64,000 bases of DNA from Christensenellales bacterium (GCA_050945875.1 JBMNTT010000001.1:94832-158831), one strand, 5' to 3'. Positions 1 through 64,000 are shown, numbered from the stretch's first letter. Made by a program: numbers and translations. Notes: generated from the sequence alone by a model not told the origin.

Positions 1-2153
<2,153 letters not shown>

Positions 2154-2179
2154 CGTATCTCCCCCTCGCCCCGCCGGGT

Positions 2180-2401
2180 TTACCGGCGCTCTAGATAGCT
2201 CGCCACATCCCCGATGGTGACGAATTTGCGCAGATCTTTCTCGGGCACCTCCAGCTCGAAGGCGTCCTCCAGGGCGCAGACCAGCTCCACCAGTTCCAGG
2301 GAGTTGAGCTGCAGGTCGGTTAACAGGTTGGTCTGGGCGGACAGGGCCAGCCCGGGCTCCTCCAGCTGGCCGCGGATGATCTGAATCACTTGCTCTAGCA
2401 T
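2180..2401 (-). CDS. Acyl/peptidyl carrier protein
   Basis: 73 aa acidic protein with DLQLNSLELVEL phosphopantetheine-serine motif; lies between ligase and NRPS. Confidence 0.9.
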   Translation of the reverse strand: MLEQVIQIIRGQLEEPGLALSAQTNLLTDLQLNSLELVELVCALEDAFELEVPEKDLRKFVTIGDVASYLERR

Positions 2402-2413
2402 GGTGCCTCTCCT

Positions 2414-4066
2414 TTAGACGCGATAGCGCATGATCTTCTGGGTGGTGGTCTTCTCAAAGGGCGTGTCCCGCAGGGTAAACGCCCGGACGCGCTGGTAGTA
2501 GGCCAGCTGTTCATTGGCGGCGTCCACGGCGCGCTGCACCGCCTGGCGCAGGGCCTCATCGGTCATGCCCGCGGACAGGGCGGGCTCGGGGTAGATCACC
2601 GCCATCAGCCCCTCCTCCCCCTGTTGGGCCTTGACCACCGCCTCGGCGACGATATCCTGGGCCACAAGCGGGGCCTCGACCTGCTGGGGCAGGATGTTCT
2701 TGCCGTTCTTAAGCACGATCAGGTCCTTGCAGCGGCCGGTGATATAGAGGAAGCCATCCGCATCCTGATACCCCAGGTCCCCGGTCAGGAACCAGCCGTC
2801 CCGAAAGGCCTCCCGGGTGGCCGACTCGTCCTGCCAATAGCCCAGCATCACGTGGGGGCCTTTGACCATCAACTGCCCCGCCTCGTCAAAGCGCACCTGG
2901 CACAGCGGCGGGATCGGACCCACCGAGCCGTCGCGGTTGTACCGATTGCGGTTGGCGCTGATGATGGGCGAGCACTCGGTGATGCCATAACCCTGGAGAA
3001 TCTGCACCCCCAGGTCGCGGTAGGGCGGAATCAAAGCGGGGTCCAGGGCCGAGCCGCCGCAGATGATCAGCCGCAGCCGACCGCCCAGGCCCTCCCGGGC
3101 GGCCCTGAGCACCCGGCCGCGCAGGTCGACGCCGATCTTCGCCAGGGCGTTGCACAGCCCGATGCCCAGGCGCAGCTTGCCCTCCAGACCGCGCTTGGCC
3201 GCCTCCTGCCAGATGCGCCGATGCAGGGTCTGCACATACAAGGGCACCAACACCATCACCGTGGGGGCAAACAGCTTCAGGCAGGCGGGCAGCGCCTTGG
3301 GGCCGGGGCAGAAGGCGACGCACGCGCCGTAGTAGAGCGGGCAGAGCAGCCCGGCCATGGCCTCATAGGTGTGGTGCATCGGCAGGATCGAGAGCATGAC
3401 ATCGTCCGGCCGATAGGTGACCAGCTGGCACGCCATGCGCGCGTTGGCCGCCAGGTTGCGCTGCGACAGGGTGACCCCCTTGCTGCGCCCGGTGGTGCCG
3501 GAGGTGAACAGGATCGCGCAGGGCGCGTCCCGGTCCAGGGGTCGCTCGGCGAGGACGTCCGCCCCCTGGGAGACGGCGCGCATCCCCCGCTCCACCAACT
3601 CGGGCAGGCTGAGCGCCTGACCCCGAGGCTCCATGGACACCAGGGCGACCCCGCCGGCCAGCCGGGCGGCCTGCTCGGCTTCCTCGGCGTAGGTGAGCGT
3701 GTGCACCAGCACCTTGGCCTGGGCCCGGGTGAGCGCCTCGGCCATCTGCTCGGGGCTGAGCTCCTTGTCCAGCGGCACGATCACCGCCCCCAGATAAAGC
3801 ACGGCGAAATAGGTCAGCGCCCAGGGATAGCTGTTCTCCCCCAGCACGGCGATGCGCTTGTCCGCCCAGCCCTGCCGGTCCAGGGCCGCGGCCAAGGCCT
3901 CCACCTGGTCGGCAAACTGCGCGTAGGTGGTAGCGCGCGCCTGATCCCGGCCGACGCGCTGCTCAAAGGCCGTGCGGTCGCCAAAGCGCTCCCGGCAGCT
4001 GCCCAGCAGCTGCCGAATATCCTCAAAGGGAACGATCTGATTGAATGGGACTTTTTTCATCGGCAT
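2414..4066 (-). CDS. Long-chain fatty acyl-AMP/CoA(ACP) ligase, AMP-binding family
   Basis: FTSGTTGRSKG P-loop, QGYGITE, WFLTGDLG, GRCKD, C-terminal TTTQKI lysine. Confidence 0.9.
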   Translation of the reverse strand: MPMKKVPFNQIVPFEDIRQLLGSCRERFGDRTAFEQRVGRDQARATTYAQFADQVEALAAALDRQGWADKRIAVLGENSYPWALTYFAVLYLGAVIVPLDKELSPEQMAEALTRAQAKVLVHTLTYAEEAEQAARLAGGVALVSMEPRGQALSLPELVERGMRAVSQGADVLAERPLDRDAPCAILFTSGTTGRSKGVTLSQRNLAANARMACQLVTYRPDDVMLSILPMHHTYEAMAGLLCPLYYGACVAFCPGPKALPACLKLFAPTVMVLVPLYVQTLHRRIWQEAAKRGLEGKLRLGIGLCNALAKIGVDLRGRVLRAAREGLGGRLRLIICGGSALDPALIPPYRDLGVQILQGYGITECSPIISANRNRYNRDGSVGPIPPLCQVRFDEAGQLMVKGPHVMLGYWQDESATREAFRDGWFLTGDLGYQDADGFLYITGRCKDLIVLKNGKNILPQQVEAPLVAQDIVAEAVVKAQQGEEGLMAVIYPEPALSAGMTDEALRQAVQRAVDAANEQLAYYQRVRAFTLRDTPFEKTTTQKIMRYRV

Positions 4067-4099
4067 GCCCTCAACCTGTTTTCATGGATACTTAAGAAA

Positions 4100-4128
4100 A
4101 TTGTAACATGAATGGGAAGCGGTTTCAA
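4100..4128 (-). promoter_or_regulatory. Sigma-A promoter of the ligase-ACP-NRPS operon, overlapped by a cre/LacI-like pseudo-palindrome
   Basis: Minus strand TTGAAA-17 nt-TACAAT; TGAAACCGCTTCCC covers the -35. Confidence 0.55.
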
Positions 4129-4283
4129 TCAATCGCGCTTTTTGGCGCTGGTTTTTTACAAGAAATCCGCTTTCCGTGAAAACGGGCGGGTAAAAAACCC
4201 GGATTTTCGTCGGCGCTTGTCAAAACAGGGCGCATCGCTTATCATGAAAACATCGAGTTTATTAAAAGAAAGGATGTCCCTTC

Positions 4284-5027
4284 ATGCATCGACATCGCAT
4301 ATGGTTCGTTTTGGCGCTCGCGTGCGCGCTGGCGCTGTCGGCCTGCGCCGCCCCGGAATCCAGCGGCACCCCCAGGGTGGTGACCGCGCCCCCGGTCTCG
4401 CCCGCGGCGTCCACCCTGCCCAGCGACGATCCTAAACCCAGCGCTGACGCGGCCAGCCAGACCCCCGCGCAGAGCGATGCGGCCAGCCAGGCCCCTGCGC
4501 AGAGCGATGCGGCCAGCCAGGCCCCTGCGCAGAGCGACGCGGCCAGTCAGACCCCCGCGCCCACGGATCGCTCCGACGCACCGGCCAACAGCGATGCGGA
4601 CGAACTGCCCGTGCTGGTCATCGGGCAGTCCCCCCGGGGCGCTAAGCTGGTGCTCAGCCAGGAGGACCCTCAGGCTGGTACCTACCGGCAGACCCTCGAG
4701 TTCGACGAGGTGGTCACGCTGACCACGGAGCGGCTCGTCGGGGTGGACCACACGGAAACCGCCGTCAAGCAAGCCTTGAGCGACCTATCCGGCGGCGCGC
4801 AAATCCGTCTGAGCTACAGCGCCAGCCTGAGCGAGCGGCTGGGCCGCCCGGTCTATCGGGCGACCTATGCCACCGAGCAAGGCGGCGCAACCCTGGACAA
4901 CACCGACGTGTATATCCAGACCGACGGGTACGACTACCGGCTGCACATCAGCGTGCCCTCGGATGTGGCGCAGAGCTACAATGTGGACGGCTGGGTGGAC
5001 TCCGTCGACCTGTTCAGCGCGGGCTGA
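4284..5027 (+). CDS. Lipoprotein of unknown function with Pro/Ala/Ser-rich repeat linker
   Basis: Lipobox LSAC, AAAGGA RBS, GC-rich codon usage. Confidence 0.8.
   Translation: MHRHRIWFVLALACALALSACAAPESSGTPRVVTAPPVSPAASTLPSDDPKPSADAASQTPAQSDAASQAPAQSDAASQAPAQSDAASQTPAPTDRSDAPANSDADELPVLVIGQSPRGAKLVLSQEDPQAGTYRQTLEFDEVVTLTTERLVGVDHTETAVKQALSDLSGGAQIRLSYSASLSERLGRPVYRATYATEQGGATLDNTDVYIQTDGYDYRLHISVPSDVAQSYNVDGWVDSVDLFSAG
4441..4560 (+). repeat. Intragenic 30-bp tandem repeat, about 4 copies (PAQSDAASQ[A/T])
   Basis: GCGCAGAGCGATGCGGCCAGCCAGGCCCCT-like unit repeated in frame. Confidence 0.9.
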
Positions 5028-5067
5028 CCGCGCAGCCCCCGCGCGGCGCAGGTTTTCTCCTGAGACA

Positions 5068-5099
5068 GAAAAAAGAGCGGCAGCTAATCGCTGCCGCTC
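5068..5099 (-). terminator. Intrinsic terminator between convergent genes
   Basis: GAGCGGCAGC-taatc-GCTGCCGCTC stem with a T-tract on the minus strand. Confidence 0.75.
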
Positions 5100-5112
5100 A
5101 GATCGTTTTGGC

Positions 5113-6003
5113 TCAGCAAAAGGTCAATCGCTGCCCGTCGGCATCCAGCTTGGCCGTCTGGCCGATGGGCAGGATGGCGTGATTGACCCCATGGCCGAAA
5201 TCGTCGCAGGCCACCACCGGCACGCGATGTTTGCGGCCGAAGCGGGCTAGCCGGTCCATCAGCTGCGCGTTGGGCTGGAGGCTATAATGGCCAAAGATCA
5301 ACCCGCGCACCCGGTCGATGAGCGGGCTCTGCTCGATGTGGGACAGATAGGCGCTCACCTCGGCCACGCCGCTGAAGCGCTCGTGGCTCTCCAAAAAGAG
5401 CAGGTAATCCCGCCCCAAGTCCAGAGGTAAGTACGCCCCGCCCAGCATCAGGGCAAAGTTGGCGGTGTAGCCGCCGATGAGCACGCCCTGGCCAGCGCCC
5501 CCCTCGAGGGTGCGCCACGGGCCGCTCTTGACAAACGCGCCGGTTGCGTTCGGGGCGAGCATCTGGGTGGCGAACTGGCAGTAGTCGTAGTGGCGCAGGT
5601 CGGCGAATCCGCCCGCGCCCTGGCCGTAGTAGGTGACCAGGGCGCAGCGGGCGTGGATGGCGTTGAGGATCGTGGTGCCGTCGCTGTAGCTGAGAAAGCG
5701 CTTGGGATGCTCGGCGATGGCCTCGTAGTCGATCAGGGGCAACAGCTCGTTGCCGCCCTCCCCGCCGCCGAACAGGATCAGCTTGATCGCCGGGTCCGCC
5801 ACCATCTGGTTGAGATCGTCCGCGCGCTCCTGCTCGCTGGCAAGGTAGCCGTAGGTGTCGCGATAGAGGTTCGCGCCGGTCTTGACCGCAAAGCCCAGGC
5901 CCTCGAGCACGCCGATGACCTGCGCGTAGAACGCTCGGTCCGCCACATGGCTGGGCGAGATAATTCCAATGGTATCCCCGTAGCGCAGTTGAGGCGCAAT
6001 CAT
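5113..6003 (-). CDS. S66 family peptidase (LD-carboxypeptidase/MccF-like)
   Basis: Start MIAPQLRYGDTIGIISPS; Ser (YSD), Glu (FLES) and His (FGHG) triad; ATGA overlap with the upstream merR stop. Confidence 0.88.
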   Translation of the reverse strand: MIAPQLRYGDTIGIISPSHVADRAFYAQVIGVLEGLGFAVKTGANLYRDTYGYLASEQERADDLNQMVADPAIKLILFGGGEGGNELLPLIDYEAIAEHPKRFLSYSDGTTILNAIHARCALVTYYGQGAGGFADLRHYDYCQFATQMLAPNATGAFVKSGPWRTLEGGAGQGVLIGGYTANFALMLGGAYLPLDLGRDYLLFLESHERFSGVAEVSAYLSHIEQSPLIDRVRGLIFGHYSLQPNAQLMDRLARFGRKHRVPVVACDDFGHGVNHAILPIGQTAKLDADGQRLTFC

Positions 6004-6386
6004 ACGCTCTCCTCCTCCCCGTCGATGTGGAAGATGCCCACCTGCTCGCAGTGGTCGATCTTGTAGTTGACGGTGTCCAGGCTCTCCTGCAGGCGGCGCA
6101 TCTGGGAGAGAATCTCCTCCCGGTGGGCCAGCAGCATCTGCTTGCGCTGCTGGCAGGTGCTGCTGCCCCGCAGACACAGCTGCATGAACTGCTTGATGTG
6201 GGCGATGGACATACCCGAGTCCTTCAGGCAACAGATCAGCCCCAGCCAGGCCAGGTCGCGCTCGGAAAACTGCCGGATGCCGCTCTGGCTGCGGTGCACC
6301 AACGGCAGCAGACCCTCTTTGTCATAGTAGCGCAGGGTGTAGATCGACAGCCCGGTGCGCTCGGAGACCTGTTTGATGGTGTACAT
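6000..6386 (-). CDS. MerR family transcriptional regulator (AdhR/NmlR-like)
   Basis: MYTIKQVSERTGLSIYTLRYYDKEGLL HTH; Cys in LICCLKDSGM. Confidence 0.92.
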   Translation of the reverse strand: MYTIKQVSERTGLSIYTLRYYDKEGLLPLVHRSQSGIRQFSERDLAWLGLICCLKDSGMSIAHIKQFMQLCLRGSSTCQQRKQMLLAHREEILSQMRRLQESLDTVNYKIDHCEQVGIFHIDGEEESV

Positions 6387-6455
6387 GACATTTCCCTCCA
6401 GTTGGGATCACCTTATCATGGCGCCGGTTTTTCTGTCAAGCGATGCGATTGAGCC

Positions 6456-6486
6456 TTGACATAGAGTTAGCTCTAGTCCTTATAAT
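6456..6486 (+). promoter_or_regulatory. MerR-type promoter with 19-bp spacer and dyad operator
   Basis: TTGACA (6456-6461), 19 nt, TATAAT (6481-6486); TAGAG-ttag-CTCTA dyad at 6462-6475. Confidence 0.88.
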
Positions 6487-6539
6487 CAGAACCAGCGGCC
6501 TGCGAGTTGGGCCGAATACCCGCGAAAAGAGGAGAACCC

Positions 6540-7676
6540 ATGCTATACCGCGACTTTGGCCAGACCGGGCGCAAGATTTCGTCCCTGGGCTTTGGGTGCA
6601 TGCGCCTGCCCGAGATCGAGCGGGACGGGAAGTGGATCATCGACGAGGACAAGGCCATCCCCATGCTGCGCCGCGCCTATCAGGCGGGGGTCAATTACTT
6701 CGATACCGCCCCGGGCTACTGCCACACCAACAGCGAGATCGCCGTGGGCAAGGCCTTCCACGACCTGCGCGAGCGGGTGATGCTGTCCACCAAGTTGCCG
6801 CTGGACGCCATCCGGGAGACGGGGGATTACCGTCGCCTGCTGCTTGAGAGCCTCAAAAAGATGGATACCCCCTACGTTGATTTCTACCATTTCTGGGGGA
6901 TGAGCCGTCAGAGCTTTGACAAGGTGGTACTCAAGTACGGCCTGCTCGAGGAAGCTCGCAAGGCCAAGCAGGAAGGGTTGATCCGGCACATCTCCTTCTC
7001 CTTCCACGACGACCCCGAGGCGATCCGCTACATCATCGACACCGCCGAGGCCGAGGGCGTGCCCATGGAGACCCTGCTGCTGCAGTACAACCTGCTGGAC
7101 CGCAAGAACGAGCAGATGATCGCCTACGCTGCGGGTAAGGGGCTGGGGATCGTGGTGATGGGCCCGGTGGGCGGCGGCCGCCTGGCCGCGCCCACGGATC
7201 TGTACACCAAGCTGACGGGCAAGCCCGCCATCGCCACCTACGAGCTGGCCTTCAAGTTCGTGCTGGGCAATCCCAACGTCTGCTGCGCGCTCTCGGGCAT
7301 GCAGACCGCCGACATGGTGGATCAGAATGTGCAGGTGGCCAGCGATCCGGCCCTGCTCTCCGAGGGGGAGTGGGCCCAGTTGGGCCAGTCCCTCGAGCAG
7401 CTGCACAAGTTCAGCGAGCTCTACTGCACCGGCTGCGCCTACTGCCAACCCTGCCCGGCGGGCATCGACATCCCCAAAATTTTCGGCTTCTATACCGACC
7501 ACAACGTCTACGGTCTGACCGACCACGCCAAGGAAGAGATGCGCAAGTACCGCCAGAAAGATGGCAAGACCTTCTCCGCCTGCAAGCACTGCGGCCTGTG
7601 CGAGCGCAAATGTCCCCAAAAACTGCAGATCCGCCAGCTGCTGCCCAAAGTTGAGGCCGTGCTGGGCGAAAAATAA
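6540..7676 (+). CDS. Aldo/keto reductase with C-terminal 4Fe-4S dicluster
   Basis: LGFGCMRLP, FDTAPGY, CTGCAYCQPCP and CKHCGLCERKCP; AGGAG RBS before ATG 6540. Confidence 0.92.
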   Translation: MLYRDFGQTGRKISSLGFGCMRLPEIERDGKWIIDEDKAIPMLRRAYQAGVNYFDTAPGYCHTNSEIAVGKAFHDLRERVMLSTKLPLDAIRETGDYRRLLLESLKKMDTPYVDFYHFWGMSRQSFDKVVLKYGLLEEARKAKQEGLIRHISFSFHDDPEAIRYIIDTAEAEGVPMETLLLQYNLLDRKNEQMIAYAAGKGLGIVVMGPVGGGRLAAPTDLYTKLTGKPAIATYELAFKFVLGNPNVCCALSGMQTADMVDQNVQVASDPALLSEGEWAQLGQSLEQLHKFSELYCTGCAYCQPCPAGIDIPKIFGFYTDHNVYGLTDHAKEEMRKYRQKDGKTFSACKHCGLCERKCPQKLQIRQLLPKVEAVLGEK

Positions 7677-7697
7677 TTTGACGCAATAATAGGAGGT

Positions 7698-8804
7698 ATG
7701 ATTACGATGGCATCCAATGTCCTGTTCGCCCCGATGGCTTACTCCCGCTATGAGGCCACCCAAACCCTGCCGGAGAAATTCTCCCGCATGCTCCAGAAAA
7801 CCGGCCTGGCCGAGAAGGTCAAGGGCAAGACCGTCGCCATCAAGATGCACGTGGGCGACGGGGTCACCTACTCCACCATTCCCCCGGTCTTTGTGCGCAA
7901 GCTGGTGGACTTCATCACCGAGAACGGCGGCGACTGCTTCATCACCGACCACTATGTCTACCAGCGCCACCCCGAGCGCCGGGGTTACACCGAGAGCAAC
8001 CTGGGCTGCCCGGTGCTGGATGACTGCAGCTACACCGGCAAGTACTTCTACACCAAGCATGTGGACTATAAGGGCCTCAAACACGTGGACGTGGCCGGCC
8101 TGATCCACGACGCGGACATGATGATCGACTTCTCCCACGTTAAGGGCCACGGCTCCTGCGGGTTCGGCGGGGCGTGCAAGAACATCGCCATGGGCTGCGT
8201 GACCGACCGCACCCGCCATGAGATCCACTCCCTGGAGGGCGGCCTGGTGTGGGACAAGGACAAGTGCATCCACTGCGGGCTGTGCATCCCCGCCTGCAAC
8301 CACCACGCCAACTCCTTCAGCGAACCGGGCAAGGGCGGCGTTTACGAGGTCAACTATCACCACTGCACCATGTGCCAGCACTGCCTGAAGGTCTGCCCCC
8401 GCCAGGCCATCACCCTGGACAGCCATGATTACGCTGATTTCCAGATGGGCATGGCGGTGTGCACCAAGGCCGTGCTGGACACCTTCGCCCCGGGTCAGGT
8501 ATACTATATCAACGTGCTGACCGCCATCACCGCCCTGTGCGACTGCTGGGGCATGACCACCCCGGCCCTGGTGCCCGATATCGGCATCATGGCCAGCGAT
8601 GACATCGTGGCCATCGAGCGGGCCAGCATCGACGCCATCAAGATCGAGGACCTGATTCCTGTGGGCATCCCCCAGGGCATGAAGCTCTCCGGCCACGGCC
8701 ACCTGTTCGAGCAGCTCCACGGCAAGGACCCCTTCATCCAGCTCAAGGCCCTGGAGCAGGTCGGCCTGGGCACCCAGGAGTACGAACTGATCACCGTCAA
8801 ATAA
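7698..8804 (+). CDS. DUF362-type Fe-S protein with ferredoxin insert
   Basis: VAIKMHVG, SHVKGH, GGACKNIAMGC, two CxxCxxCxxxC motifs, CDCW. Confidence 0.85.
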   Translation: MITMASNVLFAPMAYSRYEATQTLPEKFSRMLQKTGLAEKVKGKTVAIKMHVGDGVTYSTIPPVFVRKLVDFITENGGDCFITDHYVYQRHPERRGYTESNLGCPVLDDCSYTGKYFYTKHVDYKGLKHVDVAGLIHDADMMIDFSHVKGHGSCGFGGACKNIAMGCVTDRTRHEIHSLEGGLVWDKDKCIHCGLCIPACNHHANSFSEPGKGGVYEVNYHHCTMCQHCLKVCPRQAITLDSHDYADFQMGMAVCTKAVLDTFAPGQVYYINVLTAITALCDCWGMTTPALVPDIGIMASDDIVAIERASIDAIKIEDLIPVGIPQGMKLSGHGHLFEQLHGKDPFIQLKALEQVGLGTQEYELITVK

Positions 8805-8817
8805 AGGAGCGCGCGAC

Positions 8818-9192
8818 ATGATCGACTTTAGCAACGCCATCTTCCTCAAGCTCAAACCTGTGGACACCGCGGCCTTCATCGATTGGATCACCCCGATGCT
8901 CATCCCGGAGGAGCGGGCGCTGCTGGCCTATCAGTCGGTGCGCGACGGCATCGTCTTTACCGATAAGCGCATCATCGCCATCGATGTGCAGGGCCTGACG
9001 GGCAAGAAAAAGGACTTCAGCTCCCTTCCCTACAGCCGCATCCAGGCCTTCTCGGTGGAAACCGCCGGAAACATGGACCTGGACAGCGAGCTGGACCTGT
9101 GGTTCAGCGGCCTGGGTCAGGTCAAGTTCGAGTTTGACGCCCAGGCGGACGTCACCGCGATCTGCCGCATGATCAGCGAGCGGGTGCTCTAA
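8818..9192 (+). CDS. Bacterial PH domain protein
   Basis: RDGIVFTDKRII.DVQGLTGKKKDF.SLPYS.IQAFSVETAG.DLDSEL signature. Confidence 0.85.
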   Translation: MIDFSNAIFLKLKPVDTAAFIDWITPMLIPEERALLAYQSVRDGIVFTDKRIIAIDVQGLTGKKKDFSSLPYSRIQAFSVETAGNMDLDSELDLWFSGLGQVKFEFDAQADVTAICRMISERVL

Positions 9193-9202
9193 AACCCGCC
9201 GC

Positions 9203-9242
9203 GAGAAACACCCCGCGAGCTTATGCTCGCGGGGTGTTTCTC
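9203..9242. terminator. Terminator hairpin between convergent genes
   Basis: Perfect 18-bp inverted repeat GAGAAACACCCCGCGAGC / GCTCGCGGGGTGTTTCTC. Confidence 0.8.
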
Positions 9243-9286
9243 CATCCGCGCCCCTTCAGCGGCGCCTTGCATCGCATGGACGCGGA

Positions 9287-9856
9287 TCAGAGGGGATGCG
9301 CGTCGCCCCTCGCCCGATCCAAGGCCTGCCGGATGCGGGCCAGATTGACCTGCGGCGGCTCGGTGCCGTCCAGCCGCAGCACCGGGCAGGGCAGTTGCGC
9401 CGTCCAGGCCGCATGCCGGGCGACCGATCGGGTCTGCGGCCCGGCGGTGTCATAGGTCGCCGCCCAGGCGATGAACCGCTCATGGGCCTCGTGCATATCC
9501 CCGCCCGGTGCGATGCGCGCGCCAAAGGCCGCAGCCTCCCGCGTCCGCAGGCGCGCCAGCCGCACCGCTGTGGGCGTCTGCAGCCAGACCGTCAGGGTGA
9601 GCTGCGGGATGAAGCATTCCCCCCAACCGCACAGCGAGCCGCTGATGGCGCAGCGCGGCGCGGCGGCGATCGCCGCGCGCAGGCGATCGATCCGCTCCGC
9701 CACCGGCCGGGGCTGCGCATAGGGCGGGTCCGTGGGCTGCCAAAAGAAATCATCGGTATCCAGCCAAGCGTACCCCCATTGCTCGGCCATCGCCCGGCCC
9801 AGGGTAGACGTGCCCGAACCCGACGCGCCCAGGATGTGCACAACGGATGAGTCCAT
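9287..9856 (-). CDS. P-loop NMP/adenylate kinase-like protein
   Basis: ILGASGSGTST Walker A, LDTDDFFW. Confidence 0.82.
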   Translation of the reverse strand: MDSSVVHILGASGSGTSTLGRAMAEQWGYAWLDTDDFFWQPTDPPYAQPRPVAERIDRLRAAIAAAPRCAISGSLCGWGECFIPQLTLTVWLQTPTAVRLARLRTREAAAFGARIAPGGDMHEAHERFIAWAATYDTAGPQTRSVARHAAWTAQLPCPVLRLDGTEPPQVNLARIRQALDRARGDAHPL

Positions 9857-9980
9857 GAACCTCGCCTCCTCTATCCGCTCATTATATCGAAGCGATGGCC
9901 AGCGCGCAAACGTAAGGAAAGGTCAGAGAAAACGACCAAGAGCCCGATTTTGTGGGGAAAAGCCCTGCAGAACCGTCAAT

Positions 9981-10026
9981 TCTGACCTTATCTAACTTTG
10001 ACTTTCTTTGATCTATACGCTATACT
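9981..10026 (+). promoter_or_regulatory. hsp20 promoter with CtsR-like heptad direct repeats
   Basis: TTGACT-17-TATACT; opposite strand reads GATCAAA-GAA-AGTCAAA and AGTTAGA-TAA-GGTCAGA versus consensus RGTCAAA-NAN-RGTCAAA. Confidence 0.7.
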
Positions 10027-10097
10027 GAGCTTGCAAACCGAGGGAGGGCTTCCTCCCGAGGACGACCACCCACATCCAACACAAGGAGGTTTTGAGT

Positions 10098-10541
10098 ATG
10101 TCCGGTCTGATTCCTTTCCGCAGCCACCGCAACAACCATCCCGCTATGAGCAACAGCTTTTTTGACGACGCTTTCCTGCGCCCCTTCTTCGACATGGGCG
10201 ACTTTTTCGGAAACAATGGATTCCGGGTTGACATCAAGGAGGATCCGGACGCCTACACCCTCAAGGCCGATCTGCCCGGTGTGGAGCAGGATCACATCGA
10301 TCTGACCATCGACCACGACGTGCTGACCATCGCCGCGGACATGAACACCGAGACCCGCCGCGAGGAGGAGAACTATCTCTACTGCGAGCGCCGCTCCGGC
10401 CGGTTCCAGCGCGCCTTCAACATCGAGGGCGTGCGCCAGGAGGATATCACCGCCCACTTTGAAAACGGCGTGCTCTCGGTCAAGCTGCCCAAGCTTGACA
10501 ACGCGCCGCAGCCCAAGAGCCGCCGCATCGACATCCAGTGA
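10098..10541 (+). CDS. Hsp20/alpha-crystallin small heat shock protein
   Basis: FRVDIKE..ADLPG, ER.SG.FQRAF, FENGVL.VKLPK; AAGGAGG RBS. Confidence 0.95.
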   Translation: MSGLIPFRSHRNNHPAMSNSFFDDAFLRPFFDMGDFFGNNGFRVDIKEDPDAYTLKADLPGVEQDHIDLTIDHDVLTIAADMNTETRREEENYLYCERRSGRFQRAFNIEGVRQEDITAHFENGVLSVKLPKLDNAPQPKSRRIDIQ

Positions 10542-10549
10542 TCTGATGG

Positions 10550-10580
10550 AAAAAAGAGCAGCCAACCGGCTGCTCTTTTT
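10550..10580. terminator. Bidirectional intrinsic terminator
   Basis: AAAAAGAGCAGCC-aacc-GGCTGCTCTTTTT. Confidence 0.85.
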
Positions 10581-10582
10581 CT

Positions 10583-11917
10583 TTACAGTTCCTCGTAGGC
10601 GACAACGCGCATCTGGCACGCCCGCTGGGAATCGTCCAGGCCCTGCCCATCGACCATGATCTCCCCCCGCTGGTTGTCGTAGGGGTCCTGCCGCCAGCCG
10701 GTCATCGGCGGGGTCAGGGGCGCGTAGAGGGCGCTGTTGGCTACCATGCGCCAGGGATCGAGGTTGCCAAAGTAATGCGCGCGGCGCTCCGGCTGCCCGG
10801 TGCGCCGGGCGGCGGAGCCGAAGGAGCAGTCCGCCCACAGCCAGCCGTGGGGCGCGATGTAGAACATCGCCCAGTCGTGGCAGCCCACGTCCGTGGGCTG
10901 GGCGTAGAGTCCGCTCTGCCAGCGGGCGGGGATGCCGCAGATGCGGCACAGGGTGATGAACAGGATCGCGAACACGCCGCAGTCCCCCCGCAGCTCCCGG
11001 GCGCACTGGTCGGCGATGCTCTCCAGCTGCAGATAGGCGGGCTGGAAGCGATAGTCCACATACCCGGTCACATAGTCGTAGATGGCCCGGGCCTTTTCCA
11101 CCGGCCCGCTACACCCCTGGGTGATGCGCGCGGCCAGGGCCTTGAGGTAGGGCGTGAAAACGATGTGGGGAGCCTGCTGCTCCACATCAAAGGTGGGCTG
11201 CACCGGGTCGGGCGTCAGGGTCATAGGGTCCACATACACCGCCCGATGCACATAGCGGTAGGTGACGGAGAACGCGTCCCGTCCCGCCGCCTGCCACCAG
11301 ATGGTGCGCTGGGGCGCGTCCTCGGGCGCGGGCACACCGCCGGGCGTGGCCTCGAGAATCTCGATCTCGCTCTGCTGGGGGCAGGCCGCCGGCAGGGGCA
11401 GCCAGGCCTGCACGTCCTTGCCCGCCACATCCGCCAGGGAGCGGATCGAGGCCTGGATGGTGATGCGCGCGGACAGCTCGCCTTGGGTGTGCATGCGCGA
11501 GAGCATCTCCTCCCGCGCGCGGTTGTCGGCCGCGCTCCGCCGCAGACCGGGGGCCTCCGCCGGGTACAAGCGAACCGACTCTAAAAAGCGGTCATGGCAG
11601 CGCAGCTGGCCGTCGATCATACGCCAGTCGATGCGGCCGTTGTCCAGCAGCGCGTCAAACTGCGCCTCGGTGCAGTCCGGCCACTCCGCCCGGATCATGT
11701 CCAGCGCCTGGGCCCGGGTATAAGGGTAGTCCCCCGGCAGGCGCTCCAGGCGCACCCGCTCCGCCCGCAGCCGGGGGGCCAGCTCAGGCTGGCGGCCCGA
11801 GGCGAGCGCCTGGTCGATCAGGCGCAGCGCGCCCTGCAAATCCCCCATGGCCTTGCGCCGGGCGATGGCCGGGGGCAGTTCGTCGATCAGATGGGCAAAG
11901 TCTTGGTTGTTCGTCAT
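10583..11917 (-). CDS. Transglutaminase-like domain protein (no signal peptide)
   Basis: GDCG, HDW and WAD catalytic triad pattern; AAGGAGG RBS before MTNNQ. Confidence 0.85.
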   Translation of the reverse strand: MTNNQDFAHLIDELPPAIARRKAMGDLQGALRLIDQALASGRQPELAPRLRAERVRLERLPGDYPYTRAQALDMIRAEWPDCTEAQFDALLDNGRIDWRMIDGQLRCHDRFLESVRLYPAEAPGLRRSAADNRAREEMLSRMHTQGELSARITIQASIRSLADVAGKDVQAWLPLPAACPQQSEIEILEATPGGVPAPEDAPQRTIWWQAAGRDAFSVTYRYVHRAVYVDPMTLTPDPVQPTFDVEQQAPHIVFTPYLKALAARITQGCSGPVEKARAIYDYVTGYVDYRFQPAYLQLESIADQCARELRGDCGVFAILFITLCRICGIPARWQSGLYAQPTDVGCHDWAMFYIAPHGWLWADCSFGSAARRTGQPERRAHYFGNLDPWRMVANSALYAPLTPPMTGWRQDPYDNQRGEIMVDGQGLDDSQRACQMRVVAYEEL

Positions 11918-11971
11918 GGATGATGACCTCCTTATTTTGCTGAGTATCGCGCAGCGTCTCAAAGGACCGCG

Positions 11972-13339
11972 TCACCGCCACAGGCCGCGGTAGGTCCAGC
12001 TGCCCAGGGTGTAACCGCCCTGCGCCCAGTCCGCCATGGCCAAAACCGGCAGCGCCTGCCCGGTTTTCGGATCGGTCAGGGTCAGGCGCAGGGTGTAGGT
12101 TCCCTCCGGCAAGGCGCTCACGTCGAAGGTGGTCTCGGTGCGCACCTCGGACGCGTCGGCCACCGCGGTCAAAGCCAGGTCCACCGGCTGCGCCGCCGCG
12201 GTCCGACCCTGCTCGTCCACCAGGGAGAGCTGCAGGCCGTAGGCGGCATAGCAGGGCGCGCGGCCCTCGTTGATCCAGGTCAGGGCGACGCCCAGTTGCG
12301 CCTGGGCGGGGTTGGGCAGCTTCAGGTCGGCCTGGGAAACCCGCAGGCGGCTGCCCAGCTGCGTCTGGGCCGCCAGCAGCCGCTCATCGGCGCGCACCGC
12401 CTCCCAGGCCGCATGATCCAAACGCACATAGGTCAGATGATCCTGGGCCAGCTGGTCGGCCAAGTCCTCGGGCGGCGCGCCGTACAGGCTGGCCGCCATC
12501 GGCGCGCTGCGCCAGGCCTCCGCCATGGGCGCCAGGGCGTGGGCCTCTCCGCTCTGCTCATCGGTTCCGCCCCGGGCCACCCGCTCGGCCCACCGCGCCG
12601 ACCGCGCGGCGTCGCCCATGGCGTCGTTGTACAGGCCCAAATGATACTCCCGCGCGCTCTGGTAGGGCTCGGCCAGGAGCAGCTGCGCCTGGCCGAAGGC
12701 GTCCCGGTAGGCGGCCAGATATTTCTCCCGCATGGCCTCGTTGGGCATCCACGGCTCGGCCTGCTCCCCCTGCCGCCAAGCGCCCCGATACCCCAGGGAG
12801 CCCACCTCCACATAGGCGACCGGATAGGGCGCCAGGCATTCCCCCAGGGCGGCGACGGCCTGGGCGTGGGCGTTGACCAGTTCCGGGTTGCCGTAATCCG
12901 GGCTGTACCCCTGGCCCGCGTCATTGTCGTACCAAACCCCATCCCCCTCGGTGCGCTTGTAGAGCCAATCGGGGATGTCCTTGTGCCGCTCGCCGCCGGG
13001 CAGGTCGCACACGAAGCGCACCACGATGGGTTTGCCCTCCTGCCGCCAGCGCTCCAGCTGATAGGTTTGGATCAAGCCCTCGGCGTCGTACGCCCCTTCC
13101 TGGGGCTCCCAGTCCCGCCAGGTGAGGGTCAGATGCACCAGGCCGGCCCCATCGGCATCCTCCCCCTCGGCCGGAACCGCCCATCCCGCCGCCGGGCGCT
13201 GCTCAGGCGCGGCGGCCTGCGGCTCGAAGCGCTCGTCATGGGTGACCAGATAGATCGCGTAAAACACAGCGGCAGCCGCGATCGCGCACAGGAAAAGCGC
13301 AAACACCGCACGCACGCCCCCGCGATGGGACGATGCCAT
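11972..13339 (-). CDS. Membrane-anchored glycoside hydrolase-like protein (DUF4874/DUF4832-like)
   Basis: N-terminal TM helix; WRDWEP..G.YD, DIPDWL, YSPDY, GSLG..GAW, W.NEG.APCY. Confidence 0.7.
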
Positions 13340-13471
13340 TGCTCCACCTCCTGGGCGCATACGCCCGAATTTTGTCTGTCGCCTCCTAGTATACTCCGCA
13401 GGGCCGCCATCCCGCAACCGGGCATAGCGCGGCCGGGAAGGGATATACTATGGCAAAAAGGAGGAGACCGC

Positions 13472-14782
13472 ATGATGCAGACCCACCGAATCACCGATAT
13501 CACCGCCTGGGAGGTGCTCGATTCCCGGGGCAACCCCACCCTGCAGGCCCAGGTCGTCGTGGACGACGTCTATACCGGCAGCGCCATGGTGCCCTCGGGG
13601 GCGTCCACCGGCGCCTTCGAGGCCGTCGAGCTGCGCGATCAGGGGCAGACGCGCTACGGCGGCGCGGGGGTGCTCACCGCCATTGGGCACGTCAACGGCG
13701 AGATTCGCGACGCGCTGATCGGCATGCCTGTGATGGAACAGCGCGCCCTGGACTACGCCATGATCGCCCTGGACGGCACCGAGAACAAGGGCAAGCTGGG
13801 CGCCAACGCCATCCTGGGGGTCAGCCTGGCGGCGGCCCGGGCGGCGGCCGCGGCCCTGTCCATGCCGCTGTATCGCTACCTGGGCGGGGTGGGCAGCCAC
13901 GTATTGCCCGTGCCGATGATGAACATCATCAATGGCGGACGCCACGCGGGCAACAACCTGAGCATCCAGGAGTTCATGATCATGCCCGTGGGCGCGGAAT
14001 CCTTCAGCGAGGCGCTGCGCTGGTGCAGCGAGGTCTATCACGCCCTGCGGGACCTGCTGCGCCAGGGCGGGTACACCACCGCCGTGGGCGACGAGGGGGG
14101 CTTCGCGCCGGATTTCCGCGAGGACCGGGAGGCCATCGAGTTCATCCTGCGGGCCATCGGCCAGGCGGGCTTCGACTGCCAGAAACAGTTCCAGCTCTCC
14201 CTGGACCCGGCGGCCACCGAGATGTACGACGCGGCCAAGGAGCTGGGCCACGAGGACAGCTACTGCCTGTTCAAAACCGGGGATATCCTCACCCAGGAGC
14301 AGATGATCCAGATGTGGGCCGACCTGAAGCGCGAGTTCCCCATCCTGTCCATCGAGGACCCCCTGGCCGAGGAGGACTGGGTGGGCTATCAAAAGCTCTC
14401 CGAGCGGCTGGGCAAGCAGGTGCAGCTGGTGGGCGACGACCTGTTCGTCACCAACAAGGCGCGGCTGAAGAAGGGCATCACCCTGGGGGTGTGCAACGCC
14501 ATTCTCATCAAGGTTAACCAGATCGGCACCCTGACCGAGGCCATCGAGTCGGTGCAGATGGCCCAGCGGTGCGGCTACGGGGCGATCATCTCCCACCGCT
14601 CCGGCGAGACCGAGGACACCTTCATCGCCGACCTGGCCGTGGCCATGGGCACCGGGCAGATCAAGATCGGCGCGCCCTGCCGCAGCGAGCGGGTGGCCAA
14701 GTACAACCGTCTGCTGGCCATCGAGCGGGAGCTGGGCACCACTGGCCGGTACGGCCTGCCCGAGCTGCAGCGCTTCTACTGA
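13472..14782 (+). CDS. eno: Enolase (phosphopyruvate hydratase)
   Basis: [51 protein letters not shown]. Confidence 0.97.
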
Positions 14783-14942
14783 GGCCGGGGAGCCGGCCCG
14801 CGGCGGGGCCGCCCGAGCCGCTCTGCGCGGTCGGCCAGCGGGCTGGCTTCATTCGGTCCGACGGCAGTTACCAAATGATGGCGCTTCTCGCCGGGGGGCG
14901 CGGTGTGCTATAATGGCGGCAGTTCCACAAGGAGGTTCCGCC

Positions 14943-15362
14943 ATGGATTACGCCCGGTTTATCGACTATTTCAATCAGCATGACCGCTTCAGTGTCTCCG
15001 GCGGTATGCGCCTGACTCAGCTGGGCCTAGACGAGGCCGAAGTGCAGATGGACATGGACGGGGACAGCCTGAACTTCATGGGCACCCTGCACGGCGGGGC
15101 CATGGCCACCCTGGCCGACGTGGCCGCCGGCTGCGCCGCCCTGTCCCGGGGATATCTGTGCGTCACCCTGTCGGCCAACCTGCAGTACGTGCGGCCCGCC
15201 CGCAAGGGGCGGATCACCGCCCGCGCTCAGCAGATCCACCACGGACGCACCCTGGGGGTGTGCGAGGTGCGCATCTATGACGAGCAGGAACAGCTGCTGT
15301 GCACCGGCACCTACAGCCTGTTTCTCCGCTCCGAACCGGTTACGCTGCCCGAATCCGAATGA
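14943..15362 (+). CDS. PaaI family hotdog-fold thioesterase
   Basis: N..GTLHGGAMATLAD motif; AAGGAGG RBS. Confidence 0.88.
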   Translation: MDYARFIDYFNQHDRFSVSGGMRLTQLGLDEAEVQMDMDGDSLNFMGTLHGGAMATLADVAAGCAALSRGYLCVTLSANLQYVRPARKGRITARAQQIHHGRTLGVCEVRIYDEQEQLLCTGTYSLFLRSEPVTLPESE

Positions 15363-15392
15363 AAAAGCAGGCCTTGCGGCCTGCTTTTTCAT
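15360..15392. terminator. Bidirectional terminator
   Basis: AAAAAGCAGGCC-ttgc-GGCCTGCTTTTT. Confidence 0.8.
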
Positions 15393-16078
15393 CAGGAGCC
15401 ATCCTCCACATAGGTCATGTTGGGGTAAACCCAGCTGAGCAGTTCGTCGGTATAATGCCCGTCGAGGAAGACCTCGAACTGGTTGGCCGGCGGATGTCCC
15501 TCATGGCGCTGGGTCTGGCGGTTGACCGCCAGGGCGGAGATAGCGGTGTTAAAGAGCATGAACACGATCAGCGCCCAGGTCAGCGGCACGCCCCAGGACC
15601 GGGGAATTCGCTCGATCCACCGGCTCATGCGCGGATAGAAGTCCTTGATCCACAGCAGCCCCAGCACCCCCCAGAAGAAGGAATACAGCAGGGTAATGCG
15701 TCCGTTGAGGTTGAAGGGCATGTCGCTGTACTCCCAGGACACCGTGCCGAAGACCATCTCCTGCACGTAGCTGCACAGATACTCGAAGGAGCTGCCCAGC
15801 ACGAAACCCCCGACGAAGATCCACAGATCCCGCTTGTTGCGCAGCCAATACATCCCCAGGGTCATGATCAGCGCCCCGAAGCCGTACACCAGGTTGAACG
15901 GGCCGTAGATCAATCCGTTACGGCTCTGAAAGCGGAACTGGGTCACCAGGCACCAGAGTTCCTCCAGGATGACCCCCAGCACGCTGCCGATGAGCACAAT
16001 CCAGACCAGTTTGTAGAAATTCAACCCCCGGGCGAAGCTGTGGGTCTCCCCCAGCCGTTCAGGTTTGCTTCGTATCAT
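15392..16078 (-). CDS. Putative ABC transporter permease-like membrane protein (DUF1113/CmpB-like)
   Basis: GLIYGPF..VYGFG, EY, WEYS.MPFNLNGRI motifs; multiple TM helices. Confidence 0.8.
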   Translation of the reverse strand: MIRSKPERLGETHSFARGLNFYKLVWIVLIGSVLGVILEELWCLVTQFRFQSRNGLIYGPFNLVYGFGALIMTLGMYWLRNKRDLWIFVGGFVLGSSFEYLCSYVQEMVFGTVSWEYSDMPFNLNGRITLLYSFFWGVLGLLWIKDFYPRMSRWIERIPRSWGVPLTWALIVFMLFNTAISALAVNRQTQRHEGHPPANQFEVFLDGHYTDELLSWVYPNMTYVEDGS

Positions 16079-16655
16079 GGCACGCTCCTCGGCGCGCGGC
16101 GGACTGCTCGCGCGCCTGTTTAAATTTGTGGGCGAACACCGGCACATACAGCGCCGCGCTGAGCAGCAGCAGCGCCGAACAGACCGCCACCAGCAGCGTC
16201 TGCATCCAGGGCGGCATCTGCGGCAGGGCGATCAGCGCCACCAGGCCGACGTAGAGCGCCGCGGTGGACACCTTGCCGAACCACATCGCTCCGTCCAGCC
16301 GATTGCCGCTGGGCATGAGCAGCAGGTTGGCCACGCCCATGGCGCTCTCCTTGATCAGCAGGATGGCGAAGAGCGCCCGAGCCGGCGCAACGCGCATCAT
16401 CAGCATCAGCGCCAGGACCACCTGGGTTACCTTGTCGGCGATGGGGTCCAGCGCCTTGCCCCACTGGGTGACCATCTGGAACCTGCGGGCGATATAGCCG
16501 TCCAAAAAATCAGTGATCCCCGACAGGGCGATCAGCCCCATGGCGACCCAATGGCTGCCCTGCAGATACTGCCAGCAGATCACCGGCAGCAGCAACAGCC
16601 GCAGATACCCCAACAGGTTGGGTATGTTGAAGATGTCCCGCCAGCGCGTCCGCAT
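16059..16655 (-). CDS. CDP-alcohol phosphatidyltransferase (PgsA-like)
   Basis: [13 protein letters not shown]...[10 protein letters not shown] motif. Confidence 0.9.
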
Positions 16656-16800
16656 CCGGAGCCCCCCTTTCCGACCTGCGAGAATAGACGTATTAGGGCG
16701 ATTTTTGTTTCAAAAGCGCTCAGCTTGCAAAGGCGAGCTCCTATGCTATAATATGAGTAAGGATTTTGCGAAATCGCTCAAAAAGGATGGCTACATTGGC

Positions 16801-17685
16801 ATGAAGGGAATTATTTTGGCCGGTGGCGCGGGAACCCGCCTGTATCCGCTGACCATGGTCACCTCCAAGCAGCTGCTGCCCGTGTATGACAAGCCCATGA
16901 TCTACTATCCCCTCTCCACGCTGATGCTGGCGGGGATCCAGGATATTCTCATCATCTCCACCCAGGAGGACTGTCCCCGGTTTGCCCATCTGCTGGGGGA
17001 TGGCAGCCAGTTCGGCATCCGCCTCTCCTACCAGATTCAGCCCTCGCCCGACGGTCTGGCCCAGGCTTTCTTGCTCGGGGAGGCGTTCATCGGCGACGAC
17101 TGCTGCGCCATGGTGCTGGGGGATAACATCTTCTACGGCAACGGTCTGGGTCGACTGCTGCGCCAGGCCACCGATCGCGCCGAGCAGGGCGTGGCGACCA
17201 TCTTCGGCTACTCGGTGCCCGATCCGGAGCGTTTTGGCATCGTCGAGTTCGACGACGATTTTCGGGTGCTCTCGGTGGAAGAGAAACCCGCCCAGCCCAA
17301 GAGCAACTACGCCATCACCGGGCTGTATTTCTACGACCGTCGGGTCGTGCAGATGGCCAAGCAGGTGCGCCCCAGCCCCCGGGGAGAGCTGGAAATCACC
17401 GACCTGAACGCTTTGTACCTGGCCAGCGGCGCGCTGCAGGTCCAGCTGCTGGGCCGGGGCTTCGCGTGGCTGGACATGGGCACCATGGACTCGCTGGCGG
17501 AGGCCACCAACTTTGTCCAAATGGTCGAAAAGCGCCAGGGCATCAAGATTTCCGCACCCGAGGAGATCGCCTACAAGAACCGCTGGATCACCCGGGAGCA
17601 ACTGCTCGTAAGCGCCGAGCAATACGGCAAATCCCCCTACGGCGAGCACCTCAAGCGGGTGGCTGCGGGGCGCATTCGCTACTAA
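16801..17685 (+). CDS. rfbA: Glucose-1-phosphate thymidylyltransferase
   Basis: [41 protein letters not shown]. Confidence 0.97.
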
Positions 17686-17700
17686 AGGAGACGATATTCG

Positions 17701-18258
17701 ATGAAGGCAACTCCCACAAAGCTGGCCGGCGTGCTGATCCTCGAGCCCCAGGTATTCGGCGATCATCGCGGTTGGTTCACCGAGACCTACTCTCAGCAGA
17801 AGCTGCGCGAGCTGGGCGTCGAAGCCCAGTTCGTCCAGGACAACCAGAGCTACACCGCCCGCAAGGGAACCCTGCGCGGATTGCACTTTCAAAACGATCC
17901 CATGGCCCAGGCCAAGCTGGTGCGCGTGGTGCGCGGGGCCGTGCTGGACGTGGCCGTGGATATCCGCAGGGGATCGCCCCAGTACTGCCAGTGGGTGGGC
18001 GTGGAGCTGTCGGCGGAAAACAAGCGCCAGCTTTGGATCCCTCGGGGCTTTGCCCACGGCTTCGTCACCCTGACCGACGATGTGGAGTTCGTCTACAAGG
18101 TGGACGCGCCCTACAGCCCGCAATTGGATCGGGGCGTCCGCTTCAACGATCCAGCCATCGGCGTGGATTGGGGCTTGGACGATCCGATTCTCTCGGATAA
18201 AGACCGCCAATCGCCGCTGTTGGCCCAGAGCGACTGCAACTTTGTCTATCGCCCCTGA
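17701..18258 (+). CDS. rfbC: dTDP-4-dehydrorhamnose 3,5-epimerase
   Basis: DHRGWFTE, FVQDN, LRGLHFQ, QAKLVRV, GFAHGF. Confidence 0.96.
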   Translation: MKATPTKLAGVLILEPQVFGDHRGWFTETYSQQKLRELGVEAQFVQDNQSYTARKGTLRGLHFQNDPMAQAKLVRVVRGAVLDVAVDIRRGSPQYCQWVGVELSAENKRQLWIPRGFAHGFVTLTDDVEFVYKVDAPYSPQLDRGVRFNDPAIGVDWGLDDPILSDKDRQSPLLAQSDCNFVYRP

Positions 18259-18266
18259 GCGCACAG

Positions 18267-18305
18267 AAAGCGCCGCCCACGATTGTGGGCGGCGCTTTTA
18301 TTTTT
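18267..18305 (+). terminator. Intrinsic terminator after rfbC
   Basis: AAAGCGCCGCCCAC-gatt-GTGGGCGGCGCTTTT plus T-tract. Confidence 0.85.
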
Positions 18306-18369
18306 CTGCGAGAAATCCCCGGAATGCATCAAAAAATCATTGCATGAATTGACAAACTGATATAATATA

Positions 18370-18391
18370 TAATCAACAGTTAATCAAAAAG
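18370..18391 (+). promoter_or_regulatory. Candidate IolR operator (tandem 11-mers)
   Basis: TAATCAACAGT TAATCAAAAAG resembles the B. subtilis IolR WRAYCAADARD tandem repeat and adjoins TATAAT hexamers. Confidence 0.7.
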
Positions 18392-18418
18392 CAGTCTAAA
18401 TCAAGGAAGGTGATGTCT

Positions 18419-19249
18419 GTGTCCCTGTGTACCGCGCAGGACCTGCTGCGGCGCGCCCAGGAGCGGCGTCAGGCGGTGGGCGCGTTCAACGTGGGCAGCA
18501 TGGAGATGCTGTTGGGCGCCGTCCAGGCTGCGGAGGCCGCCGATACCCCCATCATCTTACAGATCGCCGAGAAGCGCCTGGGGCACTCCCCCCTGCGCCT
18601 GATGGGGCCGATGATGGTCAGCGCAGCCCAGGCCTCGCCGCTGCCCATGGCGGTGCAACTGGACCACGGCAGCGACCCGGAGATCATTCGCCAGGCCCTG
18701 GAGATGGGCTTCACGGGCATCATGTACGACGGCTCGAGCCTGCCCCTGGCCGAGAACATCGCCAACACCCGGCGGGTGGTGGCCCTGTGCGCGCCCTACG
18801 GGGCCAGCGTCGAGGCCGAGATCGGCTCGCTGGGGGGCGGCGAGGGCGGTCCCGAGGGTCGCAGCGCGTACACCGACCCCGCCGAGGCCCGGGAGCTGGT
18901 CGCCCAGACCGGTTGCGACGCCCTGGCCATCGCCATCGGCAACGCCCACGGCCACTACAAGGGCAAGCCGCGCCTCAACTTCGAGGTGCTCGCCCGCATC
19001 CATGAGGACTTGCGCCTGCCCCTGGTGCTCCACGGCGGCACGGGCATCCCGGATGGGGATTTTCGCCGGGCCATCACCCTGGGCGTGTGCAAGATCAACA
19101 TCGCCACCGCCAACTTCGACGCCCTGACCCTAGGGGCCAAGGCCTACCTGGACCAAGCCCAGAGCCCGAACTACTTTGACCTGAACCAGGCCATGGTGGC
19201 CGGCGTAACCGAGAATGTGCGCCGCCACATCGACGTATTCAACAACTAG
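18419..19249 (+). CDS. iolJ: Class II aldolase, 6-phospho-5-dehydro-2-deoxy-D-gluconate aldolase
   Basis: VGAFN, LDHG, GNAHG, LVLHGGTG; first gene of the iol operon (start could be 18413). Confidence 0.8.
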   Translation: MSLCTAQDLLRRAQERRQAVGAFNVGSMEMLLGAVQAAEAADTPIILQIAEKRLGHSPLRLMGPMMVSAAQASPLPMAVQLDHGSDPEIIRQALEMGFTGIMYDGSSLPLAENIANTRRVVALCAPYGASVEAEIGSLGGGEGGPEGRSAYTDPAEARELVAQTGCDALAIAIGNAHGHYKGKPRLNFEVLARIHEDLRLPLVLHGGTGIPDGDFRRAITLGVCKINIATANFDALTLGAKAYLDQAQSPNYFDLNQAMVAGVTENVRRHIDVFNN

Positions 19250-19262
19250 GAGTGTGTTTGCC

Positions 19263-20279
19263 ATGCGGTATGTGAACTTCGACCCGAGCCGCCCGCTGGA
19301 CCTGATCCTGCTGGGTCGGGTGGCCATTGACCTGAACCCCGTGGACTACTACCAGCCCCTGACCCAGTGCACCACCTTCAAAAAGTATGTCGGCGGCTCC
19401 CCGGCCAACATCGCCGTGGGCCTGTCCCGCCTGGGCAAGAAATGCGGCTTTCTGGGCCGGGTGTCCGACGATCAGTTCGGCGACTTCTGCATCGAGTTTT
19501 TCCAGCAGGAGGGCGTGGACACCTCCCACATCCGCCGGGCTGAGCACGGCGAGAAGCTGGGCCTGACCTTCACGGAGATTCTCAGCGAGCATGAGAGCAG
19601 CATCCTGATGTACCGCAACGCCATCGCCGATCTGCAGCTGTGCGTGGACGACATCGACGAGGCCTACATCGCCAGCGCCAAGGCGCTGCTGATCTCGGGC
19701 ACGGCCCTGGCCGAGAGCCCCTCCCGGGAGGCCGCCCTGAAGGCGGTCATGCTGGCCAAGAAGACCGACACCCCCATCATCTTCGACATCGACTACCGCG
19801 CCTATAACTGGAAGAACCCCGACGAGATCGCCATCTACTACTACCAAGTGGCGCGGGAGGCCCGCATCATCCTGGGCAGCCGCGAGGAATACGACCTGAC
19901 CTGTGCGCTGATCGCCCCAGGGTTGGACGACGACGCCACCGCCGCCCACTTCTTTGGCCAGAACGCCCAGATTGTGGTCATCAAGCACGGCAAGCAGGGC
20001 TCCACCGCCCACACCGCCGACGGCGGCGAGTACGCCGTCAAGTCCTTTCCCATCAAGGCGCTCAAGAGCTTCGGCGGCGGGGATGGATACGCCTCGGCCT
20101 TCCTCTACGGCGTGTTCGAGGGATGGGAGATGTACGACTGCCTGGAGCTGGGCAGCGCCTCGGCCTCTCTGCTGGTGGCCAGCCACGGCTGCAGCCCCGA
20201 CATGCCCACGGTGGAGAAGGTTCAGGCCTTTATCAAAGAATGCAAGGCGACCTACGGCGAGATGGTCGCCCGGGCGTAA
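19263..20279 (+). CDS. iolC: 5-dehydro-2-deoxygluconokinase
   Basis: PfkB family; GRVAIDLN, YVGGSPANIA, FDIDYR, FGGGDGY. Confidence 0.93.
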   Translation: MRYVNFDPSRPLDLILLGRVAIDLNPVDYYQPLTQCTTFKKYVGGSPANIAVGLSRLGKKCGFLGRVSDDQFGDFCIEFFQQEGVDTSHIRRAEHGEKLGLTFTEILSEHESSILMYRNAIADLQLCVDDIDEAYIASAKALLISGTALAESPSREAALKAVMLAKKTDTPIIFDIDYRAYNWKNPDEIAIYYYQVAREARIILGSREEYDLTCALIAPGLDDDATAAHFFGQNAQIVVIKHGKQGSTAHTADGGEYAVKSFPIKALKSFGGGDGYASAFLYGVFEGWEMYDCLELGSASASLLVASHGCSPDMPTVEKVQAFIKECKATYGEMVARA

Positions 20280-20291
20280 GGAGGATAACAC

Positions 20292-22220
20292 ATGGCAACA
20301 AAACGCATGACCATGGCCCAGGCGCTGGTGGCCTTTTTGGACAACCAGTATGTCAGCGTCGACGGGCAGGAGATCAAGTTTGTCGATGGGGTGATCACCA
20401 TCTTCGGTCACGGTATCGTCTGCGGGCTGGGCCAGGCCCTGGATGAGAACCCGGGACAGCTGAAGTACTATCAGGGCAAGAACGAGCAGGGCATGGCCCA
20501 TCTGGCCACGGCCTACGCCAAGCAGCACGACCGGCGCAAGATCCTCGCCGTGGCCTCCTCCATCGGACCGGGCGCGGCCAACATGGTCACCGCCGCGGCC
20601 ACGGCCTCGGTCAACAACATCCCCCTGCTGGTGATGCCCGGGGACGCCTTCTCCACCCGCCAGCCCGATCCGGTGCTCCAGCAGGTTGAGCAGGCCAACA
20701 GCCTGTCCACCACCACCAACGACGCCTTCCGCGCGGTTTGCAAATACTGGGACCGTGTCAGCCGCCCCGAGCAGCTCATGAGCGCCATGATCAACGCCAT
20801 GCGGGTGCTGACCGACCCGGCGGACACCGGCGCGGTGTGCATCGCCCTGCCCCAGGACGTCCAGGGCGAGAGCTACGACTACCCGGAGTCCTTCCTGAAA
20901 AAGCGCGTGCACCGCATCACCCGCCCGGTGGCGGTGGCCGAGGAGCTGGCCGATGTGGCGGCCGCCATCTGCGCCAGCCGCTATCCTCTGGTGATCTGCG
21001 GCGGCGGCGTGCGTTACAGCCGCGCCGGGGAAACTCTGGAGCGCTTCTGCGAGCGGTTCAACATCCCCTTTGCCGAGACCCAGGCCGGCAAGAGCGCCTG
21101 CAAGGCCAGCAATCCCTACAACCTGGGCGGCGTGGGCGTGACCGGTAACCTGGCGGCCAACACCCTGGCCAAGGAGGCCGACTGCATCATCGCCGTGGGC
21201 AGCCGCCTGTCGGACTTCACCACCTCCTCCAAGTGGCTCTTCCAGAACCCGCAGGTCAAGATGGTCTCCATCAACCTGAGCCGGCTGCACGCCTACAAGA
21301 TGGACAGCATCAAGGCCGTGGGCGACGCCAAGGCCACCCTCGAGGCCCTGAGCGCCAAGCTGGAGGCGGCCGGTTACCGCGCCGCCTACACCGACCAGAT
21401 CGCCGCGGCCAAGGCCGCCTGGGATCAGGAGATGGCCCGCCTGGCGGACTATCACTACGACGAGGCCTTCGAGCCCATCGTCCAGGCGCGGGACCCCAGG
21501 AGCATCGATGAATTCGTCGCCCAGATGGGCACCAGCCTGACCCAGGTAGCCGCCCTGTGCAAGATCCGCCAGGTCATCGCGCCGGACGCCAACGTCATCG
21601 GCGCGGCGGGCAGCCTGCCCGGAGACCTGCAGCGCATGTGGACCACCGACGCGCTGGACAGCTACCACATGGAGTACGGTTACTCCTGCATGGGCTATGA
21701 GATCGCCGGGGCGGTGGGCATCAAGCTGGCCCAGCCCGAGCGCGAGGTCTACGCCATGTGCGGCGACGGCAGCTTCTACATGCTCCACTCCGAGCTGGTC
21801 ACCGCCCTGCAGGAGGGCGCCAAGATCAACATCCTGCTCTTTGACAACGCCAGCAACGGCTGCATCAACAATCTGCAGATGGGCAACGGCATCGGCTCGC
21901 TGGGCACCGAGTTCCGCTACCGCAGCGCCGACGGCGGCCAGAACGGCCCCTTCCTGCACACCGACTTTGCCAAGATCGCCGAGGGATACGGCGCCAAGGG
22001 CTACCGGGTGCACAACCTCGAGGAGCTCGAGGCCGCCCTTCAGGACGCCAAGGGCCAGTCGGTCAGCTGCCTGATTGACATGAAGGTGCTGCCCAAGACC
22101 ATGACCGGGGACTACCTGTCCTGGTGGCATGTGGGCATCGCCTCCACCTCCGCCAAGGAGGGCGTCCAGGCCGCCTACGCCCGCAAGGAGGAGCATCTCA
22201 AGGACGCGAGGCGCTACTAA
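20292..22220 (+). CDS. iolD: 3D-(3,5/4)-trihydroxycyclohexane-1,2-dione hydrolase
   Basis: [28 protein letters not shown], ThDP motif GDGSF. Confidence 0.96.
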
Positions 22221-22264
22221 AGCATCTTTGATCCGGTTGGATCAGCATATAGGAGGAAGTTGAG

Positions 22265-23161
22265 ATGTTGGATCCCCAGAAGGTCCGCCTGGGCATCGCG
22301 CCCATCGGCTGGACCAACGACGACATGCCCGACCTGGGCAAGGAGAACACCTTCGAGCAGTGCGTCAGCGAGATGGCCCTGGCTGGCTTCACCGGCTGCG
22401 AGATCGGCAACAAGTACCCCTCGGACCCGGCTGCGCTCAAGGACGCGCTGGATGCGCGGGGCTTGACCATCTGCAACCGTTGGTTCTCCACCTTCCTGAT
22501 CTCCAAGCCCTTTGAGCAGACCGCCGAGCCCTTCGCCAAGGAGCTGGATTTCCTCAAGGCCATGGGGGCCAAGGTCATCGGCGTGTCCGAGCAGAGCTAC
22601 TCCACCCAGGGCATGATGGACCAGCCCATCTTCAAGGGCAAGCACGTCATGACCGACGCCGAGTGGGACGACCTGTGCACCGGGCTGAACAAGCTGGGCG
22701 CAATCGCCCGGGACAAGGGCATGCGCCTGACCTTCCACCACCACATGGGCACCGTGGTGCAAGTTGAGGATGAGATCGACCGCATGATGGCCGGCACCGA
22801 CCCCGAGCTGGTCTGGCTGCTGTTTGACACCGGCCATCTGTCCTACTGCGGCGTCGACCCGCTGCGCATCGCCCAGCGCTACGCCGGGCGCATCGGCCAT
22901 GTGCACCTGAAGGACTACCGCCCCGCCATCGTCGAGGAGGTCAAGGCCCATGACCTGAGCTTCCTGCAGGGCGTGCGCAAGGGCGCCTTCACCGTGCCCG
23001 GCGACGGGGCCATCGACTTTGCGCCCATCTTCCAGGTGCTGGAGGATACCGGCTACGAGGGCTGGATGGTTGTGGAGGCCGAGCAGGACCCCGCCATTGC
23101 CAACCCCTTCAAGTACGCCGTCAAGGCCCGGGCCTATATCCGGGAGAAAACCGGGCTGTAA
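22265..23161 (+). CDS. iolE: Myo-inosose-2 dehydratase
   Basis: [30 protein letters not shown]. Confidence 0.96.
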
Positions 23162-23182
23162 GTCCCGAAAGGAGCGACAAAC

Positions 23183-24193
23183 ATGCTGAAAGTTGGTATC
23201 ATCGGCGCGGGCCGCATCGGCAAGGTCCACGCCCAGAGCATCTGCAATTTCGTCCAGAACGCCGCCGTCCAGGCCATCGCCGATCCCTTCATGAGCGAGC
23301 AGACCGCCGCCTGGGCCAAGGGCCTGGGCATCCCCGATGTGTACACCGACTACCACAAGATTCTGGAGGATCCCCAGATCGGCGCGGTGCTGATCTGCTC
23401 CTCCACCGACACCCACTCCCCCATCTCCCTGGAGGCCATCGCCGCGGGCAAGCACATCTTCTGCGAAAAACCCATCGATCTGGACATCGCCAAGATCGAG
23501 CAGGTCCGCAAGGCCCTGGAGGGTACCGGCCTGAAGTACCAGGTGGGCTTCAACCGCCGCTTCGATCACAACTTTGAGGCCGCGCGCCAGGCCGTGCTCT
23601 CGGGCAAGATCGGCCAGCCCCACATCGTCAAGATTACCTCCCGCGATCCCAATCCCCCGGCCGCGGAGTATGTGGCGGTGTCCGGCGGCATGTTCCTGGA
23701 CATGACTATCCATGATTTTGACATGGCCCGCTTCCTGGTGGACAGCGACGTGGAGGAGGTCTACGTCCAGTCCGCGGTGCTGGTTGATCCCGCCATCGGC
23801 GAGGCCGGCGACGTGGATACCGCCATCATCACCCTGAAGATGGCAAACGGCGCCCTGGCCGTGATCGACAACTCCCGCAGGGCGGTCTACGGCTACGATC
23901 AGCGCGCCGAGATTTTCGGCTCCAAGGGCATGGTCTCGGTGGGCAACGACGCCGCCTCCACCGCGGTCGTCGCCACCGACGCGGGCCTGACCAGCGAGAA
24001 GCCCCTGTACTTCTTCCTGGAGCGCTACATGCAGGCCTACGCCAAGGAGGTCACCGCCTTTGTGGACGCGGTGGTGAACGACACCGACGTGCCCGCCACC
24101 CAAGACGACGGCCTCAAGGCCGTGCGGATCGGCCTGGCGGCCAAGAAGTCCTGCGCCGAGCACCGCCCGGTCAAGGTCTGCGAGATCGGTTAA
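23183..24193 (+). CDS. iolG: Inositol 2-dehydrogenase
   Basis: GAGRIG, CEKP, GFNRRFD, DMTIHDFD, YGYDQR. Confidence 0.94.
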   Translation: MLKVGIIGAGRIGKVHAQSICNFVQNAAVQAIADPFMSEQTAAWAKGLGIPDVYTDYHKILEDPQIGAVLICSSTDTHSPISLEAIAAGKHIFCEKPIDLDIAKIEQVRKALEGTGLKYQVGFNRRFDHNFEAARQAVLSGKIGQPHIVKITSRDPNPPAAEYVAVSGGMFLDMTIHDFDMARFLVDSDVEEVYVQSAVLVDPAIGEAGDVDTAIITLKMANGALAVIDNSRRAVYGYDQRAEIFGSKGMVSVGNDAASTAVVATDAGLTSEKPLYFFLERYMQAYAKEVTAFVDAVVNDTDVPATQDDGLKAVRIGLAAKKSCAEHRPVKVCEIG

Positions 24194-24205
24194 GGAGCAA
24201 ACGAG

Positions 24206-24982
24206 ATGAGCAAGGTATTTGGATACCCGGCCTTCTCCCCTGAGGGGGAGAAGGTTCTCACCCGGATGGAGGGCGACTATGCGGACATGATGATGAACAT
24301 CACCGTGTACCGCCTGCAGCCCGGCCAGAGCCGCACCTTCCGCCTGGCGAAGGAGGAGATGGCCCTGCTGCTGATCCAGGGCGAGGTCGCCTACCAGTGG
24401 GCGGGCCGCGCCGAGGCCGCCCGCCGGGAGAACTTTTTCACCGACGGTGGCTACTGCCTGCATGTGTGCAGGGATACCGAGGTCACCCTGACCGCCCAGG
24501 CCGAGAGCGAAGTGCTCCTGCAGAGCACCCCCAACGAGGGCCTTTTTGAGCCGGTGTTCTATACCCCCGGCAACTACCGGGATGAGACCTTTGGCCAAGG
24601 CCAGTTTGAGGGCAAGGCCCAGCGCACGGTGCGCACCTTCTTCGACTATGCCAACGCCCCCTACTCCAACATGGTCTGCGGGGAGATCGTCTCCCCCCAG
24701 GGCGGATGGAACAGCTATCCCCCCCACTCCCACCCCCAGCCCGAGGTCTACTACTACCGCTTCGACAAGCCCCAGGGCTTTGGCGCCTGCTTCATCGGCG
24801 AGGAGGCCTTCAAGATCGCCGACGGCTCCTTCTGCGCGGTGCCCGGCGGGCTGGACCATCCCCAGGTGACCGCCCCCGGGTACCCGATGTACTATGTCTG
24901 GATGATCCGCCACTTCCCCGGCGATCCCTGGAAGGACCGCAACTTTAATCCCATCCACCAGTGGCTGCTGCAGCATCCCTGA
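24206..24982 (+). CDS. iolB: 5-deoxy-glucuronate isomerase
   Basis: GE....GGWNSYPPHSHPQPEVYYY, HPQV.APGY.MYY.W. Confidence 0.92.
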   Translation: MSKVFGYPAFSPEGEKVLTRMEGDYADMMMNITVYRLQPGQSRTFRLAKEEMALLLIQGEVAYQWAGRAEAARRENFFTDGGYCLHVCRDTEVTLTAQAESEVLLQSTPNEGLFEPVFYTPGNYRDETFGQGQFEGKAQRTVRTFFDYANAPYSNMVCGEIVSPQGGWNSYPPHSHPQPEVYYYRFDKPQGFGACFIGEEAFKIADGSFCAVPGGLDHPQVTAPGYPMYYVWMIRHFPGDPWKDRNFNPIHQWLLQHP

Positions 24983-24991
24983 GCCGCCCAG

Positions 24992-25026
24992 AAAAGCCCC
25001 CGCGGAAGTTTTCCGCGGGGGCTTTC
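24992..25026. terminator. Bidirectional terminator between iolB and iolR
   Basis: AAAGCCCCCGCGGAA-gt-TTCCGCGGGGGCTTT. Confidence 0.85.
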
Positions 25027-25034
25027 ATTATGCC

Positions 25035-25790
25035 TTACGCCAGTACGATCCGGCCGCCGTGCTCCTGCATGAATTTGGCGATCTTCTCCCCGGGCATCGT
25101 GTCGGTCACCAGGGTGTCGATCTGCTCGAGGTTGCAGTAGGTGATCAGCGACACCGTGTCAAACTTGAAATGGTCGGCCAGCAGCACCACCTGCTGGCTG
25201 CGCTGCACCGCCACGCGCTTGACGTCCGACTCCACGGGCGAGGAGTTGGTCACCCCGCTCTCCACGGAGAAGCCCGTGGCCGCCATAAAGGCCTTGCTGA
25301 CGTTGTAGGCGCCCAGCACCTGGGCCGCGCTGGGACCGGTGAAGGACAGGGTCTTGCGGTTGAGGGTGCCTGACAGGCTGATCAGGTTGATGTTCTCATA
25401 GGGAATCGCCCGGTAGATAACCTCAAAATTGTTGGTCAGCACCGTCAGCTTGCGCCGGTCGGCCAGCGCGTCGATCATGTGCAAAGTGGTGGTGCCCGAG
25501 TCGATGAAGATGATGTCCCCGTCGGAAACCATCTCCGCCGCCTTCTTGGCGATGCGCTCCTTCTCGGCCAGGTGGGCGATGTTGCGCTCGTGGAAGGAGA
25601 TCAGCTCTTTCTTGGACTGCACGGTCACCCCGCCGTAGATTTTCTTGATGTTGCCATTCTGGAGAATCTGCTCCAGGTCCCGGCGGATGGTGCTCTTGGA
25701 GATGCCGAAATGCTGGCAAATCTGATCCAAGGTGACGGTTTTCTGCTCATAAATATAGTTCTCGATCTCCTGGATGCGCTGCGATCGCAT
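25035..25790 (-). CDS. iolR: DeoR/GlpR family repressor of the inositol operon
   Basis: ISKSTIRRDL HTH, FIDSGTT; adjacent to iol genes. Confidence 0.85.
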   Translation of the reverse strand: MRSQRIQEIENYIYEQKTVTLDQICQHFGISKSTIRRDLEQILQNGNIKKIYGGVTVQSKKELISFHERNIAHLAEKERIAKKAAEMVSDGDIIFIDSGTTTLHMIDALADRRKLTVLTNNFEVIYRAIPYENINLISLSGTLNRKTLSFTGPSAAQVLGAYNVSKAFMAATGFSVESGVTNSSPVESDVKRVAVQRSQQVVLLADHFKFDTVSLITYCNLEQIDTLVTDTMPGEKIAKFMQEHGGRIVLA

Positions 25791-25835
25791 GGATGGAACG
25801 CCCCTTCCTCACAAAACCTACTCTATATGCAAGTT

Positions 25836-25888
25836 CGATTTGATCAATGTATTGATTATATTATAGCGAATCTAACCAAAAATCGCAA
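25836..25888 (-). promoter_or_regulatory. iolR promoter with candidate autoregulatory IolR sites
   Basis: TTGCGA-17-TATAAT followed by TAATCAATACA and TGATCAAATCG. Confidence 0.6.
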
Positions 25889-25997
25889 ATGATTTTAGCA
25901 AAACCGCCTGCATTTTGAACAAGTTTTCGAGCAGCTCTTCATCTTATGGAGCGATAAAAAGGCCGGAGGCGACGCCTCCGGCCAATTCCGGGTCGAT

Positions 25998-27320
25998 CTA
26001 TTTTCCCAACAGGTGGGCGAAGCGATGGGCGGCGCGCTTTTGCGGCTGCGCCGGCTCGGCGCTCGGCGCGTCGGCGGTCGCCTCGGGCAGGGCTTCCTCT
26101 GCCGGGGCCGCGGGCTTTTCACCGCGCTGGATGGTGCCCGAGAGGAACAGGGAGGCCTTGGCGCAGGCCGGCCCGATCATCTCATAGAGCACCGCCGAGG
26201 ACAGGATGATGGTTGAGAGCATCACACCCATCTCCCCGGGCAGCATGCGCGCGCCCAGGGCGGCCAAACCGATGGACACGCCGGCCTGGGGAATCAGCGC
26301 CATGCCCAGATATTTCTTGATGTTGGCGGGGCATTTGCAGATCCACGCGCCCAGGCTGGCGCCCAGATACTTGCCCAGGATGCGCACAAAGAAATACACC
26401 ACCCCGATCACCCCGGCCGTGGCCAGAGCGGGGACGTTCAGCCGCATGCCCGAGAGCACGAAGAACAGCAGCAGCACCGGGGGCGTGAACCCGTTGACCT
26501 GCTTGAAGAGCTTCTTGTTGCCGCTCAGGTTGATATAGACCGTGCCCATGAGCATGCAAGAGAGCAGGGGCGACACCCCAAAGATCGTGCAAAAGCCCGT
26601 CAGGCTCAGGATGATGGCCACCACCAGCACCAGCCGATGGTCATTGCTGCGGTGCTCATTGATGAGCTTGTGCATCACCCACCCGCCCATAACGCCCAAC
26701 ACCAGGGCGACCAGGTTGATCACCAACGGCATCAGGATGACGCTTTGATCCAGGGTGCCGGTGCTCTGCAGCGCCTGGGCCACCGCCGCGCAGACGCTAA
26801 AGGCGATCAGCGCCACCGCGTCGTCCAGGGCCACCACCTGCAGAATCATGTTGACAAAGGGCCCTTTGGCCTTGTACTGCCGGATGGTCATGATGGTCGA
26901 GGCCGGGGCGGTCGCCGAGCCGATCGCGCCGAGCAGCAGCGAGAAGGCCAGCGACAGGTGGAACACATAATACATCGTCAGCGTCACCACCGCCGCGGCC
27001 AGCAGCGCCTCAAACACCGTCACCACCAGCACCTGTTTGCCGCTCTTTTTCAGCTGGGAGAGCTTAAAATATTTGCCCACCCCAAAAGCAATAAAAGCCA
27101 AGGCCACATCCGTGACAAAATCGAGGCTGCCGATCAAACTCTGCGGGATGAGGTTGAGCGCATACGGTCCGATGCACACCCCCGCCAAAATATAACCCGT
27201 CACGTTGGGCAGCTTGAGCGGCTTGGTCAGCCGCGTCATCAGGAAACCCGCCAGCAGCATGACCGCCAAACTGACGATCACCTGGGCCGCCGCGTTTGCC
27301 TGCAAATCCAGTCCCAGCAT
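25998..27320 (-). CDS. Cation:proton antiporter (CPA2/KefB-like)
   Basis: Many TM helices; LPNVTGY, ATAPAST, VALDD, FFVLSG, PQAGV. Confidence 0.88.
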   Translation of the reverse strand: MLGLDLQANAAAQVIVSLAVMLLAGFLMTRLTKPLKLPNVTGYILAGVCIGPYALNLIPQSLIGSLDFVTDVALAFIAFGVGKYFKLSQLKKSGKQVLVVTVFEALLAAAVVTLTMYYVFHLSLAFSLLLGAIGSATAPASTIMTIRQYKAKGPFVNMILQVVALDDAVALIAFSVCAAVAQALQSTGTLDQSVILMPLVINLVALVLGVMGGWVMHKLINEHRSNDHRLVLVVAIILSLTGFCTIFGVSPLLSCMLMGTVYINLSGNKKLFKQVNGFTPPVLLLFFVLSGMRLNVPALATAGVIGVVYFFVRILGKYLGASLGAWICKCPANIKKYLGMALIPQAGVSIGLAALGARMLPGEMGVMLSTIILSSAVLYEMIGPACAKASLFLSGTIQRGEKPAAPAEEALPEATADAPSAEPAQPQKRAAHRFAHLLGK

Positions 27321-27466
27321 TGGTTATCCGCCTTCCTTTCCATATCTGAAGGCGTGCGGCCCGCGCGAAACCCCTGGCCCCAATTTGTCGGGACCATCCG
27401 CGCGGTTGGCCGCACCCATACCCTCTCTGTGGTCTTGATCTTACGCCTCAAAGGTGATAAAATCAA
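27321..27466 (-). promoter_or_regulatory. Promoter plus structured 5' leader (riboswitch-like) of the antiporter gene
   Basis: TTGATT-17-TAAGAT; long three-segment hairpin at 27354-27415 followed by CGCCUUC/GAAGGCG stem over the SD. Confidence 0.5.
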
Positions 27467-27530
27467 ATAATAGTCCGTTAGATACCCATTATTATTTCGA
27501 ATACCGTCGTGAAATGGAGGCCCGAACGCT

Positions 27531-28421
27531 TTGATCGACGCGCGCATCAAAACCCTGATCACCGTGGCCAACTGCGGCAGCTATACCAAAGCCGCCCAGG
27601 CGCTGAACCTGACCCAGCCCGCAGTCAGCCACCACATCCGCTATCTGGAGGAGCGCTACCACATCAAAATCTTCCTGCGGGACAAAAACGAGCTGAAATT
27701 GACCAACGAGGGGGCCATTTTGCTCAAATACGCCCGCCGGGCCGCGGCCATCGCCCACAATGCCCGCCAGGCCATCGAGGATGTCAAGCGGCAGGTGCAC
27801 CACCTGTCCATCGGCATGACCCAGACCGCTGGGGAGAACCTGATGCCCCAGGTGCTGGGCATCTACTGCGATGAGCACCCCCACACCCATATCAATATTT
27901 GTACTGGGACCATTCAAAATCTGCATGAGATGCTCAAGAATTATGAGATCGACGTGGCCGTGGTGGAGGGCAAACTGCCCGACCCGGACTTTACCTCGGT
28001 GCTGCTGGACACCGACTACCTGTGCCTGATCGTCTCGCCGGAGCATCCCTTCGCCAAGCGCAGCAGCGTTTCCCTGTCGGAGCTGCGGGCGGAAAAACTG
28101 ATCCTGCGCTCGGCCAAGGCCGGCACCCGTGCGCTGTTTGACAGTTTCCTGCTCAACAACTCCGCCACCATCAAGAGCCTCAATGTCATCATGGAGATGG
28201 ACAACGTGAGCATGATCAAGGAGCTGGTGAGCATGAACATGGGCATCTCCATCGTGGCCCACAGCGCCTGCAAGGCCGACGAGCAGGCAGGTCGGCTGGC
28301 CGTGGTGCCCATCGCCAACGCCAACATGACCCGGGAGATCAACATGGTCTACTACAACAAGGGCTTCAGCCACACCGAGGTGCTGGAGGACTTTCGCAAA
28401 ATCTACAACCGCCTGCAGTGA
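27531..28421 (+). CDS. LysR family transcriptional regulator
   Basis: GSYTKAAQALNLTQPAVSHHIRYLEE HTH; divergent from the antiporter. Confidence 0.93.
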   Translation: MIDARIKTLITVANCGSYTKAAQALNLTQPAVSHHIRYLEERYHIKIFLRDKNELKLTNEGAILLKYARRAAAIAHNARQAIEDVKRQVHHLSIGMTQTAGENLMPQVLGIYCDEHPHTHINICTGTIQNLHEMLKNYEIDVAVVEGKLPDPDFTSVLLDTDYLCLIVSPEHPFAKRSSVSLSELRAEKLILRSAKAGTRALFDSFLLNNSATIKSLNVIMEMDNVSMIKELVSMNMGISIVAHSACKADEQAGRLAVVPIANANMTREINMVYYNKGFSHTEVLEDFRKIYNRLQ

Positions 28422-28466
28422 CCGGCGCCCCGCTCGTCGCGCGCTCAGCATCCTTTCGTATACCGC

Positions 28467-28501
28467 AAGAGGCAGGCTCCGTCTGGAGCCTGCCTCTTTT
28501 T
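28467..28501. terminator. Terminator between convergent genes
   Basis: AAGAGGCAGGCTCC-gtct-GGAGCCTGCCTCTTTTT. Confidence 0.85.
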
Positions 28502-28514
28502 GCCCGTCTTTCGC

Positions 28515-30797
28515 TCACGTCCGTTGATCGGTCAAGGCCTGCTGGGCCCGCTCCCGAAAGAGAAACACCCCCAGAACCTTGGCAAAGGTGGCCAGGGTGT
28601 CCACCTGCTCCTGGGTCCACAGGTGATTGAGCCGGCACTCGTCAAAGCCCACAAACCCGCGGAAGACGCCATGGTCCCGGATGGCGCAGTGCAACATGGA
28701 CTTGATCCCCTGGCGGATGAGCAGCTCCGCCGAATCGGGCGCCATGGTGGTCACGTCCCGGCAGTAGAAGATGTCCGAGCGTCGAAAGTTTTCGGCATAG
28801 TTGTCGATATCCTCGGTGTACGAGAGGTGCTGCAGCAGGTCGATCTGGGGCGACACATCGGGCCCGCACCACTCGTAGGTGTTGCTGCAATAGTTCGGGT
28901 CCGGCTCATTCTCAAAGACATAGACCCGGCTGACGTCCATGGCTGAGCCGATGGTCGCCATCGCCTGCTGGATCGCGGCGTCCAGGTTGCTCGCCTCGTA
29001 GAGATTTTCAAAGACGTAAGAGATCAGCTGCTCGCTCATGGAGCGCCGAGCAACCGGCCGCTCCTCCGCGGCGGACGCCGGATGCGCCTGGTTCTGCGGC
29101 AGGGCGTGCCCGTAGATCTCATAGCGGTTTTTACCCAAATGCTTGGCTTGGTAGAGCGCCTCGTCCGCATGGCTAAACAGCTGGCGCAGGTCCGTTCCGT
29201 GCATCGGGTAGAGCGCCACCCCAACGCTACAGGACACCCGATAGTCATGCTTCTGATCCTCGAGCACACGGGCAAAGGCCGCGAGCAGCTGGCGGGCCTT
29301 GGTGTGCACCGCCCGCTCATCCGGCAGATCGGACATGTAGACCAAAAACTCGTCGCCCCCCACGCGGCCGACCAGATCCTGGGCGCGGAACAGGCCGCGC
29401 AGGGTGCGCGCTACGTCCGCCAGGAAGGCGTCCCCGAACAGGTGGCCGAGGCTGTCGTTGACCACCTTGAAATCGTCGATATCCACGATCATCAGCGCGT
29501 CAAGCCGCCCTTTCGGGGTTCTGGTCAGGCGCTGATCGATGATCTCCTGCACGGTTCCCTTGTTGTACAGCCCGGTCAGGGCGTCGCGCTGGGCCCGCAG
29601 CTCCAACTCCTGCTGCATGCGCTTCTGCCCGTCGATGTCGATGATCGAGCCCACCACCCGCAAGGGCAGGTGGTCCTGCCCGAACTGGACCGTCGCGCGG
29701 ATCTGACACCAGCGATAGATACCGTCGGCCGCCAGCAGGCGCGTCTGAAAATCCAGCGTCGGCGCGCCGCCCTGGGCCTGCGCGAGCTGCTCCAAAAACG
29801 CCTCCCGGTCCTGCGGATGAATGCGCTCGCTTTGGGCCAGCGCGGCGCTGACCCGCTTCTGGGGCGGCATATAGCCAAAGAAACGATTCCAGTTGGCTGA
29901 CACCTTTAGCGTATCCTGCCTGAGATCATAGTCAAAAATGCTGTCGTTGGATTGGTTTAGGATGATCTGATAGCGCTCCATGCTCAGGCGGAGCTGTTCG
30001 AGGGCCTGCTGGCTCTCGGTGATATCCACCAGGATGCAATAGATCACATCGGTCTGCGCGACCAGTTGGCTCTTCTCCAGCACCCAAAGCTCTCGCCCGT
30101 CCCGGCACAGGACGCGGTACTGATTTTCCATCGGCTTGTTCGTCGCCAAGTCCCGATGCACTTGGGTGAAAACCCGGTCTCGGTCCTCGGGATGGATCAT
30201 CTCCAGGAACGCATTGTGAAAGCGCTCCTCAAGTTCCCGCCGCGAGTAGCCGAAGAGTTTGACAAAGCTATCGCTGACCGCCACGATCGTGTATCGGTCG
30301 TCGTTGCGGCACTGCAGAACGCCTCCGGGGATATTGTCCGAGAGCGCCTTTAGGTCCCGATCCCGTTTGGACAGGGCCTCGGTGCGTTGGGCCAGCAAAT
30401 GATCCAGCCCCGCGCACACATCCCCGGGGTCGACCCAAGAAAAATGGATCATCAAAAAGCGCGGCGCCTCCCCGCAGGGCTCCAGCGTAGCGCCGACATA
30501 CAGGCACACGGACTTGCCGCCCTGCAAGAGCAGGCGCATTCTGCCAACCACCGTCGCGGCGTTCGGGCCGACCGCATGCTCGATCCGCTCGATCTCCAGC
30601 CCCATCGACTCGGGCAGCCGGACGATCTGCTCGCGGAGCGCTTCGCACACGCGCGCGGCGCCCTGATATATCTGCAGGCGGTTCGCATCGATCCAGACCA
30701 CCTGCGGGTGCAGCAGTCGGGCGACCGCCGCCACATCCCGATCCGTTAATAAGCGATGCTGCAAGGACACAAAAGTTTCCACCGCTTCCTGTGCCAT
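28515..30797 (-). CDS. Diguanylate cyclase: NTF2/SnoaL-like, PAS, PAS, GGDEF, GAF
   Basis: IHPEDR and IHPQDR PAS motifs, DALTGLYN, DIDDFK.VND..GH..GD, RAQD I-site, GGDEF, C-terminal GAF (SRVYVFE, GFVGFDEC). Confidence 0.9.
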   Translation of the reverse strand: MAQEAVETFVSLQHRLLTDRDVAAVARLLHPQVVWIDANRLQIYQGAARVCEALREQIVRLPESMGLEIERIEHAVGPNAATVVGRMRLLLQGGKSVCLYVGATLEPCGEAPRFLMIHFSWVDPGDVCAGLDHLLAQRTEALSKRDRDLKALSDNIPGGVLQCRNDDRYTIVAVSDSFVKLFGYSRRELEERFHNAFLEMIHPEDRDRVFTQVHRDLATNKPMENQYRVLCRDGRELWVLEKSQLVAQTDVIYCILVDITESQQALEQLRLSMERYQIILNQSNDSIFDYDLRQDTLKVSANWNRFFGYMPPQKRVSAALAQSERIHPQDREAFLEQLAQAQGGAPTLDFQTRLLAADGIYRWCQIRATVQFGQDHLPLRVVGSIIDIDGQKRMQQELELRAQRDALTGLYNKGTVQEIIDQRLTRTPKGRLDALMIVDIDDFKVVNDSLGHLFGDAFLADVARTLRGLFRAQDLVGRVGGDEFLVYMSDLPDERAVHTKARQLLAAFARVLEDQKHDYRVSCSVGVALYPMHGTDLRQLFSHADEALYQAKHLGKNRYEIYGHALPQNQAHPASAAEERPVARRSMSEQLISYVFENLYEASNLDAAIQQAMATIGSAMDVSRVYVFENEPDPNYCSNTYEWCGPDVSPQIDLLQHLSYTEDIDNYAENFRRSDIFYCRDVTTMAPDSAELLIRQGIKSMLHCAIRDHGVFRGFVGFDECRLNHLWTQEQVDTLATFAKVLGVFLFRERAQQALTDQRT

Positions 30798-30981
30798 GCC
30801 ATCACCTCCTCATCGCCAGGAATCCCTGGCTCATCACCTGATCAATTCCTCAACAGGGCTTTCGCGTTCCCGCCGACGATTCCTCCTCATGCAACGAAAA
30901 GAAGCGATCCTTGCGCACGGCCGCTGGAATTTCAAGCCGCCAAGCGCCGAACGTACCATCATTTTATGCTTGGCGACCCAC

Positions 30982-32046
30982 TCACGGCCGTTTTGACACC
31001 TTTTTGCGCATCAAATCGGGGGATAGGCTGTGGGCGACAGCCTCCTCGGCGCTGATCCGGCCCTGCTCGAAGAGCTGCTGCAGACTGGCATCCATGCCCA
31101 CCATCCCCTCCGCGCCCGAGGAAAAGATAGCCGTGTCGATCTGGTGGACCTTGGCGTCCCGGATCATGTTGCGAATGGCCGTGGTGCACAGCATGATCTC
31201 GAAGGCCGGGACGACCTGCCCATCCAAGGTGGTGACCAGTTGCTGGGAGACCACGGCCTGCAGCACCATGGACAGCTGCATGCGAATCTGTCCCTGCTGA
31301 TTGGGTGGGAAGGCGTCGATGATGCGATCGATGGTGCTGGTGGCGCTCATGGTGTGCAGGGTTGAGATGACCAGGTGCCCGGTCTCAGCGGCCGTCATGG
31401 CGATGCTGATGGTCTCGTGGTCCCGCATCTCGCCCAGCAGGATGACATCGGGCGCCTGGCGCAGGGCGGCGCGCAGGGCCACCGCGTAGCTCTCGGTGTC
31501 TGTGGCGATCTCCCGCTGGCTGATGATGCTGCGGTTGTGGCGGTGGAGATACTCGATGGGGTCCTCCAGGGTAACCACATGGCAGTTGCGAGACTGGTTG
31601 ATGCGATCGATAATACAGTCCAGGGTGGTGGATTTGCCGCTGCCCGCAGGGCCGGTTACCAGCACCAACCCCTTAGGTCGGTTACCCAGCTGTAGCACCA
31701 GGTCGGGTATGCCCAGCTGACACGGATCGGGCAGTTGAAAGGCGATCACCCGCACCACCGCCGCCAGGGAGCCGCGCTGGCGATAGACGCTCACCCGGTA
31801 GCGCGACACGCCTATCAGGGAGAAGGAGAAATCGTCGTCCCCGGCGACCATCATGGGTCCGGGGTCCCGTTCGCTCAGGGCGTAGAGCTGCAGGATCAGC
31901 TCCTGGGTATCGTCGGGCTGCAGCCGTTGCTCCCCCTGGCGCTGGATCTGGTTGTTGATCTTCAGCGCCAGGGGCAAGCCAGCCACGATGAAGATATCCG
32001 AGGCTTGCCGCTGCGCCGCGATTTTGAGCATTTCCTCCGCTGTCAT
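30982..32046 (-). CDS. pilT: PilT/PilU family type IV pilus ATPase
   Basis: ASDI, GPAGSGKST, EDPIE, PDVILLGEMRD, TGHLV.STLH, AIRNMIRD. Confidence 0.92.
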   Translation of the reverse strand: MTAEEMLKIAAQRQASDIFIVAGLPLALKINNQIQRQGEQRLQPDDTQELILQLYALSERDPGPMMVAGDDDFSFSLIGVSRYRVSVYRQRGSLAAVVRVIAFQLPDPCQLGIPDLVLQLGNRPKGLVLVTGPAGSGKSTTLDCIIDRINQSRNCHVVTLEDPIEYLHRHNRSIISQREIATDTESYAVALRAALRQAPDVILLGEMRDHETISIAMTAAETGHLVISTLHTMSATSTIDRIIDAFPPNQQGQIRMQLSMVLQAVVSQQLVTTLDGQVVPAFEIMLCTTAIRNMIRDAKVHQIDTAIFSSGAEGMVGMDASLQQLFEQGRISAEEAVAHSLSPDLMRKKVSKRP

Positions 32047-32065
32047 ATCCCGTGTCCTCCTCGAT

Positions 32066-32527
32066 CTAGTCCAAGAGCTTCAGGGGCGTTTCCTCCTGGG
32101 TAGCCGCCTCGATCAGAACGCTCCGCCAGGATACGCGCTGCCATTGCCCCGTAAAACGCCCCTGCGGATCGGTTGTCAGCGACAGGGCGACCTCAAGTCG
32201 CATCATCTCGCCGATGGGCTCCTGATAGGTCACCCGGACGCCGGAGGCCTGTTGGTCACAGCCATACCCCGCCGCCCGCAGGGCGGCCATCCAGTCCCCG
32301 CCGCCCCGGGCCAGCGCCAGCACCTCGGCCAGGCGTTCCTCGGCGCGCCCATCAGCCTGATAGTAATCGGCCGTGGCCTGCGCCGCGCGGTCGGACAGGC
32401 GCTGATCCGCCCGGGCAGAGACCAGCGAGAGGGCGCCCAGGGTGGTCAGGCTCAGCAGCACAAACACCGCCAGGATCGACACCGCGCCGGTGCCCACCGG
32501 AACCGCAGCCTTCTGTCGGCGCATCAT
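32066..32527 (-). CDS. Pilin-like protein (PilX/GspK-like N-terminus)
   Basis: Basic leader, then G-AVSILAVFVLL hydrophobic helix and YY.AD..A; inside the pilC-pilT operon. Confidence 0.6.
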   Translation of the reverse strand: MMRRQKAAVPVGTGAVSILAVFVLLSLTTLGALSLVSARADQRLSDRAAQATADYYQADGRAEERLAEVLALARGGGDWMAALRAAGYGCDQQASGVRVTYQEPIGEMMRLEVALSLTTDPQGRFTGQWQRVSWRSVLIEAATQEETPLKLLD

Positions 32528-32952
32528 CCCTCACCTCCCGGATCGCTCAGCCGGACGACCGACAGCTGGCAGAGCGGCTCCTCGCCGCGGGTCAGGGCCA
32601 AAGCATAGCGAACGGTGCGCCCCTGAGAATGGGGGGTGACGCGCAGCCGATACACCGCCCGGCCACTCTGGGGCACGGGCTGCCAGTCAGCGCCGTAGTC
32701 CATCGTCCAAGCCGTCCCCGCCCAGGCGGCTCCCTGGTCGGTCAGGGCTTGCTCCCCCTGGCTTTTGATCCGCTCCGCCACCTGCTGGGCGTGGAGCACA
32801 GCCATGGTGGTATCCGCGCTGTGTCGACTGATCAGCTTGGCCTGGGCGAAGAGCTTAACACACACCGTACTGGAGAGGGCAAATAGCAGCAGCACAACCA
32901 TCAGTTCTAGCAGAAACAGGGAGCTCTTGGAGCGGACGGGCGCGCGCCTCAT
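32524..32952 (-). CDS. Pilin-like protein with a degenerate class III signal
   Basis: RSKSS-LFLLELMVVLLLF with Glu at +5; ATGA coupling to neighbours. Confidence 0.7.
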   Translation of the reverse strand: MRRAPVRSKSSLFLLELMVVLLLFALSSTVCVKLFAQAKLISRHSADTTMAVLHAQQVAERIKSQGEQALTDQGAAWAGTAWTMDYGADWQPVPQSGRAVYRLRVTPHSQGRTVRYALALTRGEEPLCQLSVVRLSDPGGEG

Positions 32953-33440
32953 GGCCTCACCTCCACAGCGCCGCAGCGCAGGGTGATGGCGCTGGCGAAC
33001 CAGTTGCCCGACGCGTCCATGGCCTCAACGGCGATGCAGTCCCCCTGAGCGGTCAACTGTAGGTCCGCCAAGGACAAAATGCGCTGCCCATCGCCGGGCG
33101 TGGGCCGTCCCTGGGCGTAGAGCGTCAGCTCATACAGCCCGCCCTGGTACGGATAGATCCAGGTGACATAAGCCTGCCCGTCCACGTGCTGGGTCAAGAT
33201 CAGGGCGTCGGCCTGCCCGACTCGGCCCAGAGCCACATCCCCGGCGGCGTCCTGCTGGCGCACCTTCTGGCTAATGTAGGTCACGCAGCTGCGGGCGCTA
33301 TCGTTCACGCCCATGCTTTCGGAGATGCCCTGATACACATCCGCGCCCAATACCACCACCAAAAGCGCCGTCACCGCAAAGGCCCCGAACAGAGCCAAGA
33401 TGAAGACGAGGTCCGTGATGTGCTGCCGCCAGTTGCGCAT
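32949..33440 (-). CDS. DUF4860-like pilin-like membrane protein
   Basis: H.TDLVFILALFGAFA helix, G..VY, YI.QKVRQ.D, YVTWIY.Y.G.LYE. Confidence 0.7.
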   Translation of the reverse strand: MRNWRQHITDLVFILALFGAFAVTALLVVVLGADVYQGISESMGVNDSARSCVTYISQKVRQQDAAGDVALGRVGQADALILTQHVDGQAYVTWIYPYQGGLYELTLYAQGRPTPGDGQRILSLADLQLTAQGDCIAVEAMDASGNWFASAITLRCGAVEVRP

Positions 33441-33449
33441 GGCTCCCTC

Positions 33450-33782
33450 CTAGCGTGGAAAAACCAAAATCTCCGGCATCAGGTTCGCCCCGTTAAGCCG
33501 GTAATGGTAGACATAGCGGTCCGTGTCGAGCAGAAGGCCATAGCGATCGGCCAAATATTGAAGGTCCGGCGGATAACGTCCCTCCAGGGCATAGCACTGG
33601 GTGACCGTGCGCCGGACGGCCTGCTCAGCCATCTCCAGGCGTGCCGCGTCCGAGCCCACGCGCAGGGAGCGCACCCCGAAGAACACCAGCGCCACCACCA
33701 GGCCCAGCCCAGCCAGGGACGCAAGCAGCCGCCACCCACCCCCGCCCCTTTGGGGCCCTCCCACTCGCCGCATCGCCGTCAT
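33450..33782 (-). CDS. Small pseudopilin-like protein
   Basis: TM helix, amphipathic helix, CYALEGRYPPDLQYL (resembles the GspG G.YP..L..L segment). Confidence 0.65.
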   Translation of the reverse strand: MTAMRRVGGPQRGGGGWRLLASLAGLGLVVALVFFGVRSLRVGSDAARLEMAEQAVRRTVTQCYALEGRYPPDLQYLADRYGLLLDTDRYVYHYRLNGANLMPEILVFPR

Positions 33783-33788
33783 GCTCCT

Positions 33789-34832
33789 TTATCCGATTGC
33801 CGACATGATCCCCATCAGGGGCAGCATGACCGACAGGAGAATCAGCCCGATCACCAGGCACAGCACCGCCACCAGCGTGGGCTCCAGCGCCGCGATCAGC
33901 CCGCTGATTCGCCGATCCACCAGCTCCTCATAGGCCTGAGCGATGCGCTCCATCACGGTATCGAGCGTGCCGGTCTTAAACCCGATGGCGATCATACGAC
34001 CATACAGGCCCGGGAACAAGCCCGTGTCCACCACGGCCTTGGCCAGGCTCTCGCCCGCGTCCACCGCGGCGATCAGGCGGGCCGTCAGCTGCTGACCCCG
34101 GGGCTGATCCATGAGCTCGGCGGTCATCTCCAGGGACTGATCCACGTCCATCCCGCTCTGCAGCATCAGGGACATGGCCGTGGCAAACCGGCTGGCCGCG
34201 ACCGTATCGGTCAGCTTGCGAAACAGCCGGCCGCCCAGCGCGCTGAGCCAGCGCCGCCCCCGCTGGGTGCGGCGCAGCAGGATCAGGGCAAGGGCCAACC
34301 CCGCGATCACCGCCAGGATCACCACCGCGTATCGGCTGAAGGCCTCGCCCACGCCCATGATTCCCAGCGCCAATCCGCTCATCTCGCCGCCGAGCTGATG
34401 AAAAACCTGCTGGAACACCGGCAAAATCTGCACCACGATCACCCCGATGACCCCCAACATCATGGCGATCATGACCAGGGGATAGGTGATGGCGCTGCGG
34501 ATGCTCTGGGAGACGGCCTCGTTGCGCTGATAATAGGCGCACAGGCCCTCGAGCACCGCCTCGAGCTTGCCCGAGGCTTCCCCAATGCGCACCATCTGGA
34601 TCATATAGCTCGGGAAGCGCCCTGTCCGCGCCATGGCGTCCGCCAGGGAGCTGCCCATCTCCATCGGCTCGAGCAGCTGGGACAGCAACTGGGCGTCGCC
34701 GCCCGGCTGCGCGTCCTCCTGGAGGATCATCAACCCCTCCTGCAGGGGCACGCCGCCCTTGACGATGAACAGCAGCTGCTCACAGAAGGCCGCCAGCTCC
34801 CCGCCGCTCATGTCGTGTCGCTCTTTGCCCAT
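33789..34832 (-). CDS. Type II secretion system F / PilC family platform protein
   Basis: FP......IGEASGKL, A.TYP, second repeat G..TGTLD, LEP; three TM segments. Confidence 0.9.
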   Translation of the reverse strand: MGKERHDMSGGELAAFCEQLLFIVKGGVPLQEGLMILQEDAQPGGDAQLLSQLLEPMEMGSSLADAMARTGRFPSYMIQMVRIGEASGKLEAVLEGLCAYYQRNEAVSQSIRSAITYPLVMIAMMLGVIGVIVVQILPVFQQVFHQLGGEMSGLALGIMGVGEAFSRYAVVILAVIAGLALALILLRRTQRGRRWLSALGGRLFRKLTDTVAASRFATAMSLMLQSGMDVDQSLEMTAELMDQPRGQQLTARLIAAVDAGESLAKAVVDTGLFPGLYGRMIAIGFKTGTLDTVMERIAQAYEELVDRRISGLIAALEPTLVAVLCLVIGLILLSVMLPLMGIMSAIG

Positions 34833-34846
34833 GCGCCCGCACCTCC

Positions 34847-35809
34847 CTAGTAGATATAGACCTGATGATAGCCGCTGCCATCGCCCACATAATCCTTGCC
34901 CGCATCGCCCGTCGCCGCAAAGGTGGGGTCCATCATCACCCAGTTGATCCCGTCAAAGTAGATGATGTTATCCACCCAACCCGTGCCCTGGATGTATACG
35001 CTGATCCAAGCGTGGTAAATCTCCCCCACATATCCAACCACCAGGCGGGTGGGGATGCGCTGGCTGCGCAGCATAGCGGTCATCACCGCCGCGTAGTCAA
35101 AGCAGATGCCCTTGCCCGTGGCCAGGGTCTCGTCCACATCGGGCAGGTAACCGCTTGTGACGGACTCCGCCTTCTCATAATCATAGGCGATGCTGCTGAC
35201 AACGTAATCATAGACGCGTCCGACCACGTCCAAGTCGCTGGTCGTCCCCTGGGCTAACTGGGACCCCTGGGCGACGGTCTGGCTGGCCGCGGTAAAGGCC
35301 ACATACTGATTGGGATAGAGAAAGGGAGCGAACGCATCCGCCAAGGTCACCTCCCGCTCCCCGCCCAACACCTGGACATAAGAGGTATCCTGCAGGTTTT
35401 CATATATGGCAAAGTGGTAAACCCCATCGCCTTGGGTGAGCGGAAAGGTGTCCGTCACCCCCGCTCTGAGCGAATAGGTGCAGGGCGTCTGGTCCTGGAA
35501 ACCGATCTGGAGCTTGACCTTGGGGTTGTCCCCGTCGTAGCGCACCTGGATATAGCCCTGCTCGGTATTGGAGGCGTCGATCTGCGCCCGGTCGCCAGAG
35601 AGCACATCCACGCCGCCCCAAACCGGCTCGCGCACCACCGGGGTGTTCTCCCGCGCGGCAGCGGCGGGCGTAGCGGTTTGGACGGTCTGCGGCGCTGCCG
35701 GGGCGGCCTGCGGCGCCGCGCACCCCTGCAACAACAGGCAGCAGGCGACCAGCGACCAGCCCCGCAGGGCACAGCCGCGCCTTCGCGCCCGCGTGCGTTG
35801 CTTGCTCAT
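34847..35809 (-). CDS. Transglutaminase-like lipoprotein
   Basis: Arg-rich leader and LQGC lipobox; GICFDYA, YHAW, MDPT Cys-His-Asp triad. Confidence 0.85.
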   Translation of the reverse strand: MSKQRTRARRRGCALRGWSLVACCLLLQGCAAPQAAPAAPQTVQTATPAAAARENTPVVREPVWGGVDVLSGDRAQIDASNTEQGYIQVRYDGDNPKVKLQIGFQDQTPCTYSLRAGVTDTFPLTQGDGVYHFAIYENLQDTSYVQVLGGEREVTLADAFAPFLYPNQYVAFTAASQTVAQGSQLAQGTTSDLDVVGRVYDYVVSSIAYDYEKAESVTSGYLPDVDETLATGKGICFDYAAVMTAMLRSQRIPTRLVVGYVGEIYHAWISVYIQGTGWVDNIIYFDGINWVMMDPTFAATGDAGKDYVGDGSGYHQVYIY

Positions 35810-35854
35810 CCCTCGACCTGCCTGTTCTGCCCACGGGGGGCATGTGCTCTCCCC

Positions 35855-35883
35855 AGTATAAACAACTTCCACAGCCTTGTAAA
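35855..35883 (-). promoter_or_regulatory. Sigma-A promoter of the pilus-like operon
   Basis: TTTACA-17-TATACT about 45 nt upstream of the ATG at 35809. Confidence 0.6.
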
Positions 35884-36065
35884 GCGGCTCGCCGGCGGCG
35901 GCGCCATGCCCGGGCCATACGCCCAGGTTTTCCGCCAATCTGCCCAATGACGCGGGGTTGCCTGACTAGCCTCCCGCAAATTTCCACAACTAGAAGCGCG
36001 CCTCATAGTATATCGCCCTCCAATCCCCTACAATAAAGGTGAGAATCTCTCAAGAGGTCGATCGT

Positions 36066-36365
36066 ATGAGAATAGACGACGCCAATATTCTAAAGCCCAT
36101 TCTGTCAAACCATTTCAAATCCACTCGAAAACGGCTCAACCTTTCCCAATCAGACATGTCCGAGCGCCTTCACATCTCCGCGCGTTCCTACGCAGATATC
36201 GAGCGGGGCGTTTCCATCTGTTCCGCCCCGGTTTTGCTGCGCTTCATCCTCTACTGCGAGCTGACGCCGCTGGAGTTGTTGGAGCTGCTTGAGAATGTCA
36301 GCGATGGGTTCGATCAGGGAGGCGCGGCGTCATCCGAATCCCCGCCAACCGAGCCGAACGTTTGA
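36066..36365 (+). CDS. XRE family helix-turn-helix regulator
   Basis: RKRLNLSQSDMSERLHISARSYADIERG. Confidence 0.8.
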   Translation: MRIDDANILKPILSNHFKSTRKRLNLSQSDMSERLHISARSYADIERGVSICSAPVLLRFILYCELTPLELLELLENVSDGFDQGGAASSESPPTEPNV

Positions 36366-36388
36366 GGCCAAGCCAAGGGTTCTGTTTG

Positions 36389-36439
36389 GGTGCGCAAAAA
36401 TACCGGCGCTGCCCGTCCGCGCCGATTTTTTTGCGCACC
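36389..36439. repeat. Inverted repeat at the GC-rich/AT-rich junction
   Basis: GGTGCGCAAAAA (36389-36400) / TTTTTGCGCACC (36428-36439) with inner CGGCGC/GCGCCG. Confidence 0.7.
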
Positions 36440-36547
36440 TCGCTGTATAACAAGCTCAAGAAACCCGAAACCTTTACCATCTTTGAGTTTAGAAGTCTGA
36501 TTGACCTAATGGAACTACAAGACGAAGAAATTCTTATGGTAGTATAA
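36437..36547 (+). pseudogene. C-terminal fragment of a Cro/XRE-like HTH protein
   Basis: TSLYNKLKKPETFTIFEFRSLIDLMELQDEEI resembles the recognition helix onward of phage Cro-like proteins; no plausible start or N-terminal half. Confidence 0.45.
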
Positions 36548-36621
36548 AGGACAGGTTTTCCTCTCCTTTTTTATCATAGAATAATCTGCACAAAAAAACC
36601 TCCCGCGAGGGGAGGCTTAAC

Positions 36622-36993
36622 TTATTTTTCTATTCTGCTAAATTCTTTTGAACCACTGTAAATCTTCACACCACCACTGTAAAGCGAATACGTCCAAACA
36701 TATCCTTTGCTATCTTTAGGCGCAAAATTAATAGTATCTTTACTGGTATTAATACTAAAGGTGCCTTCAGAATAGGTTTCTGATATTGTGCTTTTTGTTA
36801 AGCTTATATAGGAACCATCACTATTAAACCGATACATTTCTATCATATTATATTTTCCACCAATTTCATAATACCAGTTATATTTTGTCAAACCGGACAT
36901 AACCTCGTTTTCTTCTGCGGTATCATTACCGCCACATCCCACAATGGTAAGCATTAGTATAAAAGCCAATAATATAGCAATTACTTTTTTCAT
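36622..36993 (-). CDS. AT-rich lipoprotein of unknown function
   Basis: MKKVIAILLAFILMLTIVGC lipobox; own terminator near 36592-36616; foreign codon usage. Confidence 0.8.
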   Translation of the reverse strand: MKKVIAILLAFILMLTIVGCGGNDTAEENEVMSGLTKYNWYYEIGGKYNMIEMYRFNSDGSYISLTKSTISETYSEGTFSINTSKDTINFAPKDSKGYVWTYSLYSGGVKIYSGSKEFSRIEK

Positions 36994-37127
36994 CTCTCAC
37001 ACCCCATTATTTATTATATATTGCTTCTATCATCAATTACAAAACAATCCGGCGTGCCTGTTTCGGGAAGAACTTCCATTCATGCAAAATGCCAGAAATG
37101 CCGATAGATACGGGGTTCTCAGCATAT

Positions 37128-37161
37128 AAAAAGGTTTCAAGAATTTCTTCTTGAAACCTTT
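37128..37161 (-). terminator. Terminator after tmRNA
   Basis: AAAGGTTTCAAGAA-tttc-TTCTTGAAACCTTT. Confidence 0.75.
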
Positions 37162-37164
37162 ATT

Positions 37165-37513
37165 TGGTGGAGGCGAGGGGAGTCGAACCCCTGTCCGAAA
37201 GCAACTCAATCTGGATTCTCCGAGCGCAGCCGGTATTTTACCATTCCCGCCACGGCGCCCCTGCCGGCAGGGTCACCGCTTGAGTAGCTTCATCAAATCC
37301 CACGCATCACAAAGCTTGAATGCGCTGGTTCCCTACGATCATGACGCCGGGGACCGCAGTCGTAGGCTGCTGCGGGCCGACGCTGGCGGCGTTAAGCCGC
37401 CAGAGCTACACGATTATCGTTCGCGTTTATGCTTTTCCCAGTTTTAACGTGGTCCAGGGCCACGGCTCGCTTCACAGACATCGTCTGCCCCCGTCGAAAC
37501 CAAGTACGCCCCC
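37165..37513 (-). ncRNA. ssrA: tmRNA; tag peptide ANDNRVALAA* encoded at 37424-37392
   Basis: 5' GGGGGCG..GGTTTCGAC, 3' GGTTCGACTCCCCTCGCCTCCACCA with G3:U70 pair; directly downstream of smpB. Confidence 0.97.
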
Positions 37514-37525
37514 ATGAAAAGGGGA

Positions 37526-37996
37526 TCATCCCTTCTGCCGCTGCCGGAACGCCCGCTCGATATCGCGCTTGGCATCCCGCTCGGCCATGTCCTGGCGCTT
37601 GTCGTAGAGCTTTTTACCCTTGGCAACGCCGATGGAGACCTTGACCCGCCCATTTTTCAGGTACATGCCCAGGGGAATGAGCGCGTACCCCTCCTGCTGG
37701 GTCAGACCGGCCAGCTTGGCGATCTCCCGCTTGTGCAGCAGGAGCTTGCGCGTGCGCATCGGGTCCCGGTTAAAGATATTGCCCTTCTCATAGGGACTGA
37801 CATGGGCGCCCACCAAAAAGAGCTCCTGACCGGACTGCATGCAGTAGGCGTCGCGCAGATTGACCCGGCCCATGCGGATGGACTTGACCTCGGTGCCCAC
37901 CAGGACGATGCCAGCCTCATAGGTCTCCTCGATAAAATAATCGTGCCGGGCTTTGCGGTTTTCCGCCAGGGAACCGCTGGCCTTTTTTTGGGGCAA
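37526..37996 (-). CDS. smpB: SsrA-binding protein
   Basis: [42 protein letters not shown]; TTG start with GGAGGTG RBS. Confidence 0.97.
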
Positions 37997-38186
37997 CCTG
38001 CTCACCTCCCCTTCGCGCACTGGCTGTATCTGATAGTATACCATATGCCGTGGCGGCGCGCAATCTGTCGCGATGATTCTAGGATGAACCGCTGCGTGGC
38101 GGTCTATGCGGGCGCAAAGCGTCGGCAGGGCTTGATAAATTGACCCGTTCCATCGTATACTGGACTAAAAATTTAAGGAGTGCGGT

Positions 38187-38996
38187 ATGCGAAACGGACT
38201 ACTCAACGCCCTGAAGGGTTTTCTGGTCGGCTCCTCGATGTTGGTGCCCGGGGTGAGCGGCGGGACCATGGCGATTATTCTGGGCATCTACGACCGGATC
38301 ATCGCCGCCATGAGTCATCTGACCCAGAATTTGAAAAAAAACCTGTGGCTGCTGGGCACCTTTGGGCTGGGCGGCCTTGTGGGGATTCTCCTGTTGGCCC
38401 GGCCGCTGTCCTATCTGACCAAGACCTACCCCCTGCCGGTGCTCTACATGTTCATGGGGGCGATCTGCGGGGGCGTTCCCTGCATCTTCCGCAAGGCGGG
38501 GGTGCGCTCCTTCAGCCTGCGGGTGATCGCCTATCCCCTGATCGGCATGGCGATCGTCCTGCTGCTGGACCGGCTGCCCCATTTCAACCTGTTGACCGAC
38601 GGGGGCATCAGCCTGACCACGGCGCTGCTCTTTGCCGCGGCGGGGATCATCATGGCCGTGGCGCTGGTGCTGCCCGGGGTGAGCGGCTCGCAGATGCTGC
38701 TGATGCTGGGCCTGTACGAGAAGACCATGGACGCCATCGCCTCCTTTGACCTGGCCTATATCCTGCCCATGGGCGCGGGCATTCTGCTGGGCCTGATCCT
38801 GACCACCAAGCTGCTGGAGATGCTGCTAAACCGATATCCCCGGGCCAGCTACCTGATCATCCTAGGCTTTATCATCGGCTCGGTGGTGTACGTCTTCCCC
38901 GAGGTGCCCTTCGGCTGGTATCTGCTGATCTGCCCGCTGGCCTTCCTGGCGGGGTTTGGGGGCGTATATTTCCTCTCGCGGTTTGAGCGCGACTGA
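38187..38996 (+). CDS. DUF368 membrane protein (undecaprenyl-phosphate translocase family)
   Basis: Two PGVSG[G/S] re-entrant motifs, each followed by LG[I/L]Y. Confidence 0.9.
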   Translation: MRNGLLNALKGFLVGSSMLVPGVSGGTMAIILGIYDRIIAAMSHLTQNLKKNLWLLGTFGLGGLVGILLLARPLSYLTKTYPLPVLYMFMGAICGGVPCIFRKAGVRSFSLRVIAYPLIGMAIVLLLDRLPHFNLLTDGGISLTTALLFAAAGIIMAVALVLPGVSGSQMLLMLGLYEKTMDAIASFDLAYILPMGAGILLGLILTTKLLEMLLNRYPRASYLIILGFIIGSVVYVFPEVPFGWYLLICPLAFLAGFGGVYFLSRFERD

Positions 38997-39014
38997 GCCC
39001 GGAGGCGCTGCGAT

Positions 39015-39983
39015 ATGACCGTCATCCACACCCATGAGATCACCCTGTATCAGGGGGGTAGCCCCAACCTGGTGCTGCGCCCGCTTTGCGACGCCGACCT
39101 GCCCTTGCTGTGCCGCTGGTGCGCCGATCCCGAGGTGCTCTACTGGACCGAGGGCGGCCCGGATCAGCCCCTGTCCTACGGCCCGGAGACAGTGCGGCGC
39201 ATCTACGGCGGCGTGTCGGCCCAGGCCCACTGCTTTGTGGTGGAGGCGGCAGGCGCGCCCATCGGGGAGTGCTGGCTGCAGCGCATGAACCTGCCCGAGG
39301 TCCGGGCGATGTACCCCGCGGGGACGGATGTGCGCCGCATCGACATGGCCATCGGCGAGAAGACCTGCTGGGGCCGGGGGCTGGGTACCCGCATGATCGG
39401 CATGCTGGTGGATTTCGCCTTCTGTGGGGAGGGTGTGGACGTGCTGCACTGCTTCTGCGAGGACTACAATCTCCGCAGCCGCCGGGTGTGGGAGAAGAAC
39501 GGCTTCTCCCTGGCGCGCGTCGATCCCCTGCCCCAGCCCCAAAAGGGACAAGCCCAGCTGCATTTTGTGCTCACCCGGCAGGCCTATCTGGCCGGGCGGC
39601 GCTTTGTCCCGCCGGCGGATCAGGTGCGCGACCTGACGCTGACGACGCTGACCCCCAGCCAGCTCTACATCAGCGCGGGCAAGCTGGCCCTGGTGGACAG
39701 CTGGTGCTTTGGCGCGGCCCAGATGGACCCGCTGCCCTACATCCAGCTGGATGGCGTCAACCTGCTGACCGACGGGCACACCCGGGCGGTGTGGGCCCAT
39801 CTGCACGGGGAGACCAAAGTGCCCTGCTACCCCGACCCGGACCCCCTGGATCGGGCCGCCTACGCCCAGGATCTGGCCTGGTGTCGGCAGGAGGGCGTGC
39901 TGAGCATCGAGGCGCTGGCCGGGCGCATCGTGTCCCACAAGGACTATGAACGCCTGTGGCGCAAGCGCTGCATGGAAAAGTAA
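39015..39983 (+). CDS. GNAT (RimJ-like) acetyltransferase fused to a C-terminal ParB/Srx-like domain
   Basis: IGEK.CWGRGLG, N.RS.RVWEKNGF; C-terminal PSQLYIS..KL and LTDGHTRA. Confidence 0.75.
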   Translation: MTVIHTHEITLYQGGSPNLVLRPLCDADLPLLCRWCADPEVLYWTEGGPDQPLSYGPETVRRIYGGVSAQAHCFVVEAAGAPIGECWLQRMNLPEVRAMYPAGTDVRRIDMAIGEKTCWGRGLGTRMIGMLVDFAFCGEGVDVLHCFCEDYNLRSRRVWEKNGFSLARVDPLPQPQKGQAQLHFVLTRQAYLAGRRFVPPADQVRDLTLTTLTPSQLYISAGKLALVDSWCFGAAQMDPLPYIQLDGVNLLTDGHTRAVWAHLHGETKVPCYPDPDPLDRAAYAQDLAWCRQEGVLSIEALAGRIVSHKDYERLWRKRCMEK

Positions 39984-40021
39984 ACAGGAGCGGACCGAAA
40001 ACGGTCCGCTCCTGTTATTTT
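39982..40021. terminator. Bidirectional terminator
   Basis: AACAGGAGCGGACCG-aaaa-CGGTCCGCTCCTGTT. Confidence 0.85.
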
Positions 40022-40027
40022 GTGCGG

Positions 40028-44060
<4,033 letters not shown>

Positions 44061-44068
<8 letters not shown>

Positions 44069-45140
44069 CCCGCTTCCCTCCCATCAGATCCATGAAACGG
44101 TCGAAAATCCAGCCGGTGTCCAGGGGGCCCGCCGCGGCCTCGGGGTGGAACTGCACCGAGAAGCCCCGGATATCCCGGTAGTCCAGCCCCTCGCAGGAGC
44201 CGTCGTTGGCGTTCTCAAAGCGCAGGCGCACGCTCTCGGGCAGGGTGTCCACGGCATAGCCGTGGTTCTGGCTGGTGATGTACACCCGGCCGCTGTCCAG
44301 GTCCCGCACGGGCTGGTTCGCCCCCCGGTGGCCGTACTTGAGCTTGCGGGTGGTGCAGCCCTGGGACAGGGCCAGCAGCTGGTGGCCCATGCAGATGCCG
44401 AAGATGGGCAGCCCGGTGGCGGCCAGCGCGCCGATCTGGGCGACGATGTCCGGATTGTCCGCCGGGTCGCCCGGGCCGTTGGAGAGCATCACCCCGTCCG
44501 GGTTCAGGGCGGCGATCTGCTCAGCCGTGGCCTGGGCGGGCATGGTCACCACCTCGCAGCCGCGCCGGATCAACTCCCGGCGGATGTTGGCCTTCGCGCC
44601 GAAATCCCACAGCGCCACCCGGTATCGCGGGGCCTCCGGCCCCTGGGTGAAGGGCTGGGCGCAGGTCACCGAGGGGATCGCCCTCGCCACCCGATAGGCG
44701 GCGATCGCCTCCAAGCGCGCCCGCGCCGCGTCGGGGTCGGCGCACAGGCAGGCGTTGAGCACGCCCCGCTCCCGGATGATCCGGGTGATCGCCCGGGTGT
44801 CGACGCCCGACAGGCCGGGGATGTTTTGCGCCTTCAAAAAAGTGTCGAGATCGCCTTCACAACGGAAATTGGAAGGTTCCCGACACCATTGTCGCACGAT
44901 GTAGGCCGATAGGCTGGGCTTTTCGCTCTCAAAATCCGGGGGGATCACCCCGTAGTTGCCGATCAAGGGGAAGGTCTGCACCACCATCTGGCCGTAATAG
45001 CTCGGATCGGTCAGGGTTTCCAGATACCCCGTCATGCCGGTTGTGAAAACCAGCTCCGCCGTGACGTCGCCCTCGGCGCCAAAGCGCTCACCGGCAAAGA
45101 CCTCACCGGTTTGCAACACCAGATATCCTTTTTGGGACAC
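44061..45140 (-). CDS. carA: Carbamoyl-phosphate synthase small subunit
   Basis: FTTGMTGY..TLTDPSY, SNGPGDP, GICMGHQ, QFHPE. Confidence 0.97.
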
Positions 45141-45253
45141 GCGCGATCACCTCGTTCTCGGTTGGGGCCCCGGCGCGGACGCCTTTGTCCGGCGGCGGCA
45201 AATTGAATCCGGCCCCCCGCCCCTGCGGGGGACCGGAAACAGACAGCAGCGGG

Positions 45254-45940
45254 TCAGTCGATCTTCTCCAGGATCATCCGGGCGCAGTCGATCTGGTTGG
45301 GGATGTTGCCGTTCGGATCCTTGATACGCCAGATATCCGGGGTGATCTCATCGGCCACATACACCTTGCCGGTCTCGTCGTACCCCATCTCGATCTTGAA
45401 ATCGATGAGGGTGTAGCCCATGCTGGCCAGCTCCTCCCGGAGCACCTCGCCGACCTTCTGCAGCACGCCCAGGGCCTCGTCATACTGCCCGGGCGCCAGC
45501 AAGCCCTTCATCAGGCACAGGCGCTCGCTGATCAGCGGATCGCCCTGCTCGTCGGCCTTGAGGGTGACCTCCATGTAGGGCGGGTCAAAGGGCAGCCCCT
45601 CCTCCAGATCGAACCGGCGGCACATGCTCCCCGCGGTAAAGTAGCGCAGCACGAACTCCAGCGGCGGCACAGTGACCTTGCGCACCTGCATCAGGCCCGC
45701 GTCAATGTCCGCGCTCTTGTAGTGGGTGGGGATGCCGTTCTTCTCCATCAACTCGAAAAAGTAGCGGGAGATCTTCAGGCCGATCTTGCCCTTGCCCTCG
45801 ACGCTGCCGCCGACGGTGTTGGAGCCGGGGTCAAACACGCCGTTCTCCCCGGTGGCGCTGTCCTTGAACAGCAGATAGACCGCGCCGGTCGCCTCGTCGG
45901 TCAGGACGTTCTTGGTTTTGCCCTCATACAACGTTTTCAT
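45254..45940 (-). CDS. purC: SAICAR synthetase
   Basis: LYEGKTK, FKD, GIPTHY, LIDFKIEMG, ADEITPD..R. Confidence 0.9.
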   Translation of the reverse strand: MKTLYEGKTKNVLTDEATGAVYLLFKDSATGENGVFDPGSNTVGGSVEGKGKIGLKISRYFFELMEKNGIPTHYKSADIDAGLMQVRKVTVPPLEFVLRYFTAGSMCRRFDLEEGLPFDPPYMEVTLKADEQGDPLISERLCLMKGLLAPGQYDEALGVLQKVGEVLREELASMGYTLIDFKIEMGYDETGKVYVADEITPDIWRIKDPNGNIPNQIDCARMILEKID

Positions 45941-45974
45941 TCAAAACACTCCTTGTTCGTGTTATCTTCGAAGA

Positions 45975-47279
45975 TCACTCCCACTCGATGGTGGCGGTGG
46001 GCTTGGGCGACAGATCGTAGCAGACCCGGTTGACCCCGGGCACCTCGCGGATGATTCGGTCGGTGATGGTCATGAGCACCGGGTAGGGTACCCATTCCAC
46101 CGAGGCGGTCATCGCGTCGACGGTGTTGACCGCGCGGATGATCACCGGGTACTCGAAGCACCGGGCGTTATCGCGCACGCCGACGCTCTTAAAGTCGGGC
46201 ACGACCGTGAAATACTGCCAAACCTTGCCGGCCAGGCCGGCCTTCTGGAACTCCTCGCGGAGGATGGCGTCGGATTCGCGCACCGCCTCCAGCCGGTCGG
46301 CGGTGATGGCGCCCAGGCAGCGCACGCCCAGACCCGGGCCCGGGAAGGGCTGGCGGTAGACCATCTCCTCGGGCAGGCCCAGGGCCACGCCGCAGGCGCG
46401 CACCTCGTCCTTGAAGAGCATCTTCAGCGGCTCGACCAGGGCCAGGTCCATGCGCTCGGGCAGGCCGCCCACGTTGTGGTGGGACTTGACGATCTTGGCG
46501 GTCTTGGTGCCGCTCTCGACGATATCGGGGTAGATGGTTCCCTGGGCCAGGAAGGTGACGCCCTCGATCTTGCGGGCCTCCTCCTCAAAGACGCGGATGA
46601 ACTCCTCGCCGATGATCTTGCGCTTCTGCTCGGGGTCGGCCACGCCCGCCAGCTTGCCCAAAAAGCGCTCCGACGCGTCCACATAGATCAGGTTGGCGCC
46701 CAGCTCGTTCTGGAACACCTGCACCACCTGCTCGGCCTCGCCCTTGCGCAGCAGGCCATGGTTGACGTGCACGCAGGTCAGCCGGTCGCCGATGGCCTTG
46801 AGCAGCAGCGCGGCCACCACCGAGGAATCCACGCCGCCGGACAGGGCCAGCAGCACCTTCTGATCCCCGACCTGCTGGCGCACCAGCTCGATCTGGTCGG
46901 CGATGAAGTTGTCCATGTTCCAGTTGGGCTGGGCGGCGCAGGCCTCAAAGACAAAGGGCTTAAGCGCCTGCTTGAGGGCCTCGTCGTCCCCGGGCCAAGC
47001 GGCCAGCCGCTCGCACCGGGCCGCCGGATGATCCACCGCCAGCATGGGCAGGCCGCAGGCGTACACCTCGGCGGCCACGTCGATGGCCTGTCCGTCGACC
47101 ACGCGGTTCTCTCCGCCGTTGAGGATGACGCCCTTGACGCCCGGCAGCGCCTTGAGCGCCTCAGCGGTGGTGTCATGGGGATAGATTTCGCTGTACACGC
47201 CCAGGTCGCGAATCGCCCGGGCGATGCGGGTATTCTCGGTGCTCCCCAAATCCAGGATGACGATCATATCCTGCTTCAT
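45975..47279 (-). CDS. guaA: GMP synthase, short form with degenerate GATase domain
   Basis: LSGGVDS, QGTIYPD, KSHHNVGG, RQPFPGPGL, KPTATIEWE; N-domain lacks GIC and HPE. Confidence 0.92.
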   Translation of the reverse strand: MKQDMIVILDLGSTENTRIARAIRDLGVYSEIYPHDTTAEALKALPGVKGVILNGGENRVVDGQAIDVAAEVYACGLPMLAVDHPAARCERLAAWPGDDEALKQALKPFVFEACAAQPNWNMDNFIADQIELVRQQVGDQKVLLALSGGVDSSVVAALLLKAIGDRLTCVHVNHGLLRKGEAEQVVQVFQNELGANLIYVDASERFLGKLAGVADPEQKRKIIGEEFIRVFEEEARKIEGVTFLAQGTIYPDIVESGTKTAKIVKSHHNVGGLPERMDLALVEPLKMLFKDEVRACGVALGLPEEMVYRQPFPGPGLGVRCLGAITADRLEAVRESDAILREEFQKAGLAGKVWQYFTVVPDFKSVGVRDNARCFEYPVIIRAVNTVDAMTASVEWVPYPVLMTITDRIIREVPGVNRVCYDLSPKPTATIEWE

Positions 47280-47502
47280 CGTTGCTCCCGCTCCTTTATC
47301 TGTCAAGTGGATGCCCGGTGGGCGCGCCCCGCTGGTGCAGGGTGCTGGAGGGCATTTGCCCACCCGCGCATCTTTTCCAGCTATTTTACCATAGTTCCTG
47401 CCAGTTTCGCAAAGCTTTCTTGCAGATATTTGTGATTTTTCCACAAAGAGGCCGCGCCTCGCCGGGAACCGGCGCCGCGCAGCCTCTGGATGCGAACTGA
47501 AA

Positions 47503-48957
47503 TCACTCGGTCTCGGGCTCGAGCAGCTGGAGCACGCCGATGGCGTCGCTGATGCTCTTCTCCATGGCCAGCCGGCCGTAGCTGTCGACCTGGGCCTTGC
47601 TCTTGGGGCCGTGGGTCAGGCAGGCCGCCCCGCCGATGCAGCCCGACTCGCAGGCCATGCCCTCGATGAAGTTCTCCTGCAGAATACCGCGATTGGCCTT
47701 GAGCAGGGCCACCTTGCACTCGGTGATGCCGTTGCAGGAGATGGCGTTGAGCTTAAAGGCGCTCTCCTCCACCCCCTGCTCCTTGAGCGCCTGGGCCACC
47801 GCGGCGGCCAACCCGCCGCTGCGGGCGAAGATTCGGCCATAGTAGGAGGCGTTGTCCAGGTAGGCGTCGGGCAGGGAGGCCAAGTCGATCTGGCGGCTGT
47901 CGAAGAGGGCCTGCAGCTCCTCGAAGGTCAGCACGCAGTCCACGATGCCGGCGATCTCGGGCTGCTGAATCTCACCCTTCTTGGCGGTGCAGGGGCCGAT
48001 GAAGATGACCTTGCTGCCGGGCTCGAGCTTCTTGAGGTATTTGCTGATCTCCACCATGGGCGAGACATTGTGGGAGATGTGCTCGGCCAGCTGGGGGAAG
48101 CTCTTTTTGATGTAGCTGACGAAGGCCGGGCAGCACGAGGAGGTGAGAAAGCCCTTTTCCGAGAGCTCCTTGGCCTCCTTGTAGGCCACCATGTCCGCGC
48201 CCAGGGCGGCCTCCACCACGTTGTAGAAGCCCAGCGCCTTCAGGCCCGAGACCACCTTCTCCACCGACACCTGCACAAACTGGCTGGAGATCGAGGGGGC
48301 CACCACGGCGTATACCTTATACTTCTGGTTGTTCTCGGACTGCTTGAGCAGCTCGATGGCGTCGAGGATGTAGCTCTTATCCTGGATCGCGCCGAAGGGG
48401 CACTGGTACACGCAAGCGCCGCAGGAGATGCACTTGTCATTGTCAATGGTGGCCTTCTTGTTCTCCCCCATGGAGATGGCGTTGATCTTACAGGCGTTCT
48501 CGCAGGGGCGCACCATCTTGATGATGGCGCTGTAGGGGCAGGCGCTGACACACCGGCCGCACTCGATGCACTTGCTCTTGTCGATGGTGGCCTTGTGGTC
48601 CACGATGGTGATGGCGTCCTTGGGGCAGGCGTTCTGGCAGCGGTGGGCGATACAGCCCCGGCAGGCCTGGGTGACCTGGATGCCGTCGACCGGGCACTCG
48701 TCACAGGCAATGCTGAGCACCTCCACGACGTTGGGATTGCTCTTGTCCCCGCCCATAGCCAGCTTGATGCGCTGGTTCACAATGGCCCGCTCCTTGTAGA
48801 TGCAGCAGCGCATGGTCGGCTCCGGGCCGGGCATGATCCGCTCGGCCGCGTCGATCAGGCCGGTGTCCAACCGATCCTCAAAGGCCAGGGTGGCCACCTC
48901 TTTGAGCACCTTGTACTTGAGCTCTTGCACACTGGTATCAAAAATTCGTACGCTCAT
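47503..48957 (-). CDS. Monomeric [FeFe]-hydrogenase with accessory 4Fe-4S clusters (group B-like)
   Basis: H-cluster motifs TSSCCPAF, GPCTAKKGE, EGMACESGCIGG; several CxxCxxCxxxC. Confidence 0.92.
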   Translation of the reverse strand: MSVRIFDTSVQELKYKVLKEVATLAFEDRLDTGLIDAAERIMPGPEPTMRCCIYKERAIVNQRIKLAMGGDKSNPNVVEVLSIACDECPVDGIQVTQACRGCIAHRCQNACPKDAITIVDHKATIDKSKCIECGRCVSACPYSAIIKMVRPCENACKINAISMGENKKATIDNDKCISCGACVYQCPFGAIQDKSYILDAIELLKQSENNQKYKVYAVVAPSISSQFVQVSVEKVVSGLKALGFYNVVEAALGADMVAYKEAKELSEKGFLTSSCCPAFVSYIKKSFPQLAEHISHNVSPMVEISKYLKKLEPGSKVIFIGPCTAKKGEIQQPEIAGIVDCVLTFEELQALFDSRQIDLASLPDAYLDNASYYGRIFARSGGLAAAVAQALKEQGVEESAFKLNAISCNGITECKVALLKANRGILQENFIEGMACESGCIGGAACLTHGPKSKAQVDSYGRLAMEKSISDAIGVLQLLEPETE

Positions 48958-49145
48958 GCGTCCCCCTCCTCCCCAGCGGCGCGCGCCGGGATATCCCAGG
49001 CCCAAGGGCAATCCATGGGCCCTATATTGTTAAATATTTCACCATATCATCATACCGGTTCCGGCCTTTTCTGTCAATCTTCGCGGGCGAGAAACTTCCG
49101 GCATTTTTGCCTGTCAGATTGTAAATAGGGGAATTGCTTCCAAGC

Positions 49146-50348
49146 TCAGGGGTTTAGCCGGAGGATGTCCCAGGGTCTGAGCGGCCGGGGCGGATGCAGG
49201 CGCACCCGCATCTGGGGATGGGGCGCGCGGTCGATGGGCCGCCCCTGGTCGTCCTCCATTCGCTCGGCCGTGAAGCACCAGGGCGTCCGTCCGGGGGAGA
49301 GCACCGACAGCCGGTTTCCCCGGGCGAAGGGGAAGCGCTGCTCCACCCAAGCGCCCCCCTCGTCGCAGCCGCGCACGATGGCCGCCACCTTGGCCTCGGG
49401 CGTCTCGGGCGCGCGCAGATCGACCTGACCAGGCTGGCCGAAGTAGAAGCCCGTGTCGTAGGGGCGGTGCTTGATGGCCATCAGTTCCCGGCGACCCAGC
49501 GCGGGCAGGGGCCGCCCCGCGGCGGCCGCGTCGATACCCATGCGGTAGGCGTTGACCACCGTGGCCACATAGTGCAGGCTCTTCATGCGCCCCTCGATCT
49601 TCAGGCTGTCCAGGCCCAGGGCCAACAGCCGGTCCAGGTGATCGTACATGCACAGCTCCTTGGCGCTGAGCAGGTAGCTGCCCTGGTCATCCTGCTCGAC
49701 GGCCAGCTCGTGGGCCAGCTCGTCCCGGGGCGGACCGCCCCGGAACACCCAGCGGCAGGGCTGGGCGCAGGCGCCCCGATTGGCCTCCCGACCGGTGGTC
49801 GCCAGGGAGAGCAGGCAGCGGCCGGAGTAGGCCATGCACATCGCCCCGTGCACAAAGACCTCCAGCTCCAACCCCGGCGGGGTCAGCTCCCGGATGCGGG
49901 CGATCTGCTCGTAGCTAAGCTCCCGGGCCAGCACGATGCGCCGCACCCCCTGCTCGAGCCAGAAGGCGCAGGCGTCGGCGTTGAGGGTGTTGGCCTGGGT
50001 GCTCAGGAAGATCGGCAGCGCGGGGGCGGCCCGCTGGATGCGGCGCAGCGCCCCGGGATCGGACACCAGCGCCCCGTCCGCCCCCGCCCCCTGCAGGAAT
50101 TGGGCGTACGCGGCCATGGGACCGAGGTCCTCCTGGCGGGCGAAGATGTTCATGGTCACATACAGTTTGCGGCCCAGGCCGTGGCAGCGGGCGGCCGCCT
50201 GGGCCATGGCCGCCGCGTCAAAGCTGCCAGCCGAGGCCCGCAGGCCAAACTCGGGCCCGCCCACATACACTGCGTCCGCCCCGTAGGCCAGGGCCATCTC
50301 CAGCCGCTCCGGGTTGCCCGCCGGGGCCAACAGTTCGGGTTTTCGCAT
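49146..50348 (-). CDS. Peptidase U32 family protein (TrhP-like tRNA hydroxylation)
   Basis: ELLAPAG, GADAVY, E.FVHGAMC.AYSGRC, NRG.CAQPCR, SLKIEGR. Confidence 0.9.
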   Translation of the reverse strand: MRKPELLAPAGNPERLEMALAYGADAVYVGGPEFGLRASAGSFDAAAMAQAAARCHGLGRKLYVTMNIFARQEDLGPMAAYAQFLQGAGADGALVSDPGALRRIQRAAPALPIFLSTQANTLNADACAFWLEQGVRRIVLARELSYEQIARIRELTPPGLELEVFVHGAMCMAYSGRCLLSLATTGREANRGACAQPCRWVFRGGPPRDELAHELAVEQDDQGSYLLSAKELCMYDHLDRLLALGLDSLKIEGRMKSLHYVATVVNAYRMGIDAAAAGRPLPALGRRELMAIKHRPYDTGFYFGQPGQVDLRAPETPEAKVAAIVRGCDEGGAWVEQRFPFARGNRLSVLSPGRTPWCFTAERMEDDQGRPIDRAPHPQMRVRLHPPRPLRPWDILRLNP

Positions 50349-50404
50349 GGGTTTTCCTCCCGTGAAAAGGGCCCGGCCAACGGCCGGGTCCTCAAGTGAT
50401 CGGT

Positions 50405-51610
50405 TTACTGCGCCTGATCCGCCGCCTCCCAGAGCGGCCGATAGGTCTCGACCTTGGCCTGGTGCTCCTCGAAGGTCTTGGAGAAATCCAGCTCCCCGGT
50501 GGCGGGGTCCTTCAGGCAGAAGTAGAGGTATCCCTCGTCCATAAAGGCCTCGTCCGGGTACAGGGCGGCCTCAAGCGCCTCCTGCCCGGGGTTGCACACC
50601 GGGCCGACGGGCAGGCCGTCGATCAGGTAGGTATTATAGGGGGACTCGGTGCTCGAGTCATCGGCGCTCATGGCCAGCTGGTTCTTCTTCAGGATGTACT
50701 GCAGGGGCACGTCCGACTCCAGGCGCATGTTCTGATTCAGCCGGTTGTGGAACACCGCGGAAATCTTGGCGAAGTCCTCAGCCTTGCCCTCCTTCTCAAT
50801 CATCGAGGCCAGGGTGACCACCTCGTCGGTGTTCATCCCCAGGGATTGGGCGCGCTGGGCATATTTTTCGGACTGGATGTACACCTTTCCGAACTGGGTG
50901 AGCATCTTGGTGATGACGCCGTCCTCGTCCGCGTCGATGTAAAACTCGTAGGTCTCCGGGAAGAGGTAGCCCTCCAGCTGATAGTAGCGCTCGCTGGGCT
51001 CGCGCTGGGGGTCCTCGGTCTCCTCGGTGCCCTGCACAAAGGGGGGCATGGCGTCCTGGATGAAGACGAAGTTCTCATAGTCCGCGCCGGTCTTGCACAG
51101 CTCCAGGAACTTGGCGCTGTCGCGCAGCACGCCCTTCTCCTCCAGCAGCGCGGCGATCTCCTCCACCGTGTATCCCTCGGGGATGGTGACCATGGTGACA
51201 TCCGGCCGACCATCGCCCCGTACCAGGGCGTCGACGATCTGCTCGATGGTCATGCCCTCGGTGAGCTGGTAGGTGCCCGCCTTCAGGGAGGAGCCCCGGC
51301 TGGTGATGTCCAGGTAAAGCTTAAAGGCCTGCTTGCTGCGGATGATACCGTGCTCCTCGAGCACCCTGGCGATGGCGTTGGTGGAGGAGCCCTTCTCGAT
51401 ATCCACCTCGACCAGCTCGGTGCTGCCCACCTTGGGAGGCATGAGGTAGTGGCGGTAGCCGTAATCAGCCAGGTCATAGACCAGTCCGCCGACGATCAGC
51501 AGACAGACCACCAGCAGGGTGATCGGGCGCAGGGGCATCCACACCCGGCGCAGGATTTTCTGCGTCCTGCGGGCACCCTTGAGCCATTTCTCCTTCTGCG
51601 CCGGCGTCAT
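50405..51610 (-). CDS. mltG: Endolytic transglycosylase MltG
   Basis: TIPEG, LEGYLFPETY, LASMIEKE, VFHNRL, SPYNTY...GLP.GP.CNPG. Confidence 0.94.
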   Translation of the reverse strand: MTPAQKEKWLKGARRTQKILRRVWMPLRPITLLVVCLLIVGGLVYDLADYGYRHYLMPPKVGSTELVEVDIEKGSSTNAIARVLEEHGIIRSKQAFKLYLDITSRGSSLKAGTYQLTEGMTIEQIVDALVRGDGRPDVTMVTIPEGYTVEEIAALLEEKGVLRDSAKFLELCKTGADYENFVFIQDAMPPFVQGTEETEDPQREPSERYYQLEGYLFPETYEFYIDADEDGVITKMLTQFGKVYIQSEKYAQRAQSLGMNTDEVVTLASMIEKEGKAEDFAKISAVFHNRLNQNMRLESDVPLQYILKKNQLAMSADDSSTESPYNTYLIDGLPVGPVCNPGQEALEAALYPDEAFMDEGYLYFCLKDPATGELDFSKTFEEHQAKVETYRPLWEAADQAQ

Positions 51611-51680
51611 GCCACCGCCTCCTTTCCCCAGGGCCGTTTGTCCCCATTATAGCGGTTCGGCCTGTATCTGGCAAGCAGCC

Positions 51681-53354
51681 TCAGATCTCCACCACCACGG
51701 GCAGGATCATGGGGGCGCGCTTGGTCTTGCCGTAGATGTAGTCGCGCAGGTTGTTGCGGATATCGTTCTTCACGCCGTTCCAGTCGAAGGCGCTCTGGCG
51801 GGCAAAGCCCTCGCAGGTCTCCCGCACCACGGCCTTGCACTGGTCCATGAGCACGTCGCTCTCGCGCACATACACAAAGCCGCGGGAGATGATGTCCGGC
51901 CCGGCCATGATCTCGCCGGTCTCAGCCGACAAGCTGACCACCACCACCAGCAGACCGTCCTGGCTGAGCAGCTTGCGGTCGCGCAGCACCACGTTGCCCA
52001 CGTCGCCCACGCCGAAACCATCCACCAGGATCGGCCCGGCCTGCACGGTGTCCACCACCTCGGCGTTGTTGGGCGACAGCTCGATGACGTTGCCCACGTT
52101 GGCGATGATGATGTTCTCCTCAGGCATGCCCATGCTCCTGGCCAGCTGGGCGTGCTGGTACAGGTGCCGGTACTCGCCGTGCACCGGGATGAAGAATTTG
52201 GGCTTGACCAGGGCGTGCACCAGCTTGATCTCCTCCTGGCAGGCGTGGCCCGACACGTGCACATCGGCCAGGGACTCGTAGATCACCTGCGCGCCCCGGC
52301 GGTAAAGCTGGTTGATCACCCGGGAGACGTACTTCTCGTTGCCCGGAATGGGGTTGGCCGAGATGATGACCATGTCCCCCTCGCGGATCTCAATCTGCCG
52401 ATGCTCGCTGGTGGACATGCGCACCAGGCCGCTCATGGGCTCGCCCTGGCTGCCGGTGGTGATGATGGTCATCTTCTCGCCGGGGTACTGGTCCACATGG
52501 TCCAGGTCCACCAGCACCCCCTCGGGCACGTGCAGATCGCCCAGACCCACGGCCATGTTGCCGACGTTAACCATGCTGCGCCCGGCGAAGCACACCTTGC
52601 GCCCGTAGCGCACCGCCGCATCGATGATCTGCTGGATGCGGTAGATATTGCTGGAGAAAGTGGCGATGATGATGCGGGCGCCCTGCTCGGTGGCCTTCTT
52701 AAAGAAGACCTCGAAGGTCTCCCCCACGGTGCGCTCGCTCATGGTGTAGCCCGGCCGCTCGACGTTGGTGGACTCGCACAGCATCATCAAGACGCCCTCG
52801 TTACCCAGCTGGGCCAGCTTGTTCAGGTCCATGATCTCATGGTCGATGGGCGTGAAATCCACCTTGAAATCCCCGGAGAAGAGCACCACGCCCACCGGGG
52901 TATGCACCGCCAGCGCGCAGGCCCCGGCGATGGAATGGTTGACCTTGATAAACTCGATCTTAAAGCAGCCGGCCTGGACCGTGTCCCCGGCCTGCACGCG
53001 GTTCATCTTGACCCCGCGCACCCGGTGCTCCTTGAACTTGTTCTCCAGCAGCCCCAGGGTCAGCCGGGTGCCATAGACGGGCGCATTCACGCTCTTGAGG
53101 ACGTAGGGCATGGCGCCGATGTGGTCCTCGTGGCCGTGGGTGATAAAGAAGCCGCGCAGCTTCTCCTTGTTCTGGGTGATGTAGCTGATATCGGGGATCA
53201 CCAAATCGACCCCCAGCATCTCCTCCTCGGGAAAGATCGATCCGCAATCCACCACGATCATGTCGTTTCCATACTCCACGACGGTCATGTTCTTGCCGAT
53301 CTCGCCGACCCCACCCAAGGGAATGATCCTCACTTTTTTCTGTTTCTGTGGCAA
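51681..53354 (-). CDS. rnj: Ribonuclease J
   Basis: PLGGVGEIGKN, THGHEDHIG, GSQGEP, HVSGHA, PVHGE. Confidence 0.96.
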   Translation of the reverse strand: MPQKQKKVRIIPLGGVGEIGKNMTVVEYGNDMIVVDCGSIFPEEEMLGVDLVIPDISYITQNKEKLRGFFITHGHEDHIGAMPYVLKSVNAPVYGTRLTLGLLENKFKEHRVRGVKMNRVQAGDTVQAGCFKIEFIKVNHSIAGACALAVHTPVGVVLFSGDFKVDFTPIDHEIMDLNKLAQLGNEGVLMMLCESTNVERPGYTMSERTVGETFEVFFKKATEQGARIIIATFSSNIYRIQQIIDAAVRYGRKVCFAGRSMVNVGNMAVGLGDLHVPEGVLVDLDHVDQYPGEKMTIITTGSQGEPMSGLVRMSTSEHRQIEIREGDMVIISANPIPGNEKYVSRVINQLYRRGAQVIYESLADVHVSGHACQEEIKLVHALVKPKFFIPVHGEYRHLYQHAQLARSMGMPEENIIIANVGNVIELSPNNAEVVDTVQAGPILVDGFGVGDVGNVVLRDRKLLSQDGLLVVVVSLSAETGEIMAGPDIISRGFVYVRESDVLMDQCKAVVRETCEGFARQSAFDWNGVKNDIRNNLRDYIYGKTKRAPMILPVVVEI

Positions 53355-53511
53355 ATGAAAAGCCTCCTTTTAATGTATAATGTATCGATTGGGCCGGCGA
53401 TGCCGGGCCCGAATGGTCTTCTCGAGCGCCCCGAGAGCGGGCGATATTTGACCCCCGCGCCCTGGCTATGCTATCATGGAGCCAGTTTCAAGCGAAAGGA
53501 GTCCTCTTGTG

Positions 53512-53766
53512 ATGGAGACATACAAGCCCAAGGGCGTCTGCTCCACGCTGATCGAGTTCGAGGTGGAGAACGACATCATCACCCACTGCAAGTTCACCAA
53601 CGGCTGCCGGGGCAACACCACCGGCGTCGCCCGGCTGGTCGAAGGTTTCGAAATTCATGACGCCATCAAGCGTCTGAAAGGGATCCGCTGCCGGGGCAAT
53701 ACCTCCTGCCCGGATCAGCTGGCCCTGGCCCTGGAGGCCTATCTAGCCAAGCGGCAGAGCGCCTGA
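53512..53766 (+). CDS. TIGR03905 family TSCPD-domain protein
   Basis: GVCS, GC.GN, L.GIRC, TSCPDQLA. Confidence 0.9.
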   Translation: METYKPKGVCSTLIEFEVENDIITHCKFTNGCRGNTTGVARLVEGFEIHDAIKRLKGIRCRGNTSCPDQLALALEAYLAKRQSA

Positions 53767-53777
53767 CGCCCTGCGCC

Positions 53778-53806
53778 GGAGCCCCCCATCGGGGGCTTCT
53801 TTTTTA
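53778..53806 (+). terminator. Intrinsic terminator
   Basis: GGAGCCCCC-catc-GGGGGCTTC followed by a T-tract. Confidence 0.75.
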
Positions 53807-53878
53807 TGGACGGCGGCCCGGGCAAGCAGCTGCGCCGAGCTGGCGGCGATGCGCTCCCCGGGCGTCCGTCAGCGCCCG

Positions 53879-55663
53879 TCAGCCGTTGAGCTGCCGGGCG
53901 AAACGCTCCGCTCCCCGGGCGTCCATCAACGCCCGCACCCGAGCGCCCTCGGGCTCATAGTCCACCTGGAGCACCTGACCCATCTCGTGCAGTTGACCCA
54001 CCAGGGCGCTCTTGTCGTAGGGGATGAGATACTCCATCTGCCGGGCGACCCGGCTGAGGGCCTGGGCGATGGTCTGTCGCAGCTGTTCAAGCCCCTCGCC
54101 CTGCCGGGCGGAGATGCACACGCAGGGGGGCTCCAGGATGGGCAGCTGGTCGGCGTCGATCTGATCGATCTTGTTGAGCACGTTGATGCGGGGATGATCC
54201 CCCGCGCCCAGCTGATCGAGCACCTGCTCCACCACCCGCTTCTGCAGCGCCAGATCGGGCGCCGACGCGTCCATCACGTGCAGCAGCAGGTCGGCGTGCA
54301 CCGCCTCCTCCAGGGTGGCCTGGAAGGCTTGCACCAGGTCATGGGGCAGCTTGTGAATAAATCCCACGGTGTCCACCAACAATACGTCCACCCCGCCGGG
54401 CAGGCGCAGCCGCCGGGTCACCGGGTCCAAGGTCGCAAAGAGTTTGTCCTCGCTGAGCACATCGCTGCCCGTCAGGGTGTTGAGCAGGGTGGATTTGCCC
54501 GCGTTGGTGTAGCCCACCAGGGCGACGGTCAGCTGGGAGAGCTTATCCCGCCGGGAGCGGCGGACCTGGCGCTGGGCCGAGACCTTCTGGATTTCCTGGC
54601 CAAGCTCGTAGATGCGCCGCCGAATGCGCCGCCGATCGATCTCCAGCTTGGTCTCGCCCGGGCCGACCGTGCCGATGCCGCCGCCCAGCCGGGAGAGCAC
54701 CATACCCATGCCCGTCAGGCGGGGCAGGCGGTAGTTGAGCTGGGCCAGCTCCACCTGCAGCTTGCCCTCGCGGGTTTGCGCGCGCTTGGCGAAGATATCC
54801 AAAATCAGGCAGGTCCGGTCGATGACCCGACAGGACAGCACCCGCTCAATGTTGCGGGTCTGCGCGCCGGTCAGCTCCACGTCGAAGATAACCAGGTCCG
54901 CATCCAGGCTCTGGGCCAGCAGGGCGATATCCGCCAGCTTGCCGCTGCCCACCACCAGGGCGGGGTCGGGCTTGTCGCGCTTTTGCAGCACCTGACCCAC
55001 CACCTGGCCGCCCGCGGTGTCCGCCAGGCGACCCAGCTCGGCCAGGGAACCCTCGCCCAGCCCGTCGCCGGTCTCCAGCCCGATCAGGAGCACCCGCTCC
55101 TTGTCGGACTTTTTGACCTGGGTGGTGCGGGTAATCTCGCGCAGGTAGGCGTCCTCCCGCTCGATGGCCTCGAACAGCTCGGCGTCAGGCATGCGCCAGA
55201 CCAGTCCCGGGCCCCATAGCTGAAGCTCGCACCGGCCGGGCTCGCGCTCTTCGCCCAGGATGGCGACCTGGATGCCCGTGGGCTGTCCCTCGTCGGACAC
55301 GCCGACGGAGGCCATCGCGTCAAAGCGCATGCGCTGCAGGGCCTGCAGGTCCACGCTGGACAGGCGGGCGTCCCCGCCGGGATGGCTATGCACACAGCGC
55401 ACGCCCGAGAGGGTCCGATCCCCCCGGCGCAGGCGGATATCCGGCAGGTCCACCCGATCGGGCTCGCCTACCGTCACGTCCACCACCGCGCCGTCCCGGG
55501 CCAGGTAGAGAGAAATCTCCTTGCCCAGCAGATGGGTAAAGCGCACCAGCAGCCCAATCAATTCATGGGAAAGGAAGGCGTCGGCCTGGGCCTCCACCTC
55601 GTAAAACCCCTCCATCTGCTTGAGCCATTGGTCGCGGATGGATTGGGTGTTGCCTCCGATCAT
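53879..55663 (-). CDS. hflX: GTPase HflX, long form with N-terminal extension
   Basis: ILDIFAKRA..EGKLQVELAQ, GPGETKLE.DRR, GYTNAGKST, DTVGF, NKID. Confidence 0.95.
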   Translation of the reverse strand: MIGGNTQSIRDQWLKQMEGFYEVEAQADAFLSHELIGLLVRFTHLLGKEISLYLARDGAVVDVTVGEPDRVDLPDIRLRRGDRTLSGVRCVHSHPGGDARLSSVDLQALQRMRFDAMASVGVSDEGQPTGIQVAILGEEREPGRCELQLWGPGLVWRMPDAELFEAIEREDAYLREITRTTQVKKSDKERVLLIGLETGDGLGEGSLAELGRLADTAGGQVVGQVLQKRDKPDPALVVGSGKLADIALLAQSLDADLVIFDVELTGAQTRNIERVLSCRVIDRTCLILDIFAKRAQTREGKLQVELAQLNYRLPRLTGMGMVLSRLGGGIGTVGPGETKLEIDRRRIRRRIYELGQEIQKVSAQRQVRRSRRDKLSQLTVALVGYTNAGKSTLLNTLTGSDVLSEDKLFATLDPVTRRLRLPGGVDVLLVDTVGFIHKLPHDLVQAFQATLEEAVHADLLLHVMDASAPDLALQKRVVEQVLDQLGAGDHPRINVLNKIDQIDADQLPILEPPCVCISARQGEGLEQLRQTIAQALSRVARQMEYLIPYDKSALVGQLHEMGQVLQVDYEPEGARVRALMDARGAERFARQLNG

Positions 55664-55690
55664 CAAAGCCTCCTCATTCTGCGCACATGG

Positions 55691-55990
55691 CTATCGGCCG
55701 GATAGGCCCTCGCCCAGCTGCATCATCATCTCGCCCAGGGAGGGCATACTGCCCTTAAACAGCGCCTGGATCAGGTAGATCGCCAGCGCCCCCAGCAGGG
55801 AGAACCCCAGGGCCATGCCGACGCCCCGGGCGATGCCCGCCATAAATTGTACGCCGATCATGCGCCAGGGGCAGCGCTCGTAGCACAGCAGGGCCTGCAG
55901 GTTGTCCCGGGCCAACTTGCCCGCCACCTGATCCCGCTTGCGCAGCAGCCACCGCCGACGCGGTTTGGTTTCCTGTCGATCCTGGCCCAT
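55691..55990 (-). CDS. DUF5665-like small membrane protein
   Basis: P.RMI...F.AGIARG.G.ALG. Confidence 0.7.
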   Translation of the reverse strand: MGQDRQETKPRRRWLLRKRDQVAGKLARDNLQALLCYERCPWRMIGVQFMAGIARGVGMALGFSLLGALAIYLIQALFKGSMPSLGEMMMQLGEGLSGR

Positions 55991-56092
55991 TTTCGCATCC
56001 CTCCGGGCCTAGTATGCCGGGGGGCGCGGCCGCTCATGCGCAGGGCCTTCGCCTACGAAAAACGCCGCGGGCACGCTCCGCGGCACTTCGGT

Positions 56093-56686
56093 TCATGCTT
56101 GGGTGTCAAAATCGCCGCACTCCTCGGGCAGCTTGATCTCGGGCTCAACATCCGCGGCGCGATCCGCCACGGGGTTGGGCACTGGCCCGGGCATCGGCTC
56201 GGGCGCGGGCGGGGTGACCAGCTCCAGCTGTTTGAGCAGCATCGCGCGCACCTGCTCGCGGAAGGCGTCGTAGCCCACGCGCAGGGACTCGGCCTGGGCC
56301 TTGGTGGCCTCGGCCTCCTGGGCGGCCTGCTCCAGGATGCGCTGGGCCTCCAGCTGGGCGTCGGCCAAAATCGCGCTGGACTTGGCCCGCGCGCCGGAGT
56401 AGATCTCCTCGCGGGTGCGCTGGGCCATCAGCATGGTCTGCTTGATGGTCTCCTCCATCTCCTGGTAGACGTTGAGCTGGTGGCTGACCCTGTCGAGCTG
56501 TTGGCGCACCTGGCCCAGCTCGCCCTGCAGCTGCTGATTCTCCTCGCGCAGGCGAGCCTGCTGCCCCTCCGCCTCAGTCAGGGCCGCGCGCACCCGCTCG
56601 AGCAGGTCGTCCACCTGCTGGGGATTGTATCCGCGCATCACCCGGCCAAAGCCCTGGGCGTCCACATCCTGGGCGCGCATGCTCAT
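56093..56686 (-). CDS. divIVA: DivIVA domain cell division protein
   Basis: F....RGYNPQQVDDLL followed by a coiled coil; downstream of ylmH. Confidence 0.88.
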   Translation of the reverse strand: MSMRAQDVDAQGFGRVMRGYNPQQVDDLLERVRAALTEAEGQQARLREENQQLQGELGQVRQQLDRVSHQLNVYQEMEETIKQTMLMAQRTREEIYSGARAKSSAILADAQLEAQRILEQAAQEAEATKAQAESLRVGYDAFREQVRAMLLKQLELVTPPAPEPMPGPVPNPVADRAADVEPEIKLPEECGDFDTQA

Positions 56687-56712
56687 CCGCTCCATCTCCT
56701 TTATCCTCACCC

Positions 56713-57453
56713 CTACTGGGGAATAAACACCTCGACGCGCTGACGGCCCTTGCGGGTCTCCCCAGCGATCCCTTCAATCCGAATCCGGCCAAACCCTTTG
56801 ACCGAGTAGACATCCCCCTGGGCGACCGGCGCGTCCACCCGCAGCTCCTCCTGCCAGTTGCGCTGGACTTTGCCGGCGCGCACAGCCTCCTGGGCCTTGG
56901 CCCGCGACAGGCCCAACGCCTCCTGGATCAAGGCGTCCAGCCGCAGCGAGGCCAGCAGCAGGGTGCATCGCTTGCCCTCGGGTTCGGGGATCTCCACCGA
57001 ATCCAGGTCGACCGATTCCACCCGCAGGGCGGCCCGCCCGGCGCTGTCCAGGTCCCGCAGGATAACCTCCGCCGCCTGGGGCACGGCAAACAGATACGCT
57101 TGCCCGGGCAGCATCACGATATCCCCCAGCATCTCCCGGGTCATGCCCAGGCCCATCAGCGCGCCGAGCATATCCCGGTGGCCGGGATGGGCGTATTTCT
57201 CATGCCAGCGCGCCCGCAGCGCCATAACCGGCATCTGCCACAGCCCCTCGCGCTCGCCCAGCACCAACACCCGCCGCTCCGCGTAGGCGTACCCGCCCTC
57301 AAAGACCGCGGGCACATCGGGAAACTGCGCCAGCAGGCGCCGAGCCAGCTGCTGCTGCGCCGGGTCCATGAAACGCGTCGCCTGGGGCTGACCGCTTAGC
57401 TGCACCCGGCTGAGCTGGTCGCGCAGGCGGGCCTGCCATAGTTCGGCTTCCAT
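56713..57453 (-). CDS. ylmH: YlmH/Sll1252 S4-domain RNA-binding protein
   Basis: T.FMDP, GGY..AER, HRD.LGALM.LG..RE..GDI, SLRLD, SVKGFGR. Confidence 0.9.
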   Translation of the reverse strand: MEAELWQARLRDQLSRVQLSGQPQATRFMDPAQQQLARRLLAQFPDVPAVFEGGYAYAERRVLVLGEREGLWQMPVMALRARWHEKYAHPGHRDMLGALMGLGMTREMLGDIVMLPGQAYLFAVPQAAEVILRDLDSAGRAALRVESVDLDSVEIPEPEGKRCTLLLASLRLDALIQEALGLSRAKAQEAVRAGKVQRNWQEELRVDAPVAQGDVYSVKGFGRIRIEGIAGETRKGRQRVEVFIPQ

Positions 57454-57464
57454 CCGCGCGCCTC

Positions 57465-57767
57465 CTAAATCAGCGGCAGGCGGACCTGCCCCTTGAGCAC
57501 CAACAGGAGAATCAGAATGACCAACAGCTCCGCCAGCACCAGCACCGCCGCCATATCCAGGCGCTTTCCCTTGGCAAAGGCCATGCGATCGGCCAAGGCC
57601 TGCAGGCGCACAAACAGCGGACCCGTCAACCGGGCCAGCCATTTTCGCGCCCTGTGCTGGGCGGGGAGAAAAAAGCTCATTGCCAGCCGGGTTGCGACCA
57701 GGGCGATCAGGATCAGCGTAAAACCGATCAATCCCCACAGCACGCCCCAGCAGATATAAGCCGCCAT
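57465..57767 (-). CDS. YggT/YlmG family membrane protein (divergent)
   Basis: Two TM helices, LT.P and LD motifs; canonical position between sepF and ylmH. Confidence 0.65.
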   Translation of the reverse strand: MAAYICWGVLWGLIGFTLILIALVATRLAMSFFLPAQHRARKWLARLTGPLFVRLQALADRMAFAKGKRLDMAAVLVLAELLVILILLLVLKGQVRLPLI

Positions 57768-57770
57768 GGC

Positions 57771-58055
57771 TTACGCTTGCTCGTCGGGAGCGTCCACATC
57801 CCCGACGGTCTGGACGCCAGCCGGGGTAATCAGATACGTATACGACGCCATGCGCTGGATACTGCCCCCGGCAAAGTACACCCCGCCGCAGACGAAATCC
57901 AGCAGCCGGTTGGCGACATCCCGCGCCATCTGCGACAGGTCCAGGGTGACCATTTGGCCTTTCTGCAGGGCGTCGAGCACTTCGGCTGCCTCGTCATAAT
58001 CCTGGGGGCGGCAGATTCGCATCGTATCCGCCTGCTGGGCGCACATGGCACTCAT
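57771..58055 (-). CDS. Second, short SepF-domain protein
   Basis: P..YDEA, RLLDFVCGGVYFAGGSIQR, YLITP..V. Confidence 0.8.
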   Translation of the reverse strand: MSAMCAQQADTMRICRPQDYDEAAEVLDALQKGQMVTLDLSQMARDVANRLLDFVCGGVYFAGGSIQRMASYTYLITPAGVQTVGDVDAPDEQA

Positions 58056-58070
58056 CCTCTCGTGATGGAT

Positions 58071-58619
58071 TTAATCCCGGGTTCCGTTGGGATTGATGGT
58101 GTAGAAGCTGCGACCCTTGGACTCCTCAGAGATGTTGCCCGACACATCCACATTGGCCGGCGCCACCACGAAGATGCCCTTATCCACCCGCTGGATGCTG
58201 CCGTTGAGCGAGTAGATCGCCCCGCTGATAAAATCCAGCACCCGCTGGGCCGTATCGATCTCCAACACCGACAGGTTGACCACCACGGGCTTGCCCGCGC
58301 GCAGGTTGTCGATGACGTTCTGGGCGTCGTCGTAGGACAGGGGCTGATAGACGACCATCCTCATGGCATTGGTATTGGGCATTGCGACCACCTTTCCGCG
58401 GCTGCGCGAGGGGCGGGGCATCGGGGTCGGCTCAGGCTCATACTCGGGCTCAGCCTCGCGCTCCTCTCGGGCTGCGCGGCGACTTCCCCAGCGGGACGTC
58501 GGCTCCTCCTCGAGCTCCTCTTCCTCCTCATACGCATCATCATCGTACTGCTCGTCCTCCTCGTAGGTCTCCTCCAGCCCGATGAAATCCAGCATCTTAT
58601 TGAGAATCTTGTTCTTCAT
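58071..58619 (-). CDS. sepF: Cell division protein SepF
   Basis: N-terminal amphipathic helix (KMLDFIG), acidic linker, AQRVLDFISGAIYSLNGSIQRV. Confidence 0.92.
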   Translation of the reverse strand: MKNKILNKMLDFIGLEETYEEDEQYDDDAYEEEEELEEEPTSRWGSRRAAREEREAEPEYEPEPTPMPRPSRSRGKVVAMPNTNAMRMVVYQPLSYDDAQNVIDNLRAGKPVVVNLSVLEIDTAQRVLDFISGAIYSLNGSIQRVDKGIFVVAPANVDVSGNISEESKGRSFYTINPNGTRD

Positions 58620-59353
58620 GATAGGCCTTCCTCCTGCTCATTTTTGGGGTAGCTTCGTCCACCAAATATCGCCGTCCCAACCCGCACCAGGTTGGCCCCC
58701 TCCTCGATGGCGACCTCAAAGTCGCCGGACATGCCCATGCTCAACGTCCGCATCTCGACCCGCGGCAGCTCCAGCGCCGCCACGCGCTCAAACAGCGCGC
58801 GCATCCGGGCAAACACCGGGCGCACCTGCTCGGGATCCGGGGCATAGGGCGCAACGGTCATCAATCCCCGGACAGCAAGATGCGGGCATTGCGCCGAGAT
58901 TTCGCGGATGAGCTGCTCCGCCTGCTCGGCCGGCAGGCCCGCTTTGGTCGCCTCCTGAGCCATGTTGACCTCCACCAGCACCGGCAGGACCGGCCGGTCC
59001 ATGCGCGCGCACTGGCGCTCCAACTCGATGGCCAGGGGCATCCGGTCCAGTGAATGGACCATCGCCACCTTGTCTAGGATGTATTTTACCTTATTCTTCT
59101 GCAATTGTCCAATAAAGTGCCACTGAATTTGTTCCCCATATTGCGCACACGCTGGATATTTCTCGACAAGCTCCTGGGCCCGGTTCTCTCCAAAGGCCCA
59201 CTGGCCCGCCCGGACCGCCTCGAGCACATCCTCGGCGGGAAAGGTTTTACTGACCGCCACAAGCTGCACCGAGCCCGGCGCGCGGCCCGCTCGGCGTTCG
59301 GCCGCGGCGATGCGCGCGCGGACACGGTTGAGATTTTCCTGGATACTGGACAA
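58616..59353 (-). CDS. yggS: PLP homeostasis protein YggS/YlmE
   Basis: LVAVSKT, FGENRAQE, WHFIGQLQ.NK, LSMGMSGD, VRVGTAIFG. Confidence 0.95.
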   Translation of the reverse strand: MSSIQENLNRVRARIAAAERRAGRAPGSVQLVAVSKTFPAEDVLEAVRAGQWAFGENRAQELVEKYPACAQYGEQIQWHFIGQLQKNKVKYILDKVAMVHSLDRMPLAIELERQCARMDRPVLPVLVEVNMAQEATKAGLPAEQAEQLIREISAQCPHLAVRGLMTVAPYAPDPEQVRPVFARMRALFERVAALELPRVEMRTLSMGMSGDFEVAIEEGANLVRVGTAIFGGRSYPKNEQEEGLS

Positions 59354-59367
59354 AACGATCGGCCTCC

Positions 59368-60570
59368 TTACCGGGTCACGATGGGATCATTTTCCTTGAG
59401 GCTGTCGGCGATCACCGGGGCGACAATGGCGGTCTGTCCGTTGTCGATCCAGACCTTCACCTGCACCCGCTCCTCCTGGCCGCCCGCCCGGCGAACTTTG
59501 AGGGTGGCGATGCCGTCCTGCACCTTGATCCATTTGGAGGGGACCTTGAACCCCTCGTACTCTTTGGTCAGGGTGCAGGTCACCTCGCGCACGCTGAGGA
59601 ACTCCCCGATATCCTCCTGCACCATCAGGGCTATCAGGGTGGTGTTTTTCGTCTCGTCGTAGCGGCTGCTGATGGCCGTGGCTTCCGCCTGGCGTACCTC
59701 CATGCCTGAGAGCGTCAGGGTGAAGGCCTCGTTGGGCTGTACCGAACGGTTGCCCTCGGCCATCATCAGCACATACCAGCGGTTGCTGTTGACCAGGCGA
59801 AAGAGGGGCTGCTGGGTCTGGGCGTCGGTGGACTTGCGGCTCTTGGCCTGCTTGATGATGTTCTTCACGTCCGTGACGGTCATCTGCTCGATGGCCGACG
59901 GGGTCAGCAAGGTTTCGCAGCCATCGATATAGAAGCTGATCACCCCGGCCTGGTCGGCGGTGACCACCTCGCGCGCCTCGTTGGAGCGAGCCTGAAGCTC
60001 AGCCTCCCGGTCGTAGAGCTGCTGGAGCTTTTCATCGGCCTGGGCGGTCTTGTTCATATATGCCATGCGCTCGCCCATCTGCTGGCGCAGGGCGTTTTCC
60101 TGATCCAGCAGCGCCAGCGCGTCGCCCGCGCGCACGGTCTCGCCCAAGGTCAGCAAGGTCTGGGTGCGGGCCGCGTCCATGCTCGTCAGGTCTCGGTCCA
60201 CCACGTCTCCGAGCAGGTTCTGCTCCTGGTAAAGGCGGATCTCCTCGCGCACCGACTCGAGCTCCTGCAGGGTTTTCTCGCTGTAGCCCTGCTTGTAGAT
60301 CTGGCAGACGTCGGCGCCCTGGCTGATCCGGGAGCCCTCGGCCACGTCGTAGGTCACATGACCATAACTGTCGGCCAGTTTGACGGACTCCTCCCGCACG
60401 ATTACCGCCGGAAAGGACCACTGCTCATTCATCGCACCCCGACTGAGCGCCTCCGCTGGCGCCGGGGACAGGAAAAACCACAGCGCCGCCACGAGCACCA
60501 TCAGTCCCACCAGGATGAGAATAAACCGGCCCTTAATCCGGTATCCATGCCGGTATCGGCCTGCGGCCAT
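59368..60570 (-). CDS. Membrane fusion protein-like (HlyD-type) conserved protein
   Basis: N-terminal TM, IVREE, EG.RI..G, coiled coil, GVISFYIDGCE, G.KVP; precedes yggS. Confidence 0.75.
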   Translation of the reverse strand: MAAGRYRHGYRIKGRFILILVGLMVLVAALWFFLSPAPAEALSRGAMNEQWSFPAVIVREESVKLADSYGHVTYDVAEGSRISQGADVCQIYKQGYSEKTLQELESVREEIRLYQEQNLLGDVVDRDLTSMDAARTQTLLTLGETVRAGDALALLDQENALRQQMGERMAYMNKTAQADEKLQQLYDREAELQARSNEAREVVTADQAGVISFYIDGCETLLTPSAIEQMTVTDVKNIIKQAKSRKSTDAQTQQPLFRLVNSNRWYVLMMAEGNRSVQPNEAFTLTLSGMEVRQAEATAISSRYDETKNTTLIALMVQEDIGEFLSVREVTCTLTKEYEGFKVPSKWIKVQDGIATLKVRRAGGQEERVQVKVWIDNGQTAIVAPVIADSLKENDPIVTR

Positions 60571-60621
60571 GGCTGCACCTCCCGCAAAACTCGTCTTGAC
60601 AATCAAACTTATATTCTCGCT

Positions 60622-61317
60622 CTAGCGGAAATCTCCTGCTTCCAGATGGAGGGGAACCGCCTGGCAGAGGTCCATCCCCTCGGGGGATACCCGGGATTTG
60701 TGGGCCGCGACCCATACCCCCTGCGCCCGCGCCCAGCACAGCGCCCGGGCAAAATCGGGATCGGTGGCGTAGTTGGGCTCGAAAGCCTGGGCCTCCTGAC
60801 GCCCGATGACGAACAGCACGCCCGCCCGGTTCCCCTGGGCAACCTGGGCCGCCAGCTCCCGCAAATGCTTGACCCCCCGGGTGGTGGGCGCGTCGGGAAA
60901 GCACGCCCAACCGGACCGGATCAGCGTGACGCTCTTGACCTCCAGAAAGCAGGCTTGTCCGCCCATCCGGTAGGCCAGATCCACCCGGCTGCCGCCCATG
61001 GCGACCTCCCGGCGGATCTCCGACGCGCCGGGCTCGATCAGCCCCTGCTCCAGCGCCTCCTGGGCCAGGCGATTGGCCCGCACCGCGTGCACGCAAACCC
61101 ACTGGTCCCCATATCGAACCAACTCCAAGGTACAGGCCGTGGCCCGGCCCTCGGGCGCGGGCGCCACCATCAGCTCCGCCCCGGGCACCAGCAACTCGGC
61201 CATGCGCCCGCTGTTGGGCACATGGGCCCGGGCCTCCCCGCCCCGCCACTGAATCGCGGCGGCAAAGCGGTTGAGCCGCTGGATCAGCCGCGCCGGCTCC
61301 AATGCGTCGAATTTCAT
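60622..61317 (-). CDS. sfsA: DNA/RNA nuclease SfsA
   Basis: RLNRF, HVPNSGRM, SRVD, EVKSVTL, FPDAPTTRGVKHL. Confidence 0.94.
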   Translation of the reverse strand: MKFDALEPARLIQRLNRFAAAIQWRGGEARAHVPNSGRMAELLVPGAELMVAPAPEGRATACTLELVRYGDQWVCVHAVRANRLAQEALEQGLIEPGASEIRREVAMGGSRVDLAYRMGGQACFLEVKSVTLIRSGWACFPDAPTTRGVKHLRELAAQVAQGNRAGVLFVIGRQEAQAFEPNYATDPDFARALCWARAQGVWVAAHKSRVSPEGMDLCQAVPLHLEAGDFR

Positions 61318-61409
61318 GCGATTCCTCCCGCCGATTCCTTTAGCCTATCGCAGCGGCCGGTCGCTGTCAAGCAAAACGCCAGTATCTTTACAATTTCCAC
61401 AAAACCCTC

Positions 61410-61438
61410 TTGACACCGCATCGGGTTGATGCTACAAT
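61410..61438 (+). promoter_or_regulatory. Sigma-A promoter of the tRNA-Pro gene
   Basis: TTGACA-17-TACAAT. Confidence 0.8.
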
Positions 61439-61475
61439 ACACCTTGTCGCGAGACGGGGGCGGCAAATTGCATAT

Positions 61476-61552
61476 CTGGGTGTAGCGCAGTTTGGTAGCG
61501 TGCTTGAATGGGGTTCAAGAGGCCGGAGGTTCAAGTCCTCTCACCCAGACCA
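61476..61552 (+). tRNA. tRNA-Pro (anticodon GGG)
   Basis: CTGGGTG/CACCCAG acceptor stem plus ACCA; anticodon arm CTTGA-ATGGGGT-TCAAG; GGTTCAAGTCC T-arm. Confidence 0.96.
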
Positions 61553-61554
61553 TC

Positions 61555-61588
61555 GAAGTACCGGAAACGTTGAGTTTCCGGTACTTTT
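61555..61588 (+). terminator. Terminator after tRNA-Pro
   Basis: AAGTACCGGAAAC-gttga-GTTTCCGGTACTTTT. Confidence 0.85.
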
Positions 61589-61619
61589 CGCTTTCAGCAT
61601 CAAGGAAAGGGGGATCCAC

Positions 61620-62093
61620 ATGGCCATTCGCAGTTGCGCCAAGGCCTTGATCCTGCGACAGGGGCGGTTGCTCCTGATTCGCTGCCGCCGGGAGGATGGG
61701 TCGTTGTCCTACGACCTGCCCGGCGGCGGTCAGCGGCCCCGGGAAACCCTGGAGCAGACCGTCGCGCGCGAGGTGTTGGAGGAGACCGGCTATCGGGTCC
61801 ACGGCCTAAGCTTCGCCGCCCTGGCCGAGGAAATCCATGAAGACCCCGCGCGCTGGGCCGCGTACCCAGACTACGCTCAGCGGGTGCTGCACATCTTCTG
61901 GGCGGAGCTGGAGCAGGACCAGCCCGTCGCGCCCAGCGAGGAGGACCTTGGCCAGGAGGCCGCCGTGTGGGTGCCGACGGATGAGGTGGCCATGCTGCCC
62001 AATTTGCATCCGAGCGGCCTGCAGGGGATTTTCAGCGACATGCTCCGCGACCGGACGCCCCGCTACCTGGGATGCGTACACATTTGCGGATAA
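61620..62093 (+). CDS. NUDIX hydrolase
   Basis: Nudix box GGGQRPRETLEQTVAREVLEETGY. Confidence 0.9.
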   Translation: MAIRSCAKALILRQGRLLLIRCRREDGSLSYDLPGGGQRPRETLEQTVAREVLEETGYRVHGLSFAALAEEIHEDPARWAAYPDYAQRVLHIFWAELEQDQPVAPSEEDLGQEAAVWVPTDEVAMLPNLHPSGLQGIFSDMLRDRTPRYLGCVHICG

Positions 62094-62167
62094 TCCATCT
62101 TGCTTTTCCCCCTTTCTTCTTATAGTATGGAATCGGTACCTATACATATCCAGAAAGGGTGTTGAAG

Positions 62168-63262
62168 TTGGAATTCATTCAAGATGTACTGGCTGCCATT
62201 GGCGTGGTGCTCAACGGGATTCCGCAGGGCCTGCTGGCGCTCTCCTACGGGTTCGCCTCCGTGCCCACGGCGCTGGGTTTCGCCCTGGGCGCGGTCTCCT
62301 GCGGGGTGCTCGGCTCAGTAGCCCCAATCTCCTTTCAGGCTGAGACCATCGTCATGGCTGGGAGCATGGGCAAAAATCGGCGCGACCGGCTGAGCATGAT
62401 CCTATTCGGCGGGTTGATCATGGTGGTGCTGGGCCTGACCGGCGCGCTGTCGGCCATCACCGATTTCGCCGGGGACGCCATCGTCCACGCGATGATGGCG
62501 GGCGTGGGCTTCGTGCTGGTCAAGACCGCCTTCGGCATGGTCAAGGAAAACCAGCTGGTGGGCTGGATCTCGGTGGCCTCGGCGGTGATCATCTACCTGG
62601 TGACCAAATACCTCGACCCGGCCAACGCGCTGGTGTACACCATCGTCGGCTCGCTGATCATCTCCAGTGTCGCGGCCAAGATCGCCGGGCAGAAGCTGGG
62701 CGACAACGTGATGAGCGAGAAGATGTGCGTGCTCAAGTTGGAGAAGCCCACCGTCAACCTGTCGGTGGTGCGCGGCGCGCTGTCGCTGGCCTGCCTGACC
62801 ATCGGCGCGAACATCGCCTTTGGCAACATCACCAGCGGCATGGGCGGCGGCAACCTGAATGTCGACCACCTGACGGTTTACTCCGGCGCGGCGGACGCGG
62901 TCAGCGCGCTGTTCGGCGGCGGCCCGGTGGAGTCCATCATCTCCGCCACGGGCGCTGCGCCCCACGCGGTGATCTCCGGCGTGATCATGATGGGCATCAT
63001 GGCGCTGATCCTGTTCTTCGGCCTGCTGCCCAAGATCGGCAAATTCGTGCCCAGCCAGTCCATCGCGGGCTTCCTGTTCATCCTGGGCGCTTTTGTCACC
63101 ATCCCGGGCGACGGCGCGGCCGCTTTCGCCACCGCCGAGGCCGGCGGCTCGATCCTCGCGGCGGTCACCATGTCCGTCACCGCGGTGTTCGATCCCTTCT
63201 TCGGCATGCTGGCCGGCATCGTGCTCAAGCTGATCATCGGTTTCACCGGCCTCGTCCTCTAA
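62168..63262 (+). CDS. NCS2/AzgA-like nucleobase permease
   Basis: Highly hydrophobic; PISFQAE and FGGGPVESIISAT; paired with a phosphoribosyltransferase (start may be 62159). Confidence 0.75.
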   Translation: MEFIQDVLAAIGVVLNGIPQGLLALSYGFASVPTALGFALGAVSCGVLGSVAPISFQAETIVMAGSMGKNRRDRLSMILFGGLIMVVLGLTGALSAITDFAGDAIVHAMMAGVGFVLVKTAFGMVKENQLVGWISVASAVIIYLVTKYLDPANALVYTIVGSLIISSVAAKIAGQKLGDNVMSEKMCVLKLEKPTVNLSVVRGALSLACLTIGANIAFGNITSGMGGGNLNVDHLTVYSGAADAVSALFGGGPVESIISATGAAPHAVISGVIMMGIMALILFFGLLPKIGKFVPSQSIAGFLFILGAFVTIPGDGAAAFATAEAGGSILAAVTMSVTAVFDPFFGMLAGIVLKLIIGFTGLVL

Positions 63263-63289
63263 TCATCAACGGAAAGGAAGTCCTTGTCC

Positions 63290-63838
63290 ATGGACGCTTA
63301 CTATACGCTCCAGGTGGCCGGCGTCACCCGCCAGCTGCCCATTATGCAGGTCTCCGACACCCTGGCCATCGCCAGCTTCGTCATCCTGGGCGACTGTGAG
63401 ATCGTCACCCAGGCCGCCCCGCTGATCGAAAAGCGGCTGCCCGAGGTGGATTACATCGTCACCGCCGAGGCCAAGGGGATCCCCCTGGTCAACGAGCTGT
63501 GCCGCCTGCGGGGCCTGCCCTACTACATCGTTGCCCGCAAGAGCATCAAGCCCTACATGAGCCACCCCCTGACTGACGAAGTGGTGTCCATCACCACCCA
63601 GAAGAAGCAGACCCTCTGCCTGGACGGGAAGGACGCCCTGCTTATCAAGGGCAAGCGCGTGGCCATCGTGGACGACGTGATCTCCACCGGCGAATCCCTC
63701 AGCGCCATCGAGCGGCTGGTGGAGAAGGCCGGGGGCGAGATCGTCGCCAAGGCCGCTATCCTGGCCGAGGGCGACGCGGCCAAGCGCGAGGATATCATCT
63801 TCCTGGAAGAGCTCCCCCTGTTCCCTCTGGAGGGCTGA
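63290..63838 (+). CDS. Adenine/purine phosphoribosyltransferase family protein
   Basis: TAEAKGI, ARK, PRPP-binding VAIVDDVISTGES. Confidence 0.88.
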   Translation: MDAYYTLQVAGVTRQLPIMQVSDTLAIASFVILGDCEIVTQAAPLIEKRLPEVDYIVTAEAKGIPLVNELCRLRGLPYYIVARKSIKPYMSHPLTDEVVSITTQKKQTLCLDGKDALLIKGKRVAIVDDVISTGESLSAIERLVEKAGGEIVAKAAILAEGDAAKREDIIFLEELPLFPLEG

Positions 63839-63848
63839 CCCAATGCAC

Positions 63849-63881
63849 AAAAGCGCCGGGGCCATTTGGCCACGGCGCTTT
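63849..63881. terminator. Terminator between convergent genes
   Basis: AAAGCGCCG.GGCCA-tt-TGGCC.CGGCGCTTT. Confidence 0.75.
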
Positions 63882-63882
63882 A

Positions 63883-64000
63883 TTAACGTGTCGAGGGCAG
63901 GGTGACGGTGAAGCAAGCGCCTTGCGCAGGGCCGCTCTTGACGCCGATCCTGCCGCCGTGAGCCTCGACGATGCCCTTGGCGATGGCCAACCCCAGGCCA
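63883..64000 (-). CDS. Sensor histidine kinase, C-terminal end only (partial)
   Basis: Manual translation [38 protein letters not shown] (HATPase G2 box). Confidence 0.88.

Follow-up and report, generated by a model that had tools for sequence, protein, structure and literature searches.

Gene content and layout of the locus

The window, that is, the whole 64,000-nucleotide stretch of Christensenellales DNA analysed here, carries on the minus strand at positions 30,982-35,809 seven tightly packed genes, hereafter the cassette, all with intact frames by ORF calling (Table 1). Each gene starts with ATG and has a GGAGG-like site ahead of it, and both 4-bp overlaps (P4/P5 and P5/P6) are ATGA. The frames, gaps, and overlaps agreed with the preliminary description, which had read the locus as seven packed or ATGA-coupled genes, and families and motifs likewise confirmed the products that it had named: a Cys-His-Asp lipoprotein, a platform of PilC/GspF type, a PilT carrying AIRNxIR, and four small proteins. 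A promoter consensus scan over the 6 kb region gave 4 sites vs. 1.4 expected from shuffles, so the site upstream of the first gene is weak evidence for an operon promoter. A gene for a GGDEF-type protein lies 184 bp downstream of the PilT gene on the same strand.

Table 1. Features of the cassette and its flanks, with positions counted from the first letter of the window.
Feature	Position	Strand	Basis or remark
Promoter-like site, TTTACA-17-TATACT	35883-35855	minus	~45 bp upstream of the transglutaminase-like gene; consensus scan only
Transglutaminase-like lipoprotein, 320 aa	34847-35809	minus	PF01841 (Transglut_core) 6e-22
Short platform of PilC/GspF type with two T2SSF repeats, 347 aa	33789-34832	minus	PF00482 1e-45
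P3, 110 aa, small pilin-fold protein	33450-33782	minus	AF2 model; no Pfam/NCBIfam family
P4, 163 aa, DUF4860	32949-33440	minus	PF16152 5.7e-23
P5, 142 aa, pilin-like N-terminus ...KSS/LFLLE...	32524-32952	minus	Family profile vs. PDB
P6, 153 aa, hydrophobic helix at the N-terminus, preceded by G-x-G	32066-32527	minus	No family; colinear across loci
PilT-family hexameric ATPase, 354 aa	30982-32046	minus	TIGR01420 (PilT/PilU family)
SnoaL-PAS-PAS-GGDEF-GAF protein, 760 aa, GGDEF intact	28515-30797	minus	Pfam; candidate associated regulator
Intergenic gaps, lipoprotein to PilT order			14, 6, 9, -4, -4, 19 bp

Profile searches of the window found no other T2SSE ATPase, A24 peptidase, PilM, or secretin, as had been stated for PilB, prepilin peptidase, PilM, and secretin from the first inspection. 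That absence does not extend to the whole genome: both pilB and pilD are present, in a canonical pilB-pilT-pilC-pilD-pilMNO locus on contig C36, which encodes a pilin, PilT (508 aa), PilB (564 aa), PilD, PilO, PilN, PilM (in this genome on that contig only), PilC (420 aa), and minor pilins. Sharing of PilB and PilD with the canonical pilus is therefore possible in this genome, in which no secretin was found.

The first gene product has a lipobox, LLQGC, ending at Cys30, and a transglutaminase core that scored 78.4 bits vs. a cut-off of 23. The triad Cys236, His266, and Asp294 was invariant across 63 aligned homologues, from which the lipoprotein is predicted to be catalytically intact. Its closest solved structure was 3isr, a putative cysteine protease (3.7e-9).

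The ATPase belongs to the PilT family and the platform to a separate branch

The ATPase matched TIGR01420 over positions 3-341 of 343 with 409.4 bits vs. a cut-off of 319.1, and carries Walker A (132), Walker B (200), the His box (222), and AIRNMIR (290), the last the C-terminal helix motif known as AIRNxIR in the PilT literature. Other motor equivalogs were not reached (GspE 132.5 bits vs. 630; ComGA 140.2 vs. 300; TadA-type models ≤39), and in the PDB comparison Aquifex PilT matched at 1e-96 and PilB/GspE at 2e-26 or weaker. In the ATPase tree, a quick search with no mixture model and nine PilB rows as outgroup, the window ATPase fell inside the PilT clade (support 100 vs. PilB), within a clade of 38 rows that were all cassette ATPases (99); cassette ATPases as a whole occupied two places in the tree, not one. 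TIGR01420, motifs, and tree thus uphold the earlier assignment to the true PilT family. The motifs were equally conserved in 56 cassette ATPases and 23 canonical PilTs, with AIRNxIR and all others retained and only two columns discriminating the two sets. PilT is the textbook retraction motor, and this near-identity to retraction PilTs leaves no sequence sign of a new working direction.

The start of the platform falls near position 57 in the GspF profile, and the protein reached none of the NCBIfam equivalog cut-offs (GspF 214.6 vs. 424; ComGB 128.8 vs. 240). In the platform tree, likewise a quick search with no mixture model, a single branch (96) parted cassette platforms from canonical PilC, in line with the separate PilC clade that had been anticipated.

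Four small proteins with pilin-like features

The AF2 model of P3 (pLDDT 91.7) has a helix at 15-67, and in a fold search of 48,161 chains its best 10 matches were all pilins, including PilA4 (Z 7.6), EpsG (Z 6.0), and PulG (Z 5.7), scores (≤7.6) within the range that the search tool terms common. P3 is thus modelled as a pilin fold of GspG/PilA size. It lacks both Gly-1 and Glu+5, and conserves a QCYAxEGxYP...YG motif and eight invariant columns over 106 sequences. P4 scored 81.2 bits vs. a gathering cut-off of 25 for PF16152. With its model (pLDDT 93.8), the best 5 matches among the 48,161 chains were minor (pseudo)pilins at Z 9.2-7.7, one a GspJ/XcpW-like member at Z 8.1, and the next rows were at Z ≤5.9; the predicted fold is that of a GspJ/XcpW-like minor pilin. 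DUF4860 hereby gains a fold and a genomic context. P4 has Asp at the pilin +5 place and Arg at -1, and hhalign paired this Asp with the Glu of P5 with a probability of 64%.

Against the PDB, the P5 profile matched the N-terminal helices of type IV pilins at 2.7e-5 to 4e-3, and its position 11 fell on residue 1 of the mature pilin. This places Ser at -1 and a retained Glu at +5, the latter invariant in a 24-row alignment. At -1, 40/95 loci have Gly and the other 55/95 have Ser, Lys, Arg, or some further residue; since about 40% of P5 homologues keep Gly-1, processing may persist in many hosts. In the subtype of the window, P4 and P5 have both lost the -1 Gly and retained an acidic +5; neither P3 nor P6 has an acidic +5. 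The genome scan with the N_methyl model matched no cassette subunit, P5 included.

P6 had no Pfam/NCBIfam family and no PDB profile match, and its Atlas neighbours were unnamed Bacillota clusters only, the nearest named one, DUF2509 at 0.83, being a lead only. It has a hydrophobic N-terminal helix and no Glu+5, and is a candidate capping minor pilin of GspK/PilX type. The earlier view that all four small proteins are pilin-like therefore stands for P3 and P4, from their modelled folds, and for P5, from its N-terminus; the profile of P6 matched nothing. A PilB-PilT-PilC-pilin locus in genome G080 encodes homologues of P3 and P4 with canonical G/FTLIE and G/FSVVE motifs, and its PilT was sister to a clade of cassettes in which PilT comes first (99, in the same quick ATPase tree with no mixture model). 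This locus and the ATPase tree argue for a descent of the cassette small proteins from true pilins.

Conservation of the cassette and its independence from PilB and PilD

P3 relatives were found in at least 598 species genomes, and the core PilC-P3-P4-P5-P6 was colinear in 94 of the 107 loci surveyed. Synteny held in 11/11 DUF4860-bearing same-order relatives and in 19/20 class-level loci, and the same gene order recurred across many Clostridia families, so that the DUF4860 neighbourhoods bear out the conserved unit first proposed. Carriers are common among gut and rumen Clostridia. In well-flanked loci, PilT adjoined the core in 61/76 and the transglutaminase-like gene in 70/76; as the latter is absent or elsewhere in some loci, it is not a core component. 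An order variant, with PilT first, then the platform and then the small pilins, occurred in order- and class-level loci. The seven-gene form is one subtype of the cassette.

None of the 107 loci had PilB, PilD, PilM, PilN, or PilO within about 8 kb, the contig C36 proteins serving as the PilM/PilN/PilO queries. DUF4860 was carried by 12 of 61 same-order genomes, 7 of which have both PilB and PilD and 5 of which have neither the MshEN domain of PilB-type ATPases nor an A24 peptidase; at class level, a PilB-type ATPase was present in 22/35 carriers and absent from 13/35. Three of those five same-order carriers, G040, G042, and G056 (92-98% complete), had an intact cassette whose ATPase and platform were the sole ones over cut-off, and searches of these genomes found no other T2SSE-family ATPase, second platform, A24 peptidase, or class III/N_methyl motif. 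Because these genomes carry the cassette without those genes, it is independent of a canonical pilB/pilD locus. The conserved unit thus occurs also in genomes without PilB, as had been predicted, and does not always accompany pilB/pilD.

The flanking GGDEF-type gene is directly after PilT in near relatives, and a GGDEF-like gene was present within 6 kb in 41/104 loci. This count is only suggestive, since Clostridia often carry GGDEF genes and the genomes, where related, do not count as independent samples; the putative link of the gene to the cassette is one of recurrence only.

Comparison with known type IV filament systems

The cassette encodes pilin-fold subunits side by side with an ATPase of the GspE/PilT superfamily and a platform of GspF/PilC type, which places it within the broad type IV filament superfamily. 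It is not a type IVa pilus system proper (no PilB, PilMNO, A24 peptidase, or class III signals in the cassette), a type II secretion system proper (GspE and GspF cut-offs unreached, no secretin in the genome), or a ComG pseudopilus proper (ComGA and ComGB equivalog cut-offs unreached).

Like the type IVa pili of monoderm Clostridia, it has a PilT with all motifs, a platform with two T2SSF repeats, and subunits with a long N-terminal helix, and both the G080 locus and the two trees show its descent. Unlike them, it has no PilB, PilMNO, PilD, or N_methyl matches, its P4 and P5 lack the -1 Gly and its P3 the class III motif, a transglutaminase-like lipoprotein is added, and in some genomes it stands alone. 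The type II pseudopilus (GspG, GspH/I/J/K, GspE, and GspF) is similar in its small set of pilin-fold proteins, with a GspJ-like member, a GspG/PulG-like member, and a member without Glu+5, and in its GspF-type platform; a long fibre is not expected. The cassette differs in its PilT-clade motor, its probably uncleaved subunits, its monoderm host, and the lack of a secretin, GspL, or GspM. The ComG system (ComGA, ComGB, ComGC-GG, and ComC) is likewise a compact monoderm operon with one short ATPase, a platform, and small pilins, whereas the cassette has an ATPase of the retraction clade and four pilins rather than five, does not depend on ComC where its hosts lack PilD, and is not tied to ComEC. 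Tad/Flp pili reportedly resemble it in that one ATPase apparently serves the whole machine (PMC11300603), but their ATPase is of a different lineage, their platforms are TadB/TadC, their pilins Flp, and their peptidase TadV.

Interpretation of the cassette and alternative explanations

The cassette is apparently an undescribed type IV pilus-derived seven-gene machine of gut-type Clostridia, present here as an intact copy; our literature search found no paper on a PilT-only cassette. The earlier proposal of a non-canonical monoderm filament subtype, in which a PilT-clade ATPase would drive a short membrane-embedded pseudopilus working with a surface cysteine enzyme, is partly supported. Whether the operon is a self-contained clostridial type IV pilus derivative that does without PilB, PilMNO, or a canonical major pilin, and in this subtype also without a prepilin peptidase, is in our judgement evenly balanced.

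An accessory module of the canonical pilus, in which PilB and PilD of contig C36 would work with the cassette's platform as a second one and with its retraction motor and minor pilins, would fit the full pilus locus on that contig, the co-occurrence with PilB and PilD in 7/12 same-order carriers and with a PilB-type ATPase in 22/35 class-level carriers, and the G080 homologues of P3 and P4 that serve beside PilB. It is unlikely, however: no PilB, PilD, class III motif, or further PilC was found in G040, G042, and G056, whose cassettes are intact, the contig C36 locus already encodes a PilT, a PilC, and minor pilins, and the cassette was beside pilB or pilD in 0/107 loci. Arg or Ser at -1 makes a class III signal a poor PilD substrate, and window P4 (Arg-1) and P5 (Ser-1) are such substrates.

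The GspG-like P3, the GspJ-like P4, and the lipoprotein gene heading the operon would fit a Gram-positive analogue of type II secretion, in which the stub would act as a piston moving folded cargo, the transglutaminase-like lipoprotein or others, through the thick wall. A second pilus gene set of C. perfringens is reported to be required for secretion of a matrix protein (bioRxiv 10.1101/2024.11.04.621531). But that system has PilB-type motors, no TasA family gene was found in the genome studied here, the known type II motor is GspE (132 bits vs. a cut-off of 630 for the cassette ATPase), and the lipoprotein is absent from some loci, which together make secretion quite unlikely. Very unlikely, too, is a DNA-uptake pseudopilus replacing ComG. 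The PilT-first variant shares the comG order of ATPase, platform, and small pilins, the pilins are ComG-sized, and ComEC is present in this genome; the ATPase is nevertheless of the PilT clade, with ComGA at 140 bits vs. 300 and ComGB at 129 vs. 240, ComEC occurs in 56/61 same-order genomes regardless of the cassette (12/61), and it was not found in carrier G056 (98% complete). Eroded class III motifs, and a PilT gene split into two ORFs in relative G009, would suit a functionless, decaying remnant of a pilus locus, yet 7/7 frames are intact with a ribosome-binding site for each, catalytic residues and motifs are invariant over 63-106 homologues, and many Clostridia families share the gene order, so that decay appears extremely improbable.

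To our knowledge, all type IV filament machines characterised so far are described as needing a prepilin peptidase as well as an extension ATPase. Within the reading of the operon as a self-contained pilus derivative, P3-P6 would stay unprocessed, anchored in the membrane by short basic leaders, and would stack on the PilC platform as a tip complex of minor-pilin/pseudopilin type, with P6 as the cap, P4 and P5 beneath, and a base in which P3 possibly repeats. As the sole motor, the PilT hexamer would turn PilC and thereby raise, lower, or recycle a short stub inside the cell wall, at which the lipoprotein may cut or make amide/isopeptide bonds in wall or surface proteins, and c-di-GMP signalling via the flanking GGDEF-type gene may govern expression or activity. 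PilT is reported to promote MSHA pilus extension (PMC9815625), and CpaF to be the single bidirectional motor of Tad pili (PMC11300603). A bolder reading, possible but doubtful, is that the PilT-clade ATPase, as the only motor, both assembles and retracts a pseudopilus of never-cleaved pilin-like subunits.

If this bolder reading is true, a PilB-type extension motor and class III processing would not be universal in the superfamily. The carriers in which PilB, PilD, and canonical pilins were not found constitute a natural experiment on the capacities of PilT and PilC alone and on whether pilin-like proteins may function unprocessed, and, as the carriers include cultured strains, direct testing is possible.

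Gene Content of the Cassette

The successive genes of the seven-gene, minus-strand cassette are spaced by 14, 6, 9, -4, -4, and 19 bp, both overlaps being ATGA, and all seven have an ATG start with a preceding GGAGG-like ribosome-binding site. The promoter-like site is a consensus match only, from a scan that returned 4 sites in 6 kb vs. 1.4 expected. Cys236, His266, and Asp294 of the leading transglutaminase-like lipoprotein are invariant across 63 homologs, and the PilC-like platform reached none of NCBI's equivalog cut-offs. Compared with solved chains, the ATPase matched Aquifex PilT at 1e-96 and PilB/GspE at 2e-26 or weaker, and its Walker A, Walker B, His box, and AIRNMIR motifs are all kept. 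Because only 2 columns discriminate the cassette PilT from canonical PilT, the motor sequence gives no sign of an altered mechanism. Complex prediction of the lipoprotein (residues 31-320) with the small proteins P4, P5, and P6 scored 0.06 (mark 0.32), which weighs neither way.

Features of the cassette, its surroundings, and the loci compared with it
Feature	Location	Positions	Strand	Length	Details
Seven cassette ORFs, head to tail	window	35809 -> 30982	-
Promoter-like site	window	35883-35855	-		TTTACA-17-TATACT
Transglutaminase-like lipoprotein	window			320 aa	lipobox ending at Cys30; PF01841 core, 6e-22
PilC/GspF-type platform	window			347 aa	two T2SSF repeats; start at about position 57 of GspF profile
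P3	window			110 aa	no family assigned
P4	window			163 aa	DUF4860, 5.7e-23
P5	window			142 aa
P6	window			153 aa
PilT-family ATPase	window			354 aa	PilT/PilU family model 409 bits, cut-off 319
Low-G+C stretch	window	36001-38000			49.8% G+C vs. ~64% in surroundings
XRE-type HTH gene	window	36039-36365
Small lipoprotein-like ORF	window	36622-36993			no family
tmRNA adjoining smpB	window	37165-37513; 37526-38044	-		tmRNA 176.5 bits
PilT of canonical locus	C36	6837-8363	-	508 aa	C-terminal extension of ~150 residues
Class III signal motif	C36	near 6189-6266	-		38 bits; starts 2147-aa frame
G080 locus	L047	4650-10142			PilB-PilT-PilC (354 aa)-pilin-P3 homolog-P4 homolog
SARP/BTAD regulator, example	L120	2862-4100			GGDEF-like match, Pfam 4.3e-4
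Locus without adjoining PilT	L147 (G145)	4382-5452
Locus without adjoining PilT	L148 (G424)	4394-5455
Broken cassette PilT	L018 (G009)	5614-6671		146 + 269 aa	two overlapping ORFs; single-contig genome

The Cassette in Genomes With and Without PilB and PilD

No further T2SSE ATPase, A24 peptidase, PilM, or secretin was found in the window, confirming the preliminary description, which had noted the lack of PilB (the extension ATPase), prepilin peptidase, PilMNO, and secretin there. The absence did not extend to the genome: in the window's own assembly (98% complete, 75 contigs), both pilB and pilD are present on another contig, C36, in a canonical pilus locus of pilin, PilT, PilB, PilD, PilO, PilN, PilM, PilC, and minor pilins. 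The C36 pilin signal is G↓FTLIE (the arrow marks the cleavage place), PilB is a 564-aa protein with an MshEN domain, and PilC has 420 aa. In this genome, the cassette may thus share the PilB and PilD of C36. The C36 PilT, with a hydrophobic stretch in its C-terminal extension, is longer than the PilTs of relatives (350-390 aa), and the 2147-aa frame just downstream of the pilin gene may encode a giant modular pilin or adhesin.

Autonomy of the cassette was established among its relatives. DUF4860 is carried by 12 of the 61 same-order genomes, the window's included, and the neighborhood survey proposed in the preliminary description returned the same gene string in all 11 other carriers. Seven of the 12 carriers had both an A24 peptidase and the MshEN domain of PilB-type ATPases, and both were missing from five, two of which are incomplete assemblies (51% and 88%), while three are good ones, namely G040 (98% complete, 3 contigs), G042 (92%), and G056 (98%). 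In these three genomes, the cassette's ATPase is the sole T2SSE match over cut-off, and the cassette platform is the sole T2SSF protein; no N_methyl motif was found in the three whole genomes. At the class level, DUF4860 occurred in 38 of 400 scored genomes, the window's included. Among the 35 carriers searched further, 22 had a PilB-type ATPase over 400 bits and the other 13 had none but possessed Tad-type ATPases, and some A24 peptidase was present in 33.

Distribution and Synteny

In a set holding a single genome for each species, a pattern search built on the P3 motif and confirmed by tblastn located at least 598 loci. Among the best 80 of these are cultured Christensenella hongkongensis (HKU16), Neobittarella massiliensis, Youxingia wuxianensis (NSJ-64), Sedimentibacter acidaminivorans (DSM 24004), Anoxynatronum (A. 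sibiricum), and Lachnotalea, along with many Oscillospiraceae and Lachnospiraceae genomes. Synteny was assayed with an automated core-gene filter in 107 loci (two duplicates removed), a sample that over-represents the window's subtype since loci were picked by likeness to the window's P3. PilC and P3 to P6 were all present in 94 of the 107 loci; of the remaining 13, seven lie at contig ends and six lack one small gene, through the overlap filter or divergence. In the 76 loci flanked on either side by 1.5 kb or more, the cassette was adjoined by PilT in 61, by transglutaminase in 70, by both in 55, and by neither in 0. Homologs of the own genome's PilB, PilD, PilM, PilN, and PilO were found in none of the 107 loci.

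Two genomes of one genus, G145 and G424, have no PilT adjoining the cassette; a PilT ~40 kb off on the same contig branches as the sister of the main cassette clade (48 ATPases). The broken cassette PilT of G009 reflects a frameshift or a sequencing error.

Pilin Likeness of the Four Small Proteins

The AlphaFold2 model of P4 (88 homologs; pLDDT 93.8) comprises a helix at residues 2-62 followed by eight strands. In an exhaustive VIA search of 48,161 chains, its top five matches were minor pilins or pseudopilins, that is, TTHA1219 (Z 9.2, rmsd 3.2, 113 residues aligned), GspJ (Z 8.1), XcpW (8.1), the S. sanguinis PilB pilin (7.8), and EpsJ (7.7), followed by unrelated coiled coils, none above Z 5.9. 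From these matches, DUF4860 is predicted to have a GspJ/XcpW-like minor-pilin fold. The P3 model (106 homologs; pLDDT 91.7) is made up of a helix spanning 15-67, a second, short helix, and a pair of strands, and its best ten matches in the same search were pilins without exception, including PilA4 (Z 7.6, model residues 12-110 over mature residues 1-95), EpsG (Z 6.0), and PulG (Z 5.7). As these Z values are moderate, the prediction of a pilin-like fold for P3 rests on the consistency of its match list. Foldseek against PDB gave weak rows only (P4 with EpsJ, probability 0.99, E 0.056; P3 with pilins, E ~1); the exhaustive VIA search was the clearer one for both proteins.

Against PDB sequences, the P5 profile hit solved type IV pilins at their N-terminal helix, placing its position 11 on mature residue 1 (2.7e-5 to 4e-3); the profiles of P3, P4, and P6 had no meaningful match. 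By hhalign, P4 and P5 aligned at their N-termini (probability 64%), the conserved Asp of P4 on a Glu of P5; neither P6 nor P3 gave a usable match with P5. In P6, G-x-G precedes a hydrophobic N-terminal helix and the acidic +5 residue is lacking; a protein Atlas search with P6 hit only unnamed Bacillota clusters. These results suggest that P3 and P4, by modeled fold, and P5, by N-terminal profile, are pilin-like, with P6 as a candidate.

Two Signal Subtypes

The cassettes fall into two signal subtypes. In one, P5 carries G↓F(T/S)LxE and P4 G↓xxxxE, and the leading transglutaminase is mostly absent; in the other, which includes the window, P5 carries x↓LFL(L/M/I)E and P4 x↓xHxxD, and the transglutaminase gene is first in the operon. 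An automated pattern, in which a few rows are spurious, found the P5 motif in 95 of 105 loci, with Gly (40), Ser (27), Lys (12), Arg (4), Glu (4), Asn (3), Ala (2), or others (3) at -1. By this pattern, loci with an adjacent transglutaminase had 49 non-Gly vs. 25 Gly residues, and those without one had 6 vs. 15. Glu+5 of P5 was invariant in a 24-row alignment. By the rules of class III signaling, a -1 position occupied by Lys, Arg, or Ser is a poor target for the prepilin peptidase. The non-Gly -1 residues and the PilD-free hosts together argue that the pilin-like proteins of the window's subtype probably work unprocessed.

Lineage of the ATPase and the Platform

Phylogenies of the ATPase and PilC, as advised in the preliminary description, were constructed, the former as a quick maximum likelihood tree of 88 ATPases with 9 PilB rows as outgroup. 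Every cassette ATPase is nested inside the PilT clade (support 100, starred). The main group holds 48 of the 54 cassette ATPases plus the two displaced PilTs (93, unstarred), and the window's ATPase belongs to a set of 38 rows that all come from cassettes (99, starred). A second group (96, starred) consists of six ATPases from loci ordered PilT-PilC-P3...P6 and is sister (99, starred) to the PilT of G080. One branch (96, starred) split 68 cassette platforms from 16 canonical PilCs, and the PilT-first group was nearest to G080 in the platform tree.

The three small proteins of the G080 locus all bear canonical G↓F..E signals; its P3 homolog has G↓FTLIE plus a QCYALEGRYPP motif, and its P4 homolog G↓FSVVE. 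This locus has the appearance of a transitional form linking ordinary pilus operons to the cassette. Together with the two trees, it suggests that the cassette derived from an ordinary clostridial pilus operon, having lost PilB and the major pilin; the order of events is read tentatively from quick trees, either unrooted or rooted by outgroup.

Proposed Mechanism and Alternatives

The cassette belongs to the type IV filament superfamily as a variant rather than as a separate kind of system. We propose that the four pilin-like proteins would stay membrane-anchored through short basic leaders and stack on PilC in a tip-complex-like manner, that PilT, as the sole motor, would cycle a short stub within the wall, and that the lipoprotein would locally remodel amide or isopeptide bonds. 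In this role PilT may assemble the stub, retract it, or do both. Two reports show that motors can be flexible in direction: MSHA pilus extension is promoted by PilT (PMC9815625), and CpaF drives both directions in Tad pili (PMC11300603).

That the cassette instead serves as an accessory to the C36 pilus is unlikely: the two do coexist in the window's genome, but G040, G042, and G056 carry the cassette as their sole T2SSE and T2SSF system. A Gram-positive secretion piston, with P4 resembling GspJ and XcpW, is a rather improbable reading, and substitution for ComG a decidedly improbable one. Co-occurrence with ComEC is uninformative because ComEC is present in 56 of the 61 same-order genomes; with the PilB-type MshEN domain in 21 and the cassette in 12, many of them therefore keep ComEC without a PilB-type motor or the cassette. 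A decaying remnant is scarcely credible for a gene string with kept ATPase motifs and invariant lipoprotein residues.

Literature searches found no description of the cassette, and "DUF4860" returned 0 papers; such loci might be among the "generic" systems that Denise et al. (2019) list in supplementary tables. In passages of Denise et al. (2019; PMC6668835), every family has PilB as its assembly ATPase, and a PilT-only system goes unmentioned. New here are the whole-genome counts of PilD-free and PilB-free carriers, the predicted folds of DUF4860 and P3, the displaced PilT, the intermediate locus of G080, and the division into two signal subtypes, which is linked to the leading transglutaminase.

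Neighborhood of the Cassette

On the strand of PilT, 184 bp downstream of it, lies the gene for a 760-aa protein of SnoaL-PAS-PAS-GGDEF-GAF architecture whose GGDEF motif is intact. A GGDEF-like ORF immediately follows PilT in the closest relatives of the window, and one occurs within 6 kb of the cassette in 41 of 104 loci. In 25 of 110 loci, the GGDEF-like ORF is a ~410-aa SARP/BTAD regulator, a winged-helix protein to which a weak GGDEF-like domain is fused; 10 of 110 loci have an ECF sigma factor. Because GGDEF genes are abundant in Clostridia and related genomes are not independent, the association is taken as a lead. An Rfam scan of positions 27000-40000 found no c-di-GMP riboswitch, tmRNA being the only match, and no Peptidase_M73/TasA gene was found in the window's own genome. 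The low-G+C stretch, which holds the XRE-type HTH gene and the small lipoprotein-like ORF, may be an insertion at the tmRNA.
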